From IMG/VR virus record IMGVR_UViG_3300025889_000149, positions 1 to 55,498 of that record: a DNA stretch of 55,498 bases; one strand, 5' to 3'. Of this stretch, positions 1-55,498 are shown one piece after another. The translations under genes were made by a program, and so were the position numbers. How positions within the stretch are numbered: position 1 is the first letter of the stretch; every line of letters begins with the position of its first letter. The stretch is from a virus. Taxonomy: Duplodnaviria > Caudoviricetes. The notes beneath the pieces are model-generated. The model worked only from the letters and a program-made list of their open reading frames with translations. It did no database searches and was not told the origin of the DNA.

Positions 1-1
1 T

Positions 2-1213
2 GAATCTATTGTAAGACTTAGAGGAATAATAAGATCAATAGTAAATACAGTATCAATAGTAGAAACAGTATCCAGATTAAGAATACTATCCAGAGTAATC
101 ACTGATACAGTACAATCTGTAGAATCAGTTGTAAGATTAAGAACACTTGCAAGAATAATTGATGAATCAGTATCAGTACAATCATTTAGAGACAGAGCAA
201 GACAGTTAATAAGAATAATAAATGAAACAATAGAGATTACACAAACATTTGGTAAGAAATGGTCAAGATCATTTACAGAATCAGTATCAATTAATGATGC
301 AAATGTTAGATTGCTTGTATTAATCAGATCATTATCTGACACAGTTAACATAAACGAATCAGTATCAAGGTTGAGAGGTATAGTTAGAGTGATACAAAAC
401 ACTGTAAACCTAGAAGAAACTGTATCAAGACTAAGAGGTATAGTTAGAACTGTATCTGATATTGTTAATATCTCAGATGCATTTGATTGGTATAGAAATA
501 TTACAAGATCAATTACTGAAAGTATATCAGTACAATCATTCAGAGATAGAGCAAGAGAGTTAATAAGAATAATAAATGATACCATAGAAGTATCTCAAGC
601 ATTTGGTAAGAAGTGGTCTAGGTCATTTAGTGAGACTGTAAACATATCCACAACTGCCAACTTTAATAGAACGATACAAAGAGTGGTATCTGAAACTGTC
701 TCTGCAATAGAATCAATCATCAGAATTAGAGGAATAAGAAGAATCATATCTGACACAGTAAACCTATCAGAGATTACTCCAAGACTCAGAGGATTGAATA
801 GAACAATATCTGACACTGTTAACATATCCACAGTGGCAAATACCATAAGAGGCAGAATAAAGGCAGTTAATGAGACAGTATCAGTTCAGGCTTTCAGAAA
901 CAAGTTTAAGGTTATCATAAGAGTATTAACAGAAACATTAGATGTTGAAGAAGTATTGGTCAGATTCTTTGTAATTACAAAAGTCATAGATGAGACACTT
1001 GAAGTAGGATTCCAATTCATCAAACTATTGCGTGACGGTGCTGTAAGAATAAGAAGAAATATAAAAATCAACAGAAAAACCATGGAACAGAAAATATTTA
1101 ATAAAAATCAAACGAGTAAAACATCAGAAAAAGGCACAAGTAACATTGATGATAAGAATAAAGACGTTAAAATTTATAAAAGAGATGGTAATATAAAAGG
1201 TGAAGATAGATGA
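2..1213 (+). CDS. 5'-truncated repeat protein with ~20-aa Arg/Ile/Val/Ser/Thr repeats, probable tail/fibre structural protein
   Basis: Frame of ORF 311..1213 is open back to base 2 (ESIVRLRGIIRSIVNTV...); repeats like RLRGIVRTVSDTVNISE; lies upstream of a BppU-like gene. Confidence 0.7.
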   Translation, partial: ESIVRLRGIIRSIVNTVSIVETVSRLRILSRVITDTVQSVESVVRLRTLARIIDESVSVQSFRDRARQLIRIINETIEITQTFGKKWSRSFTESVSINDANVRLLVLIRSLSDTVNINESVSRLRGIVRVIQNTVNLEETVSRLRGIVRTVSDIVNISDAFDWYRNITRSITESISVQSFRDRARELIRIINDTIEVSQAFGKKWSRSFSETVNISTTANFNRTIQRVVSETVSAIESIIRIRGIRRIISDTVNLSEITPRLRGLNRTISDTVNISTVANTIRGRIKAVNETVSVQAFRNKFKVIIRVLTETLDVEEVLVRFFVITKVIDETLEVGFQFIKLLRDGAVRIRRNIKINRKTMEQKIFNKNQTSKTSEKGTSNIDDKNKDVKIYKRDGNIKGEDR

Positions 1214-1563
1214 GTGTAAACATGAATAGACGTAATGTTATATTTACAACAAAAGTTGGAAGTAGATCCACATTAGAATTAACAATAAAAAACAGTGATG
1301 GTACTGTCAAAAATCTTACAAATGATACAACTTACGCTACTGGTAAATGGAAAGTATGGAAGCCTGATGGCACTCTTATTATAGATGGAACTATTACATT
1401 CTCAGATAGAGAAAATGGTATAGTAACATACACCTTATCTGAAAGTGATACAGCCTCAGCCAATGCAGGCGTGTGGACTGGAGAGGTAGAAATCAAAGAT
1501 ACTTCAGGCACGATCTCAGAACAAACGCAATCTTTTAATTTTACTATTGAGGAAAGTTATTAA
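1210..1563 (+). CDS. BppU N-terminal-like (baseplate/fibre adaptor) domain protein
   Basis: Pattern LELTIKNSDG..NLT..WKPDGT...GIVTYTLSESDT...AGVWTGEVEI resembles BppU_N Ig-like domains; ATGA overlap with upstream gene. Confidence 0.6.
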   Translation: MSVNMNRRNVIFTTKVGSRSTLELTIKNSDGTVKNLTNDTTYATGKWKVWKPDGTLIIDGTITFSDRENGIVTYTLSESDTASANAGVWTGEVEIKDTSGTISEQTQSFNFTIEESY

Positions 1564-1709
1564 TGGCAGATATAGTTTTTGTAGCATCAGGTGCTTGTGC
1601 TGAATGTGGTCATTCACAAGAAGCACATGATACTAATCTTGGATGTATAGCACCTAGTGATGAAGATTCAAATGAACCATGTCAGTGCCAAAATATAGGT
1701 AATTATTAA
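1563..1709 (+). CDS. 48-aa Cys/His zinc-binding microprotein (not in ORF track)
   Basis: MADIVFVASGACAECGHSQEAH...GC...CQC; TAATG coupling to upstream gene. Confidence 0.6.
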   Translation: MADIVFVASGACAECGHSQEAHDTNLGCIAPSDEDSNEPCQCQNIGNY

Positions 1710-2413
1710 TTATAATCTCTATCACTAGCAAAGTGTAACCATTTTTTCAATATATTTAATCTGTTATCATCTAATACTCTACTACCAGCTTTTGCTCTGG
1801 CTCTAATAATATCATTATCACTTAGATGTTCTTTCATTTTATCATAGTTACTACTCATTATATTATTAGCATTAATATCATGTGGTAATCCAAATATACC
1901 ATGACCAAACTCATGTCTTAATACTTGATCTAAATCCCATGTACTACCTTTCACTCTATCTTGTGGCTCTGGATAATTCACTGGATCTATCTTATGCATG
2001 TCTATTCCTTTACCATGATTAGTCCAATAGTATCTAGTGTTAATTACACATTGTCCATTATTTTTACCACCTAAAGGATAATACATGTATGCTAATGTGT
2101 TAGGTGTAAGTATCTCATCTTCATCTTCTGATCTAAATTCTATTCTAATATCTCCATTCTCTGCTACTTTCTTAAATGTAATTGGTACATAGAGTGACCA
2201 TTCTTTTAACGCAAATTTAACAGCTCTATCAACTGCTCTGTCAGAAATTTCTCCATCTCTGTTAGTAATACTGAAAGTTAGTATACCATTTTTTGGTTGT
2301 AGAAATCCAAAGTTTTTATCTCCATCTATCATATTTTTTTGGTCTTGTGTTACAGATGCAAATTCTGCTTTACCATTATTCCATGCTATCATTCTACAAA
2401 TCATGCTTGGCAT
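1706..2413 (-). CDS. Matrixin/M10-like zinc metalloprotease
   Basis: HEFGHGIFGLPH zinc motif, Met-turn NIMS, upstream ALKEWS...ITFKKV...GDIRIEF...TLAYMYYP. Confidence 0.85.
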   Translation of the reverse strand: MPSMICRMIAWNNGKAEFASVTQDQKNMIDGDKNFGFLQPKNGILTFSITNRDGEISDRAVDRAVKFALKEWSLYVPITFKKVAENGDIRIEFRSEDEDEILTPNTLAYMYYPLGGKNNGQCVINTRYYWTNHGKGIDMHKIDPVNYPEPQDRVKGSTWDLDQVLRHEFGHGIFGLPHDINANNIMSSNYDKMKEHLSDNDIIRARAKAGSRVLDDNRLNILKKWLHFASDRDYN

Positions 2414-2446
2414 AACGTTTATAAGACATGTTAGTTATTAAATATT

Positions 2447-3217
2447 ATGTTAAAATTAGCAGATATTACAAACGAAATATACTTTGCTTTCAGAAAAGCA
2501 CAAGTAGAAGCCATGAAGACTGAGAGGCTTGGTGTCATACATGTCAGTGATATTATCAAACCATGTATGAGAAACGTCATATATAAAAAGACTTTACCTG
2601 AGACTGGTATGAATACTGAAGATATGAGATCATTATATTTTGGTCAAGCAATACATTCAGCATCTATGGTAGCAAAGCCAGAGTTTCATGAAATGTTTCT
2701 AGCCTATGATTATGTCAGGGATGAACCATTAACAAGGGAAGAAGCATTAAAAATACCAGTAGATGATCCAAAACATCTGGATATTATCTATGGATCTATA
2801 GACGATTTAATGGAGATAGATGGTAAATACATTATATGTGATAAGAAAACTACTGGTTCTATTGGATATTTTAGCAAGGCTACATCCAAACCTAGTGAAT
2901 CACACGTAGATCAAATCAACAGATACAGAGTATTATTGAAAAAATGCTATGATATTGATGCTGAATTTGGATGTGTAATATACATATCAAATGCAGTAGA
3001 CAAGGAATCAAGGGATAAACCCTCATGCCTACCATTCAAACTAGCACCAATAGAGGAAACTCTAGAGGATATGATAGTAAAATCCAGACAAATAAAGGAA
3101 TCATTAACAGAAAAGACACTGCCACCTAGAGTAAAAAACTACCTATGTGATGGTTTCTGTCCATTTGCCACTATGTGTTTCGAAGACAATAGGGAGAAAT
3201 GGGATGATCTACCCTAG
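2447..3217 (+). CDS. Cas4-like PD-(D/E)xK exonuclease (solo viral Cas4)
   Basis: N-terminal Cys (PCMR), GxAIH, GSIDD...DKKT, QINRY, C-terminal CDGFCPFATMC Fe-S ligands. Confidence 0.8.
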   Translation: MLKLADITNEIYFAFRKAQVEAMKTERLGVIHVSDIIKPCMRNVIYKKTLPETGMNTEDMRSLYFGQAIHSASMVAKPEFHEMFLAYDYVRDEPLTREEALKIPVDDPKHLDIIYGSIDDLMEIDGKYIICDKKTTGSIGYFSKATSKPSESHVDQINRYRVLLKKCYDIDAEFGCVIYISNAVDKESRDKPSCLPFKLAPIEETLEDMIVKSRQIKESLTEKTLPPRVKNYLCDGFCPFATMCFEDNREKWDDLP

Positions 3218-3311
3218 TTGTAAACAGGGAGACCATTTCAAATGTCCAATACAATATGGTAACATGCCAAAATGTGTATGCACATGTCATAAAATTATTG
3301 GTGCTGGATGA
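3204..3311 (+). CDS. 35-aa Cys/His-rich microprotein (not in ORF track)
   Basis: MIYPSCKQGDHFKC...KCVCTCH; fills the gap, ATGA overlap with next gene. Confidence 0.55.
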   Translation: MIYPSCKQGDHFKCPIQYGNMPKCVCTCHKIIGAG

Positions 3312-4075
3312 AGATCTATTTTAACGCTAACAATAAAGCACATTTAGAGGCTCTATCAGAATGTGGTGTTAGGAATGTTATGTTATCATTCAAGTATTCT
3401 TATGCTAACATTACAAAATTTAGAGATAAGTTTGATAGTATATTTGTAGTGGCTGGTACTGGTACAGAGCCAGATAGGTATCATGATTTACTGATAAAAC
3501 ATAAAGAGAGTTATGACTATGCTACACAATTTGATGTGTTTTATAATATGGAAGAGACTATGAAACATCTAAAAAAAGAAAGAGAGATGGGTATAGACTG
3601 GACACTACCAGTATTACAGGGTAACTATCTTAATCATTTATCAATGCTTAGACCTAACAAAGATGATTACTTATGTCTAGGAGAAATACATGGTAAACTA
3701 GAAACAGAAGATCAGATGAGAAAACTACCACCATTAAAATATCATGGACTTGCAAAAGGTAAATACATATCAAAGAGTAGAATGTTTGAAAGTCTAGACA
3801 CATCAGCATGGATCTCAGGTGCTATGTCAAAGAAGACAGAAGTATGGAACGCTGGCTCTACAACATCAATGATGTTTGGAGATAAAGGTAAGAGTATGAT
3901 TCCAATGTTACGACACAGTTGTGAAGTTCATAAAGAACATCTAGAAAAAATAAAAGTAAAAGCAGAAGATGTTGTTAACGCAGAATACTATTCATTATTA
4001 AGAGCACCACTAGCTTTACTCTTTATGCCAATGTGTAAACATTTAAATATCTACGAGCAAAACTTTAAATACTAA
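3308..4075 (+). CDS. TGT-fold (DpdA-like) transglycosylase homologue
   Basis: MLSF, QFDV, LPVLQG, LCLG, YHGLA, SLDTSAW in the order seen in TGT/DpdA-like barrels; the DSG motif appears replaced by VAG. Confidence 0.5.
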   Translation: MKIYFNANNKAHLEALSECGVRNVMLSFKYSYANITKFRDKFDSIFVVAGTGTEPDRYHDLLIKHKESYDYATQFDVFYNMEETMKHLKKEREMGIDWTLPVLQGNYLNHLSMLRPNKDDYLCLGEIHGKLETEDQMRKLPPLKYHGLAKGKYISKSRMFESLDTSAWISGAMSKKTEVWNAGSTTSMMFGDKGKSMIPMLRHSCEVHKEHLEKIKVKAEDVVNAEYYSLLRAPLALLFMPMCKHLNIYEQNFKY

Positions 4076-4093
4076 CTATATAACTGTTATATA

Positions 4094-4645
4094 ATGGATG
4101 AAGATAAAGAAATTTTTAAAATTAAATCTGTAAATGGTAACTTTGTTGTTAAGGAAGATAAAAGAAAAACAATATCTCCGTTTAATTCTGCTAAACATTT
4201 CAAGGATGCAAACATACCAGCATTATGTGATCAGTGCATATACCGTAGTATAGAAGAGGGTGGTAATGGCAAGTGTCCAAAGTATGAGAAAGGTGCAGTG
4301 TGTGCTATACGAGAAGATTTTGTTAAACTATTAAATTCAATGGACACTAGACAGCCTGAAGATGTCAAAGACATGTTAGACCTAATAGCAAAACTATCTA
4401 TGGAGAATGTATTAATGGCTTTAACTCAGGCAAAGTTTGACGGTAATGTACCTGATAGGAATACAAAGTCAGAAATCAATACTCTACTTAATGTTATTAA
4501 AGCAATTAACGATCTGAACGGTAAGATTGTACTCACAGAGAAAACCGAATTCGGTAAGACTGGAGATATATCTAGTATATTCAGACAGATAAAAGCACAG
4601 AAATCGGTGTCAGATAATGCCAAGAACGACGAACGAACAGATTAA
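4094..4645 (+). CDS. Probable terminase small subunit with Cys4 zinc site
   Basis: Overlaps 5' end of TerL; CDQC...C...C then helical region; TATA box at 4064-4071. Confidence 0.45.
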   Translation: MDEDKEIFKIKSVNGNFVVKEDKRKTISPFNSAKHFKDANIPALCDQCIYRSIEEGGNGKCPKYEKGAVCAIREDFVKLLNSMDTRQPEDVKDMLDLIAKLSMENVLMALTQAKFDGNVPDRNTKSEINTLLNVIKAINDLNGKIVLTEKTEFGKTGDISSIFRQIKAQKSVSDNAKNDERTD

Positions 4646-5999
4646 AGAACGTCAGGAATTCGTAGAGACTATCACTGATTGTGCTCAGTCTCCTAGTAAA
4701 TTCGCTGAGGTATTTCTTGACCATAAAGTATTCGATTATAACAAAAAATATGTAGATTGTAAAGATAGATTCATAGTATACCGTAGTGGTAGACAGGTAG
4801 GTAAAACAACATCAACAGCATGTAAGGCAATACACTTTGCTTTCTTTGCACCTATCATGTTAGAAACAGTAAAGAAAGAATGTACTATTATCATAGCATC
4901 TCCTACACAAAACCAGTCTACTATCATGTTCGATAAAATTAGAAGTATGATTGTAGACAATGAATTTCTTAAAGGGTATGTAATAAAAAATACACAGACA
5001 GAAATGTGGGTATCATTTTTAGATGGCACTGGTATGTCTAAAATAATTACAAGAGCTACTGGAGAAACTGGTGTGGGTCTTAGAGGTTATTCTCCACATG
5101 TAATTATTGCTGACGAATGTTCTTTCATTAAGACAGATATACTCAAGGCTTTCCTACCATCAGGTATGGCTACATCAGCCAGAGTATGGTTAACATCTAC
5201 ACCATTTTCTAAAGCTGGTTATTTCTATGAAGCATGTATGAACGCAAAGCCTAAAGTTCCAGATGGTCTATGGACAGAGTTTCATGTAAAATCAACAGAC
5301 AACCCATTGATTCAAAAAGATCCATCATTCATAGAGGAGATTAAAAGATTAACAAGGGAAGAATACATACAAGAAGTTGATGGAGAGTTCCTAGATATTG
5401 GTAATACATTATTCCCACATTCATTACTAATGGAAGCAGTAGCAGACTATGAACCAAAGGGAAAAGTAAGATACTATATGGGATGTGATGTAGCAAGAAC
5501 TGGTAGAGATGAAACAGTATACACTATAGTAGGTGTTGATGATAACGATGTTGTATTTGTTGTAGAAATAGATAATGAATCACAATCTAATGTAGTTCAG
5601 GTAGCTGGAAGAGTAAAAGAATATGTTGATAAGTATAGGATAGAGACAGTGTTTGTAGATGAGACTGGTCTTGGTGGTGGTCTTGTAGACTTGGCTAGAG
5701 AACAAGGATCTCCAGTAAGAGGTGTCATGTTTACCCTACAAGAAAAGGCAAAGATGTATGGAGACCTAAGAATGTTATTTGAAAACCATAGAATTAAACT
5801 AAGAGATGCTGGTAAGATGATTAGACAGTTATCATATCTGCGAAGAGAGTATACAGAGACTGGTATAATGAAAATCAAATCAGATGAACATGACGACTAT
5901 CCAGATAGTCTAGTATTAGCATGTAAGGCTGTGGCTGGTGGAGACAGTTGGCACGTTATGGATATGTCTAAGAAGTTACAAAAGGCATTATTCGGCTAA
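4617..5999 (+). CDS. terL: Terminase large subunit
   Basis: Walker A SGRQVGKT, Walker B IIADE, LTSTP, RNase H-like nuclease GCDVA...VDETGLG...HDDYPDSL. Confidence 0.95.
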   Translation: MPRTTNEQIKERQEFVETITDCAQSPSKFAEVFLDHKVFDYNKKYVDCKDRFIVYRSGRQVGKTTSTACKAIHFAFFAPIMLETVKKECTIIIASPTQNQSTIMFDKIRSMIVDNEFLKGYVIKNTQTEMWVSFLDGTGMSKIITRATGETGVGLRGYSPHVIIADECSFIKTDILKAFLPSGMATSARVWLTSTPFSKAGYFYEACMNAKPKVPDGLWTEFHVKSTDNPLIQKDPSFIEEIKRLTREEYIQEVDGEFLDIGNTLFPHSLLMEAVADYEPKGKVRYYMGCDVARTGRDETVYTIVGVDDNDVVFVVEIDNESQSNVVQVAGRVKEYVDKYRIETVFVDETGLGGGLVDLAREQGSPVRGVMFTLQEKAKMYGDLRMLFENHRIKLRDAGKMIRQLSYLRREYTETGIMKIKSDEHDDYPDSLVLACKAVAGGDSWHVMDMSKKLQKALFG

Positions 6000-6032
6000 A
6001 AAACTTAAATAGTTATACGCCTTTATTTATAT

Positions 6033-6377
6033 ATGCCTGAAGAAAAGTCCATGAAAGAGGAAGAAGACTTGGAAGAAATGACTGACGACAAGTTAGAAGA
6101 GGTAGAGAAACTAAAAGCATGGGAATTATGGCTAAACGAACGTCAATCTCCCTTATGGAATAGAATAATTAACAAAGATTTGAGTGTTATACCAATCAAA
6201 TTTCAAGAAATTATCAAATATACAACCAATGCTGGCGATGCTAGATTCGGAAATCAGCATGAATCTGGACAAAAAGCCAGTGATATTATAGACGATAAGC
6301 AAATTTATATAGGAAAACCATCAGATAAAGGTAAGGAGAAAGAAAAGGAGAAAAAAGAAAATGACGATGAACAATGA
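6033..6377 (+). CDS. Hypothetical charged protein
   Basis: ORF with TATA (6004-6011) 22 nt upstream. Confidence 0.7.
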   Translation: MPEEKSMKEEEDLEEMTDDKLEEVEKLKAWELWLNERQSPLWNRIINKDLSVIPIKFQEIIKYTTNAGDARFGNQHESGQKASDIIDDKQIYIGKPSDKGKEKEKEKKENDDEQ

Positions 6378-6945
6378 TACATACAGATTAAACAAACTAC
6401 AACATACAAAAGTAGGAGATAATATAGATTACTTTGTAAACGGTGTTCAAAAAAGTGGCACTGTAGTTAAAATGAACGGTGGTTACATTACAGTATTTAA
6501 AGACGATAGATACAATACAATCAAAGTAGATGATACTTTCTTCGTTAAAGACATTATTGCTAAACAAAAATCATGGAACGATATGACTATGGGAGAAAGA
6601 GGCGAAGTATTAGTAGCCATTAAAGCATACTCTCCAAGATACTTACAAAAAACTTGGGAACAATTACCAAAAGAATTACAAGATGTAATTAAATCAGGTG
6701 TAGAACAAGGTGCTTATGGTAACGTAGGTGGAAGACCATTCATGGGTGTATCTACTCAATTTGATATGGATGCAGACAAAGACTATGAGGGTGCAACACA
6801 TACAGATTTCAGTGAACAATTTAAACACGAACATCAAAAACCCAAAGTAACTCACGAGGGTCATGATACTAAAAAAGATGCCATGACTACTGCTGATGGT
6901 GTCAATCCAGTCGCAAACAATAAAAAGGAGAAAAGGAGATATTAG
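6361..6945 (+). CDS. Hypothetical protein, possible SH3-like N-terminal barrel
   Basis: KVGDNIDYFVNGVQKSGTVVKMNGGYITV pattern; overlaps upstream gene. Confidence 0.6.
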   Translation: MTMNNDTYRLNKLQHTKVGDNIDYFVNGVQKSGTVVKMNGGYITVFKDDRYNTIKVDDTFFVKDIIAKQKSWNDMTMGERGEVLVAIKAYSPRYLQKTWEQLPKELQDVIKSGVEQGAYGNVGGRPFMGVSTQFDMDADKDYEGATHTDFSEQFKHEHQKPKVTHEGHDTKKDAMTTADGVNPVANNKKEKRRY

Positions 6946-6947
6946 GC

Positions 6948-8021
6948 ATGGTAGAAGATACTAGAGATACTTATGGTATTAAATATATTAGAAAAGCAGA
7001 TGAGAAAAAAGACGAACCAGCTAAAGCAGATGCAAACACTAAATATTATTTAAACACTGGTGCTGGTGGTGTAGGTGGAAGAGGTAAACAAGTATCACAA
7101 GAAACTTATCATAATGTAGAACATCTAGGTGGAAAAACAGAAAGAGTAGGAGATCAAGATATTAGTACAAACGCACCAATCGTATCAACAATAGATAGAA
7201 AAGGATCATCTATTGGTCAGAAAAAAATAGGAGAAAAGAAACAAGTTAAAACACAATTAGGTGCTAGTGGTAGAGGTGGTGCTAGAGCAGGCACTGGTGG
7301 TGGACAAGCTAAAGTTGAACAAGCAAAACGACAAAGACTTACAGTTTCTCCAGCACCTAAAGTAGATGATGATGAGGGTGGAGATAAAGCAAAATCATTA
7401 GCAGAGACAGTATATTATAATAACTTAATCATTAAAGGTATGGATAGCGTTAGTGCTAGATTAAAAACAATAAATTTTTTTTTAGACAAAATTAATGTAA
7501 GTCAATATCCTACAAGAAAAGTTCCAAAATTTTTACCTAGTGGAGAATTAAATCCAAACTGGCATGAGGGTGCAACTGAACCAAATCCAGATTACAGACC
7601 ACCAAAAGGAGAAAGAGAAAGTGGTAAAGGATCTATTGAAAATGAAGAGGGAAGTGGTCAAGTAGGTAGAGGTGCTAGTGATACATTAGATAGAAATGCA
7701 AGTAGAAGAAATTTAGAACAAATGGCTTATGCTAAAGAACAAGCAAAACAGGGTATAACAACAGCAGAACAAGCATCAGCACATGCAAAAGAGATTAAAG
7801 TAACAGAACCAAAAGCAAGAGATGAAGTTACTGAACAAAAACCTAAACAGAGTGAATCTGGCAGAGGTACTGCTAGTGCTACCAGTAAATTTGGTATTAA
7901 TGCTCGTGGTAATATAGGTAGTGGTAAAGTTAATGATAGAAGATTTTATAGTGGAGATTCTACTGGTAAAAGTAGATATAGAAAAACATCAGGATCAAAT
8001 TCAAATAACAACACTGCATAA
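6948..8021 (+). CDS. Gly/Lys/Arg-rich, probably disordered protein (possible internal virion protein)
   Basis: 357-aa ORF with low-complexity G/K/R/S composition. Confidence 0.65.
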   Translation: MVEDTRDTYGIKYIRKADEKKDEPAKADANTKYYLNTGAGGVGGRGKQVSQETYHNVEHLGGKTERVGDQDISTNAPIVSTIDRKGSSIGQKKIGEKKQVKTQLGASGRGGARAGTGGGQAKVEQAKRQRLTVSPAPKVDDDEGGDKAKSLAETVYYNNLIIKGMDSVSARLKTINFFLDKINVSQYPTRKVPKFLPSGELNPNWHEGATEPNPDYRPPKGERESGKGSIENEEGSGQVGRGASDTLDRNASRRNLEQMAYAKEQAKQGITTAEQASAHAKEIKVTEPKARDEVTEQKPKQSESGRGTASATSKFGINARGNIGSGKVNDRRFYSGDSTGKSRYRKTSGSNSNNNTA

Positions 8022-8053
8022 CCCTTATATAATAAGTATAAATACTTGTTGGT

Positions 8054-8194
8054 ATGAGAAAAGATGATACTTTTTATTGTGTAGAATGTGGTGCTCAATT
8101 ACCATGGCGTTATAAAGGCAGGCAAAAGATATATTGTTCACAAGGTTGTAGAAAAGCATACACAAAGAAGCAAGATGAAAAAAATATACATTGA
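8054..8194 (+). CDS. 46-aa treble-clef-type zinc finger (not in ORF track)
   Basis: CVECG...YCSQGCR; TATA-like CTTATATA at 8024-8031. Confidence 0.65.
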   Translation: MRKDDTFYCVECGAQLPWRYKGRQKIYCSQGCRKAYTKKQDEKNIH

Positions 8195-8528
8195 CGGTGG
8201 TACTAGATACAACCAAATATGCCTAGTCGATGGAGACAAAGTTATCGTCAAAACTCGATGTTGTAAACTTACTAATAATGAATTAGAATATCTTGCATTA
8301 ATATACGCATTAGAATACTGTAACAATGTTCACTCAAAAGAAAATGTCACAATATATAGTGACTCTATGTTGGTAGTAAAACAAGTCACTGGTAAGTGGA
8401 GAATAACAACAGACAGATTAGAAAGATTACATACTAAGGTCATGAAAAAAATGACTGATAAAATAAAAATAATGTGGATAAGTAGAGATTTTAATCTTGC
8501 TGGACATGTTCTTGAACGGAAGATTTAG
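8175..8528 (+). CDS. rnhA: Ribonuclease HI
   Basis: IYIDGG, TNNELEYLAL, YSDS, WISRDFN; likely start ATG 8175 rather than 8088. Confidence 0.85.
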   Translation: MKKIYIDGGTRYNQICLVDGDKVIVKTRCCKLTNNELEYLALIYALEYCNNVHSKENVTIYSDSMLVVKQVTGKWRITTDRLERLHTKVMKKMTDKIKIMWISRDFNLAGHVLERKI

Positions 8529-8742
8529 TTGGATAAGTAGAATGAATCACTTGGTTTTCATTAGGAACTGAGTTCTTATAATGATCTAATATCCGTTTAA
8601 AGATTACAGCATCGCTCTCATACATATCTCCATTCTTTGTTTTCTTGACCAACTTTGCAAGTTTTCTAAACTCTTCTTTGTCAGTCCATGCTACACTGAT
8701 TGTAGTATGTGAATTGCCAATCTTACGCTTAGCCATATACAT
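8491..8742 (-). CDS. Ribbon-helix-helix-like DNA-binding protein
   Basis: TTISV beta ribbon followed by two predicted helices. Confidence 0.5.
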   Translation of the reverse strand: MYMAKRKIGNSHTTISVAWTDKEEFRKLAKLVKKTKNGDMYESDAVIFKRILDHYKNSVPNENQVIHSTYPTKSSVQEHVQQD

Positions 8743-8808
8743 CTTAAATTTAGGTTATATATAAAACTTTAGGTAATCTTTAAAAGTATAAATGTAATAT
8801 ACTATTGT

Positions 8809-8958
8809 ATGACAGTAGAATGTATTATACCATCATGGTTTGAAACCGTAAATGATTGGTGGTTAGATAATATTATAGATACAGATATGTTTTACAATGC
8901 TCTCAACTGGTTATTAAGAGAGGGCATAGCATCATGTAAAGATGCATTGTTAGCATAG
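8809..8958 (+). CDS. 49-aa stand-alone IPxW..WW..I.D..F..AL.WL...GI domain (not in ORF track)
   Basis: MTVECIIPSWFETVNDWWLDNIIDTDMFYNALNWLLREGI; TATA-like TTTAAAAG ~22 nt upstream. Confidence 0.6.
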   Translation: MTVECIIPSWFETVNDWWLDNIIDTDMFYNALNWLLREGIASCKDALLA

Positions 8959-8988
8959 CTTTAAATAATACTTAGTTCTATAAGAGAT

Positions 8989-9396
8989 ATGGGAATACAA
9001 ATACAAGGAAAGTATTCAGGTAATTGTAAAATCTGTGGTTCATCATGGGCTATTGGAGAATTGGTATGGTATCAGAAAACACCTAAAGCATTATGTGTTA
9101 ATGAAGAATGTTTCATTCAACAAGGTGGTACTAAAGATCAAGGATTCAAACCAGCATTTAGACCAACAGATCCTAGAAGTGTAATCATAACTAATGTTCC
9201 TCAAGTTAAAATTTCTAATGATACTTGTATGATTGCTGATTTATGGAGACAATATTTCAGACAAGCACATGAGTTAACAAAAGAAACATATCCACAGGAA
9301 GATGTAAATACAGATAGATTTGGTATGATTAGACAAACAATATTAAATCAACTAGTAAATCTAGCAGGCGTAATAGTAACTAGAGATAGAGAATAA
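8989..9396 (+). CDS. Hypothetical protein with N-terminal Cys4 zinc site
   Basis: CKIC...CVNEEC; TATA TTTAAATA at 8960. Confidence 0.65.
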   Translation: MGIQIQGKYSGNCKICGSSWAIGELVWYQKTPKALCVNEECFIQQGGTKDQGFKPAFRPTDPRSVIITNVPQVKISNDTCMIADLWRQYFRQAHELTKETYPQEDVNTDRFGMIRQTILNQLVNLAGVIVTRDRE

Positions 9397-9427
9397 GGTT
9401 TAATAAACCCATTTTTTATATATAATT

Positions 9428-9655
9428 ATGGAACATAGCGAACGAGCTAAAGAGGGAACAGAGAAACAAGTGAACAACATCATAAAATTTCTATCTGATC
9501 AACTTGATAACTATGAAAGAGAATTAAAACTCTACATGGATAGAGGATATATGCAGTTCAAAGATGCTGTTGAAACAAACATTCACATCACAAAAAAATC
9601 CCTTGACTATTACAAAAGACTTAGAGATGAATACAAAGCAGATGGATTCATCTAA
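9428..9655 (+). CDS. Small helical hypothetical protein
   Basis: ORF with upstream AT box and downstream oligo(T). Confidence 0.6.
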   Translation: MEHSERAKEGTEKQVNNIIKFLSDQLDNYERELKLYMDRGYMQFKDAVETNIHITKKSLDYYKRLRDEYKADGFI

Positions 9656-9789
9656 AACTCTTTTTTATATTTCCATTTTTTCATAAATTTATTTACATCA
9701 AGTCTACAGTGCTCACATAATAAAGCATTGTTACTATGAGGACACTTTACTTTTTCTTTTATTATATTTCTAAGTTCATTACTAATCAT
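9652..9789 (-). CDS. 45-aa zinc-binding microprotein (not in ORF track)
   Basis: CPH...LCEHC; overlaps upstream microprotein gene. Confidence 0.45.
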   Translation of the reverse strand: MISNELRNIIKEKVKCPHSNNALLCEHCRLDVNKFMKKWKYKKEF

Positions 9790-9889
9790 ATACACCATCA
9801 CTGCAATCAACAACAGCACCACAGTTAGGACATATCTGATGACACACTGTCATTTTATCCATCTCATAACCACAACGGTCACATTCCAT
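9782..9889 (-). CDS. 35-aa CPxCG-type zinc ribbon microprotein (not in ORF track)
   Basis: MECDRCGYEM...CHQICPNCGAVVDCSD. Confidence 0.65.
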   Translation of the reverse strand: MECDRCGYEMDKMTVCHQICPNCGAVVDCSDGVYD

Positions 9890-9902
9890 AATAAAAAAAG
9901 AG

Positions 9903-10241
9903 TTAAGATGTACTCTTTGGTGGGTACATACTTAAGGCTAGCATTTTTCTGCCAGTCTTTTCTGCTTCTCTCTCTACTACCCAAACGTCTAATCCATCGC
10001 TTGCATCTTTAGAGACACATTTCTCCACCACGTCATTCCAATATTCAGATTTCGCTTGACCAATAATTGTCTTACCAAATGAATGTCTAAGACCATCAGT
10101 GGTTGCCATCTCTGCAATATCCGAGCCCAATGCCTCAACGTATCTTACCTTAAAACTTTGGACTGTTAATTGGTCGCCTGCTTTAAGTGGTGTCGATTTC
10201 TCATACGTTTTTCCAGTATCGATTACTTCGGAAACGTTCAT
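9903..10241 (-). CDS. Hypothetical protein, possible OB-fold ssDNA-binding protein
   Basis: 112 aa, beta-rich pattern, replication neighbourhood; fold is a guess. Confidence 0.45.
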   Translation of the reverse strand: MNVSEVIDTGKTYEKSTPLKAGDQLTVQSFKVRYVEALGSDIAEMATTDGLRHSFGKTIIGQAKSEYWNDVVEKCVSKDASDGLDVWVVEREAEKTGRKMLALSMYPPKSTS

Positions 10242-10273
10242 TGATAGTTAATACACAACGGTATTAATAAATG

Positions 10274-10381
10274 TTATTGAATTGTTATGTTATTATTGTG
10301 ACAATCATCACAACTAATCTTGCCTTTATGAATATGTAGTTGTTCATTGGAAGAATAACAACAGTGACATAGACCACGCAT
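10274..10381 (-). CDS. 35-aa zinc ribbon microprotein (not in ORF track)
   Basis: MRGLCHCCYSSN...GKISCDDC. Confidence 0.6.
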   Translation of the reverse strand: MRGLCHCCYSSNEQLHIHKGKISCDDCHNNNITIQ

Positions 10382-10416
10382 AATAGATTTAAATAGTATG
10401 TAATTAATATACCTTT

Positions 10417-10695
10417 ATGGAATGGGAGAAATTACCTAATGGTAAGTGGAGACCAAAGAAACATTTTAAGAAAACTGCTGATGGTAAATACGAATGGGAT
10501 GATCCTAGATACATGAAGATAAGAGATGAAAAAATGAAAAAGATTGTTTTATTCTGTGAGTATTGTAGAGATTACTATACATTATTAGAACCATGTGTTC
10601 ATCATTTACCTGACAACTATAGGAATCAAAAAATAAAAGAAGAGGCTTACAAACAATTAAGATATAAACAAATTAGAAACCAAGAAATAGATTAG
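10417..10695 (+). CDS. Hypothetical zinc-binding protein
   Basis: CEYC...PCVHH; TATA TTTAAATA at 10388. Confidence 0.6.
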   Translation: MEWEKLPNGKWRPKKHFKKTADGKYEWDDPRYMKIRDEKMKKIVLFCEYCRDYYTLLEPCVHHLPDNYRNQKIKEEAYKQLRYKQIRNQEID

Positions 10696-10731
10696 AAAGG
10701 TTAATAAGACGGGCTACCGTATGTCCAAACA

Positions 10732-11538
10732 ATGCGTTGCATAAGGAAAACAGTAGAACTTCCAAAGAAAGATTCTATAATTCACATGAGACCACTAGGA
10801 GATATTCATCTTGGTAATCTAGGGTGTGATGTGGATAAATATCTAAAGAATGTAAAGTTCATCGCAGATCATGCAGACCATATCACAATAGGTATGGGAG
10901 ACTACATAGATAATGTGATGGCTTATGCAAATGGTTCTATAGATAAGAGATGGAATCCAGAAACAGTTGACAGACAAATGTTAACTACCGAAGAACAAGT
11001 AAACTTCTTCGTTGAATCTTGGAAGCCAATAGCTGATAAAACATTAGGCATGCACTCAGGTAATCACGAATGGAAGACTATCAATCAAGAAAGATTCCTC
11101 AAAGATTTCTGTGACCCATTAGGATTGAGAAATCAATACTTGGGTAGACTTGGTTACACCAGTCTAACATTCACACATAAAGGCAAGGAGATTAGAAACT
11201 ATCTAATTCTATCCATGCATGGTGGTTACTCTGGACTACAAGCAGGGGGAGCTGTCAACAGAATGAAAGCCATCACTGGCGACTTTGACTGTGACGTTGT
11301 TCTTATGGGTCATAACCATGATACATGGGTAAGACCAATCATTAGAACTGGCTATGACCGAAAACACAATGTGCCTGTAGAAAAGAAAGTGTTAATGGGA
11401 AACACTGGAACATTCCTCAGAGGATATGAAAAAGGTATAGATTCCTATGTCGAAATCAATCCTAAAGAGGCAAAGAGAGTAGGTACTATTACTGTAACTT
11501 TCGACCCATACAAAGGAGATTTGTTTGGACATGACTAG
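10732..11538 (+). CDS. Calcineurin-like metallophosphoesterase
   Basis: GDIHLG, GDYID, GNHE, MHG, GHNH motifs all present. Confidence 0.9.
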   Translation: MRCIRKTVELPKKDSIIHMRPLGDIHLGNLGCDVDKYLKNVKFIADHADHITIGMGDYIDNVMAYANGSIDKRWNPETVDRQMLTTEEQVNFFVESWKPIADKTLGMHSGNHEWKTINQERFLKDFCDPLGLRNQYLGRLGYTSLTFTHKGKEIRNYLILSMHGGYSGLQAGGAVNRMKAITGDFDCDVVLMGHNHDTWVRPIIRTGYDRKHNVPVEKKVLMGNTGTFLRGYEKGIDSYVEINPKEAKRVGTITVTFDPYKGDLFGHD

Positions 11539-11797
11539 ATACAGTGGAAAGCCTATGAACTTTGAAGAAGATGTGCCAGTAGTCTGCAAAAACATGCCAG
11601 AAAATACTATCAAGTATAAAATCTACAAGTATATTATGAACTGTAAAGGTACATGTACGACATCAGAAGTTCACAAAGCAGTAGCAGTTACTTCTCCTAG
11701 AAGAACTATCGAAAAAAGAATTCTTGATTTATATAATCAAGGTCTTATAAAGCGTGAACATTGTCCATGTGGATGTGCTTACATATATAGAAAGTAG
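11525..11797 (+). CDS. Winged-helix DNA-binding protein
   Basis: IYKYI...TTSEV...RRTIEKRILDLYNQGLI pattern plus CPCGC wing. Confidence 0.6.
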   Translation: MDMTRYSGKPMNFEEDVPVVCKNMPENTIKYKIYKYIMNCKGTCTTSEVHKAVAVTSPRRTIEKRILDLYNQGLIKREHCPCGCAYIYRK

Positions 11798-11865
11798 ATA
11801 TTATATTTCTTTTTATAATTCTTTGAAACAAATACTTAAATGTGGTGGGCTGATAACACCCTTTA

Positions 11866-12011
11866 TGTTCATTAATATTTGTTGGAAAAAAGACAATGAA
11901 GTATTTAAATCATTGATGCCTATGAATAAGGCTAGTGTTTTAGTCCAAGAACTAGAGAGAAAAGGAATTAAAACATGGTTTGAGATGGAATTACAGAACA
12001 GAAATTCCTAA
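11866..12011 (+). CDS. Small hypothetical protein (probable start 11866)
   Basis: MFINICWKKD...GIKTWFE; followed by oligo(T). Confidence 0.45.
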
Positions 12012-12035
12012 TCATTTTTTTATTTTTATTTTCAT

Positions 12036-12062
12036 TATACACACGTGTGTATATACACACAC
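12036..12062. repeat. Two overlapping palindromes in an alternating purine-pyrimidine tract
   Basis: TATACACACGTGTGTATA (12036-12053) and GTGTGTATATACACAC (12045-12060), between convergent genes and flanked by T/A tracts. Confidence 0.8.
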
Positions 12063-12144
12063 TCTAGGCACAAAACCATATACACACATTGAAAAAACGC
12101 CTAATACACTTTTTTTATCTATACTTTTTTCAAAAAAAAATATA

Positions 12145-12282
12145 TTAATCAGAACATTTCTGAATACAATCTTTGATTATACTCAGTCTGTACTGATTAA
12201 CATCTTGTTCTTTCTCTAATCTTGCTAACACTTTCTTAAAATCTTTCAAGTGTGCTTCTCTGTCTGACTTGTTTGAATACAT
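12145..12282 (-). CDS. 45-aa helical microprotein coupled to radA (not in ORF track)
   Basis: TAATG overlap with radA stop; followed by oligo(T). Confidence 0.5.
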   Translation of the reverse strand: MYSNKSDREAHLKDFKKVLARLEKEQDVNQYRLSIIKDCIQKCSD

Positions 12283-13289
12283 TAATCTTCTACGTTGTCT
12301 ATGCCTTTCTCATTTAATATGTATTCGGCATCTGCCATAGCATATTCTGGACTGTCTACCATTCTTGCTATTCTTTTCTTACCTGATTTCTTAAAGTATA
12401 TTCTATGTGTACTTGCATGACCTACAACATTACCCCCAATAGGTTTTATTGGATCTCCAAACATAGTAGCAGGGTCAGTTTGTACTTGGTTAGTAAAGAT
12501 AACTGTGCACTTGAAGTAATAAGTAATGTTCTTCAAGTGTGTCATTAATCTTTTGATTTGATTCTGTCTATCTGCTAGAGTACCCCTACCCAAATACTCT
12601 TCTCTGAACTGTCCAATAGCACCGTCAATGATAACAAGTCTAGGCTTGAAATCAATCATAGTCTTTGATAAATTATTGACAGTACCCATTAACAACTCTG
12701 TGTTTGGTGTGTAATAATACTTGATTCTTTCAAGTTTTTCCTTAGCATCTTCTTTATCTTCAGCATAACCTCTAGCCTTTAGTATTTCTAATATTCTAGC
12801 AGGCTTGAATGTATCTTCACAATCAATCCAAATAACATTCATGTCTTGACTGATTGCTTCTACTGTTAATGAGTTACAGAATTGTGTCTTACCACTACCG
12901 AATTCTCCATAGACTTCGTATGTAGCTTCAGGTTTAACACCACCATCCATAAGATTATCTACATCAGTACACTTTGTTCCAAGTGTAGGATAATTTTCTT
13001 GATACTCTAATAATTCCATAGTTCCCATGTCTGATTTTCTAATGTAACCATTATCTTCTAACAATTTTTGTGCATTGAATGACCATTGGTCTGCTTTCTC
13101 TCTACCTACACCAGTGATCTCTGCTATCTCAGCAGATCCTCTGACACAAATATCTAATATAGTATTAACACCAAATGCATTAAGTTTCTTTTCAGTTACA
13201 GCACCAACACCATCTAATTGTGATACTGCTAGTTCTATTTCAACTGGTTCACTTGTTTCTTGAGTTTCAATTTCTTCTACTTCAGACAT
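12282..13289 (-). CDS. radA: Archaeal RadA recombinase
   Basis: N-terminal HhH (LDGVG), GEFGSGKTQ, IDCEDTF, FREEYLGRGTLADRQ, KPIGGNVVGHAST, ARMVDSP. Confidence 0.95.
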   Translation of the reverse strand: MSEVEEIETQETSEPVEIELAVSQLDGVGAVTEKKLNAFGVNTILDICVRGSAEIAEITGVGREKADQWSFNAQKLLEDNGYIRKSDMGTMELLEYQENYPTLGTKCTDVDNLMDGGVKPEATYEVYGEFGSGKTQFCNSLTVEAISQDMNVIWIDCEDTFKPARILEILKARGYAEDKEDAKEKLERIKYYYTPNTELLMGTVNNLSKTMIDFKPRLVIIDGAIGQFREEYLGRGTLADRQNQIKRLMTHLKNITYYFKCTVIFTNQVQTDPATMFGDPIKPIGGNVVGHASTHRIYFKKSGKKRIARMVDSPEYAMADAEYILNEKGIDNVED

Positions 13290-13313
13290 GCAAAGTATAC
13301 ATCATCCTTATTA

Positions 13314-15263
13314 TTATGCCTTTCGGTATGTTCCATCGTTGTTTAATCTTACATGATTAAACCTTTCCCAATTACCAAATAGTTTCTTGGCTTCCATTGG
13401 TTCGTAACCATACTCAACTAACTTTCTCATAAAGTCTGTGAGGTTTACTTTACCATCCTCATTCTCACAATCAGACCATGCTCTCTCTGCTGTCTGTTGT
13501 TTTGTTTCCTTATTAGATGTACCTAGAACTGTTTGAATAGATCCAGATGATATACTTAGATTGAATGAACCATACATTGATTCAATCAACTCTTTAACTC
13601 TCATCACATCAGTAACCTCAACAAAGTCTTTTAACATTAACTTAGCATGTGCATAAGATAATCTAACCAATGCTTCTAATTGTCTAGTACCAATAGGTAA
13701 CTCATCATTCTTTGACTTTGCTCTCATGTCATTATAAATTTTAATTATCTCTGCTTTGACTTCCTCTGTTAGTTTTGGATTCTGTTCTTTTGCTAGAGTC
13801 ATTAATGCTACCAACTCATTCTCTTCTAATGGTATATGTGTAGTCTTTGATACATCATCTTCAAATGAATTAATAATATGACTAGCCTTTAACATATCCT
13901 CTGTCATATTTACAGTATCTTTAATCAACCATATCAAATCAAACCTTGATAACAATGGTGCTGGAATATCTACATTATCTCTCAATGATATATCATTGTC
14001 ATAGAATCCATACTTTGGATTGGCTGATGCAAGTATTGCTGTCTTAGTAGGTAGAGTTAATACAATACCAGCCTTAGCAATACTGACTGTCTGTTGTTCC
14101 ATAGCCTCATGCATGGCACTTCTATCATCCTTATTCATCTTATCGAACTCATCAATAAATGCAAAGCCACCATTACATAATGGTAACACACCAGCTTGGG
14201 CTACAAACCTATCATTAATCTTAACAATAGCGATAGTGAGTCCAGCAGAACTTGTACCTCTTCCAGATGTGTAAATAGATTTATGCGTGATACTATTTGC
14301 ATACTTTAACAACTCAGACTTAGCCATAGATGGATCTCCTACTAGAAAAATGTTTATGTCTGACCTCTTAGTTCCCTTTACACCACCTACTAATTGCAGT
14401 AGTATAGATAACTTTATGTCTTTCATACCATATATTCTAGGTGCAAAACTACTAACAATCTTCTCAGTATATCCATTTTCTTGAGCCATCTCTCTAAACT
14501 TTTTTTCTTGCTCTACTGTTGGTCTCAAATCTTCCTCTTCCTCTAGGTTATCAAGTGCAAGTATGTCAATGTATACATCATTCTCATTCTCTTTCATGTC
14601 AATAATAGACCTGAAGATACCAGTGATTCTTTTCTTCTGACCAGTAAAAGAAGTAGATACATCATTACCATATACCTTACCTACAAATGTAACTGGAGAA
14701 CTGTGAACAGCATCCTCTAATTGTTCTTGTAATAACAATGTCTGAACATCATCAGTAACAACACTGTTACTCTGCATAATCATCTTACATCTCTTACATG
14801 ATGGGTTAGGACATGTAGGCTGTTGTATTTTCTTTTCAAAGTCACACTTAACATCTTCTTGATTAAAACATTGTGGACATACAGCAGTGCCTTGTTTCAC
14901 ATAAGTCTTTGGTGCATCAGTTGCAGATATGATACAGTCAAATGTAATAACTGTATTCTCAAAGTGAGCACCTATATCATGCATAGATATTGGCTCTCTA
15001 CCAACAAGATTAATCTGTAAATCTGCAAATGTATTTGGCACATCAATATCATCATACACTTCTTCTAAAATACCATAAATAACATGTCTTAATCTTTCCT
15101 TAAAATCTACTGGACTCAAACCAAATACCATAGAAAAATCCTCACTCTCTACATCAATATTATATACACTGTTTGGTTTTAATGCAGAAATAACCTTAGA
15201 ATATTGTGGCTTGTTTAATATCTCTCTAATCTTATCACGCATGGCAGACTCTGTGTAACTCAT
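13314..15263 (-). CDS. mcm: MCM replicative helicase
   Basis: Zn finger CPQC...C..C, GDPSMAKS, SAGLT, FIDEFDKM, HEAMEQQTVSIAKAG, LSRFDL, RQLEALVRL. Confidence 0.95.
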   Translation of the reverse strand: MSYTESAMRDKIREILNKPQYSKVISALKPNSVYNIDVESEDFSMVFGLSPVDFKERLRHVIYGILEEVYDDIDVPNTFADLQINLVGREPISMHDIGAHFENTVITFDCIISATDAPKTYVKQGTAVCPQCFNQEDVKCDFEKKIQQPTCPNPSCKRCKMIMQSNSVVTDDVQTLLLQEQLEDAVHSSPVTFVGKVYGNDVSTSFTGQKKRITGIFRSIIDMKENENDVYIDILALDNLEEEEDLRPTVEQEKKFREMAQENGYTEKIVSSFAPRIYGMKDIKLSILLQLVGGVKGTKRSDINIFLVGDPSMAKSELLKYANSITHKSIYTSGRGTSSAGLTIAIVKINDRFVAQAGVLPLCNGGFAFIDEFDKMNKDDRSAMHEAMEQQTVSIAKAGIVLTLPTKTAILASANPKYGFYDNDISLRDNVDIPAPLLSRFDLIWLIKDTVNMTEDMLKASHIINSFEDDVSKTTHIPLEENELVALMTLAKEQNPKLTEEVKAEIIKIYNDMRAKSKNDELPIGTRQLEALVRLSYAHAKLMLKDFVEVTDVMRVKELIESMYGSFNLSISSGSIQTVLGTSNKETKQQTAERAWSDCENEDGKVNLTDFMRKLVEYGYEPMEAKKLFGNWERFNHVRLNNDGTYRKA

Positions 15264-15589
15264 AGTCTTTTATTCACTTCCTTGTTTATGATATTACCTA
15301 TCTGTGCATGACGTTGTTGTAATTTCTTGAAGTCATTAGCCTCAAGTTTAGGCACAGTCTCTATCCATTGTTGTATGTTAGAAAAGAATAAAGGAACAGT
15401 CTCATCTTGTATTATAGTATCATTCTTTCTCTTTGATTTAACAAACTCTGTTACTGCCTGAGCAATAAACAAACTAAATGAAACATTTTCAGGTCTAAGA
15501 GATTCAAACTCTTTAAAAATAGACTCTACTTCTGCACTCATGTAAATATTTTTTCTACCATAGAATTTGGTCATGATGTAAGTATACAC
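15260..15589 (-). CDS. RHH-like DNA-binding protein
   Basis: RKNIYMS ribbon followed by SFSLFIAQAV helix; coupled to mcm. Confidence 0.5.
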   Translation of the reverse strand: MYTYIMTKFYGRKNIYMSAEVESIFKEFESLRPENVSFSLFIAQAVTEFVKSKRKNDTIIQDETVPLFFSNIQQWIETVPKLEANDFKKLQQRHAQIGNIINKEVNKRL

Positions 15590-15607
15590 ATGCTTACATT
15601 ATAAACC

Positions 15608-15910
15608 TTATGTTGATTCATCCACAAGTTTTATTAACTTCTTAAGATTTTCTGGCTTAAATTTCTTCAACATCTCAACTGACTGATGATGTTTCTTACA
15701 CAATAATGCAAACCTATTTGGGTCTGATTTTATTACTGGTAGAACATATTCATTATAGGAATACGAATCTTTGAAATCAGAATATATTTTATCACTATTT
15801 AAATATCTTTTATGATGAAAGACAAACCACTTACCAAATTTTTTACCACATACATAACACTTACCGTCAAACTGTGGTAAAAATGCTACCTCTCTCTTCA
15901 TTTTATCCAT
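15608..15910 (-). CDS. HNH-like zinc nuclease
   Basis: CYVC...FHH...LLCKKHH; likely start 15910. Confidence 0.6.
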   Translation of the reverse strand: MDKMKREVAFLPQFDGKCYVCGKKFGKWFVFHHKRYLNSDKIYSDFKDSYSYNEYVLPVIKSDPNRFALLCKKHHQSVEMLKKFKPENLKKLIKLVDEST

Positions 15911-15960
15911 TATTTCTTTCTTCACGATGTGTTTAAATACTAGGAAATTAATATATTTAT

Positions 15961-16050
15961 ATGAAAAAATGTCCAAGATGTAAAAGTAATTTTGATGGAT
16001 TCTGGCAAGAATGTGATCGATGTATTCAAACTTTTTATCCTGAAACTTAA
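15961..16050 (+). CDS. 29-aa CxxC-CxxC microprotein (not in ORF track)
   Basis: MKKCPRC...ECDRC; TTTAAATA at 15932. Confidence 0.55.
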   Translation: MKKCPRCKSNFDGFWQECDRCIQTFYPET

Positions 16051-16091
16051 ATTAAAAAAACTATAAATTGTAGGCTGTTATAGATACAAAT

Positions 16092-16493
16092 GTGACTGAA
16101 ATTATAGGTAGAGGAGAGAAAACAGCATTAGCAATACTTAAAGAAATTTATGGAGAGAGAGATGATATTGAATACTTTACTCAATACAAATTTAAGGACT
16201 TATTAAAAGGAGAATGGGTAGATACAGTAACTGAGAGGCAAGAAAAAGAAACAATAGATATTGTAGTTAAAACACCAAGAAAAACAATAGCAGTAAGAAT
16301 ACAAGACCCACATCACAATGGTAGAATCACTGAAATGAGAGATAAAGTTCAACGTAAAACTTTGGAGTGGAATGAGGTGGCTGTTGTTGATTTATGGTTT
16401 CATGAGTCTCCAGAACTGTTCAAGGAAAAACTTAATGATCAAAGTAGAAATGAAGTTGTAACTATATTAAAATCATTAGGTGTTTATCCGTAG
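16092..16493 (+). CDS. Vsr/DUF559-like endonuclease
   Basis: GE..A..IL, TQY, IDIVV, AVRIQDPHH, RDKVQR..LE...VVDLW. Confidence 0.6.
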   Translation: MTEIIGRGEKTALAILKEIYGERDDIEYFTQYKFKDLLKGEWVDTVTERQEKETIDIVVKTPRKTIAVRIQDPHHNGRITEMRDKVQRKTLEWNEVAVVDLWFHESPELFKEKLNDQSRNEVVTILKSLGVYP

Positions 16494-16738
16494 AAGTGAG
16501 TATTCTTAGTATCTTTTGGCTCTGATTCTTCAGCATCTTGTTGTTTTTCCATCTGACTATAGACAAAATGTTTTTCTTGTCTGATTTTTTCTCCTATCAT
16601 CATCATGGCTATGTCAATCTCAATGAAGTTAGCCTTTTTCTCAGTGAACATCTTATCAATATGGTCTGATACTGTATTGAATAGATCCTCTACAACATCC
16701 CACTTTGGAATATGTATTTTTTCTTCTTCTTCTGACAT
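16484..16738 (-). CDS. Small acidic hypothetical protein
   Basis: 84-aa ORF in gene-dense region. Confidence 0.55.
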   Translation of the reverse strand: MSEEEEKIHIPKWDVVEDLFNTVSDHIDKMFTEKKANFIEIDIAMMMIGEKIRQEKHFVYSQMEKQQDAEESEPKDTKNTHFYG

Positions 16739-16758
16739 AATATCACTTTTATATGATT

Positions 16759-17001
16759 CTATTTAAACTTGTGCCTTAATTTTGAAATAATTGCAAGCGT
16801 AATTGCAGTAATTGGTATTAATTCTATCAAATCTATACCATATAATAAGAAATCTAATATTGGATGAACATGTGTGATAATTCCTAGTTGTAGATAGGCA
16901 TCCCCAGCCCATACAAAATGAGGTATTTGTAGATATAATATTATGGCTGTAACAAGCATTGATTCTGTTATATGTCTTTCATACCAGTCAAAAAACCCCA
17001 T
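16759..17001 (-). CDS. Small membrane protein (2 predicted TM helices)
   Basis: Two hydrophobic segments, QIPH motif. Confidence 0.65.
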   Translation of the reverse strand: MGFFDWYERHITESMLVTAIILYLQIPHFVWAGDAYLQLGIITHVHPILDFLLYGIDLIELIPITAITLAIISKLRHKFK

Positions 17002-17033
17002 GATTAGTAAGTAAATTTATAACATAAAAGTGT

Positions 17034-17276
17034 ATGGTATTCATTATGGTTACTACCACGTTTAAAGTTATAGGAAATGATAGAGGTAATTACTATCATA
17101 ACAGCACTAGAGTAATAATATACCTACAAAACCATGAATGTATAGAAGATATTTACAAAACTATCACTCATGAAATGATTCATCATTGTATCAACGAAGC
17201 TGGAGAAGAGATGGATGATGATCAAGAAGAGGGATTAATTTTTGCCATTCAATGGGCTGAAGAAACATTAATTTGA
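17034..17276 (+). CDS. Minimal HExxH zincin-like protein
   Basis: RGNY...VIIYL...TITHEMIHH...QEE. Confidence 0.6.
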   Translation: MVFIMVTTTFKVIGNDRGNYYHNSTRVIIYLQNHECIEDIYKTITHEMIHHCINEAGEEMDDDQEEGLIFAIQWAEETLI

Positions 17277-17569
17277 TAATTTTTATCAACATATACCAAC
17301 GATGGCTTATTATCATCTAATAATACAGTATGTTTTTCATATAATTGAGTTTCATATCTATCTAATGCTTCTAAATCTTGTTCAGAGACTTCGAACCAAC
17401 CACCCTCTACAACACTGTTTTTATTTTTCTTTATTGATGGGTATGGAAGTAAACTATGTTCTGTTATCTCGAATCCACTTAGTGTTATCATTGTTAATTT
17501 GGAATCTCTATCTAATACTCTGTATCTGAGAGAATCATTCAATAATGAACCATACACAAATATTCTCAT
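17249..17569 (-). CDS. Gamma-glutamylcyclotransferase (AIG2-like)
   Basis: IFVYGSL, YPSI, VEG, LDRYE...Y. Confidence 0.85.
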   Translation of the reverse strand: MRIFVYGSLLNDSLRYRVLDRDSKLTMITLSGFEITEHSLLPYPSIKKNKNSVVEGGWFEVSEQDLEALDRYETQLYEKHTVLLDDNKPSLVYVDKNYQINVSSAH

Positions 17570-17772
17570 CGTTTATACACCATATATTTTACCCTAACAA
17601 GACCATTACAACACCCACATCTAAATCTTCCGAAATTTTTTTCTTTAATTAGGTCACTTTCTCCTATTCTTTTACCACAATCTTGACAATAGTGAAATCG
17701 ATCGGACTTTTTCTTCTGGAAAAAAGTACATTTTCCTTTGCACATCGTGTACAACTCATGTGTGTCTAGCAT
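17566..17772 (-). CDS. Cys-rich zinc finger (paralogue family)
   Basis: CKGKC...CQDC...RCGCC..LVR. Confidence 0.6.
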   Translation of the reverse strand: MLDTHELYTMCKGKCTFFQKKKSDRFHYCQDCGKRIGESDLIKEKNFGRFRCGCCNGLVRVKYMVYKR

Positions 17773-17780
17773 TTATGTAT

Positions 17781-18050
17781 TCAATACCAATTAATTCCCT
17801 TACAGTCATAACATGTAGTGCCAGCAAGAACTTCAACATTAGACATATATTTCTTGCATGTATCACACTCTGTATATTGTGGATTATGTTTAGTAGAATT
17901 TTCATTAACAATCTCAACTGCACGAAGATATTTCTTAAGTCTATCAACATCGTATTCTATTAATTCTTCTTTCTTTGATACGGACATTGGAATCCATATC
18001 CTTTCCTCGATGTTTATAATTCTTTTTACTATCTTATCTTTTTCATTCAT
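17781..18050 (-). CDS. Hypothetical protein with C-terminal CxxC-CxxC
   Basis: ECDTC...TCYDC; ATGA coupling to vWA gene. Confidence 0.6.
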   Translation of the reverse strand: MNEKDKIVKRIINIEERIWIPMSVSKKEELIEYDVDRLKKYLRAVEIVNENSTKHNPQYTECDTCKKYMSNVEVLAGTTCYDCKGINWY

Positions 18051-19705
18051 CGTGTGTTTCTGATTACTAATTTTCTAAACTCTTTAATAATCTTTTCTTC
18101 AGCACCATTCATGTCTGAGAACTCAAAGTATCTACTCTTACCGAATATCTTATTCATCAATACTCTTGGACTGTATCTAAGTATTCTCCTAGATGTTAAC
18201 ATGATACACATCACATGAGGATTATTTCGTCTCACTTTAAGTAATGATTTCTTTGTCAATGATACCATCTGCATATCACTAAGTTTGTATTTCTTACTTC
18301 TATATTCTGGCTTACCATCTGTCAACATGATTAAGAGTTTCTTTCTACCTTTCATCTTGTTTAACTGCATTGAAGAGTATTCAAGTGCTAAATGTGTAGG
18401 TGTTAAACCATATCCAGTTTTGAATGTAATGTATTTACAATCTTCGTATGACTTTATCTCTGTAATACCTACATCTCCCATACTATTAGACCCCCATACA
18501 TTAGCCCTTAACTCAATACCTTTTTGGTTACTCAATCCTTTGAATAAACTTGCGACAAAGTTTCTGGCTTTCTCCATGTTGTTATCAAAGTTAACCATAG
18601 ATCCAGACCCATCAATAGATATGACAATAGATACACCCTTATCTATCTTATCAGTTAACATTACCTCAGTCCTATCCTTACCATTTACTTTGTTATCTAT
18701 GTATTGTTCTACATCTACTTCATAGCCATCATGACTATGTTTAACAGTCTTCAACTCATGTATCTTTGTTAGGAATTTTCTGATTCCAATTTCAATCTTT
18801 GGATTTACTGTGACAGTATCTTTACCTCTGCGTATCATGGTAAACTTTCTGTTAAGTTGTGGTTTTTCACTGTTCGCTTTCTCTGCTATTGTCTCTGCTA
18901 TATTATCTATAACATCGTTATACTCTGATCTGTCTTCTTTTAATGATTCTTCTAGTTCTATTTCCTCAGTCAATTCTTCTTTTTTCTCTATGTCTTTAAT
19001 CATTTCCTCATCAATATCTGATAACGGAGATGATGAACTACTATTAATATCAGGTATATCAGGTCTAGGCTGTCCTCTCTTCTCTACATTTCTATTCTTA
19101 TACCATTCTTCAATGTATGGTTTCAAATAGTTTAATATCTTGACAGTACCAAACTTACCAGTACCAACAACAATACCCAATGCATAAGAATATACATCTG
19201 CATATTCGCTAGTTACCAAGTCGTCTCTGTAAAATCTCTGTCTTAAAAGTATACCATCAGGTTGATTAGTGTCATCTATTCTCATTCCCTTTCCTAGTTT
19301 TTTTCTAGTAGAAACAAATCTAGATTCATTTGCTCTCCATATATCAGCTACAAAAGCCTCAATACGTTGATCTTCAATTATATTAAAACAAGACCAGTAT
19401 ACACCTTTAAGGAATGGATCTTCAGTCCACTTTGCTATCATATCTTTTACTGGTGTGAATAAAGATTCCCCAAGTATGTGACCACACTCATGTGATAACG
19501 CTGTTATACGTGATATGTTTTTCTGAGCAGGGTTTGATATGTTCATTTGATAAGAGTTAATACCATCTCTAGTACCATTCCATGCGACAAAATTATCTCC
19601 ACTAAAGTTTGTAAGGTTAACCTTACAATCCTTAGCGTACTCTACAATGTCTACAACATTTCTAAAGTATTCACTGTCTGATAATATCTCTCTGTTACGA
19701 GCCAT
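18047..19705 (-). CDS. vWA-domain protein with N-terminal HExxH region (CobT-like partner of MoxR ATPase)
   Basis: HECGH, FNIIEDQRIE, acidic linker, MIDAS DGSGS, TP, MLTDG. Confidence 0.85.
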   Translation of the reverse strand: MARNREILSDSEYFRNVVDIVEYAKDCKVNLTNFSGDNFVAWNGTRDGINSYQMNISNPAQKNISRITALSHECGHILGESLFTPVKDMIAKWTEDPFLKGVYWSCFNIIEDQRIEAFVADIWRANESRFVSTRKKLGKGMRIDDTNQPDGILLRQRFYRDDLVTSEYADVYSYALGIVVGTGKFGTVKILNYLKPYIEEWYKNRNVEKRGQPRPDIPDINSSSSSPLSDIDEEMIKDIEKKEELTEEIELEESLKEDRSEYNDVIDNIAETIAEKANSEKPQLNRKFTMIRRGKDTVTVNPKIEIGIRKFLTKIHELKTVKHSHDGYEVDVEQYIDNKVNGKDRTEVMLTDKIDKGVSIVISIDGSGSMVNFDNNMEKARNFVASLFKGLSNQKGIELRANVWGSNSMGDVGITEIKSYEDCKYITFKTGYGLTPTHLALEYSSMQLNKMKGRKKLLIMLTDGKPEYRSKKYKLSDMQMVSLTKKSLLKVRRNNPHVMCIMLTSRRILRYSPRVLMNKIFGKSRYFEFSDMNGAEEKIIKEFRKLVIRNTR

Positions 19706-20614
19706 CTATTTCACATTAGTTCCAAATATCTCATTGATTCTAGCAGTGATTAGCTCACGCTCTTCAACCTCAGAGTATTTTGCGATGATTACTTGCTTCA
19801 AGGAATATGTCAGTGCCATTAATGGTTCTAACTCTTTGTGTAACATTCTGTAATACTCACAGAATTGGTCTATGTCTCTAGGAGATAATACATACTCAAC
19901 ATCGCCTTTCATTCTCAATGCGTGAGTTTCCTGAGCCAGTGTTAACAATGGTCTCTTTATTGTATTCTCTTCAACACCATCCCAATCGATGATATTCTCT
20001 AGTTGTTTACTTGTTGGGTATGTAAGTATGTCTCCAATCATTCTACTTCTCAAGTCTTCTGTCAATGAGTTTACACCTGAGTATGTAATAGGATTCATAG
20101 TACCAACTATAACAAGTCTACATCCCTCATTAAGTTTGTAGATTTTATTATTTGCTACTACTGATCTTCTCTTATCGAATGGTCTGTTCAATAACTTCAT
20201 TATGTCATGCTGATTAGCATTTAGTTCATCAAGGTATAGAACACATACACCATACTTATTTGCAACTTCATAGGAAATAGGTAATACACCTAACTCAAAG
20301 AATGATCCATCATCATTTATCTGAGTCCTACCCAGTAAGTCTCCCTTGTTAGTGTTTGAACTACAAGAAAACTCTACCAATGGATAGCCTAACTTTCTGC
20401 ATAGAGTATAGACTAACAGTGTTTTACCAACACCCTTGTCTCCCTCTATCAAGTATGGCATAGTACCATATTTGAATGTGAGCTCGAGTAACTTCATCTC
20501 GTCTCCAACTGGAATGTACTCTCCCCAATTAGCCAAGTTCTTTGGATCGTATTGGTCAAAGTCTATCTCTGCGTTTGGTACGCAGATTTTTTTATTTTTG
20601 TTTACATCAGTCAT
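19706..20614 (-). CDS. MoxR/CbbQ/CobS-type AAA+ ATPase
   Basis: GDKGVGKT, LYLDELN, GTMNP..Y.G, LRSR, SPR; adjacent to vWA gene; likely start ATG 20614. Confidence 0.9.
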   Translation of the reverse strand: MTDVNKNKKICVPNAEIDFDQYDPKNLANWGEYIPVGDEMKLLELTFKYGTMPYLIEGDKGVGKTLLVYTLCRKLGYPLVEFSCSSNTNKGDLLGRTQINDDGSFFELGVLPISYEVANKYGVCVLYLDELNANQHDIMKLLNRPFDKRRSVVANNKIYKLNEGCRLVIVGTMNPITYSGVNSLTEDLRSRMIGDILTYPTSKQLENIIDWDGVEENTIKRPLLTLAQETHALRMKGDVEYVLSPRDIDQFCEYYRMLHKELEPLMALTYSLKQVIIAKYSEVEERELITARINEIFGTNVK

Positions 20615-20619
20615 TATAA

Positions 20620-20922
20620 TTATTCCTCGTGATAATCCCACCAGCTTCCCTCAGCCCATCCCATACATTCACACTGTTGACGTATACCATTATGGTCTGT
20701 ATATGCAACTGCATCACATGCATGAGCAACTTCTCCATTAGCATCATATTCAATCTGATTATATTCAAAATCTCCCTCTTCATTTAAAGGTTTACTTGTG
20801 TCACGAATTTCTAATTCTTTATCAGTTTCGTAATGCATATCCCAAGTGTGTCCACATCTGGCACACTTTGGATTATAACCATCACACATACTGTCTGTTA
20901 CACCACATGGTAGACTACTCAT
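20620..20922 (-). CDS. Zinc-binding hypothetical protein
   Basis: CARCGH...H...C...CEC, same ligand layout as microprotein 1563..1709. Confidence 0.6.
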   Translation of the reverse strand: MSSLPCGVTDSMCDGYNPKCARCGHTWDMHYETDKELEIRDTSKPLNEEGDFEYNQIEYDANGEVAHACDAVAYTDHNGIRQQCECMGWAEGSWWDYHEE

Positions 20923-21044
20923 CTTGATCTGTTCCTCTGTATATTCATACAGTTATCAATACCATTTAGTTCACACTCAGCACACTTACGTGTTTCTTTG
21001 AAGTAATGCTCGAATGACTGTCGGCATGTTCTACATTTTGACAT
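20919..21044 (-). CDS. 41-aa CxxC-CxxC microprotein (not in ORF track)
   Basis: MSKCRTC...KCAEC; translationally coupled on both sides. Confidence 0.6.
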   Translation of the reverse strand: MSKCRTCRQSFEHYFKETRKCAECELNGIDNCMNIQRNRSR

Positions 21045-21187
21045 CAATCTAAATCGTACCTCATTTCCATATAGCTTGGTTCTGGACTGTATACTTCTGC
21101 ATTAGTTTCCTCTGCATATTCATCGAGCCAGTCCTTAAAAAAACGCACGATGAAATTATTCCAAATGAATAACTTTACATGATTCAT
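21044..21187 (-). CDS. 47-aa microprotein, first gene after promoter B1 (not in ORF track)
   Basis: ATG 22 nt from the TATA of promoter B1; TGATG coupling to next gene. Confidence 0.6.
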   Translation of the reverse strand: MNHVKLFIWNNFIVRFFKDWLDEYAEETNAEVYSPEPSYMEMRYDLD

Positions 21188-21238
21188 ATCTACTAATAGT
21201 CGTTAAGATATATAAACATAGATTTGAAGAAAAATAAT

Positions 21239-21391
21239 AAAGTAGGTAGGCGTGCCTGTTCTTCAATGAGCCAGAGCCCATTCTGAAAACGCCTCGTTCG
21301 TAAGTTATGTATCTCTGTATTTTTTTTTTGGACTCATGCGTATGACCTGAGCCACTCTCGTCTTTTCGAGCACCTTGAGATCCTACTCTAT
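21239..21391 (-). ncRNA. ~150-nt structured ncRNA candidate expressed from promoter B2
   Basis: No ORF; stems AGAGUAGG/CCUACUUU, AUCUC/GAGAU, CUCG/CGAG, GGCUCA/UGAGUC, AGGCGU/ACGCCU, AAUGGGC/GCUCAUU; internal A10; ends in U-rich tract. Confidence 0.65.
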
Positions 21392-21458
21392 ACCATTACT
21401 ATTGTTCTTATGATATTTAAACATATATTTGAAGCTTATGAATGATAGATTCATTCTG

Positions 21459-21574
21459 TTTTTTACTATTTTTTACTCTGATAATCAATGCATATAACGC
21501 TGTTGTAAAAACTATTTTTTTACTATTTTTTTACTATTTTTTTACTTTTTTTTACACTGGTTTTTTATTTTTTT
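21459..21574. repeat. T-rich tract with imperfect tandem TTTTTTACT(A) repeats
   Basis: About six T(5-8)AC(T) units; non-coding; adjoins motif C and repeat A1. Confidence 0.75.
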
Positions 21575-21658
21575 CACTCGTGTACAACTCATGCACACAT
21601 GCATGCGTGACATCGACATTCTTATATACCCCTATCTGTTCCAGTCACGCAAAAAAAA

Positions 21659-22126
21659 TTAAAGCCAGACTGGTATGGATCTGTTAGTCCACTTGTGTAA
21701 GTGCTGTTTGTTTGTACGATAGTAAGTACGATAAGATTCTATAACGTCGTTATTAACTTTACATTCGTCTGGCATTGCACGAGCCCATCGAGTCAAACCA
21801 ATGTCAGGTATGTCAGGCTCAGGTAATGACATGACAACATCATAAGACTTGTGATTGTTGTATTTGTTATATCTATACTTGTATTCATTATTCAATGCAA
21901 TTACCAAGTCACGTAACCAACGCCAGTTAGATAAAGAATCACGTAACCATCTATTACATGGATGGTTAACGTGTGACTTCTTGTATGGTATAACACCGTT
22001 ATAGCCAGTCTCATGTAAACAAGTGCAAAGCATTTGAGCAGACTCTAGTATCATCTTAACCACATGTCTGTCACAATGTGCACGAGCACATGCATCTATG
22101 TCATTATCTAAAACAAAAATGTTCAT
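21659..22126 (-). CDS. Pyrimidine-dimer DNA glycosylase/endonuclease V-like family protein
   Basis: MNIFVLD...HCDRHVVKMILESAQML...NHP...EY..RY...H. Confidence 0.75.
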   Translation of the reverse strand: MNIFVLDNDIDACARAHCDRHVVKMILESAQMLCTCLHETGYNGVIPYKKSHVNHPCNRWLRDSLSNWRWLRDLVIALNNEYKYRYNKYNNHKSYDVVMSLPEPDIPDIGLTRWARAMPDECKVNNDVIESYRTYYRTNKQHLHKWTNRSIPVWL

Positions 22127-22437
22127 AGTAATTGATACGCTTTTCTCATACTTAAGCCTAACTTTGAAGCGTATCTAATATACTCTGATACATTAGAGAG
22201 ACTATGCCCTTGCTCTAACATGAGCCAAATCACACGAGCTAAGTATCTATTGTTGACCCCCGAAGTCTTCAATACTTTCTCAGTGCTTACTCTAGTAAAA
22301 CTAGAGGGAAGAGCAAGGACATGCTCTGAAGTTATGTAACCTAGCACATGAGCCAGAGCTAGGTAAGGACACTGATAACTGTATACTATTGTATCAGCCT
22401 CATCCAGTGCATTAGTGATATATTCTATGTCATTCAT
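22123..22437 (-). CDS. Hypothetical protein
   Basis: Translationally coupled ORF in the B3 operon. Confidence 0.6.
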   Translation of the reverse strand: MNDIEYITNALDEADTIVYSYQCPYLALAHVLGYITSEHVLALPSSFTRVSTEKVLKTSGVNNRYLARVIWLMLEQGHSLSNVSEYIRYASKLGLSMRKAYQLL

Positions 22438-22603
22438 TTTGTCTTTTCTCCATTACTTCTTTAACATGTCGACATGTATGTCTATACTTGTAACCAATAC
22501 AGTCACATGATATAACACCGTTATCAATAGAGACAAAGTGTGAAGACTCTGGATTACTCCTAGAGTCACACTGGAATAGAGTTTCAGATAGTTGCTGTAT
22601 CAT
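22430..22603 (-). CDS. 57-aa SWIM zinc finger protein (not in ORF track)
   Basis: SRS....H.V......SCDC.GY.YR.TCRH; overlaps both neighbours. Confidence 0.7.
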   Translation of the reverse strand: MIQQLSETLFQCDSRSNPESSHFVSIDNGVISCDCIGYKYRHTCRHVKEVMEKRQNE

Positions 22604-22902
22604 ATCCTAAAGTCCTTTTCCTTGTCTTTAAGTATCTTAAACCCAGTGACTTCTTGTGCATCCTCAAGCAAGGCATAGAATACGTCACTGTATTCTCTAA
22701 CTGCCATCTTGTCAAGGATTTTGTATTCCATGATTACAATGCCACACAAGTCAGACCATCCAACCTTTCTATTCATACGTCTTAATATGTCACTGGTACG
22801 TTTGGACAACATGATACCATCCTCAGTTTTTTTGACACGCTTTAATATGCCGATAGAAATCATCTCATCGATGATAACGTGTAGCTTCTTAGAGTCTACC
22901 AT
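22600..22902 (-). CDS. Hypothetical protein
   Basis: Coupled ORF in the B3 operon. Confidence 0.6.
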   Translation of the reverse strand: MVDSKKLHVIIDEMISIGILKRVKKTEDGIMLSKRTSDILRRMNRKVGWSDLCGIVIMEYKILDKMAVREYSDVFYALLEDAQEVTGFKILKDKEKDFRI

Positions 22903-23697
22903 TTATACCATCTCCCAACTTCTATCATCATCACTGTCTAACGTGGATTGACCTTTCTTAAGTTTGTCATAAAACTTAGAATACCATTCCATATCCGATA
23001 GTACCTCGTCTTCTTCGTCTTGATTTTCGATTGTGATTGTGTCTCCCATGTATTCGTCTTCTTGTGACCATGCTGTTTGAAACCACATGTTTTCGTCGTT
23101 TTTTTTGAATGTTTTCTTACTGTCATTACTGGATTTAACAAAGTAGTTATTACTACATTTGTTACCATCGACAGTGACCCATCCATCTCCGAAACGTCTG
23201 ATACCATTGATGTCTAACACTGTTATTTTGTTACGACCCTCAATTAGATTGAGTATGTTCTCTCCATAAGCATCGGCTAATGTAGCCATGCATCTAGAGT
23301 CAGACCAATCAGCACCATCTCCCAACTGAATCTTACCAGCTAATACACCTTGAGCTAACCACTCACGCCAGTCAGACCATGTACCATTATGAAACAGAAC
23401 CTTATCAGTTTCTCCCTCAAGTGTCAATGGCACACCAGTTTCCACTGGAAATGGATGGCATAGTTGATGGTTTACATTACCAACCGATGCGATTCTAAAG
23501 TGGATGATAGCAGGTAGTTTTACAACACCGTTATCAATCAAGGCTTGGATAGTAGTTGCATCTACACCTTTACGATAAGATACAGTACCTTTCTCATTGA
23601 GCCATGCTATACCAGCACCATGAGAGTTTAGAGCCTCAGCATCTCTCATAGTCTCGTATGTTGGGAACTTGTCGTCACAAGAAATGATTACACACAT
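22903..23697 (-). CDS. Class II (Ntn) glutamine amidotransferase
   Basis: N-terminal MC nucleophile, N.HGAG, HFRIASVG, HPF, FHNG, SDS. Confidence 0.85.
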   Translation of the reverse strand: MCVIISCDDKFPTYETMRDAEALNSHGAGIAWLNEKGTVSYRKGVDATTIQALIDNGVVKLPAIIHFRIASVGNVNHQLCHPFPVETGVPLTLEGETDKVLFHNGTWSDWREWLAQGVLAGKIQLGDGADWSDSRCMATLADAYGENILNLIEGRNKITVLDINGIRRFGDGWVTVDGNKCSNNYFVKSSNDSKKTFKKNDENMWFQTAWSQEDEYMGDTITIENQDEEDEVLSDMEWYSKFYDKLKKGQSTLDSDDDRSWEMV

Positions 23698-24875
23698 ATC
23701 TCACAACCCCCCTCGAATATTGGTTCGTCAGCATTGTCAGCTAGGTAAGTGTTTACGATGTCGTAAAACTCATGGATAGCAGACTTTGCTATTCGTGACT
23801 CGTTGAATGTTGGTAAGAGTCTAGACTCTAGTGTCTCATGTAGTTCGTAACAGTAGTTAAGCATACAGTATCTCTCAGAGATTCTACGTGATGCTCTGAA
23901 TTGTGCCATCGCTTTGAATGATTTTCTAGCATAGTATACATTACCAGCTAGTCTATTCCAGAAGCGTGAGCCCTCATTGATATTGTTACGCATAGCCCAC
24001 TCTTGGTAACGCTTTAGATAGTATCTAAAGAATCTAGGAGTCATAAGTTTACCATAGGCTAGCTTGTCTCCGTTTGTGGAAATATGCACATGTATGCCAC
24101 ATGAAGAGTCCATTCTGTCTGGATAATGTTTATCAATCCATTTGTCAATCTCGTCAATAGGTACTGCATCACTGTTAGTTTCTCCAGCAAAGGGATTACA
24201 GTCACAAGCATCCTCGTCACAATGACATGAGATGTCTCTTAAACTGTCATTAACAGAGCCATCCCTATACATGTCGTCAGTCTTGACACGCCATGCACCC
24301 TCAATCTCAACGCCAGTCAATGAGACACCGTTGATACTTTTTGATATAAGACCATCTTTGCTAATCTTATAACCATTCAAGGATTTCTTGACTTTTTTAA
24401 TACCAAAGTGCTTGGAAACAAAGAGCGTGTTGACTCTTATATTAGATGCACCGATGGCACTGGCATACATGTTAATGACACTTGTTAAGTAGTCAACCAA
24501 TGCACGCTGTAATGAATTTCTGTATTTGGTATACATAGTTTCAGGCACGACCATTTTATAGACACAATGCTGAATTCCACTAGCCATTGAGTAGGCACTG
24601 TATGGCAAATTTATTTTACCATCGTTACCATTTCTGAATAAGTTACCCATGTGACAAACATCCTCAACATTGACAGTCATATAACTGTAGGAATCGATAA
24701 GTGCTGTCTGTCTCACTTTCTCGATAACTGGTAGTGCCAATCTAAGGAATTCAGACTTAGTAATTAATTCTAAGCCAGCATTAGTACGCTCAATACTAAC
24801 AGAAAAATCAATGTCTATTGGTAAGACACCGTTAGTAAGACGTGATGCTTGTGTAAGCAATTCGATTTGACTCAT
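23688..24875 (-). CDS. Putative amidoligase (COOH-NH2 ligase, Amidoligase_2-like)
   Basis: GVEIE, DGS, GE, CGIHVH, RY..LN, E.R; start reassigned to ATG 24875, 23 nt from promoter B3. Confidence 0.75.
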   Translation of the reverse strand: MSQIELLTQASRLTNGVLPIDIDFSVSIERTNAGLELITKSEFLRLALPVIEKVRQTALIDSYSYMTVNVEDVCHMGNLFRNGNDGKINLPYSAYSMASGIQHCVYKMVVPETMYTKYRNSLQRALVDYLTSVINMYASAIGASNIRVNTLFVSKHFGIKKVKKSLNGYKISKDGLISKSINGVSLTGVEIEGAWRVKTDDMYRDGSVNDSLRDISCHCDEDACDCNPFAGETNSDAVPIDEIDKWIDKHYPDRMDSSCGIHVHISTNGDKLAYGKLMTPRFFRYYLKRYQEWAMRNNINEGSRFWNRLAGNVYYARKSFKAMAQFRASRRISERYCMLNYCYELHETLESRLLPTFNESRIAKSAIHEFYDIVNTYLADNADEPIFEGGCEICV

Positions 24876-25261
24876 GAAGTAGTAAACGTCGTTATCATAT
24901 ATAAGTCGATATTTGAAGACCATTACACATACCAATTAGCCATACAATAGACAATGATAAATACCCCTATCTCCCCTATAAACCCCTCTAACCTCAATAT
25001 TGTTGTATAAACGTCTCATTCGATTCGTAAGGTAGAGCCTCATACAGCACGCACACGCACATAAAAAGAATTTTTTTTTATTTTCGTAATACAAACGCCA
25101 TCCCATCATAACTCTCGCGTACAACAGTTAATCTTATATACCCCTATTCGTCGTAGACATTCTTATATACCCCTACTTGTTCATAGTTAATCTTATAAAC
25201 CCCTACCTAATTCGACAATCTTATATAGCCCTACTTTGAGAACTATATAAAAAAAATGGGA

Positions 25262-25507
25262 TTAATAATCCCAATCGCCCGATGTACATTCAGGCTCGAT
25301 ACATGATTCTACGCCTGCATAATAGTTACCCTCTATACTTTCATACCATGCATGCTTTAAAGAACCCGAAAACTTTTCAGTCTCTTTAAGCATCATGATA
25401 TGATCTCTAAGGACTAACTTAGCAGAGATCATAGTATCGCACTTTTCGTTATAGTCAGGTAAACAGCCATGAATACCAGCCATAACGTGATAATGAAGCT
25501 TGCTCAT
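25262..25507 (-). CDS. Cassette microprotein (81 aa)
   Basis: Promoter B4 23 nt upstream; oligo(T) and four A repeats downstream. Confidence 0.75.
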   Translation of the reverse strand: MSKLHYHVMAGIHGCLPDYNEKCDTMISAKLVLRDHIMMLKETEKFSGSLKHAWYESIEGNYYAGVESCIEPECTSGDWDY

Positions 25508-25653
25508 TGTAATATATTATTTTTTTTCCTATATAAGACTTTATTTGAAGACCCCCTTAATCGTGTACAGACGTGTACGACCAACAATCTTATATACCCC
25601 TACCTGAATCAACAATCTTATATACCCCTATCTTTCCCCTGTTATAAAAAAAA

Positions 25654-25878
25654 TCAGTAGCTTCTATCGAAGCCATAATAATCGAGAACTCTATTAATCA
25701 TCTTACTAGATGTCATAGATGCTCGATTAATTGATAATACTTTCTTAGAACTTGTATCAAGTTCTAGAATAGTAGTACCATAGTGAATGACTTTAACAAA
25801 TTCGCCAGACTTTAACACAACTGAAGCCTTAACGCATTTGATGTCACTCACTGTAGTGAGGTTATCGAGAACGCTCAT
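25654..25878 (-). CDS. Cassette microprotein (74 aa)
   Basis: Promoter B5; HYGTTI...SMTSSKMINR; oligo(T) and two A repeats downstream. Confidence 0.75.
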   Translation of the reverse strand: MSVLDNLTTVSDIKCVKASVVLKSGEFVKVIHYGTTILELDTSSKKVLSINRASMTSSKMINRVLDYYGFDRSY

Positions 25879-25924
25879 AGTATACTAATAGTTAACATGA
25901 TATATAAACATAGATTTGAAGATT

Positions 25925-25975
25925 TTGGGTACTCAGCCTGACCTATCGAAGTCAGCGATAATGCCTTTTCCCTTT
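25925..25975 (-). ncRNA. ~50-nt structured RNA or leader after promoter B6
   Basis: No ATG; GGG/CCC and GGC/GCU stems around an AAAA/GAGUA internal loop, plus hairpin CUGACUU-CGAU-AGGUCAG. Confidence 0.5.
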
Positions 25976-26075
25976 GATTACTAATAGTTAACATAATATA
26001 TAAGCATTACTTTGAAGCCATGCTACCACCAATCTTATATACCCCTACTATTACCACGCCAAAAAAAAGAGAGGG

Positions 26076-26219
26076 TCACACAAACTCAGGAACGCCCTGT
26101 GTTGTGTTTCTACCCTGCACTCTGGCTTTAGAATGAAACTCTGTATGTCTTTTAACCCTTAAAGAAAAATCGGGGTCTGTCTCATCGAAGTGCATTGAGC
26201 ACAAAGAACAATTAGCCAT
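26076..26219 (-). CDS. 47-aa C2H2-like cassette microprotein (not in ORF track)
   Basis: MANCSLC...RHTEFH; promoter B7 22 nt upstream. Confidence 0.7.
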   Translation of the reverse strand: MANCSLCSMHFDETDPDFSLRVKRHTEFHSKARVQGRNTTQGVPEFV

Positions 26220-26316
26220 AAGTAACATTGGTCGTTATGATATATAAATATAGATATGAAGCCCTATCGTATCATCATTCTTAAATACCCCTACTATCCC
26301 TAATAATAAAAAAGAG

Positions 26317-26547
26317 TTAGAAGATCATCTCTTCATGGACTTGGATTTTAGACTTTGGATTTGTATGCATGATGTAATCGATGTATAGTTGTTTCAAAGT
26401 ATGATAAACCAAATAGATGCTCTTTTGGACATCATCATGGCTCATGTTATCTGTTGGAACAAACTTACCATCATCCATTCTACGACTTATCATCTTTAAC
26501 AAATCGCCACACGAATCTAATTCACGTTTTGAAACGGATGTTTCCAT
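26317..26547 (-). CDS. Cassette microprotein (76 aa)
   Basis: Promoter B8 23 nt upstream; oligo(T) and A repeat downstream. Confidence 0.75.
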   Translation of the reverse strand: METSVSKRELDSCGDLLKMISRRMDDGKFVPTDNMSHDDVQKSIYLVYHTLKQLYIDYIMHTNPKSKIQVHEEMIF

Positions 26548-26666
26548 ACTATACTAATAGTCCTCATACTATATAAACACATATTTGAAGCACTCGCATA
26601 CACATTACTAGCACCAATCTTATATACCCCTACATGTGAGTTACATTATAAAAAAAATGTTGAGGA

Positions 26667-26729
26667 TTACTCCTCACTATATGTGCCATCATAAGGATTT
26701 GGCTCGTAGTCTTCGTACATATCATCCAT
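26667..26729 (-). CDS. 20-aa acidic peptide MDDMYEDYEPNPYDGTYSEE (not in ORF track)
   Basis: ATG 22 nt from promoter B9; stop lies in hairpin TGAGGA-GTAA-TCCTCA followed by T8. Confidence 0.6.
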   Translation of the reverse strand: MDDMYEDYEPNPYDGTYSEE

Positions 26730-26894
26730 AATATACCATAGTCGTTATAATATATAAACACAGATATGAAGCATTTTTTTTATTTACACACACATATCAG
26801 CCCTAACAGTCGCGTACAGACGACAATCTTAAATACCCCTACTTGAATCAACAATCTTAAATACCCCTACTAGTGCTCTTTAATAAAAAAAGGC

Positions 26895-27056
26895 TTAAGA
26901 GTAATAGCCAGTATTAACACCGTCTATCTCTTTCTGTTCCATTCTTTCCATTCGTCTTTCTATTCTAGCGATAAGTATGCAACGCATTTTATCATCCAAG
27001 TCTTTATCAAAACTTATCTGACTTATTCGCTGACAGTCTAATTCGTATTGACTCAT
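26895..27056 (-). CDS. 53-aa cassette microprotein (not in ORF track)
   Basis: MSQYELDCQR...GYYS; promoter B10 22 nt upstream. Confidence 0.7.
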   Translation of the reverse strand: MSQYELDCQRISQISFDKDLDDKMRCILIARIERRMERMEQKEIDGVNTGYYS

Positions 27057-27169
27057 AACTATCTATACTCATCATAATATTTAAACTAATATTTGAAGCC
27101 CTATCAACCCCATCGCTCGTGTACAATCGGCAATCTTATATACCCCTACCTTAGTATATAAAAAAAGGG

Positions 27170-27388
27170 TTAGACGTTTAAAGATCGCCTATAACCCATG
27201 TAGTTTAGGGCTTTGTCCATCTTTTCCCAAAAGTAACCACTGTTCACAAAAGAGTAGTCATTGGGATGGTTTTGCATTTTTGCAATCTCCAAAACACAAC
27301 AAAGTAACTTAGTTGCCACATTGGCATCTAAGTCAGATGACAATCTGTTTGCTTCGGAGATCAGTCCATGAATTGTGTGTTGATCCAT
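27170..27388 (-). CDS. Cassette microprotein (72 aa)
   Basis: Promoter B11 22 nt upstream; oligo(T) and A repeat downstream. Confidence 0.75.
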   Translation of the reverse strand: MDQHTIHGLISEANRLSSDLDANVATKLLCCVLEIAKMQNHPNDYSFVNSGYFWEKMDKALNYMGYRRSLNV

Positions 27389-27539
27389 ACATAAACTGCT
27401 TCGTTATGATTAATAAACATAGATTTGAAGAAACATAGTCATTCTTATATACCCCTACCTAGATTAGTCATTCTTAAATACCCCTACTCTACCAATGCTT
27501 CAAATATCGACTTATATACTATAACGACTAATGATCTTC

Positions 27540-27779
27540 ATGAGCACAGTTAAGATCAATGGAAAGTTGTTCTTCATCAGAGCATCTTTCACAAAGAAAC
27601 ACTACGGTATTCATAACCTCGTCAACTTTTCAATATGGTGGGGTCGTGAAAGAGATCATGAGATCTTCCTTTATGGAAGTACTAAGGTAGAGAACCATAG
27701 AAACTATCCAACACAAGCAAGGAAATATCCAATGATCGGTATTCAATACAACAACCTCAAAAAGAGAAGACTCGATTAA
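27540..27779 (+). CDS. Basic cassette microprotein (79 aa), divergent unit
   Basis: Plus-strand promoter B12 (27498-27518) 22 nt upstream; T10 after stop. Confidence 0.7.
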   Translation: MSTVKINGKLFFIRASFTKKHYGIHNLVNFSIWWGRERDHEIFLYGSTKVENHRNYPTQARKYPMIGIQYNNLKKRRLD

Positions 27780-27932
27780 TTCTTTTTTTTTTAACATTTC
27801 CACAGTGTTAAAAACACGAATATTGCGTGCCAAGTAAACATGGAGAAAAGTCAAAATTTTAAAAAAATCGGGATACAAATCCTGAATACAAATCGGCACA
27901 AGTTTTATAAACAACAGGTGCGTATACAAGGG

Positions 27933-28232
27933 GTGGACTTTTTACCAAAACAAATACTAGTCAAGGAACACTTGCTAACCAAACTGGAAGTCGCAACAGT
28001 ACCAAAGGACTTTTACAAATCCAGACCATGTGATGAAACAATGGTGGAACTAATCAGACTCAGAAAAAGAAAGATAACACAAATAGCACTAAACTGTCCA
28101 TCGGATGAAATTATTTCAAAACTCAGTGAAGAAGAGGAAGAGTTTTATAAAATATTGGTGGGTGCATCTAAAAAAATAGACGACCTTATTTGTATCGAGC
28201 AAGAAGCCGATTATATTGTGGATCATTCCTAA
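27933..28232 (+). CDS. GINS (Gins23/Psf2 A-domain)-like protein
   Basis: KE.....L...VPKDFY...LIRLRKRKITQIA...IISKLSEEEEEFY; GTG start 22 nt after TTTATAAA (27904-27911). Confidence 0.55.
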   Translation: MDFLPKQILVKEHLLTKLEVATVPKDFYKSRPCDETMVELIRLRKRKITQIALNCPSDEIISKLSEEEEEFYKILVGASKKIDDLICIEQEADYIVDHS

Positions 28233-28380
28233 AGTCCTCTAGAAATTCTCTCATAACCATATAATCATCATTGTCTTCTAATATTTCATCCCATAGATGT
28301 GAACATCGAGGGCAAGGGGAGAAAATAAACAGATATGTCATAATATCATATTCTTCAACTGTCTGCTTTCTCATTTTCAC
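28186..28380 (-). CDS. Hypothetical protein
   Basis: Overlapping minus-strand ORF with CPRC. Confidence 0.45.
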   Translation of the reverse strand: MKMRKQTVEEYDIMTYLFIFSPCPRCSHLWDEILEDNDDYMVMREFLEDFRNDPQYNRLLARYK

Positions 28381-28564
28381 TTACCTTTTTCATGTCAAGC
28401 ATATATGATGCTTGTATTCGAAACATACACTTCATGAGTTCTTTACCTGAGAACTTGGTGGATCTTTCCCTAGTATGTGAACCAAATCTTTTACCACATG
28501 CTACACATATAGTATTCTCCAAGTTCTTTCTAGTAAATAGAATAGAATTCTCCATTATATCCAC
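28355..28564 (-). CDS. Zinc-binding hypothetical protein
   Basis: CVACGKRFGSH...LMKC. Confidence 0.6.
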   Translation of the reverse strand: MDIMENSILFTRKNLENTICVACGKRFGSHTRERSTKFSGKELMKCMFRIQASYMLDMKKVSENEKADS

Positions 28565-28728
28565 TTAGAATATTCCCTTTCATAAGCTTTACGCATCTTG
28601 TTGACATTTGGGCGTTTTTCTTGTTTAAGCAGGCGTTTTAGATATAAAATGCCTATCGGTATTCCGACGATTGTGCAAAAGAGGAACGTAAGTATTCCAA
28701 CTTGCCATGTTTTTACATTGTCTAACAT
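28555..28728 (-). CDS. Small single-TM membrane protein (likely start 28728)
   Basis: Hydrophobic LFCTIVGIPIGILY segment followed by basic tail. Confidence 0.55.
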   Translation of the reverse strand: MLDNVKTWQVGILTFLFCTIVGIPIGILYLKRLLKQEKRPNVNKMRKAYEREYSKWI

Positions 28729-28765
28729 AACATATACACGCCTGCGACCTTTATAAATCTGTCGG

Positions 28766-28932
28766 AAAAAAATTCGGGTGCTTCGCACCCTGACGTTAGT
28801 AGTCTTACATTCCCATAAGGAAAGGGATAAATCTTACGTGTTTATCCACTCACGACCTGTGAGAACGAGTCTAAGAGGGCTACCGTTGAACCCACATTCG
28901 TTGTGCACTCATGGTGGTAATCCCTGACGACT
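28766..28932 (-). ncRNA. ~165-nt multi-stem ncRNA candidate
   Basis: TATAAATA ~22 nt upstream; stems UAGUC/GACUA, AGGG(A)UUACC/GGUAGCCCU, CUCAC/GUGAG, GGAUAAA/UUUAUCC, UUCC/GGAA; terminal GGGUGC-GAA-GCACCC then U7. Confidence 0.65.
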
Positions 28933-29065
28933 AGTTATAGTATGTAGTTCTGATATTTATATATTACATATTTTAGTGCCAGCGATTATTCGTAAAGGAC
29001 ACGTTGGTTCTAAAATATCTGTAGTTATAAAAAAATATGTTACTAGTGTTAATAATATTCCTATG

Positions 29066-29260
29066 CTAAATATGATGCGAATCATCATCATCATCCTCAC
29101 CATGTAATTTATGCTCTTCTAGTTTTTCTTCACATAAGAATGTGAGTTTCCAAAAAGTTCTACGATCTTTCAAAGTTATAGAATCAGTACCAAGCCTGCC
29201 AAATGCGAGTTCAAACCAATGCAGTAACGTGGTATAGTCTTCTATCTCGAATTCTACCAT
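29066..29260 (-). CDS. Small hypothetical protein
   Basis: 64 aa, WFELAFG...TFWKL, acidic tail. Confidence 0.6.
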   Translation of the reverse strand: MVEFEIEDYTTLLHWFELAFGRLGTDSITLKDRRTFWKLTFLCEEKLEEHKLHGEDDDDDSHHI

Positions 29261-29281
29261 AAAAAAAGTTAGTTTTGGTAT

Positions 29282-29488
29282 TTAAATTCTTTTGTGTTCA
29301 TACCTACCACGCTTAAATCGGACATTTCCTCGTAATCTATCTCCACAGCATGGACAGTTGTAATTTTTTCCCTCAAATAAAGAACGAATATACCAAGTTT
29401 CGCATTTTGCACACTTTAATGAATCTCTGTAGTTTCGAGTTCCTCTTTCGGGTTTTACTCGTTTACACAAGTTTTTACAAAAATGCAT
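29282..29488 (-). CDS. Cys-rich zinc finger (paralogue family)
   Basis: CKNLC...CAKCETW...CPCCGDRLR. Confidence 0.65.
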   Translation of the reverse strand: MHFCKNLCKRVKPERGTRNYRDSLKCAKCETWYIRSLFEGKNYNCPCCGDRLRGNVRFKRGRYEHKRI

Positions 29489-29512
29489 GTTTGATATAAT
29501 AACTTTAGGTAT

Positions 29513-29594
29513 AAAAACCTAGCTGGCTCGCAACACCAGTCCTCTTCCTCAACGTAAAGCATCATAGAAGTATGCATGCTCACACCACTAGGCA
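29513..29594 (-). ncRNA. ~80-nt tRNA-like small RNA candidate
   Basis: CCUAG/CUAGG terminal stem stacked on CUGGU-GUUGCGA-GCCAG hairpin, AGUGGU motif, AGCAU(G)CAUA/UAUGAUGCU stem, U5 end, TATAAAG upstream. Confidence 0.45.
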
Positions 29595-29629
29595 ATAATA
29601 CTTAAATAAATGACTTTATATGTATTATT

Positions 29630-29779
29630 ATGCCTGAAGAATATGTTTCAGAATCAGAAGTTTTGGATTTAATCAGCCCACCAAAAGAGGAAAAAACAAG
29701 AAAAAAATCCACTGATAATGGCTCATGCACTTGTGAACCAAATCATGCTAGAGACATTTATTGTAAAATCCACAGTTAA
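29630..29779 (+). CDS. 49-aa microprotein with CxC...CxxH (not in ORF track)
   Basis: CTTAAATA at 29601 is 22 nt upstream of the ATG. Confidence 0.55.
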   Translation: MPEEYVSESEVLDLISPPKEEKTRKKSTDNGSCTCEPNHARDIYCKIHS

Positions 29780-29842
29780 AAAAACGTAAAATTTACGTCA
29801 TTTTTACAAAACTTTATATAATAAACTTTCGAGTATTACCTT

Positions 29843-31804
29843 ATGGGTATTACCGATTATTTTACCAATATTGGTAAGGCTTTAGTCAATTTAAATAAAT
29901 CTCAGACTGAAACTACAGTTAGACCTAGTATTACAACACCATATATGAGTACCGATAGTGGTGCTAAACTACCTATTTTCCCATTCCCACTCGTTATGAT
30001 CTACGAGTTGGCAGATAACATTGATGCTTTGCGTATTCCTATTGAGACTTTAAACAGAGAGATGTTTAAGAATGGATTTGAGATTGTAGAGAAATGGAAA
30101 TACAAATGTGATAACTGTGGTAAAGAGTTTCAATATGCACCAGTCGCAGAATCAAATCCAGATGAACAACCATTTAGTTCAAACCAAGACAATGAAACAA
30201 ACGCTATTCCAGCCAAAAAGGCTATTATTGATGAATCACATCTAATGTGTGATACATGTGGTAACACTAAACTAAGAAGACCAGTTCCAGAACATAGAAA
30301 ATTGCTCGAAAAACTGATAAAAGAACCAGTAAACGGTAACAATCAGACACTTGAAGACCTATCTAGACAGATAGAAAGAGATCTGGAAATAGCAGATAAT
30401 GCATACCTTTTAGCACTAAAAAGTTACAAAATCAACGATTCTACTGGTAAAATTAACCATGATGAGACTGAAATTAAGGAATATTTGAGATTAGATCCAC
30501 CACAAGTAGCCATGATTTGTGACTCTGATGGTAGATTAGGATATAATGATAAACATGAACCTATCTTTGTATGTCCATACTTTGAACATAGAAGAACTAG
30601 ACTTCACAAAGATATGTGTGACAAGACAGATGATGGAATTCACGAAAAACCTGTAGAAGCATTAAAAGCAATAGTAGAGGTAAATGCTGTCTATTCAATC
30701 GGAACGCCACAACCAAAGTCTGTAATCTATGGAGAGGGAGAATTAATTTGGAAAGCTGGAAAGTATAAACCATCACTAGTATATGGTTTCTCCCCAATTT
30801 ATGCTGTTTGGTCAAAAGCCATGACATTATCTCACATGGATGAGTATGTTAGAAAATATTTCGATAAAATGAGACCACCTAGAGGTATGTTGGTTATTGC
30901 ATCAAGAAACTATGAGACATTTAGAAAATCATGGAATGAATTAGAACAAAGGGCAACTGAAGACCCATACATGATACATCCATTGATGGTAGAATCAGAG
31001 AAAGGTGGAAAGAACATGGCACAGTGGATTGATTTCACTGGATCATTAAGAGAATTAGAATTTATTGAGGTTAGAAAAGAATTAAGACAACTTATTGGTG
31101 CTATCTATGGTGTATTACCATTATACTATGGAGAGATGGTAGGTGGATGGTCTCAAGAGGGATTACAAGTTACAATTACTAATAGAGCAGTAAAATGGGG
31201 TCAAGACATATTAACTGCATCATTCTTTGATAAAATTGCAAGGATGTTAAACGTTGATGATTGGCATTTAAGACTTAAAGGTGGAGAAGAAAACGACAAA
31301 CTCAGAGAATTACAAACTGAGGGTGTTGAGATTCAAAACATGGCTCTATTACAACAAATGGGCTTTGATATTACTAGAACTCACACTGGAGAGTTTAAAG
31401 TAAGCAAAGAAACAGCACTAAGTGCGAGTGATATGATGGCACAAAATGCCATGCCAAGAATGGGTAGAGGTAGAGGAACTGCATCTCCACAAGAAAACAG
31501 ACAGAATATGCAGGGAGAACCAATGTTAACAAGACCATCTGATATGGGTGGTGTTGGTCAAGGATTCCCAGCAAGTGGATCTGGCACTTCAATGTCAAAG
31601 AAATCATTTAAAGATGGTATTACACCAAATAACTTTGATAAGGTTAAAGAAATATTAAACAAAGCAATCGAATATGACTGGAACAAAGGTCAAACTGTTG
31701 ATGAACTTAGAAAAGCAGACATGACAGTAAGACAGGCTAGAGAACTGGTCAAAAACGAGTTCGACGTTATGAAAAGATGGGAAAATGACAAAGAAGAATC
31801 ATAA
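29843..31804 (+). CDS. Portal protein with zinc-ribbon insertion
   Basis: DLEIADNAYL, YGFSPI, YFDKMRPPRGML, IGAIYGV portal motifs; CDNC...CDTC insert; first gene of head module. Confidence 0.85.
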   Translation: MGITDYFTNIGKALVNLNKSQTETTVRPSITTPYMSTDSGAKLPIFPFPLVMIYELADNIDALRIPIETLNREMFKNGFEIVEKWKYKCDNCGKEFQYAPVAESNPDEQPFSSNQDNETNAIPAKKAIIDESHLMCDTCGNTKLRRPVPEHRKLLEKLIKEPVNGNNQTLEDLSRQIERDLEIADNAYLLALKSYKINDSTGKINHDETEIKEYLRLDPPQVAMICDSDGRLGYNDKHEPIFVCPYFEHRRTRLHKDMCDKTDDGIHEKPVEALKAIVEVNAVYSIGTPQPKSVIYGEGELIWKAGKYKPSLVYGFSPIYAVWSKAMTLSHMDEYVRKYFDKMRPPRGMLVIASRNYETFRKSWNELEQRATEDPYMIHPLMVESEKGGKNMAQWIDFTGSLRELEFIEVRKELRQLIGAIYGVLPLYYGEMVGGWSQEGLQVTITNRAVKWGQDILTASFFDKIARMLNVDDWHLRLKGGEENDKLRELQTEGVEIQNMALLQQMGFDITRTHTGEFKVSKETALSASDMMAQNAMPRMGRGRGTASPQENRQNMQGEPMLTRPSDMGGVGQGFPASGSGTSMSKKSFKDGITPNNFDKVKEILNKAIEYDWNKGQTVDELRKADMTVRQARELVKNEFDVMKRWENDKEES

Positions 31805-31821
31805 GTGTGATAAGTGTAAAG

Positions 31822-32271
31822 ATGGCAGAGAAACTGGAAATTAATCATGGTGGAACAGATGTTGGTAAGAAATTACTAGAAAACCATCAAAAAAACGAGT
31901 ATACTAGAGTAAATAACTACAAAGAGGCAGTATGTTTAAACTGTCTAAAGACAGATAGAGCCATCGCAACAATCGCTACAATATGTGGAGAATGTGCTGG
32001 TAAACGTGGTAGAGAGCCATTATTAGCAGTAGTATCTAGAAAATTCTACGGTCTTTGCCTGTTTTGTGGAGAACATAGATTCCATTTAGAAGAGATTAAT
32101 GCTAGATTCTGTACCTCATGTCATGGTAGAATAGCCAAGATTACAAGGGAATATAACAAGAAAGGTGGTACTATGGGTACTGATCCATTCTGGAAACACC
32201 TCAAAAAGAAATGGGGTAAAGATTGGGAAGGCAAATTTAAAGAGGGTTGGAATACTAAAGCACGAGATTGA
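31822..32271 (+). CDS. Multi-CxxC zinc-binding protein in head module
   Basis: Four CxxC pairs; likely start ATG 31822. Confidence 0.65.
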   Translation: MAEKLEINHGGTDVGKKLLENHQKNEYTRVNNYKEAVCLNCLKTDRAIATIATICGECAGKRGREPLLAVVSRKFYGLCLFCGEHRFHLEEINARFCTSCHGRIAKITREYNKKGGTMGTDPFWKHLKKKWGKDWEGKFKEGWNTKARD

Positions 32272-32683
32272 TTCTGTCTCTAGTAAAATCGTAATACCTG
32301 TGATTATAATCTATTTTCTTTTTACCTTTTTCCAAGTTACCATAAAACCTATCAACTCTAGTTTCATAGTCAGCCTTTCTGCATACTCTAGGATTGAAAA
32401 ACAATTTATTCTTCTTTACATCATATACTATTTTACCATATTTTACTAATTCTGCCCTATCTTTTAATTCATCTGGAATTACACCATTCCTACAATGAAC
32501 TATTGTCTTTGATACATTTGCTTTTTCTTTTTGGTCATTTGTGTTAGTTACCACTATAACTTTAAGGTTAGGCACTATGTAAATATCAATAACCTGACAA
32601 TGAAACATCAAATCTTGAGTATATTGACCATATACCTTATTATATTCATCAATACTCTCATAAACATAGAACGATGTAGCCAT
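32255..32683 (-). CDS. Hypothetical protein (likely start 32683)
   Basis: The longer 5' extension in the ORF track is antisense to the membrane gene at 32718. Confidence 0.6.
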   Translation of the reverse strand: MATSFYVYESIDEYNKVYGQYTQDLMFHCQVIDIYIVPNLKVIVVTNTNDQKEKANVSKTIVHCRNGVIPDELKDRAELVKYGKIVYDVKKNKLFFNPRVCRKADYETRVDRFYGNLEKGKKKIDYNHRYYDFTRDRINLVL

Positions 32684-32717
32684 AATTTTTTTATACTTAT
32701 TAGTAATATAATCTTTT

Positions 32718-32960
32718 ATGCTAGAAACCATTGTGTCAAACATAGTACCAGCAGTATTAGTAGCTGTAGGTGCTGGTCTCGTAGCATATTTTAGAAAAAT
32801 ACAAAAGACCAATTCAGACCTTTGTAGAAAAGTCGAGAGATTGCAAAAGACAATCCTCGTCTTGGCAAAGGTAATAGATGCACAGGTAAGATCGGCACAC
32901 CCCGAAACTGAATCTGATCTAGATGATTTAGTAAAGGAGATGCTATATGAAAACAAGTAG
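32718..32960 (+). CDS. Single-TM plus coiled-coil membrane protein (lysis/egress candidate)
   Basis: N-terminal TM then heptad pattern. Confidence 0.6.
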   Translation: MLETIVSNIVPAVLVAVGAGLVAYFRKIQKTNSDLCRKVERLQKTILVLAKVIDAQVRSAHPETESDLDDLVKEMLYENK

Positions 32961-33216
32961 ATGGACACGATTAATAGTAAGAGCACTTGGTAATTTTGGT
33001 GTTGCTTTTTTTAGTCCATTAGTAGGTGGTAATTTGGCAGAGACAATGTTTAATCTAAATATGACAATAGACCAATTAGTTGTTATATCATTCTTCAGTG
33101 CAATATTTGTAACTGGATTATCAGTCAGTAGACAAGCTGTAGAATGGTCAAAGGAGAAAGAAATTGATAAAAAAGCAGAAAGAAAAAGAAAGCGAAAAAA
33201 AGAAGAAAATAGTTAA
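32947..33216 (+). CDS. Two-TM holin-like protein
   Basis: Two hydrophobic helices and a highly charged C-terminal tail. Confidence 0.55.
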   Translation: MKTSRWTRLIVRALGNFGVAFFSPLVGGNLAETMFNLNMTIDQLVVISFFSAIFVTGLSVSRQAVEWSKEKEIDKKAERKRKRKKEENS

Positions 33217-33282
33217 AATTTTGGATTCCATGCTTACGATTTAGCGTAAGTTTTATATAGTCCATAGTTTTTACTAATACCT

Positions 33283-33555
33283 ATGGCATTAGAACCATTA
33301 CTATTGGCAGTAATCTGCACAGTAGCTGGATCAGTGTTGAACACCATTAGAGGTTATCTAAACTCAGAGGGAGAATCCTACTCTGCTAGAAAACTTGTAG
33401 GTGCAATCATTGTTTCAGCATTTGCTGGTATTGCAATAGCACAAGCTATAGCAATCGATGGCATGAATGAAGTTGGAATTGCAATTATTGGTTTAACTTC
33501 AGGTTTCGCTATTGATTATGCTGTAAGCAAAGCAAAAAAAGAAACACTCGGATAA
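33283..33555 (+). CDS. Three-TM holin-like protein
   Basis: Three hydrophobic segments, basic C-terminus; own TATA box and terminator. Confidence 0.55.
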   Translation: MALEPLLLAVICTVAGSVLNTIRGYLNSEGESYSARKLVGAIIVSAFAGIAIAQAIAIDGMNEVGIAIIGLTSGFAIDYAVSKAKKETLG

Positions 33556-33612
33556 CCTTATCCACCCTTTTTTTATTAAAATTTATATACGATCAGACAG
33601 CCTTAATATATA

Positions 33613-36084
33613 ATGACTGACGAGTTGTTTTTCAGCAAACTAGTTACCAAATCACTACATCCAGTTCATGGTAGCGATAGATTCTTTGAGGGCTATCTGA
33701 CCGTAGAGGTTAAGGATAAACAGGGCGAAATAACAATCGTTGATGAACTCATTAAGGTACTGCCTATTTGGATGGACAGAGGAGCACCAATTACCGATAC
33801 TCATAGTAATCGAGTAATAGGCAAAGGTATCAATTACCAACAAACCGTCTATAAGGCAGTTGATGGAGAGGAATATCCAGCAATTAAAATCATAGGAAAA
33901 ATCCACAATGACTATGAGTTGGATAATGAAATATGGAAAAGAATTACAAGTGGAGAATACAAAGGTCTATCATTTGGTGGTGCAACCAAAAGCAGTAGAA
34001 CACCATTTAGAATGAAAGACGGATCATTAGCATATCAATTAAAAGATTTAGAACATTATGAGGTCGCAGTATGTAAAGACCCTGCTGTACCATTAGCATT
34101 AATCACTGATTATAATCCAGTAGCAAAAGCACTTACTGATAATTATACAATGCACTCTGAGGGTAAAATGCTCATCAGATGTAGTAACTTTGGCTGTATG
34201 GTAGAGAAATCACATGGAGATGCATTTGATAATGGAGAAAAAGCAAGGGCAGTTATTGAAAGAGAACATGAATTAAAAGGAGAGAAACCTGATGAAGATG
34301 AAAAGAAAATACATGAAAAAGTTATAGAAGAAAAAGAAGAAGAGGGTAGAGATAAAGACGTTGGATCTGACGTAGATGAGGGTAAAGTTACCAAAGATGC
34401 AGATCATTCAACAAGATTACATGGTACTAGAGGATTAGGATCTGATCCAGAAGCACAACATAAAGAATCAGAACAAGTAACTGTGCAAGAAGAAGATAAA
34501 GAAGATAAGAATAAAGCATGTTGGGAAGATTATAGACAAGATGGTTTCAAAAAAATTGGAGATAGAACAGTTCCTAACTGTGTAAAGAAAGCAGAATATC
34601 AAGGAGAATTATTAAATAAAGAAGTTAAAGACGGAGTATTTCAAGGTAACATTTCAAATGCACAGTTTGCGGGTAACAATAAAGAAGAATCATTTCAAAA
34701 AGGAGAACGTAAAAGACAATATATGAATACAGACGATGCAGTTAAATTAATAGCTGAGCCAGCAAATGAATCGTATGTTGCAAGACGAGCAGAAGAACTT
34801 AAACAACCTAATGCAAATGCAAAAATGACAAACATCACTGTTGATCCAGAAGGAAAAATTAGACACATAGATGGTAGACATGAATTACATGCGATGCATA
34901 GAGCAGGAGTTAAAACAGTTCCAATACAAGTTCGTGAAGATAGTAGAAGAGAAGATCCTGAAAGATTATCAAATATAGATTTAAACGATCCTAATTTAAT
35001 AGGAGAAGAAAAATGGAGAAAGAAAGCAGAATATCAAGGAGAAGAAGTAGAACTAAATAAACCAATGAGAGATGATGGAGATAAGAAATTCAAAGTATAT
35101 GTAGAAGACCCATCAAGTGGAAAAGTTGTAATTGTAAGATTTGGAGATCCAAATATGGAAATTAAACGTGATGATCCTGAAAGAAGAGCATCATTTAGAG
35201 CAAGACATGATTGTGATAATGCTAAAGATATTACTACACCTCAATACTGGTCATGTAAAATGTGGGAAAAAGAATCAACAGTAACAGAGAATACCAACAA
35301 GGCTGATGATAAAAAAGAACATGTAGACCTATCAGATCATGAAAAATATCCAACATTCCAAAGTAAGGTAGATGCAATAGTGGCAAATCAAGGAATATCA
35401 GAAGAATCAGCAAAAAAGATAGTAGGTTCTAAGATGAAATCACATAAAAAAGCGATAGATTCATATAAAAATGCCACAAACTTTATAAATACACTTATTA
35501 AAGATTTAAATAACAACATGGTCGAAGAATCCGAATCTAAACATGAATCTGCTTCCCACGAGGAAGAAGAGAAAAAGGAAGACAAGGAAGAATCCAAAGA
35601 AAAGGTTGAAAAATCATTCCAAGAAGCAATTAAATCTAACTTCGAAGCAGTTACTGAAGTAATTCAGTCACTCGCAGAAACACAAAAGAGCGTTCAAGCA
35701 ACACTCAAAAGTGTAGATGATAGACTTAAAGCACTGGAGACACCAACAGACTTACCTTTAAAGCCAGCTACAACTGACTCTGAAGATATTGGTGCTGATG
35801 TCAAAGTTCCAGCAGAACCATACGTTTCTAACTCAGAACAAGCTGAATTAGATGCAGATGGTGCTGAACATGGAAAAGATCAATCAAGCTTATCTATGCA
35901 AGAAAAACACTTCACTACTGAAACACCAAGACCATCTGCTTCTGTTAATCCAATTAACAAAAGTGCAAAAGATTTCAACTTGGTATTGAAAGATGCTAGA
36001 GAATCTGGCGATCTATCAGCAGTAGCAAGGGATATTCTCGCTGGAAAATATACACCCGACTTAAAAAGTGAGGACTGGTACTAA
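33613..36084 (+). CDS. Prohead protease-scaffold polyprotein with inserted ParB-like and other domains
   Basis: GYLTVEVKDKQGE, DTHSN, GLSFGG, EVAVC..PA (HK97-type protease); IDGRHELHAM ParB-like segment; coiled-coil C-terminus; directly upstream of MCP. Confidence 0.85.
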   Translation: MTDELFFSKLVTKSLHPVHGSDRFFEGYLTVEVKDKQGEITIVDELIKVLPIWMDRGAPITDTHSNRVIGKGINYQQTVYKAVDGEEYPAIKIIGKIHNDYELDNEIWKRITSGEYKGLSFGGATKSSRTPFRMKDGSLAYQLKDLEHYEVAVCKDPAVPLALITDYNPVAKALTDNYTMHSEGKMLIRCSNFGCMVEKSHGDAFDNGEKARAVIEREHELKGEKPDEDEKKIHEKVIEEKEEEGRDKDVGSDVDEGKVTKDADHSTRLHGTRGLGSDPEAQHKESEQVTVQEEDKEDKNKACWEDYRQDGFKKIGDRTVPNCVKKAEYQGELLNKEVKDGVFQGNISNAQFAGNNKEESFQKGERKRQYMNTDDAVKLIAEPANESYVARRAEELKQPNANAKMTNITVDPEGKIRHIDGRHELHAMHRAGVKTVPIQVREDSRREDPERLSNIDLNDPNLIGEEKWRKKAEYQGEEVELNKPMRDDGDKKFKVYVEDPSSGKVVIVRFGDPNMEIKRDDPERRASFRARHDCDNAKDITTPQYWSCKMWEKESTVTENTNKADDKKEHVDLSDHEKYPTFQSKVDAIVANQGISEESAKKIVGSKMKSHKKAIDSYKNATNFINTLIKDLNNNMVEESESKHESASHEEEEKKEDKEESKEKVEKSFQEAIKSNFEAVTEVIQSLAETQKSVQATLKSVDDRLKALETPTDLPLKPATTDSEDIGADVKVPAEPYVSNSEQAELDADGAEHGKDQSSLSMQEKHFTTETPRPSASVNPINKSAKDFNLVLKDARESGDLSAVARDILAGKYTPDLKSEDWY
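34584..35043 (+). repeat. 25-bp exact direct repeat (34584-34608 and 35019-35043) flanking the ParB-like domain
   Basis: AAAGAAAGCAGAATATCAAGGAGAA twice, 435 bp (145 codons) apart. Confidence 0.9.
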
Positions 36085-37298
36085 TGGTTCAAATCAAAAC
36101 GATTGACGAATTAGAAGCCATGTATTATGGATTCAATAGAAACCTCATCCAAAAAGCTGATGCACCTATCACAACTGCCACTAGTGGTACTTTTAATGCC
36201 ATTTTTGGTGCTTATGCATGGGCTCAACTAAACCTCGAGGCAAATGCTTTTGGTATCTTACCAAAATATCCTTGGGATAAATCTGGATGGCGTGTAATTA
36301 CTGCAAGAGCACCAGCACTAGCTGATGCATCATCAGGTAATAACACTGGTCTCGGTGGTACAACCGAGGGTGGTTTAATTGCTGACACTGTTAAACCAAC
36401 TATTCAAGAACTAGATGTAAAACCAAAGACAGCTCAACTGCCTTTCAGTGCATCTGAAGTTATGGAATGGATGGCAACACACACCAAAGACGATATTTGG
36501 GGTGGACTAGGTTCACTCAGATTGTTTATGGCTGTTCAGCACAAAGAAAACATAAACAAGATGCTTCTCGCCGATGTAGAAAGTCAGGCTTCTGGAGCTT
36601 CTGCCGATTTCACTGGTTCATTAGACTTTGAATCACTTGATAGAATCGTATCAAGCGATGCAGAGGAAGATGCATTAGGTGGCACATACGACAATTATTA
36701 TGATTGTTGGGCTAAGATCGACAGAGACAGTGGTACTGATTTTGACTCAACAGTTGAATCAGCTTCAGGTACAATAGGTACTGATGGTGTCCTAACCGAC
36801 GATACTCTAAGAACTTTCTTAAGAAAGATTAGAAAATCTGCTGGTAAAGATCCAAACGTATTCTTAGGTTCACATGAGGTCTATTCTGAAATACAAGGCT
36901 TATACATGCCATCTGTAAGAATTGCAAATCCTTACGGAGAAGCACTCGTACAAGTTGATGTAAACGGAATTAGTACATTCAAAGGAACTGGTGTTGGTAT
37001 TCACGTTGACTCAATTTACGGAATTCCATTCATTCCAACCAAAGATGCACCTACTGGTGGTGGCAACGAAGTTGGAAGACTCTTCGCACTTGATACAAGT
37101 GATGCAGAGGGATATGGTTATCCAAGAATTGGTATTCAAATCGCAATTCCAACAGAGTATTACGAAGCAACTCGTAGAACTCCAGCATACCCATTCGTCA
37201 ACAATGCATTTGTTGAGAAAGGTGTGTTCAGAACTATGGGAGAAACTGTCTGTAGACACTTCAAGGCTCAGGGTAAAATTAGAGATATTAAACTCTAA
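36084..37298 (+). CDS. Major capsid protein (HK97 fold)
   Basis: 404 aa after protease/scaffold; FESLDRI, YGIPFIP, terminal QGKIRDI motifs; oligo(T) terminator. Confidence 0.85.
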   Translation: MVQIKTIDELEAMYYGFNRNLIQKADAPITTATSGTFNAIFGAYAWAQLNLEANAFGILPKYPWDKSGWRVITARAPALADASSGNNTGLGGTTEGGLIADTVKPTIQELDVKPKTAQLPFSASEVMEWMATHTKDDIWGGLGSLRLFMAVQHKENINKMLLADVESQASGASADFTGSLDFESLDRIVSSDAEEDALGGTYDNYYDCWAKIDRDSGTDFDSTVESASGTIGTDGVLTDDTLRTFLRKIRKSAGKDPNVFLGSHEVYSEIQGLYMPSVRIANPYGEALVQVDVNGISTFKGTGVGIHVDSIYGIPFIPTKDAPTGGGNEVGRLFALDTSDAEGYGYPRIGIQIAIPTEYYEATRRTPAYPFVNNAFVEKGVFRTMGETVCRHFKAQGKIRDIKL

Positions 37299-37373
37299 AA
37301 TTCCTAAATCCAAATTTTTTCTTTTTTATTTTATTTTCACAAGGTATTTATACCTGAATAGTCTATAAATATC

Positions 37374-37586
37374 ATGGGATCATGTATATGTAAAAATTAT
37401 TGTGAAAGAATTGCAATCAAAGTATTTGCAACAAATGCTTATGATGGTAATGCTTATTGTAGTAGATGCTGTGTTTGGTTGAAAACTTCTGATCTCATAT
37501 TGAAAAATAGATGTCCATGTTGCCATCAAAATGCAAGACAGAAAAAAAGATACATTAGAACAAAACAAGTCAAACGTATTGATTAA
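37374..37586 (+). CDS. Cys-rich zinc finger (paralogue family)
   Basis: CKNYC...AY...CSRCCVW...RCPCC...R. Confidence 0.65.
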   Translation: MGSCICKNYCERIAIKVFATNAYDGNAYCSRCCVWLKTSDLILKNRCPCCHQNARQKKRYIRTKQVKRID

Positions 37587-37668
37587 CATCGATGATTAAC
37601 ATACGGTTTTCTTTATATACTGTTTGTGCCTGATTAATATTTATATTCTATTAATTCAATATATACCT

Positions 37669-38232
37669 ATGGCACAAATGCCAGCTCTAATACCAAAGGA
37701 AGTAGAAATCCAGAGACTAAAGAAAATCTGGCTCATAGTGATCGCTATGGGTTCAACTGCTGTCTCAGTAGAGGTAGATAACTTTGTCGATGGTTCACTT
37801 CATCAAACATCCATTAGAGATTCTGCATTTACCCCTGCACACTGGTGGCTATATTCACACTTTGTAGCATTACCTTTAGGATGGGGTTCAGTAGCAATCT
37901 ATGATAGGAAAGTTCCTATTCTTAGAGGTGTAAACAATTCAATGAATACTGGATTGAAAATGACCATTCTTGGTTATTTGGCTACAATGTTTACTATTGG
38001 TGTAAACGAAATGTGGCACTTTTGGTTCGTTGAAGAAATATTTGCAGTACCTAATCACTGGATGTTTAACATGGGTGTTGTAGTTGCTTTCATGGGTGCA
38101 CTAGCTTATGTCGTAAGAGTATATGCTAGACTGGTTGAACTTGGATGTGAAACACCAAGTGAAAATCCATACGTTGCAGAAATGTATAAGATGGCACTAG
38201 AGGGAAAGCTGTACAGCAGATCAATCCCATAA
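37669..38232 (+). CDS. amoC: Archaeal ammonia monooxygenase subunit C (auxiliary metabolic gene)
   Basis: MAQMPALIPKEVEIQRLKKIW...VDGSLHQTSIRDSAFTPAHWWLYSH...NEMWHFWFVEEIFAVPNHW; 187 aa from ATG 37669. Confidence 0.97.
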   Translation: MAQMPALIPKEVEIQRLKKIWLIVIAMGSTAVSVEVDNFVDGSLHQTSIRDSAFTPAHWWLYSHFVALPLGWGSVAIYDRKVPILRGVNNSMNTGLKMTILGYLATMFTIGVNEMWHFWFVEEIFAVPNHWMFNMGVVVAFMGALAYVVRVYARLVELGCETPSENPYVAEMYKMALEGKLYSRSIP

Positions 38233-38288
38233 ACTTATTTTTTTAAAAAAAGATTGGTTTATATAAGAGGTTAATTATTATAGATATA

Positions 38289-39014
38289 ATGATTAGAACA
38301 ATCACAGCATTAACTGCTTTGGCATTGATAACAACAATGTCTTTTGCAAATGCAGAAACACCTGAAACTGTAACCGTAACAGAGTTTCCATTTGAAGTAA
38401 GTGTTCTTGAGGGTGGAAGTATTACTTTCACAAATAATGGTACAACTACAATGGATTTTGTAAGTTATGGTTGGTTTGATGGAAGTGTTCAACCAAATGA
38501 ATCTTTGACTATAGATTTGCCAATCACTGATTGTGGAAATGTCTGCTTCTTTGCAGAGGATTACTACATTAGAGATTTATCTACAGGTGATTACAGCATA
38601 TTACATATTATTGCAAAACCAGTAATAGTTGAAGTAATATCAGAGCCTGTAGTAATAGAAGAGTCATTACAAGTTGAAGAAACAATAGTAACTGAAGATG
38701 ATGGTATCTACAATGTTGCATTGATTAATGAAGATCCAGATATGATCACATTACAATTACAACTTGCAGAAATAACAAGTGACTTAAATTCAGCACTTGA
38801 GCAATTAGCATTAAAAAATGCAGAAATTTCATCACTTCAAACTCAAATTGAATTTATTAATTCAACATCAGTTGACACTACATACACCGAGCAGTTAGAA
38901 TCTCAAATAGTTTCAATTACAGCAGAAAAAGACAAATGGAAACAACTAGCAAATAGTTGGTACACTGTAGCTATGGAACAACTGAGAGTAATGGTACAAG
39001 TCTTAGGACTTTAA
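38289..39014 (+). CDS. Secreted protein with cupredoxin-like domain and C-terminal coiled coil
   Basis: Signal peptide; VSVLEGGSITFTN...FDGSVQPNES beta pattern; canonical type-1 Cu ligand set not evident. Confidence 0.5.
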   Translation: MIRTITALTALALITTMSFANAETPETVTVTEFPFEVSVLEGGSITFTNNGTTTMDFVSYGWFDGSVQPNESLTIDLPITDCGNVCFFAEDYYIRDLSTGDYSILHIIAKPVIVEVISEPVVIEESLQVEETIVTEDDGIYNVALINEDPDMITLQLQLAEITSDLNSALEQLALKNAEISSLQTQIEFINSTSVDTTYTEQLESQIVSITAEKDKWKQLANSWYTVAMEQLRVMVQVLGL

Positions 39015-39186
39015 CCATTTCCTATATTTTTTCCTATTTTAATACAGAAAGGATTCTGACAATAATATATTGTTCTACCTTTTGGACTTTTTACAGAATA
39101 TGCTATCATACAACAATCTTCACAAAGTTTAACATGTTTTGTATTTAGCACAATATACTTATATACTAGTCAATTATATAAAATTT

Positions 39187-39528
39187 ATGGCTATAACTTC
39201 ATCTGTAAGTGATTGGACATCAGCTAACGTTTCAAAAACTTTGAGCGTTCAGTCTGCATTGACCTCAAAATTGAGAGTCTACAAAATCAAATGCACAGCA
39301 GGGGGTAGCGATACTTATGCAACAAACGGTAATTCAGCCGATGTAAAACAAGGAAGAATTAGCACATTAGTATCTGTTATTCCAGAATATAGTAGCACTG
39401 ACTATATCGTCAAATACGATAAAGCCAATGAAAAGATCATTCTTATTGATCCTACTACTGGTGCTGAAATTGCAAATGCAACATCTATTGCAAGTGCAAC
39501 ATTTGAATTCCTAGTATTTGGCTACTAG
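39187..39528 (+). CDS. Probable minor virion/decoration protein (start 39187)
   Basis: DTYATNG...YDKANEKI...GAEIAN...FLVFGY; CTTATATA 22 nt upstream. Confidence 0.55.
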   Translation: MAITSSVSDWTSANVSKTLSVQSALTSKLRVYKIKCTAGGSDTYATNGNSADVKQGRISTLVSVIPEYSSTDYIVKYDKANEKIILIDPTTGAEIANATSIASATFEFLVFGY

Positions 39529-39587
39529 AGTCCGTAACAGCCTTATTTTTATTTAATCTTTATATATTAGGAAATAATAGTTTATTC

Positions 39588-39863
39588 ATGGTCGAATATA
39601 ATCATAATGCAATAACAGTCGGTTCAGCAGATGCCACTATTAAAGCAAGTCATGGTGTAGTAGTTGCAGTTCATGTCACATTAAAAGGATCAGCAGGAGA
39701 TAAACTCGTATTAAGAAATGGAACAAGTAATACTGATCCTATCGAATTTGAAGTACATGGAGAAGAAGTTCAAAATGTCATCGAAATAAACAGAAGATTT
39801 GAAAACGGTATTAGAGCAGATTTTACTGGTAATACAGCACGTTATATAGTGGTTTACAAGTAA
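39588..39863 (+). CDS. Small beta-rich virion protein
   Basis: Position in structural module; FENGI motif. Confidence 0.5.
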   Translation: MVEYNHNAITVGSADATIKASHGVVVAVHVTLKGSAGDKLVLRNGTSNTDPIEFEVHGEEVQNVIEINRRFENGIRADFTGNTARYIVVYK

Positions 39864-39896
39864 TAAATTTAAATACTTAGATTAACCATATAAGTT

Positions 39897-40532
39897 ATGG
39901 CAACTACTTACTGCACAGTAGCCGATGTAGCAGACTATTTAAGGACAGCAATTACTGCAACTACTAGTCCAAATAAGACTCAAGTAGAGAAAATTATTAA
40001 CAGAAAAGAGGGAGAGTTTGAAAGAAGAACTGGTCATGCTTGGAGAACAAAAACTTCCAAAGATGAAGTTTATGATTTACCTCTATCATACATATACGGA
40101 TGGGGTGTTCCAATAAATCTTAAACATAGAAACTGTTTATACTTTGATCCAGATCAAGGAGACAAAATAGAAATTTGGCAAGGTTCTAATTCTATTTGGA
40201 ATAATGTTGTTAGTAATACTGGTTCTTGGGATTTTGAGCCACATCTAGGAAAATTATACTTGAGAGGTTATTTGTTTTCTATACTAAGACAATCTAGACT
40301 TAGAGTAACATATAGATATGGTGGAGAAGATTATGGTGGAGATACAACAATTCCAGACGACATAAAAGATTGTATAATCAAAATGACATGTCTAGAATTA
40401 ATGAATACAATGTTCACTATGAATGAAGTACCTACTGGTGGTATGGTAGATATTAATTCTGTAAAGAGTGATTGGAAAGAAGATATTGAACAATGTATTA
40501 CGAATCGTAAAGAAGTATTCGTGATACCTTAA
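39897..40532 (+). CDS. Head-tail adaptor protein
   Basis: YCTVADV...I...E...RRTGH...RVTYRYG...IPDDIK. Confidence 0.75.
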   Translation: MATTYCTVADVADYLRTAITATTSPNKTQVEKIINRKEGEFERRTGHAWRTKTSKDEVYDLPLSYIYGWGVPINLKHRNCLYFDPDQGDKIEIWQGSNSIWNNVVSNTGSWDFEPHLGKLYLRGYLFSILRQSRLRVTYRYGGEDYGGDTTIPDDIKDCIIKMTCLELMNTMFTMNEVPTGGMVDINSVKSDWKEDIEQCITNRKEVFVIP

Positions 40533-41200
40533 TGGGATTTAGTTTTAAAAAATTATTTAGTGGTATAAACGCTAAAATAATGAAATCTGAAGCTGATAGA
40601 CAAGGTTTAGGTAATAATGTTGAAATAAGAACTGATGGTGATGAATTTAAAACATTTGTTAAAGGAAAAAATTTAGGTAATGAACCTAAAAGACATGGTG
40701 TAGCAAAAACAGCAAAGGGTATAATGAATTGGTTTAGAATAAGTAAACAAGAAGCACAATATGATGAACCACCTGATCAAGTAATAAAAGGTAAAATTGT
40801 TGGTAAAGAATATGAGGATCTTCCAGAATATTACGAAGATGCTATTTTTCCTGCAACAGCAAGACCTAATATACAGTCTATAATAAAATGGGTAAGAGAG
40901 ATTAAATTAAACAATATGAATAGTACAGATATATTAAAAGAACTATACGGAGAAAGTTTTGATGAGGATGATATAGTCAAAGATAATACCAATAAAATAG
41001 ACCATTTGGTTAATTCTATAGCATATAAAATATCAAGAAAGATATGGTATGTGGGTAGAAGACCCTCATCCATGACTGATAGTCAATGGAACGAAATAAC
41101 CAAACACATGAGACCACCCGAGGGTAGTTATGGTAATAATGATGTTTGGAAAAATTTTAAATATGATGAGACTTATCAATATACATCAGGTGTTATGTAA
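40532..41200 (+). CDS. Neck/tail-completion-like protein
   Basis: PNIQSIIKWV...IAYKISRKIWYVG; position between adaptor and terminator. Confidence 0.5.
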   Translation: MGFSFKKLFSGINAKIMKSEADRQGLGNNVEIRTDGDEFKTFVKGKNLGNEPKRHGVAKTAKGIMNWFRISKQEAQYDEPPDQVIKGKIVGKEYEDLPEYYEDAIFPATARPNIQSIIKWVREIKLNNMNSTDILKELYGESFDEDDIVKDNTNKIDHLVNSIAYKISRKIWYVGRRPSSMTDSQWNEITKHMRPPEGSYGNNDVWKNFKYDETYQYTSGVM

Positions 41201-41614
41201 ATGACTATAGCATATTCTATGATAAATAAGACAAAGAGTCTATTAGAGGATAACTGGCAGTTAAGCACAACACCAAATGTAGATTCAGTATGGAATAGAA
41301 GAAGCACAGGATTTATAGGTGATAAAAGCGATCAAATAATATTAACTCCTAAATTGGAAAACATAGAATATTACAGTTTATACGGTGTAGACCATTTACA
41401 TGAAATTACCATAGATTTAGACATTAGAAGTTATCAAGATATAGATAGACATTCAGATGTGGTAGCAGAGGTTTTGAGAATAATCAAGGCTAATATAAGA
41501 GGTGGTAATGATTATGTTGATTTAAGAGTATTAAGTAGTGTTTCTAGAAATGAACGTATGAGAAATATGTTTAATCATATAATTACTATAGTATACAGGG
41601 TACTCAATCCTTAA
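41201..41614 (+). CDS. Tail terminator-like protein
   Basis: 137 aa directly upstream of tail tube gene. Confidence 0.55.
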   Translation: MTIAYSMINKTKSLLEDNWQLSTTPNVDSVWNRRSTGFIGDKSDQIILTPKLENIEYYSLYGVDHLHEITIDLDIRSYQDIDRHSDVVAEVLRIIKANIRGGNDYVDLRVLSSVSRNERMRNMFNHIITIVYRVLNP

Positions 41615-41645
41615 AATTTAAATACTAATATAAGCATTTAATAAC

Positions 41646-42701
41646 ATGGCTGGTATTGTAACTGGTGCAAAAGCGTATGTAACTTGGGGTTTAGAATCAG
41701 GTTACGCACAAGGTGCTACAGTAGACAGACAATTTGGTATTAAACAAGCAGTTAGTAATTTTACTTTAACAAACAATAGAATTGACTTAAACAGATTAGG
41801 TCAGATTGAAACAGCAGATTATGCATACGGAACACAAAGTGGATCATTGGGTATTAGTTTTGTTCTAGCAGATTCTGTATCATCATCAATATCACCAGCA
41901 TCTGCAACAGAATCAGCAGATGATATTTTCTCATTGATTTTTGGTGCTGATAATGCAGGAGTATACGGTGGATTAACACAGGGAGATGCATTAGTAAATT
42001 CAAAATCAGCAACAATTAATGTAGGTGTTGATACTGTAGGTGCTGGTCTTAATACTGGCAAAAAAGTAAGAACTTGTAAAGGTTCAATTCTTAACAGTTT
42101 ATCTATTTCAAGTGCTGTAGGAGATACAGTAAATTGTACAGCAGACTTTACATTTGCAAAAGAATCATTACCAACACTAGTTTATGCAGATGCACAACCA
42201 ACATATACAACTGTTAATCCTTACACATTTGCACATGCAACATTTAAAGGTGCATTAGGAAGTGCAAGTTCTGTAGGAACAACATCATTAGAATTAATTC
42301 AAGATGCTGAAATCAATTTTGGTTTGAATAGTGAAATTTTATACCAATTAGGTGATTTCCAAGGAGTAGATTCATTCAAAAGAAACTTAGATATTACTGG
42401 TAGATTTAGATTACCTTGGTCTGATTGGGTATTGTATGAAAGAGTGTTAGCACAAATTGGACAGGGTGAAAGTGCTGGTACTGAAAAACCAAACATCAAT
42501 GATACTGATGCAACACAGACAAGTGGTACAGCAGATTTGGAATATATGTTTACTAATGGTAATAGAAGCATGAAGATTGAATTAGGTGGAGTATCTATTA
42601 CTGATATTGGAATCACTGGATTAGAACCAGTAGAGCCAATCTACCAAGAACTAACATTTAAAGCAAAAACCTGTAAAATCACAGTAGACACAACAGGATA
42701 A
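41646..42701 (+). CDS. Major tail tube protein
   Basis: WGLESGY N-terminus, GSILNSLSIS, DITGRF; precedes chaperone and tape measure genes. Confidence 0.75.
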   Translation: MAGIVTGAKAYVTWGLESGYAQGATVDRQFGIKQAVSNFTLTNNRIDLNRLGQIETADYAYGTQSGSLGISFVLADSVSSSISPASATESADDIFSLIFGADNAGVYGGLTQGDALVNSKSATINVGVDTVGAGLNTGKKVRTCKGSILNSLSISSAVGDTVNCTADFTFAKESLPTLVYADAQPTYTTVNPYTFAHATFKGALGSASSVGTTSLELIQDAEINFGLNSEILYQLGDFQGVDSFKRNLDITGRFRLPWSDWVLYERVLAQIGQGESAGTEKPNINDTDATQTSGTADLEYMFTNGNRSMKIELGGVSITDIGITGLEPVEPIYQELTFKAKTCKITVDTTG

Positions 42702-42732
42702 CATTTATTAAATCCTTTAATCAATAACTTGT

Positions 42733-43098
42733 ATGGTTATTAAATCATTTGAAATTGATTGGGAAGATGGTAAGGCTACCATTGAATATGAATCCGATTT
42801 AACTTTTGGTGACATAGAACATGTTATGAATTCATGTGTAGATATGACTAACATGAATGATATTAAAGTTAAAGTTCCACAATATAGAAGAATGATTTTT
42901 CTCAAAGCATTAAGAAAAGCACCATTCACTGTGAATGATAGTAATACTTTAAATAACTTAAAGAACTCAGTAGTAGAGCAAGTTCTTGGGGGATTAATGA
43001 ATGATTTCCCTTTAGGGAACTTTTTGGAGAACTGGGTGAAAAGTATAACAGGCGAAGTAGATCTGACGAGCATAGGGCAGACATATACTACTTCCTAG
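42733..43098 (+). CDS. Tail assembly chaperone (gpG-like)
   Basis: Between tube and tape measure; contains slippery heptamer. Confidence 0.7.
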   Translation: MVIKSFEIDWEDGKATIEYESDLTFGDIEHVMNSCVDMTNMNDIKVKVPQYRRMIFLKALRKAPFTVNDSNTLNNLKNSVVEQVLGGLMNDFPLGNFLENWVKSITGEVDLTSIGQTYTTS

Positions 43099-43226
43099 CA
43101 TCTGAGTTTGGCTGGGATAAAGAAAAAGCCGATAGACAACCTCTTTCATACATAAAACTACTAATAGAAAAGCATAACAAACGTATGGAAGAGGAAGAAA
43201 GACAAATGAGAAAACTTAAAAAGTAA
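43008..43226 (+). other. Programmed -1 frameshift site (C CCT TTA) and gpT-like extension
   Basis: -1 frame opens just after TGA 43002-43004, has no early start codon, encodes ...IYYFLASEFGW...QPLSYIKLL...KK stop 43226. Confidence 0.8.
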
Positions 43227-43244
43227 CACTAATATATAAATATC

Positions 43245-45233
43245 ATGTCAACGAATGGTGACTTTAATCAACAACCGAATGAAACTGACGTAGAACAGTT
43301 TGATCGTATACTTGAAAAGTTACAAGAATCTTTTATTAAAATAGGTAAAATTACAGATCAATTAACTAAATCACAGTTTGCAAAATTAGTTCAACAGACT
43401 AATAGATACATGTCTGATGAGAAAAAACGTATGCATAATCTGGATATGGCACAGAAAAAAATGGAACTTTTAAATGAAAGAACTGAAGCCAGAATAAAAG
43501 TAGAAGAAAAAGCGACTAAAAATACTGAAAAACTTTTATCTCTTAGAGAAGCTGAAGCGAGACAAAGAACTAAAGATAAAATGACATTACAAAGGCAACA
43601 TGCAAGTGATGTAAAAGATCACATATTATTAAGACAGAGAGTGAAAGGTACTACAGATGAATTAAAATTCTTTACAAATGCATTAACAAAAGGTATATCG
43701 TTTGGTCAGTTGGGTGGTATGGGATTTCAACAAATATTATCTGCATATAATAGACAAAAAGAACAAGAAGACATAGATGCAAAAATAGATATTATAACAC
43801 AGCAATTAAAAAAGACATTACCAAAAGAACAACAAGAAGATTTACGAGAAGAATTAAAACATCTAGTAGAAGAAAAAAGGAAAGTGGATGATAGTATGGC
43901 TGGTGGTACAGCACAAGGTCTTTTAGGTAAAAGAGGTATGGGTTACCTTAAGAGTATGGGTGAATTTGCTAATAAACATAAAGTAGGAATATTATTAGGT
44001 GCTACAAGTGCTGGTATACTGTTAACTGTATTAAAGAAAGCAATAGATGTATCTCCTGTATTTCAATCTATGCTTAAATTACTTAATTTTGGATTCATGT
44101 TGATACTCAGACCTATAGGTGATTTCTTTGGTTTTATAATGAGACCAGTTATGATATTATTACTTAGAAAATTCATCATACCATTTTATCAATTTTTATA
44201 TCCTAAACTTATGAAACTTGGTACAGAAATAGGTGAGTCATTAAGTGGTAAATTAGGTGCTATATTAAGTGGAGATCCTGAAAAAATATTAAAGGAATTT
44301 TTTGGTTTTGATAAAGAAAATGATCTATTTACAAACTTTACAAATGCAGTGATAGGTATAACCACAATATTAGGTGGTGCTGGTATTGCTGGTGTTACAT
44401 TATATGGAAGTTTATTAGCATTTAGAACGTTAGTTGGAACTATTAATACAGCTTTGGAAGCACTTGGATTAAAAGCACCCACCCCACCTACTACAACTGG
44501 TAGTGGATCAACTGGATCATCAGGTACAGGTAGTAGTGGTAAAGATACATCAAGTAGATCAGCTATTAAAGAAAGTAAATTTGTTGCTGAGGGTAGTAAA
44601 ACAACTGGAAAGGGGGAATTTATGGGAAGAGGTACATCTACATCTAAACAAACATTAACAACTGGTAAATTCAGTAACAATCCAGCCATAAAGGCATTTC
44701 AAAAATTTGTTGAAAGAGTAAATGAAGTTAAAATTAGAAGAGGGTTTGGTGCAGAATATGTGACGGAACAGATTACAAATTATCTATCAAAAAATACAGC
44801 CATACAACAAATGAGTAGAGTTGGAAGTAGATTTAAAAATACAGTTCAAAGTTTTGCAAAAAGATTAGAACCAATAATTAACAGATTAGGTGGAACTCAG
44901 GGATTAGCAAAAGGTGGATTTTGGGGACTTGCATTTAAATTAATGGAAGATATGTTTAATATTAAAATAGATGATAATGCTGGTCAAGGAGTTGCCATGG
45001 CAAATGGTGGACTTATTACAGAACCAATAATGGGTGTTGGACAAAGAACTGGTAAATCATATTTAATGGGTGAGGCTGGTAATGAATATGTAGTTCCACA
45101 AAACAAGATGAATACTGGCGTAAATCTTACAATTAACATTCAAAATATGAGTGGAAATAGAGAAGATATAAATAAGTTAAGAGATGTAGTATTAAGAGTG
45201 ATGCAAGAATCAAGTAGTAAGATGGTGAGATAA
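43245..45233 (+). CDS. Tape measure protein
   Basis: 662 aa, helical/coiled-coil, hydrophobic mid-region, MANGGLIT.P...GEAG.EYVVP C-terminal motif. Confidence 0.8.
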   Translation: MSTNGDFNQQPNETDVEQFDRILEKLQESFIKIGKITDQLTKSQFAKLVQQTNRYMSDEKKRMHNLDMAQKKMELLNERTEARIKVEEKATKNTEKLLSLREAEARQRTKDKMTLQRQHASDVKDHILLRQRVKGTTDELKFFTNALTKGISFGQLGGMGFQQILSAYNRQKEQEDIDAKIDIITQQLKKTLPKEQQEDLREELKHLVEEKRKVDDSMAGGTAQGLLGKRGMGYLKSMGEFANKHKVGILLGATSAGILLTVLKKAIDVSPVFQSMLKLLNFGFMLILRPIGDFFGFIMRPVMILLLRKFIIPFYQFLYPKLMKLGTEIGESLSGKLGAILSGDPEKILKEFFGFDKENDLFTNFTNAVIGITTILGGAGIAGVTLYGSLLAFRTLVGTINTALEALGLKAPTPPTTTGSGSTGSSGTGSSGKDTSSRSAIKESKFVAEGSKTTGKGEFMGRGTSTSKQTLTTGKFSNNPAIKAFQKFVERVNEVKIRRGFGAEYVTEQITNYLSKNTAIQQMSRVGSRFKNTVQSFAKRLEPIINRLGGTQGLAKGGFWGLAFKLMEDMFNIKIDDNAGQGVAMANGGLITEPIMGVGQRTGKSYLMGEAGNEYVVPQNKMNTGVNLTINIQNMSGNREDINKLRDVVLRVMQESSSKMVR

Positions 45234-46099
45234 TGACATACGATATTTATATTGTTAAAAAAAGTGGTGGGTCAGCATTAAAGATACCAAACATGTCAAA
45301 CATATCTTATGATTTAAACACACCAGTATCACCAATGCCACTTCCAGAAGAAACACATGAAGAAAATGTATTGTTAAAAATAGAGGGTAACTCTGCTCAA
45401 ATAAATATAGATTTTAAAATAACACAGCAGACATTGGATGTATTAGGAACTGTAAGTGGTAATGTAGGCAATAGGTCTTTCACACCTGATTCAAGTATGA
45501 CAAGTCCAATATCAATAATAAACGATATAAAAGATAATTTTGTACCAAAGAGTATAATAGATGCTTATTCTTTTGAGATAGAACATGACAGTAATAGCAA
45601 CAATAGTTTTAGTCAAGATGGAACTATATCATCAATTAGGTTTAATGTATCAGCAGAATCACCTACAGTATGGAATTGTAATATAATATTTTTTGTAGGA
45701 AATGTTGTGGGATTATATGAAGCTAATGTTCCATATCATCCAAGACAAGTATATCTCACAGTTCCAAGTGCTGGAACAATAAATGTATCATGGGTAGCAA
45801 GTGACGTATACGCAAATGCAAGTGATATGCCAGCTGTAACAGGTGCATCTGTAAAATATAAAAAATCTGATTCTCCTGTATGGGTGGAATATGGATCTAA
45901 TCAATATGCAGTTGGTAATGGTGGTGAACCAAGTCCACCAGCAAGTAGTGCATCTACAACTTTAGTTATGTCTGGATTATCAGCAGGAACTTATAAAGTT
46001 AAAGTAGCACAGCTCAGTGAAGATTCATACGATTCAAATGTTTATTATTATAAAAATGGAACAGGTACTGGTGGTGTTAAAGAGGTTACTGTTACTTGA
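45233..46099 (+). CDS. Distal tail-like protein with C-terminal FnIII-like domain
   Basis: Follows TMP; P..V...INVSW...VKYKK...SGLSAGTYKVKV. Confidence 0.6.
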   Translation: MTYDIYIVKKSGGSALKIPNMSNISYDLNTPVSPMPLPEETHEENVLLKIEGNSAQINIDFKITQQTLDVLGTVSGNVGNRSFTPDSSMTSPISIINDIKDNFVPKSIIDAYSFEIEHDSNSNNSFSQDGTISSIRFNVSAESPTVWNCNIIFFVGNVVGLYEANVPYHPRQVYLTVPSAGTINVSWVASDVYANASDMPAVTGASVKYKKSDSPVWVEYGSNQYAVGNGGEPSPPASSASTTLVMSGLSAGTYKVKVAQLSEDSYDSNVYYYKNGTGTGGVKEVTVT

Positions 46100-48267
46100 G
46101 CAAAGTTAAGATATGTCATATTAGAAGAGATACAAACGGAATAATAACACATAGAAGATTCATCAAACCAAAAAGTGCTATTGTACGAAGAGAGGGATCT
46201 AGAGCACCTGATAACATGGAGTTTACATCTGATTTAGTTCCACAGTTAAGAGAAAATGATGAAATATATTATATCCAAGATGTTGTAGATACTGATAACT
46301 TAGTAGGAATGTATAATTTCTATGGTAACTTTAGAGATGAATCTGGATTTGAACAAGATTTTAATAGATCAAGTGGTATAGATATACCTGAATGTGTTGA
46401 CAAATCAACTGCTGGTAGTTTGAATGAAAGGTTAAGGTTATCAGATCCATCTGCAACTTCTATGGCAAAAAAATATCGTGGTTTCTACAAAATGACAGAA
46501 AACGCAACTTCTGATGATGGTGTTCAAATGAAAAAAGCATTTTATCAACAAAACACAGCAAACTCACCTATAATAGATTTAAGTGGAGATTTTGATATAT
46601 GGATAGAATATGCATCAAATCTTGATGTTGGTCTTTATACTTTATTAGATTTTTATAATGAAAGCACAAGTAAAGGGTTTATATTACAACTTGATATGGC
46701 TAACAATCAGATAAAAATAACATGTAATGATGGTGGAACTGCAAATATTTCTACTGGATCATTTACAGCCAGTACAGATATGCATTTGCTTAGATTTTAT
46801 AGGCAAGATGGAACTTTAAAATTATACATAGACAAGTCTGAAATAACATTGACTAATAGTTCATTTAGTGGTGACATGAATGACAGTAATCAGTATTGGT
46901 ATATGTGTAAGAAATATGATGAAAGTACAAGCACTTGGTCTGATGGGTTTTATGGGTGGTTATTTCAATTAAGATTCTATACTCAAGTATTAAGTGATGA
47001 TGATGCAACTGTTTTATGGACATGTAAAGCACAGCAATTAACAATGAAATTTGGTGGATTCGTGTGGAGAATAGATGATGGTGTAACTAGAAGAATACAA
47101 TGTAAAGGATGGTCTTCTAAGGTTTTATCTAAAATTATATCACCATCAACAATAACAAACGCACCAAGTTTTTCAGAAGTATCAAGAACTGGTGTCCTAT
47201 ATACTGGTGGTCAGGGAAGTGAAATACTTAGAGATGTGATTGAAAATATAGGTGACAATGAATTTTGTTTTACTACAGAAGAACCCAGTAGTAATCCAAT
47301 ACAATACACGTTTGGATCTCTTAATGCATACGGTACATTGTTAGATTTATTAGAATTTATAATAGTAATGAGCAGTAGTTCTAAAAAATATTTTTTTAAT
47401 GTTTTACCAAGAAAAACAATAATAATAGATGAAGAATTAGATGCAAATTTAGCATGTAATGATAAAACTTCAGATGTAATAGAGCAATATCATGATGATA
47501 GTAGAACTGTAAACATGTTAGAAATATCTGCAAATAACCAAATCAAACATGATGTTTATACTAGACCCTATAGTGCAACTGGAACTGAATATGTTATACA
47601 GGGAAGTGATACTTTAAACAATGCAAATAATTCAGATGTTGTAGTAGAGACATTGTTAAAAGCCACAATAAATGGTAATGATGCACCAATCTACATGTCT
47701 GATGAAACATTACCAAGTGGACAATATGGTATAAAATTAAATATATCTAGAGATAAATTTGAAATTTCATCTCCAAATTCCACTGGAAATACAGTTAAAC
47801 TTTGGTTTACATTTAGATATTTTATATTAAATGCATTGTCAACTATACAAGTTATAACTGATCCAACATCTGTGAATACTATAGGGGAATATCCTAGAAG
47901 AATTAATGTAAAACAATTAGATGATGGTATAAATTTAGGTATATTTGCAAATAGATACCTTAATTTATATAAAAATGTAAAGAAAAGAGTAAAAGTAAGA
48001 TTTAACGGATTAGTTAATTCTGTAACAATAGGTCAAAAACTACCAGTTCACTATGTAACAAAAAAATTATATACATCATACGATCCCAGCACTGAAGAAA
48101 TTGAGCCAGAAAGACTTAACGTATCATCCATAGAATATAGATACCCCGAGGGAATAACTATATTGGAACTTGGTGAAAATGAATTTAACACGTTTGATTT
48201 AGAGAAAATAACGATTGAGGGATTAAGAGGTGTGGATAATTCAATCAGTAAAAATACCTTAATTTGA
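46096..48267 (+). CDS. Tail hub/tip protein with LamG-like insertion
   Basis: LVGMYNF...FDIW...LYID...LRFYTQVLS LamG pattern inside a hub-like protein. Confidence 0.6.
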   Translation: MSKVKICHIRRDTNGIITHRRFIKPKSAIVRREGSRAPDNMEFTSDLVPQLRENDEIYYIQDVVDTDNLVGMYNFYGNFRDESGFEQDFNRSSGIDIPECVDKSTAGSLNERLRLSDPSATSMAKKYRGFYKMTENATSDDGVQMKKAFYQQNTANSPIIDLSGDFDIWIEYASNLDVGLYTLLDFYNESTSKGFILQLDMANNQIKITCNDGGTANISTGSFTASTDMHLLRFYRQDGTLKLYIDKSEITLTNSSFSGDMNDSNQYWYMCKKYDESTSTWSDGFYGWLFQLRFYTQVLSDDDATVLWTCKAQQLTMKFGGFVWRIDDGVTRRIQCKGWSSKVLSKIISPSTITNAPSFSEVSRTGVLYTGGQGSEILRDVIENIGDNEFCFTTEEPSSNPIQYTFGSLNAYGTLLDLLEFIIVMSSSSKKYFFNVLPRKTIIIDEELDANLACNDKTSDVIEQYHDDSRTVNMLEISANNQIKHDVYTRPYSATGTEYVIQGSDTLNNANNSDVVVETLLKATINGNDAPIYMSDETLPSGQYGIKLNISRDKFEISSPNSTGNTVKLWFTFRYFILNALSTIQVITDPTSVNTIGEYPRRINVKQLDDGINLGIFANRYLNLYKNVKKRVKVRFNGLVNSVTIGQKLPVHYVTKKLYTSYDPSTEEIEPERLNVSSIEYRYPEGITILELGENEFNTFDLEKITIEGLRGVDNSISKNTLI

Positions 48268-48304
48268 CATAATATTTAAATACAACAAATTCTTAGGGAA
48301 TAAC

Positions 48305-48886
48305 ATGATGTTAATTCAAGGAAATGGAAAATCACTTCCAACAGAAATCGATCCAAAAAATAATATTTGTTTAGTAGTTACTCACCAAGACGGAAGTAAA
48401 GAATGGTGGTATGGTTCAAACATTGTAACCAATGACGGTGATATTTATTATGCCAAGAAATCAGCAGGAGAAACCCCATCTTCAAACGAAGACTTTGGTG
48501 CTTCAGCATGTGTTTTACAAAATCCATCTTCAGCAGATACACTAGCAAAGACCGATACCTATGGTAGCGTAAACTCTCCAATTACCACAACTGGTGCTGT
48601 TCAAGGCTTATACGCAGGTTATCCAAAAACAAATGATGGAGATTCAGATAATACAGGTGCTTCAGCAGATGCAGTATCTTACAGATTTGACTGGGCAACA
48701 AACCAAATCGATACATCAGCAGGAAACCCAATCACAGGTGGAGCAATTTATGATATTGGACAAACAAGCCCAGTATCAGGTACTAAAATCCTAACACACT
48801 GGAACTTTAGTAGCCCATCAAGTTTCCACAAGACAAGCACAGATACACTCAAACTATTCGTGAATCACACATTCAACGGAGTATAA
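48305..48886 (+). CDS. Tail fibre/baseplate-associated protein
   Basis: NIVTNDG...KTSTDTLK pattern; own TATA box at 48275. Confidence 0.6.
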   Translation: MMLIQGNGKSLPTEIDPKNNICLVVTHQDGSKEWWYGSNIVTNDGDIYYAKKSAGETPSSNEDFGASACVLQNPSSADTLAKTDTYGSVNSPITTTGAVQGLYAGYPKTNDGDSDNTGASADAVSYRFDWATNQIDTSAGNPITGGAIYDIGQTSPVSGTKILTHWNFSSPSSFHKTSTDTLKLFVNHTFNGV

Positions 48887-48893
48887 CCACACC

Positions 48894-49049
48894 ATGTTTA
48901 ATTCATGGGGTGTGTTCAATCTTTTAGAACGATTGAATATGAAATTTCCAAAAGCCACTGGTGGTCTTGATGATAAAGTTAGATACGAAGAAAAAGTAAA
49001 CTTTGTATTAAAGAAAGCAGATAATAAAGAAATAAGAGGTCATAGTTAA
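48894..49049 (+). CDS. 51-aa hypothetical protein (not in ORF track)
   Basis: Fills the gap; TAATG coupling to next gene. Confidence 0.55.
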   Translation: MFNSWGVFNLLERLNMKFPKATGGLDDKVRYEEKVNFVLKKADNKEIRGHS

Positions 49050-50590
49050 TGGCACGTAAAGCAATCTATAAACACGCAACTCAGGTAGATACTAATACAT
49101 ATCCTGATGATGGTTCTTCTCCAGTCGGTTCTAATGAATGGAATGAAGCACCAGATGCAGAGGGAATGTTGGGGTTCTCTCCACAAACAGCAACAATTAC
49201 AATTTCTTCAGGAGCATTAGCAGTTACAGATTCAGTATGTGTAGCTTCAGCAGAAACAGGAACTACTGATACGATTGATACTATTTCTATTACAGATACA
49301 AGTGAATACGATTTACTTTATCTCTTTGCAGATGCAGGAGATACAATTACATTAACAAATACAAGTTCACCATCAGTAAGTGGACAAATTAGGACAGTTT
49401 CTAACGCAAATGAGACACTATCAACAACAAGTCCTACAATCCTTATTCGTAAGGGTAACTATTGGTATGGATATGGTGGTGGTGTAGTCAACGCATTAAA
49501 CGATGTTGGAGATGTCACAATTACAAGTGCAACACAATATCAAACTCTAGTCTATAACGGTTCAGCTTGGATTAATAATTCTCCAGATAAATTATTTTAT
49601 GTATGTAAAAACGCTGGTGGTTCAACTATTGCAAAAGGCAAATTTGTTTACATTAGTGGTTATAATACATTAAATTCTTACATTGAAGTTTCTCTAGCAG
49701 ATAACACAAGTGCTTCAACAATGCCAGCTTTCGGTATCACAATGGAAGCAATTTCAGCAGGTTCAACAGGTAAAGTCTTACAACAAGGTAAGATGACAGG
49801 ATTAAATACTGATGGTATTGCAGAAGGTACAATACTTTACGTTGGAACTTCTGGCGATTGGGTAACAACAAAACCAACAGGAACCGCATTAATTCAAAAT
49901 GTCGGTCTAGTGTTAAGAGATGATGCTTCTGATGGACATATACATGTTGGTGGTTCAGGTAGATCAAACGATATTCCAAACATTCCAGATGGAAAGATTT
50001 GGATTGGTAACGCAAGTGCAGTAGCAACAGCAGTAACTCCAAGTGGAGACGTAACAATATCTAATGCAGGTGTAACAGCAATAGGTTCAGGTGTAATTGA
50101 AAACGCAGATATTTCTGCAAGTGCAGGAATCGCACATTCTAAACTAGCAAACCTTACTGACAGTTATGTCCTAGTAGGTAACAGTTCTAACGTTCCAACA
50201 GGTGTAGCAATCAGTGGAGATGTAACACTAGCCAACACAGGTGCAACAACTGTAACTGACTTGACAATTTCAAGTGAAGCACAGGGAGATATTTTATACT
50301 TTAACGGAACTAATTGGGTTAGATTACCAGCAGGAACTTCAGGTAAAGTTTTACAGACCAATGGTGCAGGAGCAAACCCATCATGGGAAACAGCATCAGG
50401 TGGTGGAGCAACAATCGTTCACACATATACAAATACTACAAACACATCATACACAGGAACAGCTTCAAGTTTCGGAACTGTCGGTGTAGGTGACAGAGAT
50501 ATTTACATTAAAAAGATTGATGCCAACAATGAGGGAGTCTTTACAAAGATTTGGAAGAACGGATCAGCAGTAGAGGTTCAAATTGCATAG
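49049..50590 (+). CDS. Tail fibre protein
   Basis: LNDVGDVTI...LVYNGSAW, SGDVTI repeats, GDILYFNGTNWVRL..GT.G.VL..G....PSW. Confidence 0.75.
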   Translation: MARKAIYKHATQVDTNTYPDDGSSPVGSNEWNEAPDAEGMLGFSPQTATITISSGALAVTDSVCVASAETGTTDTIDTISITDTSEYDLLYLFADAGDTITLTNTSSPSVSGQIRTVSNANETLSTTSPTILIRKGNYWYGYGGGVVNALNDVGDVTITSATQYQTLVYNGSAWINNSPDKLFYVCKNAGGSTIAKGKFVYISGYNTLNSYIEVSLADNTSASTMPAFGITMEAISAGSTGKVLQQGKMTGLNTDGIAEGTILYVGTSGDWVTTKPTGTALIQNVGLVLRDDASDGHIHVGGSGRSNDIPNIPDGKIWIGNASAVATAVTPSGDVTISNAGVTAIGSGVIENADISASAGIAHSKLANLTDSYVLVGNSSNVPTGVAISGDVTLANTGATTVTDLTISSEAQGDILYFNGTNWVRLPAGTSGKVLQTNGAGANPSWETASGGGATIVHTYTNTTNTSYTGTASSFGTVGVGDRDIYIKKIDANNEGVFTKIWKNGSAVEVQIA

Positions 50591-50608
50591 ATGTGGTGAT
50601 GATGGAAA

Positions 50609-51946
50609 ATGACTATCACTTATCATGCAGGGCGTAGGATTCAAGGACTAAGTGGAGAACAAAATAAATATACTACTACTACCACATACAATAATGCTAA
50701 TGATACTGTTGTATCTGTAAGATCGCTTTATTCTAACCCATTAATATCTAATGGAGAGGGAGAAAGAGTTGGGGTAAGAATTAATGCTGGACATTCATCA
50801 ATAGGAACAAAAGTAAAAAAAATCAAAGCTAAAATTGCAAAACATGGAACATTGGTAGGTAATTATGAAATCACAATAAGAGATAGTAATGATACAATTA
50901 AAGGAATTGCATCAGCAACAGCAAACAATCTTACTACAAGTTACACAACAGTTGAACATGAACTTGATAATGTAGTTACAATAGAAACAGGAGATAGAAT
51001 TTCAATAGAATATGATGGAACAACAAGAACTGCAAACGGTCTTGATCTTGGAACTGCTTCATCAAATTGGGAAACTAATACAACTCAACAATTATACTCA
51101 ACAGGTGGTGGTTGGGTAAATGATCCAGATGGTAGTATTGGAAGAAAATTTATGTTCACTTTTGATTCTACTCCTGTAACAGATGCCGGTGGTATTACAA
51201 ACGTTCAATCAGGTTCAAGATTTGAAGAAACTGATACACGAAAGATTTACTATGGAGCATTACCAAGTGTAACCTATGAAACTGATTTTTCATCAACAAC
51301 AGGTTGGTCACTAAATGGTGGTAGTTATACAGGGATTTCTAATGGTGTTTATAATTGGGATATATTAACGGGTCTTAATAATGAAGTAAGAGGTGCATGG
51401 TATCCTATAACAACAGCAGATGATTCAAAATGGGTTTTAAGATTTAAGTTGGGTATTGATACTCTAACACCGAGCGGTAGTCCTGATCCTGATTCATCAC
51501 AATTAATTGTTATATTGAGTGATACTGGTGCAAATACCTACTATCCTTATGACGCAATAGGATTTAGTTTTTATTTAGGTGGTGGTGGTTCATGGGCTCC
51601 AAAGTTCTACCTATGGGGTAGTGATTCTTATTATATAATATCCCCATCATCAACTGCTGTAACAGCTTATACAACAACCCCATCTACTGGCACATATTAT
51701 ATTGAATTAATCAGAAATTCCTCAACTTCTGTAACTGGAACAATTTATTCTGATTCAAATTATAGCACAGTAGTTGAATCTAAAACAATCACAATACCCT
51801 CAACAATACAATCGTTAGACAATATACAAATATGTGTTTTTGACGGTAACAATTCAGGTTCATACACAGCTAACGGTTATATTGATGACCTTAAATTCTA
51901 TAACGGAGTAACATCTACTGGCTTTACATGGACAGAGGAAGTTTAA
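50609..51946 (+). CDS. Modular tail-associated receptor-binding protein (paralogue 1)
   Basis: ITYHAGRRIQG N-motif, GSRFEETDTRKIY motif, lectin-like beta domains. Confidence 0.6.
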   Translation: MTITYHAGRRIQGLSGEQNKYTTTTTYNNANDTVVSVRSLYSNPLISNGEGERVGVRINAGHSSIGTKVKKIKAKIAKHGTLVGNYEITIRDSNDTIKGIASATANNLTTSYTTVEHELDNVVTIETGDRISIEYDGTTRTANGLDLGTASSNWETNTTQQLYSTGGGWVNDPDGSIGRKFMFTFDSTPVTDAGGITNVQSGSRFEETDTRKIYYGALPSVTYETDFSSTTGWSLNGGSYTGISNGVYNWDILTGLNNEVRGAWYPITTADDSKWVLRFKLGIDTLTPSGSPDPDSSQLIVILSDTGANTYYPYDAIGFSFYLGGGGSWAPKFYLWGSDSYYIISPSSTAVTAYTTTPSTGTYYIELIRNSSTSVTGTIYSDSNYSTVVESKTITIPSTIQSLDNIQICVFDGNNSGSYTANGYIDDLKFYNGVTSTGFTWTEEV

Positions 51947-51971
51947 ATTTGACGGAGTTGTATGAATAAAC

Positions 51972-54347
51972 ATGGCACAGATAAAATACTTGGACAGCAG
52001 AAGAATCATGGGAGAATCAGATGGAACAGATATTGCTCCTACATTTGAAGATGATTTTAGTTCTGATAATTGGACAGATGCCACAGGAGATACAGGTGTA
52101 AATACGACCACAGGTAAATTTGAATTTGATTTAGCAAGAACAACTACAAATCAATCTAGTTACGTTGATATTGGTTCAACAGTAAGTGATACAGAATGGA
52201 TTTTAAGAATACATGATTTAAAAATAACAACAAAATCAGGTGGTATAGAAGTATTTATTGGAATTTCATCTAATACATCTGGAGCAACAACAGCACAAGA
52301 TTTTATCGGTGTAGCATTTGGAGATAATACAGCAAATCCATTAGCATACGGTGTTGATGCAGATAATAGTAGTATAACAAGAATAGGTGGAGATTACACA
52401 TATACAACAAACACATCTTATTATGTAGAAGTAATTAGAACATCACCAACTAATTATGATGTTAAAATTTACAGTGATAGTAATTTTTCATCATTATTGT
52501 TTTCACAATCATATACTTGCACTTCAACAACCATATCATTAAGATATTTAAAAGTAGCAAACGCTATGGCTTCTGGATCAACAGAAGATTTAGTTGGTTC
52601 ATTTGATAAGATAACACTTTTTGACGGAGTAACATCTGTAACAACAGGAAAACCAAAAGCACCATTATCACTATCAGGTTGTAAAGCATATTACAACTTT
52701 GAACAAACAAGTGGTAGTCTTACAAATATAGCAACAACAGCTAACGGATTTGCTGACGGTCTAGGTAGTAGTGCAGATGGAACTAACAACGGAGCAACAA
52801 CAGGAGTAACAGGCAAAGTAGGTTCTTATGCTTGGGATTTTGATGGAACAAATGACTATGTTGAGTTAACTTCATCTACATCTAATTGGAATTTTCTACA
52901 TAATGGTGGTAGTCATAGTTATTCATATTGGATAAAATTAGGAAACACCGGTGGTATCCCTGAATATCTTTTGTTTGACATTTCATGGTCAGGCGATATT
53001 GGTATTGCTATGACGGTAAATTCATCAGATCAAATACAATATTCAATTTACAGAGGTGCGTCAGGCACTTGGGTTGTTAGTGGTGCTTCATCAACATCAT
53101 TAGATACTAATTGGCACCATGTAGCAATTACTTATGATGGAAGTAACGCAAGAATTTACATTGATGGTTCACTTGATTCAACAATAGCTAAAACTGCAAA
53201 TGCACCAAGTTCATCAAATTCTACTTATTCATTAAAAATAGGTGCAACAGCAGATATTACAAGTTTTGCTGATGTTAGTCTTGATGAACTTGCAATATTT
53301 AATAGAGTATTAACAGCAGATGAAATATCAGCACTATACAATGGTGGAACAGGAGTAGCAGTAAATGATTCAAGCATACTAGCAAAACCTGAAACCAACA
53401 GTATCTTTGTTGAAACTGATGGTGGAAGAAAATACTTATTTGATGGATCAGAATGGTATTTAACTTTAAAAGGTGGTTCAGGTTATGCAACAAGAGCTGT
53501 ATTTAGTGGTGGTTTTACAGGTAGTGAATCTAATACAATAGATTATGTTACAATACAAACTACAGGTAATGCTACAGATTTTGGAGATTTAGTATATGCA
53601 AGACATTATGTTGGAGCAACAAGTGATACAAGTAGAGGTGTAACTACTGGTGGTTTTGATGGTACTAGCACATATTCAACTATTGATTATTACACAATAG
53701 CTACTCCAGCTAATGCACAAACTTTTGGATCTTTGACAATAGGAAAGTCAACATACGATTCATGTGTGTGTGATTCAGTAAATGTTTTACAATTTGGTGG
53801 TTATACAGGTGCTACAGCAACAGCAACTATAGATTATTTTGGAATAAGATCATTAGGAAATGCTTCTACTTTTGGTAATTTAGCAACAGCACTTTACGCT
53901 AAGTTTGGTCTTGATGATACATTTAGAGCTGTTACAGGTGGTGGTGGTGGATATAATACTGTTATTGATTATGTAACAATGAGGACTCCAAGTAATTCAA
54001 CTAGTTTTGGAAATTTAACACAAGGTAGAGGTTGGTCAGGTGCTACAGCATCTACAACAAGGGGTGTCATTGGTGGTGGTGATTCAGGATCTGTAAGTAA
54101 TGTAATAGATTATGTAACAATACAGACTACAGGAAATGCTACTGACTTTGGAGATTTGTCAGTAGCAAGAGCTTATCTTTCAGCAACAGGTGACAGAAGT
54201 AGAGGATTGTTTGGTGGTGGATCATCAGATTATACAAATGGTAACAATACTATGGATTATATTACAATCTCTACTACAGGAAATGCTACAGATTTTGGAG
54301 ATTTAACAGTGGCAAGATTTGGTGTAGCAGGGTGTTCAGGTAAGTAA
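51972..54347 (+). CDS. Modular tail-associated protein with LamG and Kelch-like propeller (paralogue 2)
   Basis: IKYLDSRRIMG, LamG (FDGTNDYV, WHHVAITYDG, LDELAIFNRVL), SIFVETDG, six IDY.TI...GNA..FG.L repeats. Confidence 0.7.
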   Translation: MAQIKYLDSRRIMGESDGTDIAPTFEDDFSSDNWTDATGDTGVNTTTGKFEFDLARTTTNQSSYVDIGSTVSDTEWILRIHDLKITTKSGGIEVFIGISSNTSGATTAQDFIGVAFGDNTANPLAYGVDADNSSITRIGGDYTYTTNTSYYVEVIRTSPTNYDVKIYSDSNFSSLLFSQSYTCTSTTISLRYLKVANAMASGSTEDLVGSFDKITLFDGVTSVTTGKPKAPLSLSGCKAYYNFEQTSGSLTNIATTANGFADGLGSSADGTNNGATTGVTGKVGSYAWDFDGTNDYVELTSSTSNWNFLHNGGSHSYSYWIKLGNTGGIPEYLLFDISWSGDIGIAMTVNSSDQIQYSIYRGASGTWVVSGASSTSLDTNWHHVAITYDGSNARIYIDGSLDSTIAKTANAPSSSNSTYSLKIGATADITSFADVSLDELAIFNRVLTADEISALYNGGTGVAVNDSSILAKPETNSIFVETDGGRKYLFDGSEWYLTLKGGSGYATRAVFSGGFTGSESNTIDYVTIQTTGNATDFGDLVYARHYVGATSDTSRGVTTGGFDGTSTYSTIDYYTIATPANAQTFGSLTIGKSTYDSCVCDSVNVLQFGGYTGATATATIDYFGIRSLGNASTFGNLATALYAKFGLDDTFRAVTGGGGGYNTVIDYVTMRTPSNSTSFGNLTQGRGWSGATASTTRGVIGGGDSGSVSNVIDYVTIQTTGNATDFGDLSVARAYLSATGDRSRGLFGGGSSDYTNGNNTMDYITISTTGNATDFGDLTVARFGVAGCSGK

Positions 54348-54348
54348 A

Positions 54349-55140
54349 ATGAATGACATAACAATATTTAACAGTATTCCAGAACTTGCAACACTTGACA
54401 AACAACAGGTGGCAAAGATTACAAGTAGATTACCTGAATACCATAGAGGTAAGGCACTTATTGGTCACAGCACAAGTCAAACAAGTTATTCACTTCAAAC
54501 AATGAACATGATTTCTGATAGTCCATTATCAAGAATGAAACAATGTCTTGCACAGATAGGAAAAAAATATGAAGCATTAAGAGAAGCATATTTTAAAGTT
54601 GAAGAACATAAATTGGAAATTAAAGAAATGGTAAAAAACAAAGACGAAAAATCACAATTAAGAGTAAGAGAACTTGAATCATTAATAGAATCTATTTCAA
54701 TATCTATGGAAAACGCATTAAGAGAAATAGGAATGTTTCAAAATATGTATGACAGTATCAAAGAGAAAAACAACATACCTGATAATTGGTCGGAGAAAGA
54801 CTTTGAAAATCAAGAAATTGAACACATGATTAAATCATCATTTAGATTAGCAATACAGGATTTATCATCAAGTGGTAGAGTATCAAAAGCAGTAGTAGAA
54901 TATTGGGAACAGTTGGGAATCCACCCACAAGTAGGAGAAATCAGAGCAAGAAACTATCTAGTATTAATTCAGAATAAAATTAACAATGCAGAACAAGTAA
55001 CTATAAATGATATGTATGAATTTTTAGATGCTATGGTCAAAGAATTTGGACAGGAATACAAGAAAGCACTAGAAAGAATAGGACTAACAGAACTTGGTTC
55101 AGAGGAATTTATGGCAAAGGGAGTGACTAAACCACAATGA
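54349..55140 (+). CDS. Coiled-coil hypothetical protein
   Basis: 263 aa helical ORF directly after the propeller protein. Confidence 0.65.
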   Translation: MNDITIFNSIPELATLDKQQVAKITSRLPEYHRGKALIGHSTSQTSYSLQTMNMISDSPLSRMKQCLAQIGKKYEALREAYFKVEEHKLEIKEMVKNKDEKSQLRVRELESLIESISISMENALREIGMFQNMYDSIKEKNNIPDNWSEKDFENQEIEHMIKSSFRLAIQDLSSSGRVSKAVVEYWEQLGIHPQVGEIRARNYLVLIQNKINNAEQVTINDMYEFLDAMVKEFGQEYKKALERIGLTELGSEEFMAKGVTKPQ

Positions 55141-55216
55141 GCCAAGAATACTATGACCATTTGAACGAGGATAAAATCTTTATACATAGTAATAGTGAAT
55201 ATAAGGTGAGATTATC

Positions 55217-55498
55217 ATGGTAGATTGGTTAGCAGGAAAAAGAGCAAAGGGAACAAGTAGTGAAAGAACAGGATTAGGAACTCCGTTAGCATTTACAGAT
55301 ACAACTGTTAGTAAAACAGGTGTTAAAGTATATTATAATTTTGAACAAACAAGTGGTAGTCTTACAAACATAGCAACAACAGGTAACGGATTTAGTGATG
55401 GTCTTGGAAGTAGTCTTGATGCAACTGTAACTGGTTCTCCTACAAGAACCACAACAGGTAAATTAGGTTCTTATGCAACAACAGGTGTAAATGGTGCT
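55217..55498 (+). CDS. 3'-truncated modular tail-associated protein (paralogue 3)
   Basis: MVDWLAGKRAKG...YYNFEQTSGSLTNIATTGNGF; near-identical DNA block to ~52689-52779. Confidence 0.7.
   Translation, partial: MVDWLAGKRAKGTSSERTGLGTPLAFTDTTVSKTGVKVYYNFEQTSGSLTNIATTGNGFSDGLGSSLDATVTGSPTRTTTGKLGSYATTGVNGA

What the first reader, a model, noticed from the sequence alone, without database searches (positions are those of the whole stretch)
21044..27792. Modular expression-cassette array built from three conserved DNA motifs
Seen: 12 units, each starting with the same 21-bp promoter B, then cargo 22-23 nt after the TATA box, usually an oligo(T) tract, then 1-4 copies of repeat A and often motif C before the next promoter. 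Cargo is unrelated between units: seven single microproteins (20-81 aa), two operons and two ORF-less RNAs. Other promoters in the window lack the CTTCAWA element. Inference: a co-regulated, probably early host-takeover regulon whose repeats allow cassette gain, loss and shuffling by recombination (viral RadA is encoded), integron-like but with no integrase. Analogues exist (promoter/stem-loop cassettes of T4-type phages, intergenic repeats of HF2-like haloviruses), but I do not know this three-motif grammar from AOA viruses.
Basis: partly seen in the sequence, partly recalled or inferred. Interest (0 to 1): 0.9.

Follow-up and report, generated by a model that had tools for sequence, protein, structure and literature searches.

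The report
Shuffled promoter cassettes, archaeal tailed virus
A 6-kb stretch of an uncultured archaeal tailed virus consists of a dozen small self-contained transcription units that share one special promoter and the same boundary repeats, and related viruses in nature carry these units in different numbers and orders; this is a new variant of the regulatory cassettes already known from T4-type phages and salt-lake archaeal viruses.

Summary
The 21-bp motif B occurs 12 times (0.06 expected). The 18-bp repeat A occurs 16 times (0.24 expected). All copies lie in 21209-27518. On the gene strand the order is stop, T6-10, 10-16 nt, A x1-4, often motif C, B, 21-23 nt, ATG.

B is a distinct archaeal promoter class. 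It has CTTCAWA upstream and ATAACGAC downstream of the TATA box, and the window's other candidate promoters lack both.

Cargo is eight unrelated ORFan microproteins, two operons, one conserved structured ncRNA and one duplicated promoter.

- A 99.9% identical contig lacks the 96 bp between two tandem B copies.
- Contigs from two studies carry a permuted cassette order with breakpoints at A.
- A relative about 48% identical in protein keeps the grammar with diverged motifs and shares 3 of 8 cassettes.

A has a TATA-box core, flips orientation between lineages and has no gene at leaderless distance. Its role is open: boundary or TBP-docking element, or counter-promoter.

"Early host takeover" and the ammonia-oxidiser host are untested.

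The kind is known: T4-type PeSLs, the HGTV-1 motif and HF2 intergenic repeats. This scan has noted similar arrays in other archaeal viruses. Verdict: new variant of a known kind.

The parts
27498..27518 (+). Promoter B (the only plus-strand copy). It drives the 79-aa ORF 27540-27779 and is divergent from B at 27410-27430.
27540..27779 (+). 79-aa ORFan cassette. A T10 run at 27782-27791 follows it, with no A after it.
27441..27487 (-). Two copies of repeat A between the divergent B promoters. No terminator lies here. The edge at 27487 is a breakpoint in a variant contig.
27410..27430 (-). Promoter B
27170..27388 (-). 72-aa ORFan cassette, followed by T7
27132..27149 (-). Repeat A
27117..27125 (-). 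Motif C
27078..27098 (-). Promoter B
26895..27056 (-). 53-aa ORFan cassette, followed by T7
26825..26870 (-). Two copies of repeat A
26810..26818 (-). Motif C
26751..26771 (-). Promoter B
26667..26729 (-). 20-aa acidic ORF cassette, followed by T8. One variant contig carries an in-frame 18-nt insertion here.
26616..26633 (-). Repeat A. A breakpoint lies 8 nt beyond it in contigs of two runs.
26570..26590 (-). Promoter B
26317..26547 (-). 76-aa ORFan cassette, followed by T6. It sits at another position in the variant contigs.
26277..26294 (-). Repeat A. The breakpoint at 26296 lies at its edge.
26241..26261 (-). Promoter B
26076..26219 (-). 47-aa Cys/His-rich ORF cassette (start taken at the second ATG), followed by T8. 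Its homologues sit elsewhere in L019 and L020.
26031..26048 (-). Repeat A. A breakpoint lies 7 nt beyond it.
25997..26017 (-). Promoter B, upstream copy of a tandem pair. The 96 bp from here to the next B are absent from the 99.9% identical contig L021.
25901..25921 (-). Promoter B, downstream copy of the tandem pair
25654..25878 (-). 74-aa cassette, followed by T8. It has a homologue in L019 (44% identity).
25586..25631 (-). Two copies of repeat A
25561..25569 (-). Motif C, with a second variant copy 10 nt upstream on the gene strand
25530..25550 (-). Promoter B
25262..25507 (-). 81-aa cassette, followed by T8. It has a homologue in L019 (39% identity), in the same place before the operon.
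25130..25234 (-). Cluster of four A copies with a 28-30 nt period. One unit (30 nt) is missing in a contig of run X12.
25115..25123 (-). Motif C
24953..24970 (-). Degenerate A copy (3 mismatches)
24898..24918 (-). Promoter B of operon 1
21659..24875 (-). Operon 1, six genes ending in T8: a 395-aa protein of a small family without a Pfam match, a 264-aa protein with weak class-II amidotransferase matches, a 100-aa protein, a 57-aa SWIM zinc finger, a 104-aa protein, and a 155-aa protein matching phrog_624 'DNA binding protein'. It is syntenic in L019, L020 and L031.
22148..22170 (-). Degenerate 13th B-like promoter inside the 104-aa coding region, 22 nt before the ATG of the 155-aa gene
21618..21635 (-). 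Repeat A after operon 1
21578..21586 (-). Motif C
21414..21434 (-). Promoter B of the ncRNA unit, preceded by tandem A-rich repeats spaced 9-12 nt (21442-21580)
21236..21392 (-). ORF-less unit holding a conserved structured ncRNA of about 155 nt
21209..21229 (-). Promoter B of operon 2 (47-aa ORF 21044-21187, then onward to the AAA_5 ATPase and the VWA protein)

Best explanation
The region is the hyperplastic, non-structural arm of an archaeal tailed virus. It is organised as self-contained transcription units.

Each unit has four parts:
- A virus-specific promoter class, B. It has an upstream CTTCAWA element, a TATA box and a conserved ATAACGAC proximal element.
- The cargo, which starts about 22 nt after the TATA box. 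That spacing implies leaderless mRNA.
- An oligo-T terminator.
- Between the terminator and the next promoter, 1-4 copies of boundary repeat A (an 18-mer with a TATA-box core) and often motif C.

Shown here: the grammar, its statistical significance, its class specificity and its conservation with diverged motif sequences in relatives. Also shown: units are lost, gained, duplicated and re-ordered between relatives, with breakpoints inside B or at the edges of A.

Inferred: the repeats serve as short homologies for recombination, with the viral RadA as a candidate enzyme. The result would be PeSL-like modular shuffling of ORFan genes, without a site-specific recombinase.

Inferred with less confidence: A is an orientation-independent docking site, most likely for TBP because only its TATA core is shared across lineages. 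It would mark the 5' boundary of a cassette and insulate or feed the next promoter.

Inferred by analogy only: the regulon is expressed early.
For: Statistics: B has 12 matches against 0.06 expected. A has 16 against 0.24. C has 6 against 0.19. All but one C copy lie in 21209-27518.

Grammar: the order is fixed and the spacings are tight. Terminator to A is 10-16 nt in 8 of 8 cases. TATA to ATG is 21-23 nt.

Class specificity: of about 29 other candidate promoters in the window, 0 have CTTCAWA or ATAACGAC. The B composite is not enriched in 121 sampled genomes of one archaeal class: 20 matches against 27 for the reversed control.

A goes with the B unit rather than with the terminator. Two A copies lie between the divergent B promoters, where there is no terminator. 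The T10 terminator of the plus-strand ORF has no A after it.

Conservation:
- L019, whose 415-aa homologue is 48% identical, has the same order T-run, A, C, promoter, ATG. Its motifs have diverged: AATCAAA in place of CTTCAAA, and GTARGGRTATATAAASAGTT in place of A.
- L020 and L031 also have A-like clusters and a TCAA(A/C)-type promoter before the homologous operon.

Plasticity:
- L021, 99.7-99.9% identical, lacks exactly the 96 bp between two tandem B copies. The 39-nt overlap lies inside the B repeat.
- A 574-nt contig of run X12 (depth 19) joins 27355-27487 | 26296-26608 | 26024-26130. A 464-nt contig of run X14 (depth 12, another study) joins 26317-26607 | 26023-26195.
- These contigs give the gene order 47-aa, 76-aa, 72-aa, against 72, 53, 20, 76, 47 in the window. 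The joints lie 0-8 nt from A copies, the shorter sides are 107-173 nt, and only 0-3 letters are ambiguous at each joint.
- One A unit (30 nt) is missing from the fourfold cluster in X12.
- Only 3 of the window's 8 single cassettes have homologues in L019, and 3 of L019's 8 have homologues in the window. The flanking genes are conserved.
- The ncRNA cassette and two small ORFs sit at different array positions in other lineages.

Enzymes: RadA is present. No integrase or resolvase was found.

Precedent:
- PeSLs (PMC2839356, abstract and one Results section; PMC4122927, abstract).
- HGTV-1: 21 of 23 long intergenic regions of its small-ORF arm have T-run, stem-loop, a GGTATATAAA-like element, a proximal TATA promoter (mostly preceded by CGAAA, by eye) and the ATG.
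Against: There are no transcript data. No RNA run is listed, so promoter, terminator and timing calls rest on sequence alone.

The structural variants come from metagenome contigs, not reads or isolates. Only three joints have long flanks. Four further joints have shorter sides of only 20-25 nt and may be mis-placed motif matches, so I did not count them.

Between the window and L019, the two conserved cassettes next to the operon keep their order. Shuffling is therefore not free.

RadA involvement is untested. Replication slippage or host recombination would produce the same products.

The role of A is not settled:
- It sits at a constant distance from the terminator, which fits a terminator-linked role.
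- All 16 copies in the window have one orientation, but orientation is mixed in L019 (9 forward, 7 inverted) and opposite in L031.
- The A flanks are lineage-specific, which TBP binding alone does not explain.
Confidence: 0.7

Rival explanations
1. Repeat A is itself a promoter, one-way or two-way, like the class II intergenic repeats of halovirus HF2. It would give counter-transcripts across the preceding cassette, or leadered transcripts into the next one. Each cassette would then have two promoter classes, for example for temporal control. This can coexist with the cassette-shuffling reading.
For: A contains a perfect TATA octamer like those of B and of the other promoters.

Read on the plus strand, the TATA box is preceded by a fairly A-rich stretch (CAACAATC), resembling the A-rich stretch before the window's other promoters.

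HF2 class II repeats are 29 bp long, are made of AT motifs separated by C runs, and drive a reporter in both directions. One of them sits at a strand-switch point (PMC8707807, abstract, section 3.1 and Discussion). The A unit has a 28-30 nt period, and two copies sit at the strand switch.

In L031 about ten copies point towards the operon.
Against: No ORF starts at leaderless distance from A in either direction, in the window or in seven other loci (L019, L027, L031, L036, L046, L047, L048). The window's other candidate promoters were all picked for a TATA box 19-25 nt before an ATG.

Tandem copies 28-30 nt apart would place one start site inside the next TATA element.

Orientation relative to the genes is not conserved between lineages.

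There are no RNA data.
Confidence: 0.3
2. The A copies are iterons or operator sites of a virus-encoded DNA-binding protein. Candidates are the phrog_624 protein or the 100-aa protein of operon 1. The big A cluster before operon 1 would be a replication origin, and the single copies would be regulatory sites of the same protein.
For: In every lineage examined a cluster of A copies with AT-rich runs lies just upstream of the conserved operon. I count 4-5 copies in the window, 5 in L019, 5 in L020 and about 10 in L031.

The A flanks are lineage-specific, as expected for co-evolution with a viral protein.

Replication genes flank the array: MCM and a weak GINS-like match.

The cumulative GC skew turns near 29-30 kb.
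Against: The part of A shared across lineages, including HGTV-1, is just the TATA box plus GG. That points to a host factor.

Single copies punctuate every cassette over 6 kb, which is not origin-like.

The GC-skew turn coincides with the switch of coding strand, so it is uninformative.

No initiator protein was identified.
Confidence: 0.12
3. The array is a static set of co-regulated genes. The apparent re-ordering reflects assembly chimeras or distinct related viruses, not recombination at the repeats.
For: All variant evidence comes from short metagenome contigs. A and B are the best-conserved stretches, so alignment ends tend to fall near them. Four of the eight listed joints have only 20-25 nt on the shorter side.
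Against: The repeats are 18-22 nt, which I recall to be shorter than the 31-letter words of the assemblies (the word length is recalled, not from a call). The joints have only 0-3 ambiguous letters.

One junction is seen in two runs of different studies, with 107 and 173 nt on the shorter side.

The 96-bp indel lies in an independent 6.8-kb contig that is otherwise 99.7-99.9% identical.

Deep relatives differ in 5 of 8 cassettes between conserved flanks.
Confidence: 0.08

Closest known systems
PeSL (promoter-early stem-loop) regulatory cassettes of T4-type phages (Arbiol et al. 2010, PMC2839356; Comeau et al. 2014, PMC4122927)
   Same: Short composite promoter/terminator motifs are repeated before ORFan genes in a hyperplastic region. 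Recombination between copies explains indels and replacements between close relatives. No site-specific recombinase is involved.
   Different: The transcription signals here are archaeal (TATA box, oligo-T, leaderless starts), not sigma-70 plus Shine-Dalgarno. The window has no conserved stem-loop. It has an extra TATA-core boundary repeat (A) in 1-4 copies, plus motif C. Mini-circles were not looked for.
Conserved TATA-like box plus inverted repeat before most ORFs of one arm of halovirus HGTV-1 (Sencilo et al. 2013, as cited in PMC3950731; I could not read the original)
   Same: HGTV-1 is an archaeal tailed virus and the best large-terminase match in the 'phages' collection (32% identity). 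Its array of small ORFs has one repeated intergenic module. In the HGTV-1 record, 21 of 23 long intergenic regions read T-run, stem-loop, a GGTATATAAA-like element, proximal promoter, ATG. The second TATA-core element sits in the same place and orientation as A.
   Different: The HGTV-1 module has a strong stem-loop, and by eye most proximal promoters are preceded by CGAAA. The window has neither. It has the CTTCAWA element, tandem A copies and motif C instead. Apart from the TATA core, the motif sequences share nothing.
Intergenic repeats (class I, 58 bp; class II, 29 bp) of halovirus HF2 and other haloferacalesviruses (Russ, Pfeiffer and Dyall-Smith 2021, PMC8707807)
   Same: Virus-specific repeated intergenic sequences carry promoters with extra conserved blocks. 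There are two repeat classes in one genome. The class II repeats work in both directions and one sits at a strand switch.
   Different: HF2 repeats are few (7 + 2), head long multi-gene transcripts, and keep their positions within the genus. Here nearly every small gene has its own unit, and positions vary. HF2 promoter activity was measured; nothing was measured here.
Bacterial integrons
   Same: Both are arrays of single-gene cassettes of unrelated function with a repeated boundary sequence.
   Different: No integrase was found, and there are no attC-type imperfect inverted repeats. Each cassette has its own promoter and terminator, not one common promoter.

Membership tests
PeSL cassettes (T4-type phages) | A repeated composite motif combining an early promoter with a terminator or attenuator, in intergenic regions | tested here: met
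   There are 12 B promoters, and 9 coding units (8 single-ORF units and operon 1) end in T6-10. The order is fixed. Function is inferred from sequence only.
PeSL cassettes (T4-type phages) | A sigma-70-type promoter (-35/-10) with an AT-rich upstream region | tested here: not met
   The promoters are of the archaeal TATA-box type with leaderless spacing. This is an analogue, not a member.
PeSL cassettes (T4-type phages) | A stable stem-loop within the motif | tested here: not met
   No conserved inverted repeat lies within the intergenic regions of the window. The long inverted pairs listed join distant B copies. L019 and L027 do have inverted pairs of A-like elements.
PeSL cassettes (T4-type phages) | Concentrated in hyperplastic regions, upstream of ORFans | tested here: met
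   All copies lie within 6.3 kb. The seven single cassette proteins scanned (all but the 20-aa ORF) have no PHROG match and only two weak Pfam matches below cut-off. Five of the 8 have no homologue in L019.
PeSL cassettes (T4-type phages) | Indels and replacements between close relatives have their breakpoints in the motifs | tested here: met
   There is a 96-bp indel between tandem B copies. The permuted order has joints 0-8 nt from A in two runs.
PeSL cassettes (T4-type phages) | Excised mini-circles formed by exchange between neighbouring motifs | not testable with these tools
   Contigs cannot tell a circle junction from a re-ordered genome. One junction (26607|26023) would fit either.
HGTV-1-type conserved intergenic motif | A TATA-like box plus an inverted repeat before most ORFs of one genome arm | tested here: inconclusive
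   TATA-like elements occur before each ORF: met. The inverted repeat is absent in the window. Only the GG+TATA core is shared. The original description was not readable.
HF2-type intergenic repeats | Repeats show promoter activity in a reporter assay, and their positions are conserved within the genus | not testable with these tools
   No expression data exist. Positions are only partly conserved here.
Integron | An IntI tyrosine recombinase next to the array | tested here: not met
   PF00589 and PF00239 give 0 matches in the record, which is about 89% complete.
Integron | Promoterless cassettes bounded by attC sites and read from one common promoter | tested here: not met
   Each unit has its own B promoter and T-run. 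A is not an imperfect palindrome.

The most novel reading that the evidence does not exclude
Repeat A is a new class of cis-element: an auxiliary TATA box with no gene at leaderless distance. It would dock TBP in either orientation, mark the 5' edge of each mobile cassette, and insulate or feed the next promoter. It would also be the crossover point for recombinase-free cassette exchange, perhaps driven by RadA. Its GG+TATA core at the same place in HGTV-1, and in several unrelated IMG/VR contigs, would make it a widespread organising principle of the variable arms of archaeal tailed viruses. The array's best-conserved cargo would be a structured ncRNA of unknown function that itself moves between array positions.
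Probability: 0.25. Interest if true: 0.7.

Novelty: new variant of a known kind. Interest (0 to 1): 0.5.

Why it matters
It gives a sequence-level example, with natural structural variants, of how an archaeal tailed virus turns over its ORFan genes without a site-specific recombinase. T4-type phages use the same strategy, rebuilt here from archaeal transcription signals.

It also defines a virus-specific promoter class and a second TATA-core element. Both could be tested directly with archaeal TBP and TFB paralogues.

Finally, it points to a very conserved viral ncRNA. If the host is an ammonia-oxidising archaeon, these would be the first regulatory signals described for such viruses. That host link is not shown here.

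Tried and rejected
Relatives by single protein: the search for related loci with the 415-aa protein and with the AAA_5 ATPase found no relative in viral contigs. An alignment of 8 homologues was needed.

Exact A pattern in public collections: there were 10 single matches in viral contigs and 23 in genome contigs. Almost all were bacterial, and the number is of the order I estimate for chance (my arithmetic, no tool control). The one hit in a MAG labelled Nitrosopumilaceae lies in 61% G+C DNA and carries no array. I found no sign that a sampled cellular genome holds A arrays.

Strict B-plus-ATAACGA pattern, and a 25-nt piece of the ncRNA: in viral contigs each matched only the contig of L019.

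Expression: no RNA holder is listed for the stretch, so nothing can be said either way.

Weak joints were set aside: 25148>27116, 25630>27498, 26262>26612 and 26296>26885 (shorter side 20-25 nt), and 25973>25883 (shorter side 39 nt). The short side is about one motif long and could belong to any copy.

A as a proximal leaderless promoter: rejected. No ORF start lies 19-25 nt from it in either direction.

A plus C as one oriented promoter: rejected. In L019, C stays downstream of A on the gene strand whichever way A points. The A-to-C spacing also differs between the window (about 6 nt) and L019 (11-13 nt).

Rfam: no family matched in 20900-28300 except a sub-threshold snoRNA-like match outside the array.

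Host: RadA against named phage records gave only 25-27% matches to haloviruses and Listeria phages. Cluster look-ups gave no taxon names.

My first B pattern had the wrong spacing and is superseded. Supplementary files of papers were not consulted. PeSL supplements may hold motif details that I did not see.

Full report
WHAT THE RECORD IS

The window is a whole IMG/VR virus record of 55,498 bp, linear and about 89% complete. It encodes a T4-type large terminase, a portal (a weak match below Pfam's cut-off), a tail tube protein, MCM, RadA, an AAA_5 ATPase and a VWA protein. Among named phage records, the best terminase match is the haloarchaeal myovirus HGTV-1, at 32% identity over 90% of the query. 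It is therefore an archaeal tailed virus.

The gene set radA + ATPase + CobS-like fits what is written about 'Marthavirus', putative viruses of marine and freshwater ammonia oxidisers (PMC7678222, passages). I could not show the host. The viral RadA is only 35-45% identical (in the listed best matches) to RadA in the 117 of 121 sampled genomes that matched, in the class containing a MAG labelled Nitrosopumilaceae. It is about 70% identical to many unnamed metagenome proteins, several of them on contigs of about 59 kb. DNA runs of 12 studies (freshwater, marine, estuary) hold parts of the stretch.

THE OBSERVATION

Motif B (CTTCAWA-N6-YWTAWWWA) has 12 exact matches against 0.06 expected. All lie in 21209-27518, 11 on the minus strand and one divergent on the plus strand. 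Repeat A has 16 matches at up to 3 mismatches against 0.24 expected. All are on the minus strand in 21618-27487. Motif C has 6 exact matches against 0.19 expected, 5 of them in the array.

Read on the gene strand, the intergenic regions follow one order:
- stop codon, then T6-10
- 10-16 nt (8 of 8 cases)
- A in 1-4 copies with a 28-30 nt period
- C, about 6 nt after the last A where it is present
- B
- 21-23 nt, then ATG

At least one A lies upstream of 10 of the 12 B copies. The two exceptions are the second members of tandem B pairs.

I count eight single-ORF units (79, 72, 53, 20, 76, 47, 74 and 81 aa), two operons and two ORF-less units. A 13th, degenerate B-like promoter lies inside a coding region, 22 nt before the 155-aa gene.

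The cassette proteins are unrelated to each other: all BLASTP pairs have E >= 0.1. The seven scanned (all but the 20-aa ORF) have no PHROG match and only two weak Pfam matches below cut-off.

B IS A PROMOTER CLASS OF ITS OWN

About 29 other places in the window have a TATA box 19-25 nt before the ATG of an ORF of 45 aa or more. None has CTTCAWA or the ATAACGAC block that follows the B TATA box. By eye, many of the plus-strand late-gene candidates have an A-rich stretch directly before the TATA box, which B lacks.

The spacing implies leaderless mRNAs. This is inferred from general knowledge of archaeal promoters, not measured.

The B composite is not a common promoter of the 121 genomes sampled from one archaeal class: 20 matches against 27 for the reversed control.

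RELATIVES KEEP THE GRAMMAR BUT NOT THE MOTIF SEQUENCES

The 415-aa protein has 8 homologues in the large protein collection. An alignment of them retrieved L019 (48% identity, from a 59.5-kb contig), L020 (41%) and the near-identical L021.

L019 shows the same order of T-run, A-like repeat, C-like GTACGCGAG, promoter, about 22 nt, ATG, for at least ten units. Its promoter element is AATCAAA and its repeat is GTARGGRTATATAAASAGTT. It has 9 copies in the window's orientation and 7 inverted. It also has a divergent promoter pair with an A copy between them, as in the window.

L020 and L031 have clusters of A-like AACCTTTATATACC elements. L031 has about ten, all in the opposite orientation to the window. 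In both, a TCAA(A/C)-type promoter precedes the homologous operon.

The motifs therefore evolve in concert within a genome and diverge between genomes.

CASSETTES ARE GAINED, LOST AND MOVED

(a) L021 matches the window at 99.7-99.9% over 6.8 kb. The one exception is the 96 bp between the tandem B copies at 25901-25921 and 25997-26017, which it lacks. The two alignment blocks overlap by 39 nt inside the B repeat. The 'ORF-less RNA' of that unit is thus dispensable and most likely a promoter duplication.

(b) I laid contigs of four runs on 20900-28300.
- In run X12, a 574-nt contig at depth 19 reads 27355-27487 | 26296-26608 | 26024-26130.
- In run X14, from another study, a 464-nt contig at depth 12 reads 26317-26607 | 26023-26195.
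- On the gene strand this gives 47-aa gene, A, B, 76-aa gene, A-A, B, 72-aa gene. The window has the order 72, 53, 20, 76, 47.
- The joints lie 0-8 nt from A copies. Only 0-3 letters are ambiguous at each joint, and the shorter sides are 107-173 nt.
- X12 also lacks one 30-nt unit of the fourfold A cluster. It carries an in-frame 18-nt insertion in the 20-aa ORF, which argues that this tiny ORF is translated.
- Four further joints have only 20-25 nt on one side. I did not count them.

(c) At greater depth, 3 of the window's 8 single cassettes have homologues in L019, and 3 of L019's 8 have homologues in the window. The flanking GINS-like gene, the 81-aa cassette and the six-gene operon are conserved. 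A 42-aa ORF, the 47-aa Cys/His ORF and the ncRNA sit at different positions in different lineages.

No integrase or resolvase is present. RadA is present.

The evidence is at contig level, and the two cassettes next to the operon keep their place.

WHAT IS REPEAT A?

Its only part shared across lineages is GG plus a TATA box:
- window: GTAGGGGTATWTAAGAWT
- L019: GTARGGRTATATAAASAGTT
- L020 and L031: AGGGTATATAAAGGTT
- other IMG/VR contigs such as L027, L036, L046, L047 and L048: GGGGTATATAARG, in 6 to 16 copies

In the HGTV-1 record itself, 21 of 23 long intergenic regions of the small-ORF arm read T-run, 32-35 nt holding a stem-loop, a GGTATATAAA-like element, 47-62 nt (in 18 of the 21) holding a proximal TATA promoter that is mostly preceded by CGAAA (by eye), then ATG. 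So a second TATA-core element sits between terminator and promoter in a haloarchaeal virus too.

A has no ORF at leaderless distance in either direction. Its orientation is uniform in the window, mixed in L019 and reversed in L031.

A accompanies B units rather than terminators. Two copies lie between the divergent promoters, and none follows the plus-strand T10 terminator. The variant joints put the cassette edge at its 5' end.

My preferred reading, which is an inference, is an orientation-independent docking site, probably for TBP. It would bound each cassette and double as recombination homology.

The main rival is that A is a one- or two-way promoter like the HF2 class II repeats, which are 29 bp long, are built of AT motifs separated by C runs, and are active in both directions (PMC8707807). 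An iteron or origin reading is less likely. None of these can be settled without RNA or binding data.

THE NCRNA UNIT

The unit at 21236-21392 (minus strand) folds with a z-score of -2.68. By eye, its 3' half of about 80 nt is nearly identical in L019 (one small indel), although the proteins compared between these genomes are 34-83% identical. One hairpin is replaced by a longer one in L019.

A 66-nt core is 80% identical in L031, L042, L049 and L050. In L031 and L049 (by coordinates) it lies upstream of the operon, inside the A cluster. In a four-sequence alignment covering two lineages, 17 pairs are predicted, 4 have changes on both sides and none is broken. Rfam has no match.

This is a real, conserved viral ncRNA of unknown function. 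It is also a cassette that has moved.

COMPARISON AND VERDICT

The layout works like the PeSLs of T4-type phages (PMC2839356, abstract and one Results section; PMC4122927, abstract). It is not a member of that family, because the promoters are archaeal and the window has no stem-loop.

The closest archaeal precedents are two. One is the HGTV-1 motif, likened to PeSLs by its authors according to PMC3950731 (passage); the original paper is not held. The other is the HF2 intergenic repeats. It is not an integron.

Searches of the paper library with 'Marthavirus' plus promoter, intergenic and repeats (none of the 12 listed papers holds the word 'Marthavirus'), and with archaeal-virus promoter terms, listed no description of such motifs in viruses of ammonia oxidisers. 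This scan has itself noted comparable arrays in other archaeal viruses.

I rate it a new variant of a known kind. The distinctive points are the three-motif grammar with a second TATA-core element, contig-level evidence of re-ordering at that element in natural populations, and a highly conserved ncRNA cargo.

Noticed in passing
window 21236-21392 (-); L019 13570-13765; L031 about 2740-3116: This is a conserved structured ncRNA under a B promoter. By eye its 3' half is nearly identical in L019, although the proteins compared between the two genomes are 34-83% identical. There are 4 compensatory pairs of 17 against the L031 lineage, and no Rfam match. In L031 the transcript would be about 370 nt, and it lies at another array position.
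   Followed up: partly
window 21442-21580: Tandem A-rich repeats spaced 9-12 nt (T-rich on the plus strand) lie just upstream of the ncRNA promoter. A comparable A-rich block precedes the ncRNA promoter in L019, and one follows the operon in L020. One X12 contig lacks 23 nt here. This may be a bent-DNA upstream element.
   Followed up: no
window 22148-22170 (-): A degenerate B-like promoter is embedded in the 3' end of the 104-aa coding region. It lies 22 nt before the ATG of the 155-aa phrog_624 'DNA binding protein' gene.
   Followed up: partly
L027 1100-4300 (also L038, L046, L048, L036): Other viral contigs of 40-43% G+C carry 7-16 GGGGTATATAA elements. In L027, read in full, some form perfect palindromes directly after stop codons. 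Others lie about 10 nt before a second TATA box that heads genes with GAGG ribosome-binding leaders. This looks like a related but distinct cassette grammar.
   Followed up: partly
window 26667-26729 (-): A contig of run X12 carries an in-frame 18-nt insertion in the 20-aa acidic ORF. This suggests that the tiny ORF is translated.
   Followed up: no
window 12282-13289 (-): The viral RadA is about 70% identical to many unnamed metagenome proteins of about 347 aa, several on contigs of 58-63 kb. It is only 35-45% identical to RadA of the sampled archaeal class. This may mark a large family of similar viruses. The host is unresolved.
   Followed up: partly
window 27840-28232 (+): A 130-aa protein, divergent from the array, has a weak match to the GINS/Sld5 helical domain (E 2.8e-4, just below the cut-off). 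It is conserved in L019 in the same position.
   Followed up: no
window 17745-17753 (-): One exact copy of motif C lies outside the array, in the region between the 106-aa ORF (17249-17569) and the VWA gene.
   Followed up: no
window 22903-24875 (-): The first two genes of operon 1 are a 395-aa protein with invariant Cys/His/Asp columns and only 8 homologues in the large collection, and a protein with weak class-II glutamine amidotransferase matches. The pair is syntenic in all relatives found.
   Followed up: no

Follow-up and report, generated by a model that had tools for sequence, protein, structure and literature searches.

The DNA analysed here (the window, 55,498 nucleotides) is the whole of a virus record of about 55 kb that carries genes for archaeal-type MCM and RadA proteins (Pfam E values of 2e-76 for MCM and 7e-53 for Rad51/RadA). 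On its minus strand, downstream of a gene for a 155-aa protein, lies a compact segment that we predict to be the gene of a structured RNA, with a promoter motif before it, a T-rich tract after it, and A-tract repeats and a further motif close by (Table 1). Motif A sits just past the T8 terminator (21658-21651) of the 155-aa gene. Because a class-B motif and an ATG also mark the 47-aa ORF that follows the RNA, this downstream gene appears to have a promoter of its own.

Table 1. Features of the RNA gene and its surroundings, in window positions.
Feature	Position	Strand	Remarks
Motif A (minus strand TAGGGGTATATAAGAATG)	21615..21641	+	Families D1, D2 and D4; 11 copies in D4
Three or four tandem 11-nt A-tract repeats	21511..21553	+	Upstream of promoter B2; family D11
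Promoter motif B, copy B2, CTTCAAAT-N5-TTTAAATA	21414..21434	-	TATA-like octamer at 21421-21414
RNA gene, predicted transcript of ~155-160 nt	21230..21391	-	From predicted start at 21392/21391 to T5 run; ends predicted
P1a, 5' strand AUAGAGUAGG	21382..21391	-	Pairs with 21246-21237; 10-bp extension in the window
P1b, 5' strand AUCUC	21377..21381	-	Pairs with GAGAU at 21315-21311; invariant ACA then at 21310-21308
P2 hairpin	21357..21370	-	4-bp stem, 6-nt A-rich loop [AG]A[AU][AU][AG]A
P2b hairpin	21330..21354	-	Length and sequence variable among relatives
A10 tract, A-rich single-stranded linker	21320..21329	-	Between P2b and the 3' strand of P1b
Conserved 3' domain	21247..21300	-	Single-stranded GAACGA, P3, P3b, P4 hairpin, 5-nt bulge CAGGC
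P3	21294-21289 with 21253-21248	-	In 3' domain
P3b	21287-21285 with 21261-21259	-	In 3' domain
P4 hairpin	21282-21276 with 21271-21265	-	In 3' domain
Bulge CAGGC, 5 nt	21258-21254	-	In 3' domain
T-rich tract TTATTATTTTT, likely termination signal	21230..21240	-	Directly after closing stem; T-rich tract after P1a in most relatives
Next promoter motif B, for 47-aa ORF 21187..21044	21209..21229	-	ATG 21 nt after octamer

The portal protein of this virus is closest to halovirus portals, and archaeal tailed viruses are the nearest isolates for both MCM and portal, all at less than 60% identity (24-32% among the matches listed). We consider it probably to be a tailed virus with an archaeal host. A search of 5.8 billion proteins gave no host clue among 120 MCM relatives: those with a stated contig size all lie on contigs of at most 65.5 kb, and the single organism label among the 120 belongs to a MAG called Acidobacteria, which is probably mislabelled.

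The class-B motif, CTTCAWA-N7-TTAWWTA, has 13 matches in the window against 1.1 expected, a number reached by none of 100 shuffles, and 12 of the 13 fall within the stretch 21.2-27.4 kb of the minus strand. In 10 of these 12, an ATG that opens an ORF follows the octamer by 21-22 nt, which suggests leaderless mRNAs; we infer that the motif is an archaeal TATA promoter. An earlier, sequence-only reading of this DNA had placed an RNA of about 150 nt at 21239-21391 under the control of copy B2, and this copy proves to be a genuine member of the class: 21-22 nt after its octamer stands base 21392/21391, the first paired base of the RNA. The ATG followed by GTA TAG that the same reading had pointed out is present (21396-21388 on the minus strand), and it amounts to two codons with no ORF. 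At the other end, the T-rich tract is probably an archaeal oligo-T terminator, and we place the 3' end at the T5 run (21234-21230) and not at 21239. The RNA stands on the minus strand as had been proposed, at a slightly greater predicted length. The locus has the layout of an archaeal-type transcription unit, with a TATA element upstream at fixed spacing and a T run at the end, its promoter, start and terminator all being predictions from the DNA. In the window and in four relatives (L093, L122, L124 and L126) the TATA box lies 23-30 nt upstream of P1a.

The sequence-only reading had folded the segment by eye into a closing stem, a junction with two hairpins and an internal A10 tract, and a long 3' arm, and the minimum-energy fold of 21391-21239 on the minus strand has the same shape and the same tract. 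Its energy of -38.3 kcal/mol (z = -2.37) is equalled by 4 of 200 shuffles; on the plus strand the same segment gives z = -0.41, and 59 of 200 shuffles are equally good. As had also been remarked, the RNA is richer in GC than its surroundings (0.45 against 0.305 in the 300 + 300 nt of its flanks and 0.34 in the whole window). Sequence and comparisons make it a three-way junction of a closing stem (P1a), a helix (P1b) leading to a 5' domain, and a 3' domain. The 5' domain consists of P2, P2b and the A-rich linker, and the 3' domain of P3, P3b and P4, with internal loops and a bulge that barely vary. Since the 5' strand of P1a pairs with bases at the far end of the RNA, the closing stem unites the 5' and 3' ends.

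Compensatory changes give this fold unusually clean support. Homologues were collected and examined for covariation, the check that the sequence-only reading had named, and in 13 full-length homologous RNAs all stem cells of P1a, P2, P3, P3b and P4 are paired (351/351), with double-sided changes in 13 of 27 pairs; slid controls pair only 33-51%. For the 3' domain, 17 distinct sequences give 272 paired cells out of 272, and 5 of its 16 pairs are changed on both sides. The seven core pairs of P1a are formed in 13/13 RNAs, five of them with double-sided changes, and the sequence of this stem varies freely apart from two G-C pairs. P1b (5 bp), which was counted by script (the MAFFT alignment A2 puts its 3' strand wrongly), is paired in all 13 and occurs in five sequence versions: AUCUC/GAGAU, AACCC/GGGUU, AGCCC/GGGCU, AGCUC/GAGCU and, in L104 and L108, GGCUC/GAGCU, whose first pair is G-U. 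P2, likewise paired in 13 of 13, shows three of its four pairs changed on both sides, stands between an invariant G before it and an invariant A after it, and is preceded by the conserved unpaired bases AAUGUG. The length differences of P2b among relatives are not multiples of three, and the linker is A-rich in types 1, 2 and 2b too (e.g. AAGAAAAnAAUAA). One G-U pair of P4 is invariant in 17/17 sequences, and further U-G variants all belong to the minus strand; the conserved G-U pairs fix this strand as that of the RNA, in agreement with the earlier remark that they favour it.

The RNA, which occurs in viruses of seawater, estuary and lake metagenomes, was found on 33 contigs, including the window, with 18 distinct 3' domains and a size of 150-240 nt across the family. 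Among the loci searched, model R1 has 34 matches of 59-92 bits, two of which are second copies of viral contigs, giving 33 contigs with the window; chance matches to the search pattern score at most 24 bits with R1 or give no match. The near-invariance of the 3' domain is in part a product of this pattern, which fixed 22 of its bases and imposed the invariance of P3 and GAACGA. L238, the sole relative found by R1 without the pattern, keeps P3 and has UAACGA and the bulge AAGCC instead. A looser pattern scan of viral contigs returned only six loci, all already known, and a DNA search of a phage collection with the 551-nt locus returned no match. No family was recognised in the sequence-only reading, and the databases agree: Rfam 15 (4227 families) has no match in the whole window, and ARAGORN found no tRNA or tmRNA gene there. 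When the threshold was relaxed to E <= 10 on 21100-21700, Rfam gave only three chance-level matches (8-18 bits against cut-offs of 50-55), and at E <= 1 on seven relatives one chance match, off the RNA. Core strings of the RNA were not found in full-text literature searches. We regard the RNA as a new family.

It is 82% identical to its nearest relative, against 43-47% for the flanking intergenic DNA and about 60% for the neighbouring genes, and is the best-conserved segment of its neighbourhood. This conservation, the perfect stem covariation across 13-17 variants and the strand-specific G-U pairs make it extremely improbable that the segment is non-functional as an RNA, whether as what is left of a decayed gene whose promoter survives, as a DNA-level element or as a copy of a host gene for integration, even though the ATG GTA TAG stands after the promoter roughly where other copies have a gene start and the 3' domain is unusually uniform. 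The host-gene or attachment-site version was rejected: the exact bipartite core is absent from the representative genomes of 185,579 prokaryote species, in which the pattern matched three times only, in GC-rich bacterial DNA scoring at most 24 bits or nothing with R1, and no integrase family occurs among 36 window ORFs scanned with Pfam.

The near-invariant 3' domain is joined to at least five unrelated 5' domains. In types 1 and 3 the 3' domains are nearly identical and the 5' domains unrelated, and the carriers of these two types fall in different clades in both the MCM and the portal trees. The genes upstream and downstream of the RNA also vary between types: in the window and in L093 it follows the 155-aa gene, in G012 it stands upstream of a 411-aa gene, in type 3 and in G048 it is flanked by the cobT module and a GGACT-type gene, and in type 2 it diverges from cobS. 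Type 2 loci have no TATA box for the RNA alone, and there it starts right at the stop codon that ends a 71-78-aa ORF and may arise as a 3' UTR or through processing; in type 4 about 100 nt of extra structured sequence lies upstream. These two arrangements are what speaks for a cis-acting leader or 3' UTR element (a riboswitch, an attenuator or an mRNA stabiliser) serving the adjacent gene. Nevertheless, we hold a role of this kind to be very unlikely, since in the window the RNA is set apart from the next ORF by a T5 run and a class-B promoter distinct from its own, the neighbours differ between types, and no cobalamin or other riboswitch model matched. A cobalamin riboswitch was specifically rejected: neither the window nor the seven relatives have an Rfam match to it, and the position of the RNA relative to cobS/cobT (upstream, downstream or divergent) changes from genome to genome.

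Only part of a set of 12 closely related viruses of about 60 kb have the RNA, which is missing from sister viruses with about 30 core genes in common, and this patchy presence indicates an accessory gene. Of 47 related virus records searched with model R1, a single one contained it; among 26 further records there was one strong match, with three weak ones below 16 bits. No copy was detected with nhmmer profiles in 8 of 8 fetched genomes without the RNA, and in the trees the carriers form two separate clades, with non-carrier sisters. This distribution has to be set against the idea of an RNA essential for replication or packaging, acting either as a phi29-pRNA-like ring on the portal or as a transcript of primer or origin type next to the AT-rich repeats. 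The pRNA of the phi29 family, about 120-170 nt long, is made from an early promoter and has an end-to-end helix and a three-way junction. The RNA described here shares its virus-encoded origin, approximate size, early-type promoter of its own, end-to-end helix and three-way junction with two arms, and it lies 40-270 nt from the A-tract repeats and motif A. However, it matches no Rfam family, inspection of the P2 and P4 loops by eye showed no complementary pair, the host would belong to another domain and the position of the RNA shifts between genomes. Moreover, neither the CM nor nhmmer detected a copy in seven genomes whose portal, terminase and MCM are homologous, on which ground essential packaging of the pRNA type was rejected; sister viruses in which portal, terminase, MCM and RadA are all homologous do without the RNA, which is thus not essential to that machinery. 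We judge an essential role in replication or packaging highly improbable.

A second association concerns a pair of proteins resembling CobS and CobT: an AAA+ ATPase of the MoxR type and a vWA protein that contains an HExxH domain. Of 34 loci, 22 have the vWA gene and 18 the ATPase gene no more than 4 kb away from the RNA, in three arrangements, and in G048, too, the RNA is just beyond the cobT module. Some vWA proteins, e.g. Ro60, bind small RNAs with paired ends, and the RNA could be a partner or substrate of this pair within a virus-encoded RNA-protein machine. Linkage is expected anyway, however, from shared gene order among related viruses. All 11 related genomes fetched have cobS and cobT, and 7 of them lack the RNA, and 33 of 37 cobT loci have no strong RNA match within 7 kb (the three with a strong match are all known carriers, and one further locus reached 13.7 bits, E 0.7). 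In G012 some 8 kb separate the RNA from cobT, and the partial contig L126 has no ORF clustering with cobS/cobT within 3.8 kb upstream and 1.3 kb downstream. The 552-aa vWA protein itself carries invariant HExxH and EDQRIE in its N-terminal domain and has no Pfam TROVE match at E <= 1, for which its identity as Ro60 was rejected; it also has no PDB sequence match at E <= 1. On balance, we find a dedicated partnership with CobS/CobT clearly unlikely.

The same protein invites comparison with Y RNAs, which are small, modular, sometimes virus-encoded, and have their 5' and 3' ends paired in a closing stem with a U-rich tail. With Y RNAs, including those of the YrlA type from bacteria and phages, bound by Ro60/Rsr, the viral RNA has in common a length of about 100-200 nt, ends paired in a long closing stem, a U-rich tail, a modular body, the possibility of viral encoding, and a vWA-domain protein gene nearby. 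It differs from them in that no Rfam Y RNA matched, no Ro-binding bulged helix was seen, and most relatives that have this vWA protein lack the RNA.

Inside the covarying helices, unpaired bases are conserved: GAACGA, the CAGGC bulge and an AG/GAA internal loop. Such a pattern is typical of ribozymes and riboswitches, and with AAUGUG and the complex multi-junction fold it would suit a catalytic or ligand-sensing RNA, a new class of ribozyme or aptamer with the invariant junction and bulge as active site or pocket, equally well. We nevertheless regard this as rather unlikely. Some of the conservation stems from search bias, Rfam gave no ribozyme or riboswitch at E <= 10 on the locus or at E <= 1 on the seven relatives, and no hammerhead, twister or similar core was seen by eye; furthermore, a stand-alone transcription unit with changing neighbours leaves no obvious gene for the RNA to control. 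Inspection by eye for C/D and H/ACA features found the invariant ACA after P1b and no C/D boxes. The strand GAAGAAC resembles a K-turn strand; a K-turn there is improbable, as the G and A concerned sit in covarying Watson-Crick pairs (C-G to U-A; U-A to A-U or C-G).

The explanation that we prefer, with a probability of about 0.5, is that the segment is a gene in its own right, encoding a small structured non-coding RNA of a tailed virus, probably of archaea, with a trans-acting accessory role. Transcription would start at 21392/21391 from the class-B promoter and end at the T-rich tract after the stem. The RNA would be expressed early, outside core replication and packaging, and would act in trans in an accessory function, e.g. 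host take-over or counter-defence. Its 3' domain would be the working part, binding a conserved partner that most likely is a protein or RNA of the host, and the interchangeable 5' domains would tune or stabilise the molecule. A role as protein sponge, decoy or anti-defence RNA fits the accessory status, the early-type region and the invariant unpaired bases. A search of the window for antisense targets of the single-stranded motif gave no good site apart from the RNA: with up to two mismatches allowed, the complement of the motif matches three times, once in the RNA, and 4 of 100 shuffles do equally well.

RNA-based counter-defence is known from phages in the form of RNA anti-CRISPRs, pseudo-ToxI antitoxin RNAs and tRNAs that replace cleaved host tRNAs; we know of no such elements for archaeal viruses. 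The RNA reported here resembles them as an accessory, patchily distributed viral RNA gene of an early region that would act in trans, and is unlike them in having no CRISPR-repeat-like or tandem-repeat structure and no tRNA fold. GOLLD, ROOL and HEARO are large non-coding RNA motifs from comparative genomics with no known function, and with these and other orphan RNAs it shares a complex covarying fold in viral or environmental DNA, recognised from sequence only. It is, however, much smaller (150-240 nt), has probable archaeal hosts, is not in Rfam 15, and sets one near-constant 3' domain on several unrelated 5' domains.

To our knowledge, a structured non-coding RNA family has not yet been reported from any archaeal tailed virus. 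More tentatively, and in our view less likely than not, the whole may be the first structured non-coding RNA class described for archaeal viruses, in which the 3' domain of about 55 nt is an effector module that is horizontally exchanged among distant aquatic archaeal viruses, grafted onto different 5' scaffolds, and captures or mimics a conserved host component. One constant domain on swappable scaffolds points to a defined molecular partner, which might be, for example, a factor of defence, transcription or translation, and the RNA would then be the counterpart of the protein genes for anti-defence or host take-over in the same early region. Identifying the partner could offer an initial look at how virus and host contend through RNA in an uncultivated archaeal system, and the RNA might serve as a probe to link these viruses to their host.

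Only one protein family tracks the RNA, a 104-aa protein present in 4 of 4 complete carriers and in 1 of the 7 non-carriers of this virus family; the unrelated G036 lacks it. As most carriers form one clade, the co-occurrence counts as weak evidence. The protein belongs to no Pfam family, and its confident model (pLDDT 84) has no PDB fold match at E <= 0.001. The motif TTGTACAC is not enriched near the RNA (three matches against 3.2 expected). At the place in L093 that corresponds to the A-tract repeats of the window, an A-rich stretch is also found.

Taken together, base pairing, covariation, the strand of the G-U pairs, the identity of the RNA relative to its flanks and the length of one hairpin establish, by sequence comparison, a conserved RNA structure on the minus strand between the 155-aa and 47-aa ORFs. 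The 153-nt RNA folds at -38.3 kcal/mol (z = -2.37; plus strand z = -0.41), and the fold is the one that the sequence-only reading had drawn by eye, with a closing stem, a junction containing two hairpins and an A10 tract, and a long 3' arm. As that reading had also noted, the stretch is GC-richer than its surroundings, with 45% G+C against 30.5% in the flanks.

Homologues had been proposed as a check on this RNA, and an alignment of 13 full-length RNAs sharing the architecture of the window shows compensatory changes: the cells of the closing stem P1a and of helices P2, P3, P3b and P4 are paired in 351 of 351 cases (slid controls 33-51%), both sides have changed at 13 of 27 pairs (68 cells), and the observed covariation score was reached in none of 500 shuffles. 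P1a occurs in nine sequence versions, complementary throughout. P1b, which was counted by script because MAFFT misaligned it, is paired in 13/13 RNAs (AUCUC/GAGAU, AACCC/GGGUU, AGCCC/GGGCU, AGCUC/GAGCU and GGCUC/GAGCU, the last with one G-U pair) and is followed by ACA every time. Within an alignment of the 3' domain (17 distinct sequences), the P3, P3b and P4 cells are paired in 272 of 272 cases against 37-44% in slid controls, with double-sided changes in 5 of 16 pairs; the invariance of P3 carries no weight, because the search pattern fixed its bases. The claim that G-U pairs favour the minus strand is borne out by an invariant G-U pair in P4 and by U-G variants at two further pairs, each of which would be a mismatch on the opposite strand. 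The RNA of the window shares 82% identity with that of the nearest relative, compared with 43-47% for the flanking intergenic DNA and about 60% for the adjacent coding ends. Length differences among relatives in the variable hairpin P2b count against a coding reading; the sole ATG past the promoter, at +17, opens only two codons, as had been seen from the start.

Features of the window at and around the RNA, and virus genes with their Pfam support
Feature	Position	Strand	Remark
Rad51/RadA recombinase	12282-13289	-	Pfam E 7e-53
MCM helicase	13314-15263	-	Pfam E 2e-76
vWA protein, CobT-like	18047-19705	-	Pfam
MoxR-type AAA+ ATPase	19706-20641	-	Pfam
Large terminase			Pfam match
Portal			weak Pfam match
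RNase H			Pfam match
104-aa protein	22123-22437	-	
155-aa ORF	21659-22126	-	upstream flank of the RNA
T8 run	21658-21651	-	first after the 155-aa ORF
Motif A	21641-21615	-	after the T8 run
11-nt A-tract repeats	21553-21511	-	between motifs A and B
Promoter motif B	21434-21414	-	ahead of the RNA
ATG GTA TAG	21396-21388	-	between motif B and the GC-richer stretch
A10 tract	21329-21320	-	in the junction
T-rich tract	21240-21230	-	after the GC-richer stretch
Second motif B	21229-21209	-	before the ATG of the 47-aa ORF
47-aa ORF	21044-21187	-	downstream flank of the RNA

The motif proposed as the promoter of the RNA is indeed recurrent: CTTCAWA-N7-TTAWWTA (class B) has 13 matches with at most one mismatch, where 1.1 are expected, and 13 were reached in none of 100 shuffles. 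All but one are minus-strand copies, located at 21.2-27.4 kb, and in ten of these twelve an ATG opens an ORF 21 or 22 nt past the TATA-like octamer; nine of the ORFs are 47-395 aa long, and the copy at 26751 opens 20 aa only. This octamer-to-ATG spacing is expected of archaeal TATA promoters for leaderless mRNAs, a kind that class B would fit. Two copies are exceptions, one at 25997-26017 and the one before the RNA. For the latter, +21/22 is base 21392/21391, from which AUAGAGUAGG pairs over ten bases with CCUACUUUAU (21246-21237), followed by a T5 run, so that the predicted start and end of the transcript coincide exactly with the closing stem. A scan for bacterial sigma-70 promoters and terminators gave nothing relevant at the RNA locus, as expected of an archaeal system. 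The other exception (26017-25997, minus strand) has no ATG within 40 nt, and the stretch of 55 nt that precedes the next promoter (region 25922-26017, minus strand) folds into a hairpin within a GGG/CCC stem. Its folding energy of -12.2 kcal/mol (z = -1.41) was equalled by 17 of 200 shuffles, a weak hint that a second, very small non-coding transcript may be made here. The only plus-strand copy of class B is at 27498-27518, where small ORFs start to appear on that strand (27531 onward).

A DNA search of isolated phages returned no relatives of the RNA. Related viral contigs were reached through the neighbouring 155-aa gene, and two of them hold a copy of the 3' arm that is 81% identical and placed elsewhere. 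A 17-mer from this arm matched 20 viral loci, six of them real homologues and 14 chance; a looser gapped pattern recovered the same six loci in viral contigs and none new, and a bipartite pattern of 22 bases had matches at 28 metagenome loci and at three in representative prokaryote genomes. R1, a covariance model built on the 3' domain (E-values rough owing to a shortened calibration), scored 34 of the searched loci at 59-92 bits; the chance loci, including all three in cellular genomes and the metagenome locus L115, had at most 24 bits or no match. As two of these 34 loci duplicate viral contigs already counted, the total with the window is 33 contigs. Distinct 3' domains amount to 17 found by pattern plus one, L238, found by the model alone; since the family was mainly collected with an exact pattern, the apparent invariance of this domain is inflated.

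All members share the short helix P1b with the ensuing ACA, a linker, sometimes with an extra hairpin, a single-stranded GAACGA (UAACGA in L238), and a 3' domain composed of P3, a 5-nt bulge CAGGC (AAGCC in L238), P3b, a 2x3 internal loop and the P4 hairpin. At least five kinds of 5' domain, unrelated to each other, can be told apart: type 1 (window, L093, L124), type 2 together with type 2b, type 3, which forms a covarying three-way junction of its own and lacks an evident closing stem, type 4, and that of L238. Full-length relatives measure some 150-240 nt. In the window, L093, L122, L124 and L126, P1a is preceded at 23-30 nt by a TATA-like box, and most members have a T-rich tract after P1a. 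In type 2 (L110, L112, L117, L125, L134) a conserved ORF of 71-78 aa precedes the RNA, which starts at the stop codon, with closing stem and codon overlapping and no TATA box ahead; in these viruses an mRNA 3' end may be the source of the RNA. A (G/A)AACGAG-like motif recurs in an extra hairpin loop of the type 2 RNAs. In type 3 (L116, L119, L121, L123, L128, L129, L136) an AUG within P4 starts a reading frame that continues in phase into the GGACT-type gene downstream (148 aa versus 106 aa), across a T-run and the TATA box of this gene; although common to seven loci, this frame is probably due to chance.

The RNA was said to match no recognised family, and Rfam 15 agrees, with no hit in the window at gathering scores, chance-level matches only at the locus at E <= 10, and none to the RNA of seven relatives; ARAGORN reported no tRNA or tmRNA in the window. 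Comparisons with Y RNA, pRNA, K-turns and H/ACA RNAs were made against the generally known consensus features of these RNAs. A Ro60/Y RNA pair, an idea prompted by the adjacent vWA gene, fails: the vWA protein has an invariant N-terminal domain with HExxH and N..EDQRIE (nine homologues aligned, which also carry a DGSGSM MIDAS motif), and it neither matches Pfam TROVE nor has a PDB relative at the sequence level. A K-turn in GAAGAAC is rejected because its bases covary as Watson-Crick pairs. Origin from a host or an attachment site is unlikely, because representatives of 185,579 prokaryote species lack the core. Full-text literature searches did not return the core strings, and among the papers listed on archaeal-virus non-coding RNAs none describes this RNA.

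The window corresponds to an entire IMG/VR record (55,498 bases, 34% G+C, rated 89% complete), with genes oriented on the minus strand from 12.3 to 24.9 kb. Among isolated viruses its MCM and portal proteins match archaeal tailed viruses alone (haloarchaeal, methanogen and Thermococcus), at less than 60% identity throughout and 24-32% among the matches listed, and we therefore read it as a probable archaeal tailed virus. In a large protein collection, every MCM relative with a stated size is on a contig of at most 65.5 kb; an organism label is attached to one of 120, a metagenome-assembled genome called Acidobacteria, which is no pointer to the host. A passage of PMC5434244 places MCM and RadA among genes of marine group II viruses, and one of PMC8651126 describes AAA+/vWA pairs, called CobS/CobT-like, as widespread in tailed viruses. 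The CobT-like vWA gene is always paired with the MoxR-type ATPase gene, and the pair is kept in all 11 related genomes of the virus family.

R1 detects the RNA in one of 47 related virus records, in a second set of 26 with one strong and three weak (<16 bits) matches, and at 3 of 37 CobT-like gene loci, all known before, with one more at 13.7 bits (E 0.7). Twelve further records were compared (ten of 57-65 kb and 91-100% complete; G036, the first 60 kb of 64.7 kb; and G048, a 22-kb partial), 13 with the window. About 30 gene families are common to all except G036, which makes the others one virus family, and trees of MCM, portal, terminase and vWA proteins give the same groupings. The RNA is present in every member of the clade of the window, G074, G012 and G048 and absent from the sisters G013 and G016; in a second clade G075 has it and G018 and G020 do not, and a third group (G019, G025, G026) has none. 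Whole-RNA profiles (nhmmer) found no sequence-level copy in any of the eight non-carriers. Among carriers its genome position varies. The 3' domains of types 1 and 3 are almost identical, with carriers in different clades, which suggests either exchange of a module or very strong constraint. In runs X12 and X8, DNA contigs with unrelated flanks carry the 3' domain alone (window 21243-21298), with 5 differences in ~50-56 nt. One of these contigs, from a seawater run, has a depth of 77, compared with about 5 for contigs of this virus, so the module also circulates in other viruses that are more abundant in these waters.

Its own predicted promoter and terminator, its changing position and neighbours, its absence from sister viruses with the same replication and packaging genes, and a promoter class common to a cluster of small early ORFs together argue for a trans-acting accessory RNA. 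In the 3' domain, the conservation of unpaired bases suggests that a conserved partner recognises them specifically, for which a host protein or RNA is our best guess; the partner could also be a small ligand, or these bases could form a catalytic core. One viral protein, of 104 aa, tracks the RNA, occurring in 4/4 complete carriers and in 1/7 non-carriers of the virus family and absent from the unrelated G036. Its predicted model is all-helical (pLDDT 84) with a conserved CPYLAL motif, without a Pfam family or PDB fold match. Given the phylogenetic structure, this co-occurrence is weak evidence. The vWA gene lies within 4 kb of the RNA in 22 of 34 loci and the ATPase gene in 18 of 34, a linkage most simply explained by shared gene order.

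Sizeable gene-free gaps of 280-730 nt (window 15910-16335; G016 35979-36409; G020 31811-32545), some in genomes without the RNA, could house an origin or other non-coding elements. Upstream of the RNA promoter, the A-tract repeats consist of 3-4 tandem units, one helical turn apart, with an A-rich stretch at the matching position in L093, and could represent bent DNA or an upstream promoter element. Motif A, AATCTTATATACCCCTA as read on the plus strand, has at least 11 copies, at 21615-21641 and within 24950-27500, frequently in tandem pairs 28 nt apart, directly past T-run terminators and 15-180 nt ahead of class-B promoters. Relatives have a similar repeated motif (AACCTTTATATACCC in L010), and motif A could be a second promoter class or the binding site of a regulator.

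Follow-up and report, generated by a model that had tools for sequence, protein, structure and literature searches.

Pol I is stopped at Sal-box-type terminators by Reb1 or TTF-I, and in yeast Reb1 and Rap1 act as roadblocks for Pol II. At protein-roadblock terminators the protein-binding site follows a T-rich release stretch at a little more than ten bp, and the sites occur in tandem behind the gene, with an extra site just upstream of the next promoter. The Reb1/TTF-I sites of Pol I are orientation-dependent. In passages of a review (PMC7289017) no archaeal case of roadblock termination is given, and DNA-bound proteins are named only as causes of pausing. Excerpts of a report on the halovirus HF2 describe intergenic repeats of 58 bp (class I) and 29 bp (class II), all of which were shown to be promoters, the class II repeats being active in either orientation with roughly half the strength (PMC8707807). 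In the partial text of another study, antisense starts were mapped in SSV1 and polymerase collision was proposed to end transcripts (bioRxiv 10.64898/2026.06.17.732947).

The window analysed here, 55,498 nucleotides in full, is one complete contig of 55.5 kb from an uncultured tailed virus of archaea (MCM, RadA, portal, HK97-type capsid). When it was searched for CTTAWATACCCCTA with up to two mismatches, 16 matches were found, all on the plus strand and all within 21621 to 27486 (0.86 expected; maximum of 3 in 100 shuffles). This element, repeat A, is thus present between 21.6 and 27.5 kb as 15 near-identical copies and one degenerate copy. Alignment of the former (n = 15, leaving out the degenerate copy at 24956) gave the consensus RNCAWT-CTTAWATA-CCCCTAY, in which 15 positions are invariant in all 15 copies and variation takes the form of W at -2, W at +4 (T in 11 copies, A in four) and Y at +14. 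The near-identical copies form nine arrays of 1, 4, 2, 1, 1, 1, 2, 1 and 2 copies with a tandem period of 28 to 30 bp, the period given in the original prediction; they are listed here together with the degenerate copies:

21614 to 21635, plus strand: repeat A, one copy, behind the six-ORF operon 21659 to 24875; 15 nt to the A run
24949 to 24990, plus strand: degenerate A-like copies GATAAATACCCCTAT, then CCCCTATAAACCCCTC, near promoter P 24918; 2 mismatches
25126 to 25234, plus strand: repeat A, four tandem copies, period 29, 30, 28; 14 nt to the A run
25582 to 25631, plus strand: repeat A, two copies, period 28; 14 nt to the A run
26027 to 26048, plus strand: repeat A, one copy; 12 nt to the A run
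26273 to 26294, plus strand: repeat A, one copy; 13 nt to the A run
26612 to 26633, plus strand: repeat A, one copy; 16 nt to the A run
26821 to 26870, plus strand: repeat A, two copies, period 28; 14 nt to the A run
27128 to 27149, plus strand: repeat A, one copy; 10 nt to the A run
27437 to 27487, plus strand: repeat A, two copies, period 29, between divergent promoters P 27430 (minus) and P 27498 (plus); no terminator nearby

Like the repeats of HF2, as the excerpts of that report present them, those of the window occur solely between genes of a tailed virus of archaea, keep their placement among relatives and have AT motifs separated by short C runs (PMC8707807). In the same terms the 40-nt class-P promoter of the window resembles HF2 class I and repeat A resembles class II. 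HF2 repeats, however, head long transcripts and are proven promoters, whereas repeat A heads no ORF, is tandem, stands at a fixed distance from oligo-T and is a putative promoter. Class-P promoters have the leaderless architecture CTTCAAAT-N5-TATA-N21/22-ATG and lie at the following positions:

27389 to 27430, minus strand: class-P promoter
27057 to 27098, minus strand: class-P promoter
26730 to 26771, minus strand: class-P promoter
26548 to 26590, minus strand: class-P promoter
26220 to 26261, minus strand: class-P promoter
25975 to 26017, minus strand: class-P promoter without an ORF (96-bp "RNA cassette", missing in contig L103)
25879 to 25921, minus strand: class-P promoter, no repeat A upstream
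25508 to 25550, minus strand: class-P promoter
24876 to 24918, minus strand: class-P promoter of the operon
21392 to 21434, minus strand: class-P promoter serving a conserved non-coding RNA cassette that reaches to about 21240
21188 to 21229, minus strand: class-P promoter, no repeat A upstream
27498 to 27539, plus strand: class-P promoter of the first rightward gene

The spacing from TATA box to ATG is 21 to 23 nt in 30 of the 31 window matches, and among 81 promoters of the window and its relatives it is always 21 (56), 22 (19) or 23 nt (6). By this grammar of the virus group itself, repeat A is TATA-like, an assignment that sequence comparison supports. Its octamer CTTAWATA occurs in real promoters, 35 of 81 of which begin with C, its sole internal W is the TATA box's own W position, and an A at -3 is found in 15/15 copies versus 73/81 real promoters. 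In common with archaeal BRE/TATA core promoters it has the octamer (T/C)TTAWATA, preceded by an A at the third base and followed by a purine at 21 to 23 nt; unlike them, repeat A heads no gene, carries an atypical C at -4 (13/15 copies versus 2/81 real promoters) and has an invariant CCCCTAY after the TATA box. This flank is outside ordinary promoter grammar, and CCC follows the TATA box in none of the 31 window promoters. No ORF start was found at promoter distance from repeat A in the window, and in relatives such a start was absent on either side for 80 of 92 elements that combine a TATA box with a C-tract (TATA+SCS). Seven TATA+SCS elements of relatives, in at least five genes, do act forward, and AATCTTAAATACCCC (L018) and ATTCTTAAATACCCC (L016), near-identical to repeat A, each drive a leaderless gene whose ATG follows after 21 to 22 nt.

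Eight of the nine arrays are coupled to a plus-strand run of six to eight A, which, read on the minus strand, is the oligo-T tract of the unit before it. The last copy lies 15, 14, 14, 12, 13, 16, 14 and 10 nt from the run, through spacers that have no sequence relation to one another; the distance from array to next promoter P varies from 6 to 207 nt. Between 21000 and 27600 the plus strand has nine runs of at least six A, and eight of them are these terminators:

21651 to 21658, minus strand: oligo-T terminator T8 of the operon
25249 to 25256, minus strand: oligo-T terminator T8 of the 81-aa cassette
25646 to 25653, minus strand: oligo-T terminator T8 of the 74-aa cassette
26061 to 26068, minus strand: oligo-T terminator T8 of the 47-aa cassette
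26308 to 26313, minus strand: oligo-T terminator T6 of the 76-aa cassette
26650 to 26657, minus strand: oligo-T terminator T8 of the 20-aa cassette
26885 to 26891, minus strand: oligo-T terminator T7 of the 53-aa cassette
27160 to 27166, minus strand: oligo-T terminator T7 of the 72-aa cassette, 3 nt past the stop codon

The original prediction had described repeat A as a BRE-like element and TATA box facing the preceding minus-strand unit, 11 to 17 bp from its oligo(T), with the +23 spacing of other promoters setting a start in or next to the A run. The octamer, the A at -3 and the promoter spacings bear this out; the 11 to 17 bp are the 10 to 16 nt found here, counted inclusively, and a start set 22 nt past the octamer falls at -2 to +4 of the run's first A. 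The statement that two RNA cassettes lack repeat A agrees with the promoter copies at 26017 and 21434, for which neither an ATG at the canonical spacing nor a repeat A behind them is present. The proposed tie to eight protein-coding units holds for eight of the nine arrays, but the ninth (27437 to 27487) adjoins no terminator, one unit is a six-ORF operon and another encodes only 20 aa.

Since repeat A fits the group's promoter grammar, the run's first A would be the plus-strand start site, and because the element points back at the terminator in the window virus, its products, if it fires, would be antisense RNAs from the A run. It is conceivable, though we think it rather unlikely, that repeat A is a working promoter from which rightward antisense transcription begins at that A, the RNAs or the convergent polymerases shutting off the early cassettes. 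The canonical octamer, the A at -3 and the forward-acting elements of relatives favour such a role, as does the A run, which begins 17 to 23 nt (mode 21) after the octamer, the real promoters having 21 to 23 nt. The HF2 repeats (PMC8707807, excerpts) point the same way, as does SSV1, in the partial text also an archaeal virus with antisense starts and convergent transcription, although its sites are single and dissimilar and no repeated element stands behind every early unit (bioRxiv 10.64898/2026.06.17.732947). On the other hand, the C at -4 is rare in real promoters, and in tandem arrays the start predicted from each copy would hit the TATA box of the next. Terminators for antisense RNAs would also be irregular, as plus-strand runs of at least six T follow only some cassettes and T5+ runs on that strand are not clearly depleted after allowing for composition.

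Relatives bear on the same question. They keep the order oligo-T, about 17 bp, TATA/C-tract element, YGTACRCG box and early promoter, and in some the TATA box of the real promoter lies 27 to 29 nt behind the element. In G002, whose MCM is 67% identical, the element is inverted with respect to the window, all 11 copies (within 1.1 kb) being co-directional with the genes; three of three arrays begin 12 to 14 nt after a T5 to T8 run and are followed by TTGTACRCG and a P-like promoter, and one array in the divergent region has no terminator. In L149 one intergenic region has a co-directional element with its TATA box 15 nt after a T6 run, and the next has an inverted one 23 nt after a T8 run. In L098 and L007 the element is oriented as in the window; the intact copies of L098 stop 41 nt short of the run, the distance being 13 nt only with a degenerate third copy included, and L007 has one A-like copy without a clear T run before it. 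In distant relatives the co-directional form, 16 to 18 nt behind the T run, is the common one. Of the 94 TATA+SCS elements found in related loci, 18 are preceded within 60 nt by a run of at least six T, which lies at 16 to 18 nt in 12 of these 18; for 416 TATA boxes without SCS, 3 of 45 fall in the 15 to 19 nt bin (Fisher p = 2e-6, uncorrected for relatedness, with about 8 contexts judged independent). What is conserved is that the element stands next to the terminator, and not that it faces it. An antisense-firing switch would not survive such inversion, and of the antisense promoters proposed at the outset what stands is that they are possible in the window virus; their convergence is not conserved.

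The YGTACRCG box has its counterpart in the window as CGYGTACR, of which there are seven copies, all on the plus strand, six in the repeat A region; it is conserved in G002, L098, L117 and L149 and lies at a fixed 9 nt from repeat A in four arrays:

27118 to 27125, plus strand: CGYGTACR box, 9 nt from the TATA octamer of repeat A, between repeat A and the next P
26811 to 26818, plus strand: CGYGTACR box, 9 nt from repeat A
25562 to 25579, plus strand: two CGYGTACR boxes, the nearer one 9 nt from repeat A
25116 to 25123, plus strand: CGYGTACR box, 9 nt from repeat A
21579 to 21586, plus strand: CGYGTACR box, 34 nt from repeat A

This arrangement would suit an operator, at which a sequence-specific viral or host regulator other than TBP/TFB would act jointly with the CGYGTACR box to switch the neighbouring P on or off, the likeness to a TATA box being incidental. 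Each of the nine arrays is upstream of a different P, including the first P, which has no preceding terminator; the CCCCTAY flank is invariant although foreign to ordinary promoter grammar; and YTTAWATACCCC is unused by the putative host family (4 matches versus 16 for the reversed control in 26 genomes). We nevertheless regard an operator as improbable, since the distance to P varies whereas that to the T run is fixed, the single variable core base is exactly the W of the TATA box, and the BRE side differs between viruses while TATA box and CCC are kept. In addition, no cassette protein has a recognisable DNA-binding domain, and a 100-aa protein gave only weak winged-helix leads (TM 0.32 to 0.44).

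Iterons of a replication origin, also suggested originally, or homology patches for cassette exchange are very unlikely. The largest cluster, four copies and degenerate ones, does flank an AT-rich T9 tract before the operon, with a similar cluster in G002; contigs of run X1 have joints at A/P borders (25630>27498 and 26262>26612); and contig L103, 99.9% identical, lacks 96 bp between two P copies. But the copies are scattered over nine intergenic regions with no single locus, the sides of the X1 joints are only 20 to 24 letters and may come from repeats, and no integrase was found among the ORFs scanned. Iterons are disfavoured because a separate conserved non-coding element, which we take to be ORB-like, lies at 27793 to 27894 (AACATTTCCACA and two ATACAAATC), common to L098, G002 and L149. 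Titration of host TBP/TFB off host promoters during genome replication would profit from sixteen consensus-strength sites per genome packed at 28 to 30 bp and from the rarity of the repeat A word in genomes of the putative host family; still, a sponge needs neither a fixed terminator distance nor one array per promoter, and G002 manages with 11 copies in 1.1 kb, and it seems the least probable role of all.

Repeat A is best explained as a TATA box that stands on its own between a BRE-like flank and an invariant C-tract, and host TBP/TFB most likely bind it, as the virus encodes neither (no TBP or TFIIB domain was found in the virus record). Among the four ideas of the original prediction, the best fit is a bound roadblock; we favour, tentatively and from reading of the DNA, a TBP/TFB pad that serves as roadblock or boundary at terminators. 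Repeat A would form the far end of the control sequences upstream of every class-P early promoter and would be kept at about 13 bp (TATA core 17 to 23 bp) past the oligo-T terminator of the preceding unit. The front edge of a polymerase entering the T-tract would hit the bound pad with the active site still on the weak oligo-U hybrid, and the polymerase is proposed to be held there and released. Tandem copies at 28 to 30 bp, each about one TBP/TFB footprint, would tighten the block, which would not depend on the direction of the element.

The likeness to Reb1/TTF-I-type terminators lies in a T-rich stretch followed by a site, in tandem repeats and in a site near the next promoter; the polymerase system and factors differ from those of Reb1/TTF-I and Reb1/Rap1, and A-type elements occur in both orientations. 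In favour of the pad are the tight coupling (8/8 terminator-adjacent arrays at 10 to 16 nt), the slot kept whatever the orientation, the specificity of the coupling for the TATA+SCS class, the TBP/TFB-type recognition word, the fact that most elements are not gene promoters, and the tandem period, which equals the octamer plus 21 nt. Against it, Pol I roadblock terminators are orientation-dependent, arrays of four copies (4+3 in G002) seem more than a block needs, and the fit of the A run to a canonical start is predicted more sharply by antisense promoters. As CCCCTAY is outside the promoter grammar, a different sequence-specific protein could bind repeat A. The ninth array of the window and the divergent-region array of G002 have no terminator to serve, so the element must also act for the promoter side, where the pad may keep initiation factors beside promoter P. 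The pad would insulate the close-packed early units from read-through. If this is true, transcription factors land on repeat A and thereby set neighbouring genes off from one another.

Repeat A, a promoter-like element with the consensus RNCAWT-CTTAWATA-CCCCTAY (15 aligned copies, 15 positions invariant), lies behind the oligo-T terminators of the minus-strand early units of this virus. The original observation was confirmed: its 16 core matches (0.86 expected) are all on the plus strand between 21621 and 27486; every one is intergenic, and none was found elsewhere in the genome. The features concerned are:

about 27430 down to about 12146, leftward: leftward gene module
13314-15263, minus strand: MCM helicase gene (Pfam MCM, E = 2e-76)
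17249-17569: GGACT-family ORF
21188-27539: class-P promoters, the conserved early promoters heading each cassette (11 good leftward, 1 weak internal and 1 rightward; 13 sites)
21240-21434, minus strand: ORF-less cassette of the P promoter at 21434
21455-21575, plus strand: eight T6-T8 tracts at a spacing of about 10-11 bp, between the A copy at 21621 and the P promoter at 21434
21621-27486, plus strand: repeat A
22903-24875, minus strand: first two ORFs of the operon (264-aa and 395-aa proteins)
25922-26017: 96-bp "RNA cassette" between two P copies
from 27498, rightward: rightward gene module
27793-27894: non-coding element directly right of the first rightward gene and ahead of a weakly GINS-like ORF

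The copies are grouped into nine arrays, in which tandem copies recur every 28-30 bp. The coupling to terminators held throughout, with all eight adjoining arrays ending 10-16 nt from the A run that represents the oligo-T of the preceding minus-strand unit, and the spacers between A and oligo-T have no common sequence. Nine runs of at least six A occur on the plus strand of 21000-27600, eight of which are oligo-T sites flanking A arrays. Of the units that end at these sites, seven consist of a single small ORF (20-81 aa) and one is an operon of six ORFs. The two "RNA cassettes" were said to lack A, and indeed the two P copies without an ORF have no A behind either of them. In the direction of the genes, the intergenic unit thus reads stop codon, oligo-T, about 13 nt, one to four copies of A, a CGYGTACR box, a spacer of 6-207 nt and P. 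Seven copies of the box occur in the window, every one on the plus strand and six in the A region, often between A and P; in four arrays it stands exactly 9 nt from the TATA octamer of A. Every array is also upstream of a different class-P promoter, including the one at 27430, which has no terminator before it, and this description fits the layout as well as that of an array behind a terminator; P-like sites without an array are found at 25921, 21229 and, in a weak form, 22169. T-runs on the plus strand inside the cassettes numbered one in 1.3 kb versus 3.07 per kb elsewhere, a difference that is not significant when adjusted for composition. The layout of A is a real and unusually regular regulatory arrangement.

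The virus is a tailed archaeal virus, recorded as one contig of 55,498 bases (estimated to be 89% complete) that is the entire record for the genome. Besides the MCM helicase it encodes a CobS-like AAA protein beside a VWA protein, a portal protein, an HK97-type capsid protein whose closest database relatives are from haloarchaeal and methanogen tailed viruses (23-27% identity), and a RadA-like ORF with 69% identity to an ORF of one relative. No tRNA genes were found in the window, no TBP or TFIIB domain in the virus record, no near matches to the window in the phage collection and no IMG/VR relatives of a 415-aa protein. Its leaderless genes follow a promoter grammar in which 21-23 nt separate (T/C)TTAWAT(A/T) from the ATG in 30 of 31 window matches. 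Across 81 promoters from the window and related loci, the spacing from TATA to ATG was 21 (n=56), 22 (n=19) or 23 (n=6), and the upstream flank carried A at -3 in 73 promoters and W (A or T) at -4 in 77.

Read by this grammar, A faces back into the minus-strand genes as the original prediction had it, with a usable octamer and A at -3 in 15/15 copies. The octamer CTTAWATA, present in all 15, matches the consensus of the real promoters of the group, (T/C)TTAWATA, which are C-initial in 35/81. The only variable core base of A is the W of the TATA box (T in 11 and A in 4 copies vs T in 46 and A in 35 promoters). Two features are atypical. The BRE-like flank, which in the promoters of this group has A at -3 and W at -4 and -5, has C at -4 in 13/15 copies vs 2/81 real promoters; and CCCCTAY is invariant in A, CCC after the TATA box being found in none of the 31 window promoters. 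A might also be the site of a dedicated regulator, a reading that we consider rather improbable.

The A run begins 17-23 nt (mode 21) after the octamer and no ORF follows; a start at the canonical distance would land at -2 to +4 of its first A, as had been anticipated, and the starts of tandem copies would fall in the next copy. This very exact fit favours A being an antisense promoter, as do repeats of similar make-up in halovirus HF2, which are proven promoters, some of them bidirectional (PMC8707807). For these two reasons we retain the antisense promoter as a possible, if doubtful, function of A. Among 92 distinct elements in relatives in which a TATA box is followed by a G/C triplet, seven had a forward ATG (ORF of at least 50 aa) at 20-22 nt; these span at least five different genes and include near-identical words in two related loci, L018 (AATCTTAAATACCCC) and L016, suggesting that such boxes can be true promoters in relatives. 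A reverse-direction ATG at 20-21 nt was seen in 5/92, all of one homologous gene. The remaining 80/92 had no ORF start in either direction, and thus most elements of the class are free-standing, as A is. A reading of A as a sense promoter with a G-rich BRE was raised by GGGGTATWTAAA 20-21 nt before an ATG in five loci, and was set aside, since all five represent one homologous gene that has no homologue in the window; what is retained of it is that the element may work in both directions.

Comparison with related viruses bears on the direction of A. In L007, a locus with a 69% identical MCM, two A-like copies have the window orientation, one of them following the homologue of a 155-aa window gene. 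L098, from a different virus with no blastn alignment to the window, shares the layout of the window, including the box and the A copies; the upstream word of its P promoters is a different one. In G002, a 58-kb relative (93% complete, MCM 67%), the slot of A is occupied by 11 copies of AACCTTTATATACC(C/G)T in a 1.1-kb stretch; its three arrays all start 12-14 nt after a T5-T8 run, and downstream of each come TTGTACRCG and a P-like promoter. The G002 copies are co-directional with the genes and hence inverted relative to the window, and the single leftward P of G002 has a degenerate upstream copy that likewise points toward P. In L149, from a relative sharing the non-coding element at 27793, two successive intergenic regions carry the element in opposite orientations, one co-directional and one inverted, in each case flanked by a T-run and a YGTACGCG box. 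The convergent direction claimed for A is therefore true for the window virus and is not conserved; the sequence and relative place of A are kept in these four viruses and its orientation is not. That the slot keeps the element inverted in relatives also speaks against the antisense promoter.

Coupling to T-runs was seen in the wider class as well. Eighteen of 94 TATA boxes with the G/C triplet (TATA+SCS) in related loci had a T run of at least 6 within 60 nt upstream, ending 16-18 nt before the octamer in 12, vs 3/45 in the 15-19 nt bin for TATA boxes without the G/C triplet (n=416; Fisher p = 2e-6, kinship ignored, with about 8 independent contexts by inspection). Since the slot is the same in either orientation and the T-run coupling is shared, the conserved feature is a TATA/C-tract element about 17 bp from an oligo-T.

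Database scans recovered few further cases. An exact 16-mer of A occurred in six IMG/VR contigs, the sole relative being L001, the contig of L007; the other five were judged chance-level single matches. The tandem-A pattern had no match in IMG/VR and seven in metagenome contigs, three from the same virus (99.7-99.9% identity), one from a true relative (L098) and three unrelated. Composite pattern scans gave relevant loci in 1/16 (L149) and 4/17 (all of the G002 population); the others were matches in coding sequence of unrelated phages. Four IMG/VR archaeal-virus-like contigs of 40-43% GC (L110, L112, L119 and L120) contain many CCTTTATATACCCCC(T)TCTA elements, arranged in tandem triplets and with both orientations present in a single region, and the TATA/C-tract class therefore extends beyond the close relatives of the window. 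Contigs from a public run (X1, library type and strand not given) that lie on the window are from related strains, 90-99% alike. Some join 25630/27498 and 26262/26612, thereby bridging whole cassettes whose borders lie at A or P repeats, which hints that cassette content differs between strains; as the flanks are only 20-24 letters, these joints may be assembly effects at repeats.

The reading that we tentatively prefer, at rather less than even confidence, is that A is a pad for protein (TBP/TFB) at a set distance from the T-tract, acting as a roadblock or boundary; past the position of the element, every step is one that we infer. An early-gene switch that fires antisense would not tolerate inversion, because the inverted element would be a second sense promoter, whereas a role that needs just a bound protein at a fixed distance from the T-tract is compatible with it. 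The spacing fits a roadblock: the front of RNA polymerase reaches roughly 15-20 bp beyond the active site, and a factor edge about 8-17 bp past the last T would halt the polymerase while it is still on the oligo-U hybrid. One tandem period of A, 28-30 bp, is about the size of a TBP/TFB footprint, so the arrays could be close-packed pads. That the arrays might instead be a sponge, with titration as their function, seems to us scarcely probable. The leftward module starts at about 27430 and the rightward at 27498, and approximately 27440-27490 is therefore the one divergent control region. Since arrays lie in the divergent regions of both the window and G002, the element must have a role on the promoter side as well, perhaps by keeping factors close to P or by shielding it. 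In a combined form, which we think unlikely, a group of uncultured archaeal tailed viruses would use close-packed TBP/TFB pads as roadblocks in either orientation, and in this virus the pads would also fire antisense RNAs. The pad, a TATA box and C-tract about 17 bp past the oligo-T, would complete termination and insulate neighbours, and the oligo-A 5' ends of the antisense RNAs would pair with the U-tails of early mRNAs.

That the copies are iterons, as had also been proposed, or cassette-exchange sites we regard as very unlikely. Replication iterons would cluster in a single place about an AT-rich region for unwinding; A forms nine separate intergenic arrays spread over 6 kb, and a distinct ORB-like element is found elsewhere, at 27793. 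The latter, common to L098, G002 and L149, consists of AACATTTCCACAG..., GTCAA and then two ATACAAATC words, which we take to resemble the archaeal origin recognition box, so that it may mark a replication origin.

Class P is a strikingly conserved 40-nt promoter, CTTCAAAT-N5-TATA-N21/22-ATG, more fully CTTCAAAT-N5-TATA-(T)ATAACGACTATTAGTA-ATG, with conservation reaching well past BRE and TATA and including the segment from the TATA box to the start. In relatives its upstream word is swapped and the layout kept (GATAATCAAACC in G002, GAGCTGATAA in L098, ATTAATCAAAG in L149). In the ORF-less cassette of P 21434, a 3' segment of about 75 nt (...GAACGAGGCGTTT.CAG...GGCACGCCTACC and a T-run) is shared with G002 and has no Rfam match, and since it is kept in G002 the cassette is probably a real small RNA; behind the G002 counterpart come T6, 12 nt and then four A-like copies, and the window differs. 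The T tracts at 21455-21575 have units resembling TTTTTTTACTA, and phased T tracts usually give rise to curved DNA. The 96-bp "RNA cassette", absent in L103, a 99.9%-identical metagenome contig, is a polymorphic tandem duplication in which P is accompanied by about 55 nt of hairpin-containing sequence.

Pfam and PHROGs searches with the cassette proteins gave nothing better than E = 0.015, Rfam over 20.5-28.5 kb gave no relevant match, and a 100-aa protein gave winged-helix leads in the ESM Atlas, all sub-threshold. In the operon, the 264-aa protein starts MC... and has weak class-II glutamine amidotransferase matches, and the 395-aa protein has an HVH motif, presumably that of amidoligases; the two look like a peptide-modifying pair. 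Downstream of them were found a SWIM zinc-finger ORF and a match to phrog_624 "DNA binding protein" (E = 4e-52), as well as the GGACT-family ORF.

On the host side, the closest MCM match in the cellular collection (52-53%) was on a contig assigned to the bin of a Candidatus Nitrosopelagicus MAG, which is only a hint of the host. In 26 genomes from the family of that MAG, the word YTTAWATACCCC was matched 4 times and its reversed control 16 times (binomial p = 0.012); the MAG itself had no match, and the word is no host promoter form in the genomes searched. Its rarity may mean that a very strong factor site is avoided, or simply that the host is the wrong one. From 275 kb of 20 genomes of the family just 10 TATA-to-ATG cases were obtained, too few to give a host promoter grammar, and a Nitrosopelagicus-type host is therefore a candidate only.

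The closest described case to A is that of the HF2 intergenic repeats, which carry promoters (PMC8707807). Like them, A is intergenic only and has a place conserved in related viruses; unlike them, it heads no gene, forms tandem arrays and is tied to terminators. In logic, its layout resembles eukaryotic Pol I and Pol II termination at protein roadblocks, with a T-rich stretch at a fixed 10-20 bp before the site (10-16 nt in 8/8 arrays, 12-14 nt in 3/3 of G002). TTF-I/Reb1 sites are orientation-dependent and the slot of A holds both orientations, so the analogy is one of mechanism and not of membership. The accessible part of a review of archaeal transcription (PMC7289017) mentions no TBP/TFB roadblock terminator, and none of the papers listed for the A motif strings was relevant.

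How archaea terminate cleanly at short oligo-T tracts, and how tightly packed units escape mutual interference, are only partly understood. Eight near-identical promoter-gene-terminator units, each followed at a constant distance by one and the same 20-nt element, offer a compact natural test object, and relatives with the inverted element in the same place allow a sharp test in any archaeal in vitro system. If true, the combined reading would give the first factor-roadblock terminator/insulator module described in Archaea, made of general initiation factors. A TBP/TFB-based boundary would give the general factors a new role and supply archaeal genetics with a ready-made insulator part, and if A is only a promoter, the HF2 finding of promoter-bearing intergenic repeats would be extended to marine archaeal viruses.

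Follow-up and report, generated by a model that had tools for sequence, protein, structure and literature searches.

We identified a gene for a small, structured non-coding RNA of about 167 nt on the minus strand (28932 to 28766) of the window, the whole analysed stretch of 55,498 nt, which is an entire IMG/VR record (89% complete). The source is a head-tail virus of ammonia-oxidising archaea (AOA); the window encodes AmoC (97% identical to cellular AmoC), MCM, RadA/Rad51, a portal-like protein, and a large terminase of the T4 type with a nuclease domain. We propose, with moderate confidence, that this gene of a modular viral family, with an archaeal-type promoter of its own and an oligo-U terminator, produces an RNA acting in trans as a platform for protein recognition. 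An independent, highly structured RNA gene had been suggested here by the initial annotation, and promoter spacing, terminator, and covarying helices all support that suggestion.

The annotated TATA box of the RNA is indeed present: the TATA-like box ATATATAA lies at 28964 to 28957 (minus strand), with its first base 33 nt upstream of the sequence GUCGUC, which places the predicted transcription start at about 28932-28934 (archaeal TATA boxes stand about 26 nt before the start site). A TATA-like A/T 8-mer is found 30-33 nt upstream in 35 of 41 family loci, compared to 726 of 20,500 (3.5%) random positions, and the window, at 33 nt, shares this family feature. The transcript is predicted to end as the annotation had described, with a GC-rich terminal hairpin (GGGUGCGAAGCACCC, 28790-28776), GAA, and U7 (28772-28766); a terminator scan of 28400-29300 returned the site at 28766-28790 alone (one found, 0.2 expected). 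Hairpins of the UGCGAAGCA type followed by U runs close the unit in four related loci (L002, L003, L004, and L115), and in 26 of the 41 loci the first 330 nt downstream of the core include a run of at least five Ts. As for expression, the 24 runs listed for the window sequence include no RNA run.

Read 5′ to 3′ on the minus strand, the RNA starts with an irregular hairpin, the A module (28932-28868; defined by an alignment of 46 distinct copies), which contains three short helices: P1 (28932-28929 with 28871-28868, AGUC/GACU), P2 (28925-28922 with 28879-28876, AGGG/CCCU), and P3 (28919-28916 with 28884-28881, UACC/GGUA). P1 and P2 are separated by J1/2 (GUC, 28928-28926) on one side and J2/1 (CUUA, 28875-28872) on the other, P2 and P3 by an internal loop with AU (28921-28920) opposite G (28880); the apical domain (28915-28885, 31 nt) forms a hairpin of its own and contains a 10-codon ORF. 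The B module (28867-28825; alignment of 13 distinct sequences) starts with CGUU (28867-28864) and consists of hairpin B1 (CUCAC-AGGUC-GUGAG, 28863-28849), a single U (28848), and hairpin B2 (GGAUAAA-CACGUAAGA-UUUAUCC, 28847-28825); the B loops, A(G/A)GUC and CACGUAAG, show little or no variation. A pyrimidine-rich linker (28824-28791), delineated from the constrained fold and from comparison with L002 and L115, has a small hairpin (UUUCC-UUAU-GGGAA, 28823-28810) and a second CGUCA (28795-28791); it is common to the closest relatives only, which are too few sequences for a covariation test. The constrained fold retains the six or more stems counted in the initial annotation but not their multi-way junction, since the conserved helices are strung together as successive hairpins: A (P1 to P3 with the apical hairpin), B1, B2, the small hairpin, and the terminator. 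The repeat reported at both ends of the RNA is also there, CCCTGACG being found on the plus strand at 28788-28795 and at 28922-28929.

Thermodynamics alone is weak evidence for structure: the z-score of the minimum free energy (MFE) is -1.85 for both strands, with 7 and 8, respectively, out of 200 shuffled sequences folding as well, while the unconstrained MFE structure recovers 25 of the 30 conserved pairs. It is conservation (covarying helices and the covariance model), not fold stability, that sets the RNA gene above chance. Covariation, named by the annotation as a check, is seen in the helices of both modules (46 distinct relatives for A, 13 for B). In the A alignment, 92.5% of the cells are paired and the covariation score is 0.213, against 0.105 for shuffled alignments, none of 500 scoring as high; for example, pair 3-111 is AU in 22 sequences and GC in 18, and pair 11-102 is GC in 33, AU in 6, GU in 4, CG in 2, and UA in 1. 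The varying columns 10, 11, 102, and 103 were set to N in the search patterns, so the pairing there was not imposed by the search. P2 and P3 provide only limited covariation, as P3 hardly varies at all and two G-C pairs (12-101 and 13-100) are the same in every copy, so that part of the evidence for structure is plain sequence conservation. The B sequences were chosen by their two loop motifs only; 94.9% of the cells of their alignment are paired, both partners change in 11 of the 12 pairs, and no shuffle out of 500 reaches the score. Cells with G.U outnumber those with A.C by 12 to 0 in A and by 13 to 2 in B, an excess indicating that the RNA is read from the minus strand.

The members of the family were collected by pattern scans (16 true members among 66 matches to a 15-mer) and further scans (15 and 19 stretches from viruses and 55 from metagenomes); of 90 regex matches, 88 passed the pairing filter, leading to the 46 distinct A copies, which come from viral and metagenome contigs. 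We define the A family by P1, (G)UC, a 4-bp P2 ending in GG/CC, A-N opposite N, P3 (UACC/GGUA), a free apex, CU(U/A)A, and P1′. The window RNA conforms to this definition and is matched by the covariance model of the family (R1) with 60.2 bits (E-value 3.1e-13), the next-best match in the window having 8.9 bits; judged by sequence and model, it is a member of a modular family of viral small RNAs with the fixed-sequence loops GUC/CUUA and AU/G. Other members score between 41.9 and 70.1 bits and diverged copies between 32 and 39 bits, and R1 separates related viral metagenome contigs, with members at 41.9 bits or above and other matches at 23.4 bits or below. R1 had no match at E ≤ 0.01 in 151 genomes of the host's family (34 candidates scored per genome) and none below E = 2.4 in five close host genomes (best 2.38), and the exact gapped pattern gave two chance-like matches in 185,579 species genomes, both without the kernel (23.4 and 19.3 bits). 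Four of five other large related viral records have one A locus each; G707, a complete related virus (65.5 kb, with terminal repeats), lacks the A module, also when searched without filters (best match 10.2 bits), so the RNA is not essential to this group of viruses.

The RNA family matches no Rfam family, and the Rfam/Infernal search that the initial annotation had pointed to left it unassigned: Rfam 15 (4227 models) gave no matches in the whole window at gathering thresholds and none in 12 related loci at E ≤ 0.5. Within 28600-29100 at E ≤ 10, only snR5 (14.9 bits, gathering threshold 45), mcrA (14.7 bits, threshold 57.6), and Hammerhead_3 (13.4 bits, threshold 48.5) appeared. The snR5 match is insignificant (E 4.1), and an archaeal H/ACA guide RNA was rejected: the internal loops are 3×4 and 2×1 nt, there is no tandem G.A, and no conserved ACA follows P1. 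A hammerhead ribozyme was rejected as well, the match being partial and on the plus strand, and the conserved plus-strand CCCUGACGAC is changed to CCGAGACGAC in L004. By eye, neither a K-turn nor a bulge-helix-bulge splicing motif is present in the A module (no tandem G.A; the bulges face each other), and ARAGORN found no tRNA or tmRNA genes in the window. The family was not found described in the literature that we searched either: the search listings contained no description of a structured non-coding RNA from these AOA viruses.

The loci differ in how the modules are put together. The apical region of the A module ranges from 3 to 73 nt in length, and apical loops of 3-4 nt (AAC, AUUA, AGUC, and AAAC) occur in tandem arrays, e.g., in L151, L174, L182, and L191; judging by these copies, the apical loop is dispensable. 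Looking 330 nt onward from the first A core in each of the 41 loci, we find another A in 5 loci, B in 11, D in 8, and E in 9, and B stands alone behind its own TATA box in L004, L079, and L086. Most loci have a single A unit; where there are arrays, the head-to-tail units are one nucleotide apart (...CUUAGAC-U-GUCGUCA...), and the tandem copy number differs between near-identical contigs. In the diverged copies of G706 and G708, J1/2 is UC instead of GUC, and the A-like hairpin is not promoter-proximal, lying about 190 nt behind a repeated promoter-like element. The A-module RNA is within 2 kb of a portal gene in 19 of 41 loci. A 64-aa upstream neighbour was considered as a linked partner and rejected as plain synteny, being present in 55 of 71 portal loci, compared to 4 of 71 with the RNA.

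The most likely function of this RNA, we infer, is that of a trans-acting protein-binding RNA. The transcript would consist of the A module first, then the hairpins of the B module, and then the GC hairpin with U7, and it may act in trans as a protein-recognition platform, either as the scaffold of a ribonucleoprotein or as a decoy (sponge). We favour this reading because the internal loops and their neighbouring base pairs are fixed at the nucleotide level, because the apical loop is dispensable, and because the unit can be multiplied in tandem and combines freely with other hairpin modules. Candidate partners would be the small basic zinc-finger proteins encoded nearby or a host RNA-binding protein; zinc-finger proteins of this virus are encoded at 29282-29488, 28355-28564, and 26076-26228. 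When gene content was compared between the window, G704, and G706 (with A) and G707 (without), a comparison of very low power, only a 50-aa C2H2 zinc-finger ORF (26076-26228) followed the presence of A; its homologue adjoins the A-like copy in G708 and lies about 1.3 kb from that in G706, and tblastn did not find it in G707. More tentatively, the AOA viruses may carry a toolkit of freely recombining hairpin cassettes (A to E), all with fixed sequences in their internal or other loops, that are joined into short RNAs behind dedicated promoters; in this toolkit the A cassette, with its capacity for tandem multiplication, would serve as a decoy or scaffold that binds a specific protein of the virus or the host with high affinity.

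The initial annotation had instead interpreted the RNA as a regulator of the membrane and zinc-finger genes downstream of it, either an attenuator or a conformational switch, and a cis-acting leader of this kind (attenuator, switch, or put/nut-like antitermination element controlling read-through into co-directional genes) is an unlikely but arguable alternative. It would account for the position of the A module at the very 5′ end of the transcript in canonical members and for the order of terminator and then co-directional genes in the window, L002, L003, L004, and L115. Among the 36 loci that could be assessed, 27 have their longest downstream ORF in the same direction as the RNA, which leaves some probability to a cis effect on these genes. 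The annotation derived the switch from alternative pairing of the repeat with the internal CCCU. Base-pairing between the CCCU strand of P2 and the 5′ flank of the terminator would be feasible in the window, L002, and L115, but L003 and L004 lack it and covariation lends it no support. The 5′ CGUCAGGG belongs to the invariant core, but conservation does not extend to the 3′ CGUCAGGG, its counterpart being UCGAGGG in L002, GUUCAGGG in L115, and nothing similar in L003 and L004; comparison of the window with these four loci thus gave no conserved, mutually exclusive terminator and anti-terminator pairings. The next gene, coding for a 57-aa membrane protein (minus strand, ATG at 28728, ORF down to 28555), has its own TTTATAAA box (28757 to 28750) outside the RNA, which marks the boundary 29 nt before the ATG and makes this gene a separate leaderless unit; L002, L003, L004, and L115 have the same box at the same distance before their downstream gene. 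Nor did we find one gene family that follows the RNA and depends on a leader promoter: the downstream genes belong to at least five unrelated families (encoding portal, small membrane protein, Zn-finger protein, FAD-type oxidoreductase, and secreted protein), and in at least four loci (L152, L165, L176, and L179) the gene right after the RNA is convergent. An oligo-U tract is enough for archaeal RNA polymerase to terminate, with no hairpin required, and hairpin-dependent termination is, to our knowledge, not established for it, so a hairpin-exchange attenuator would have no established basis in the domain of the host.

A trans-acting antisense or guide RNA, with the conserved stem as handle and the variable apical loop providing target specificity, seems improbable to us. 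The apical region does vary from 3 to 73 nt, and loop types are conserved across different contigs (e.g., AAAGAGUACUUCACAGGAAAUAAC and relatives); but the L151 array is made only of copies with 3-4-nt loops, and the apical domain in the window is a closed hairpin. Moreover, a 21-nt stretch of the commonest loop type had no match with up to three mismatches on either strand of 61 genomes of the host's family, a test whose reach does not extend to short seed pairing.

We give still less weight to a role in processing, in which the A module would be a small self-cleaving ribozyme of a new class, or an endonuclease site, that cuts arrays into units; the same idea is the bolder variant of the toolkit proposal, with the A cassette as a new self-processing motif. 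Invariant junction nucleotides within covarying helices would suit a ribozyme, as would array units separated by a single nucleotide. On the other hand, no known ribozyme model matches (the best, Hammerhead_3, falls on the other strand, over the terminator hairpin), the helices that flank the loops are conserved in sequence as well, which is more typical of protein sites, and the predominance of single-unit loci argues against a role in array processing.

An element acting at the DNA level, either a miniature inverted-repeat mobile element or a recombination or replication site with only incidental transcription, is very improbable, even though the position of the A module varies among related viruses, G707 does without it, and its tandem copy number is variable. 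A DNA palindrome should show both kinds of mismatch in its arms, whereas the arms here show G.U and never A.C; asymmetric blocks are fixed (GUC versus CUUA, and AU versus G), the arms are separated by anything from 3 to 73 nt, and orientation and distance to the TATA box are constant. A link to a replication origin was rejected: the cumulative GC-skew minimum is some 1 kb away from the A module in the window and G704, whereas G705 and G706 show no such proximity, so that the association holds in two of four genomes only.

A small protein gene, finally, has next to no probability: the 10-codon ORF (AUG AGU ... CGG UAG in the sense of the RNA), which the annotation described as the only one, is present, and a 49-aa plus-strand ORF (28778-28927), which it missed, is uninterrupted in the window, L002, L003, and L115, where a conserved TGA inside CCCTGACGAC terminates it, but this longer ORF is not conserved, as across the 46 family copies its frame stays open for 16 codons at the median, 6 copies have an in-frame ATG, and 5 have lost the stop, apical loop lengths differ by non-multiples of three, and substitutions in the helices are compensatory.

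A conserved RNA gene at a single locus offers an entry point to RNA-based regulation or virus-host conflict in this archaeal lineage, and its small hairpins, with their fixed loops, are promising places to look for new motifs of RNA-protein recognition. Should the toolkit reading be true, the cassettes would be the first described ncRNA-based device for host takeover or anti-defence in viruses of Nitrososphaeria.

We compared the A-family RNAs with several known systems. Like the pRNA of phi29, the window RNA is a structured RNA in the range of 120-170 nt encoded by a tailed virus, and in 19 of 41 loci the family lies near the portal gene; unlike pRNA, it goes with a T4-type terminase (nuclease-domain terminases of this type are not known to need an RNA), it is dispensed with by G707, no Rfam model matches it, and we found no conserved pair of intermolecularly complementary loops in A-family RNAs. 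The put sites of HK022 and the nut sites of lambda are likewise promoter-proximal hairpins with conserved internal loops that precede terminators and downstream genes; here, the downstream genes have their own promoters or are convergent, and transcription is archaeal (similarity to these sites was compared by Rfam only). ToxI and phage pseudo-ToxI share with the A family the arrangement of promoter, structured repeat RNA (tandem in some loci), terminator, and downstream gene, as well as an accessory distribution in viruses; but no gene for a ToxN-like endoribonuclease is apparent in the neighbourhood, where the small proteins flanking the RNA in the window have no Pfam match and the downstream genes of the different loci are unrelated (coding for portal, Zn-finger, small membrane, and other proteins), and tandem units are confined to a minority of the loci.

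RNA anti-CRISPRs, which are solitary repeat units that mimic host CRISPR repeats, are comparable in that they, too, are small RNA units carried by viruses and driven by promoters of their own, strongly conserved in sequence and at times arranged in tandem. The A unit differs in being a hairpin of inverted arms instead of a direct repeat, and no host repeat resembles either arm; a CRISPR-repeat mimic was rejected, as the 16-nt 3′ arm had no exact or clustered matches and no arrays in 301 genomes of the host's class, and its matches with up to two mismatches were about as frequent as those of a reversed control. One of these genomes (G450) is unpublished, and the result does not depend on it.

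CsrB and RsmZ, bacterial sRNAs that act as protein sponges, likewise have their own promoter and terminator and repeat hairpins with the same fixed motif in varying copy number. Csr/Rsm hairpins bind CsrA through GGA in their apical loops, whereas the fixed nucleotides of the A family are in internal loops; the window has a single A unit, there is no sequence or model similarity, and we know of no CsrA-like partner in archaea. Y RNAs and Y-like RNAs, the latter occurring in phages too, differ in that the Y_RNA model (RF00019) has no match at the locus (its sole match in the record, at 47716-47785, has 11 bits and an E-value of 0.92), and the only VWA protein of the virus (552 aa, 18047-19705), considered as a possible Ro60, shows VWA alone in Pfam at E ≤ 10, with no TROVE domain and no PDB relative. 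In architecture, the two are nevertheless alike: both are modular, with an end helix whose conserved bulges serve, or in our case may serve, as a handle for protein, and with variable appended modules, and P1, written as (U)GGUC...GACC(A), resembles what we take to be the Ro-binding helix. If the toolkit reading is correct, the A-family RNAs would be an archaeal-virus counterpart of protein-sponge or Y-like RNAs.

The structured element at 28766-28932 (minus strand) lies in a virus record of 55,498 bases, the whole IMG/VR entry, estimated to be 89% complete and with a G+C content of about 34%. The genes of this virus include one for a portal-like protein (29843-31804; Pfam Phage_portal, E 7.7e-06, below the curated cut-off) and others for a T4-type large terminase, RadA/Rad51, MCM, AmoC, and a MoxR-type AAA protein adjoining a VWA protein. 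The viral amoC gene (37624-38232, plus strand) encodes a protein 97% identical to cellular AmoC, and AmoC relatives (identity up to 97%) were found in 58 of the 401 sampled genomes of one archaeal phylum. We take archaeal AmoC to be a marker of ammonia-oxidising archaea, and on its gene content we read the virus as a putative head-tail virus of these organisms. The MoxR-type (AAA_5) ATPase and its neighbor, a 552-aa protein whose VWA domain is C-terminal, occupy 18047-20641 (minus strand), and the pair is kept in four large related virus records (G704, G706, G707, and G708); genes for an RNase H (8088-8528) and a GGACT-family protein (17249-17569) were also seen. The minimum of the cumulative GC skew lies at about 29500-30000 in the window, the place where gene orientation undergoes its main divergent switch; in G704, a close relative, the two likewise coincide at about 33 kb. 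Either a replication origin or mere strand bias of the genes could explain this.

All the sequence features named in the initial annotation were present when checked: two copies of CCCTGACG (28788 and 28922), an upstream TATA-like box, a 10-codon ORF, and, on the minus strand, the hairpin GGGUGCGAAGCACCC followed by GAA and U7. The 10-codon ORF is not the only one, since a 49-aa ORF on the plus strand had been overlooked. A terminator scan of 28400-29300 returned the hairpin-U7 site as its sole find (0.2 expected). Local G+C is 0.40-0.43 at the element vs. 0.31-0.35 in the surroundings, and the folding energy gives z = -1.85 on either strand; the element is not separable from chance by folding energy alone.

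Relatives of the portal protein are encoded at 71 loci, among which blastn with the element matched only L002 (78% over 225 nt) and, in fragments, L003 and L004. The window and these three loci share a minus-strand kernel, (A/G)GUC GUC AGGG AU UACC ... GGUA G CCCU CUUA GAC(U/C). A 15-mer taken from it matched 66 viral stretches, 16 of which also have the 3′ half, and the gapped kernel pattern matched 15 viral stretches. The same gapped pattern, searched in one genome from each of 185,579 species, matched two stretches only; both lack AUUACC/GGUAG and were rejected as members (23.4 and 19.3 bits with R1, our covariance model of the 5′ hairpin, or A module). A wider pattern, with the varying positions (those of P2) set to N, matched 19 viral and 55 metagenome stretches. 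Finally, a regular expression over the collected loci (through L199) gave 90 matches; two, unpaired and plainly unrelated, were removed, and the 88 kept represent 46 distinct A-module copies. No A-module copy was found in cellular genomes, either by pattern in the 185,579 species genomes or with R1 in host genomes (only part of the candidates was scored in the host-family search).

We tested a model of the A module on the alignment of these 46 copies: helix P1, a 3x4 internal loop (GUC/CUUA), a 4-bp P2, a 2x1 loop (AU/G), a 4-bp P3, and a free apex. Paired cells amount to 92.5%, vs. 87.1% in shuffles, and fall to 35-51% when the partner is shifted by one column; the covariation score is 0.213, vs. 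0.105 when shuffled, and none of 500 shuffles scored as high. At the outer P1 pair, 22 copies have A-U, 18 have G-C, and six are unpaired, all of the latter (U-U) being downstream units of tandem arrays. P2 occurs as AGGG/CCCU, AAGG/CCUU, UCGG/CCGA, UGGG/CCCA, UUGG/CCAA, and GGGG/CCCU. Part of the A-module signal is sequence conservation, given the near-invariance of P3 and of two G-C pairs in P2. The 12 G.U pairs, against no A.C pairs, indicate that the RNA strand is the minus strand of the window, and count against a DNA palindrome. R1, whose E-values are rough because of a short calibration, scores a single copy in the window, at 60.2 bits (runner-up 8.9 bits, filters off).

The B module, two hairpins 3′ of the A module (28825-28867, minus strand, in the window), was examined in 13 distinct sequences chosen by their two loop motifs only. 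It reads CGUU, then hairpin B1 with 5 bp and the loop A(G/A)GUC, a U, and hairpin B2 with 6-8 bp and the loop CACGUAAGN. Pairing holds in 94.9% of cells, both sides change in 11 of the 12 pairs, and the covariation score (0.886 vs. 0.298) is likewise reached by none of 500 shuffles. The stretch at 28791-28824 is common to the window, L002, and L115 only. Unconstrained minimum free energy folding of the exact 169-nt RNA recovers 25 of the 30 conserved pairs, and the conserved helices line up as successive hairpins instead of the multi-way junction first proposed.

A TATA-like A/T 8-mer begins 30-33 nt upstream of GUCGUC in 35 of 41 loci, compared with 3.5% of positions drawn at random from these loci; by eye, a near-TATA box containing a single G or C occupies this position in four of the six exceptions, and the other two are second array units. 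The archaeal TATA box lies about 26 nt before the transcription start site, which would place the start at P1 or slightly upstream of it. A hairpin and U run close the unit in the window as in its close relatives. Covarying helices, conserved TATA spacing, and this 3′ end uphold the proposal of an independent structured RNA gene, which is very probably real. The compared loci show a conserved, virus-borne putative small RNA of hairpin cassettes, with a predicted promoter and terminator of its own.

The two CCCTGACG copies had also suggested a conformational switch or attenuator for the downstream genes. This reading is not supported, because conservation does not extend to the 3′ CGUCAGGG, the genes downstream vary from locus to locus, the next gene is convergent in at least four loci, and the downstream gene has its own promoter: directly past U7 is the TTTATAAA box of the next gene (28757->28750, minus strand), and the ATG of a 57-aa membrane protein follows at 28728, 29 nt beyond, which makes that gene a leaderless unit of its own, as also arranged in L002, L003, L004, and L115. 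A protein-coding ORF on the plus strand was rejected, because the frame to a conserved TGA has a median of 16 open codons in the 46 copies, with ATG in six and the stop missing in five.

The A module lies within 5 kb of the portal gene in four of the 71 loci (L002, L003, L004, and L045); L045 has the same kernel inside a different P1 (GAGAUC/GAUCUC). Searches of whole records found one A locus in four of the five other large related records, two of them diverged (32-33 bits), and none, with filters off, in G707, a complete 65.5-kb relative. In the diverged copies (G706 and G708), wobble pairs maintain P1, J1/2 reads UC, and a longer presumed unit has the hairpin as its 3′ end; there, direct repeats of a promoter-like ACTTAAGTACTAGTAT flank a unit of about 190 nt ending in the diverged A-like hairpin and UUUU (L208:300-750 and L209:350-800). 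Within 330 nt past the first A core, the 41 loci contain a second A module (5), B (11), D (8), E (9), or none of these (13). Tandem A units are joined by one nucleotide, with apical loops of just 3-4 nt in some, and B also occurs as a solitary module with a TATA of its own upstream in L004, L079, and L086. Further hairpin cassettes adjoin the A module in related loci: D (AAGACUUGCACGGUGAU..AUGAAAGCCGUAGUCUU, at times with an inserted hairpin), E, a covarying stem around AAGAACGUAGAUACGUCAU, and C, common to L093, L159, and L138 (examples of cassettes: L189:1406-1650, L118:6700-6790, L093:12507-12620); a CGUCA motif recurs in A, C, E, and the 3′ part of the window's element. Neighbors within 2 kb in the 41 loci include the portal gene (19), zinc-finger proteins (11 + 11), and, just upstream, a 64-aa acidic protein (15), which represents general synteny since it is present in 55 of the 71 portal loci.

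Other elements were observed. A second conserved RNA-like element, CCUAGCUGGCUCGCAACACCAGUCCUC...GUAUGCAUGCUCACACCACUAGG, at 29508-29595 (plus strand), has its own TATA-like box and immediately precedes a 49-aa ORF and the portal gene; it has blastn matches in 35 loci (22 among the 71 portal loci), visibly covarying stems (CUGGC/ACCAG, CUACU/AGUAG, and CUGAU/GUCAG), and no Rfam match. In these viruses, transcription units are punctuated by UGCGAAGCA mini-hairpins (GCGAAGC) with U or A runs behind them, as in the upstream regions of L079, L086, and L093; the window has a single one (28779-28787). In G608, a genome of the host's class, contig 2 carries six dispersed, identical copies of GGTAGATCTCTTAGAC on one strand, which surfaced only as near-matches to the A-module 3′ arm and are probably an unrelated repeat of that genome.

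As to function, we give slightly less than even chances to a trans-acting protein platform, in which the RNA would act in trans through recognition by a protein. This reading draws on the invariant nucleotides, which sit in two small internal loops and their flanking base pairs, on an apex reducible to three nucleotides, on the tandem multiplication of the unit in some viruses, and on its free combination with other cassettes of equally fixed loops. Such a pattern is typical of protein-binding hairpins and of sponge or scaffold RNAs, and is less like riboswitches or guide RNAs. Small zinc-finger proteins are the sole lead to a partner, and a weak one: the homologue of a 50-aa C2H2 ORF (26076-26228, minus strand) is separated from the diverged A-like copy by about 300 nt in G708 and by about 1.3 kb in G706; two paralogues are present in G704, and tblastn found no homologue in the A-less G707. 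Mimicry of a CRISPR repeat and long antisense pairing with the host are not supported, with no CRISPR-like repeat found in 301 host-class genomes (one of them, G450, is unpublished and carries no part of the argument) and no long target of the commonest apical loop in 61 host-family genomes. A surface-level literature search returned nothing on such RNAs, and the checks, Rfam included, supported no membership of the element in an Rfam family or among tRNA, tmRNA, Y RNA, H/ACA, hammerhead, or pRNA. By resemblance, and as analogues of function instead of members of a family, the CsrB/RsmZ sponge/scaffold sRNAs, Y-like RNAs, and type III antitoxin arrays are its nearest counterparts.
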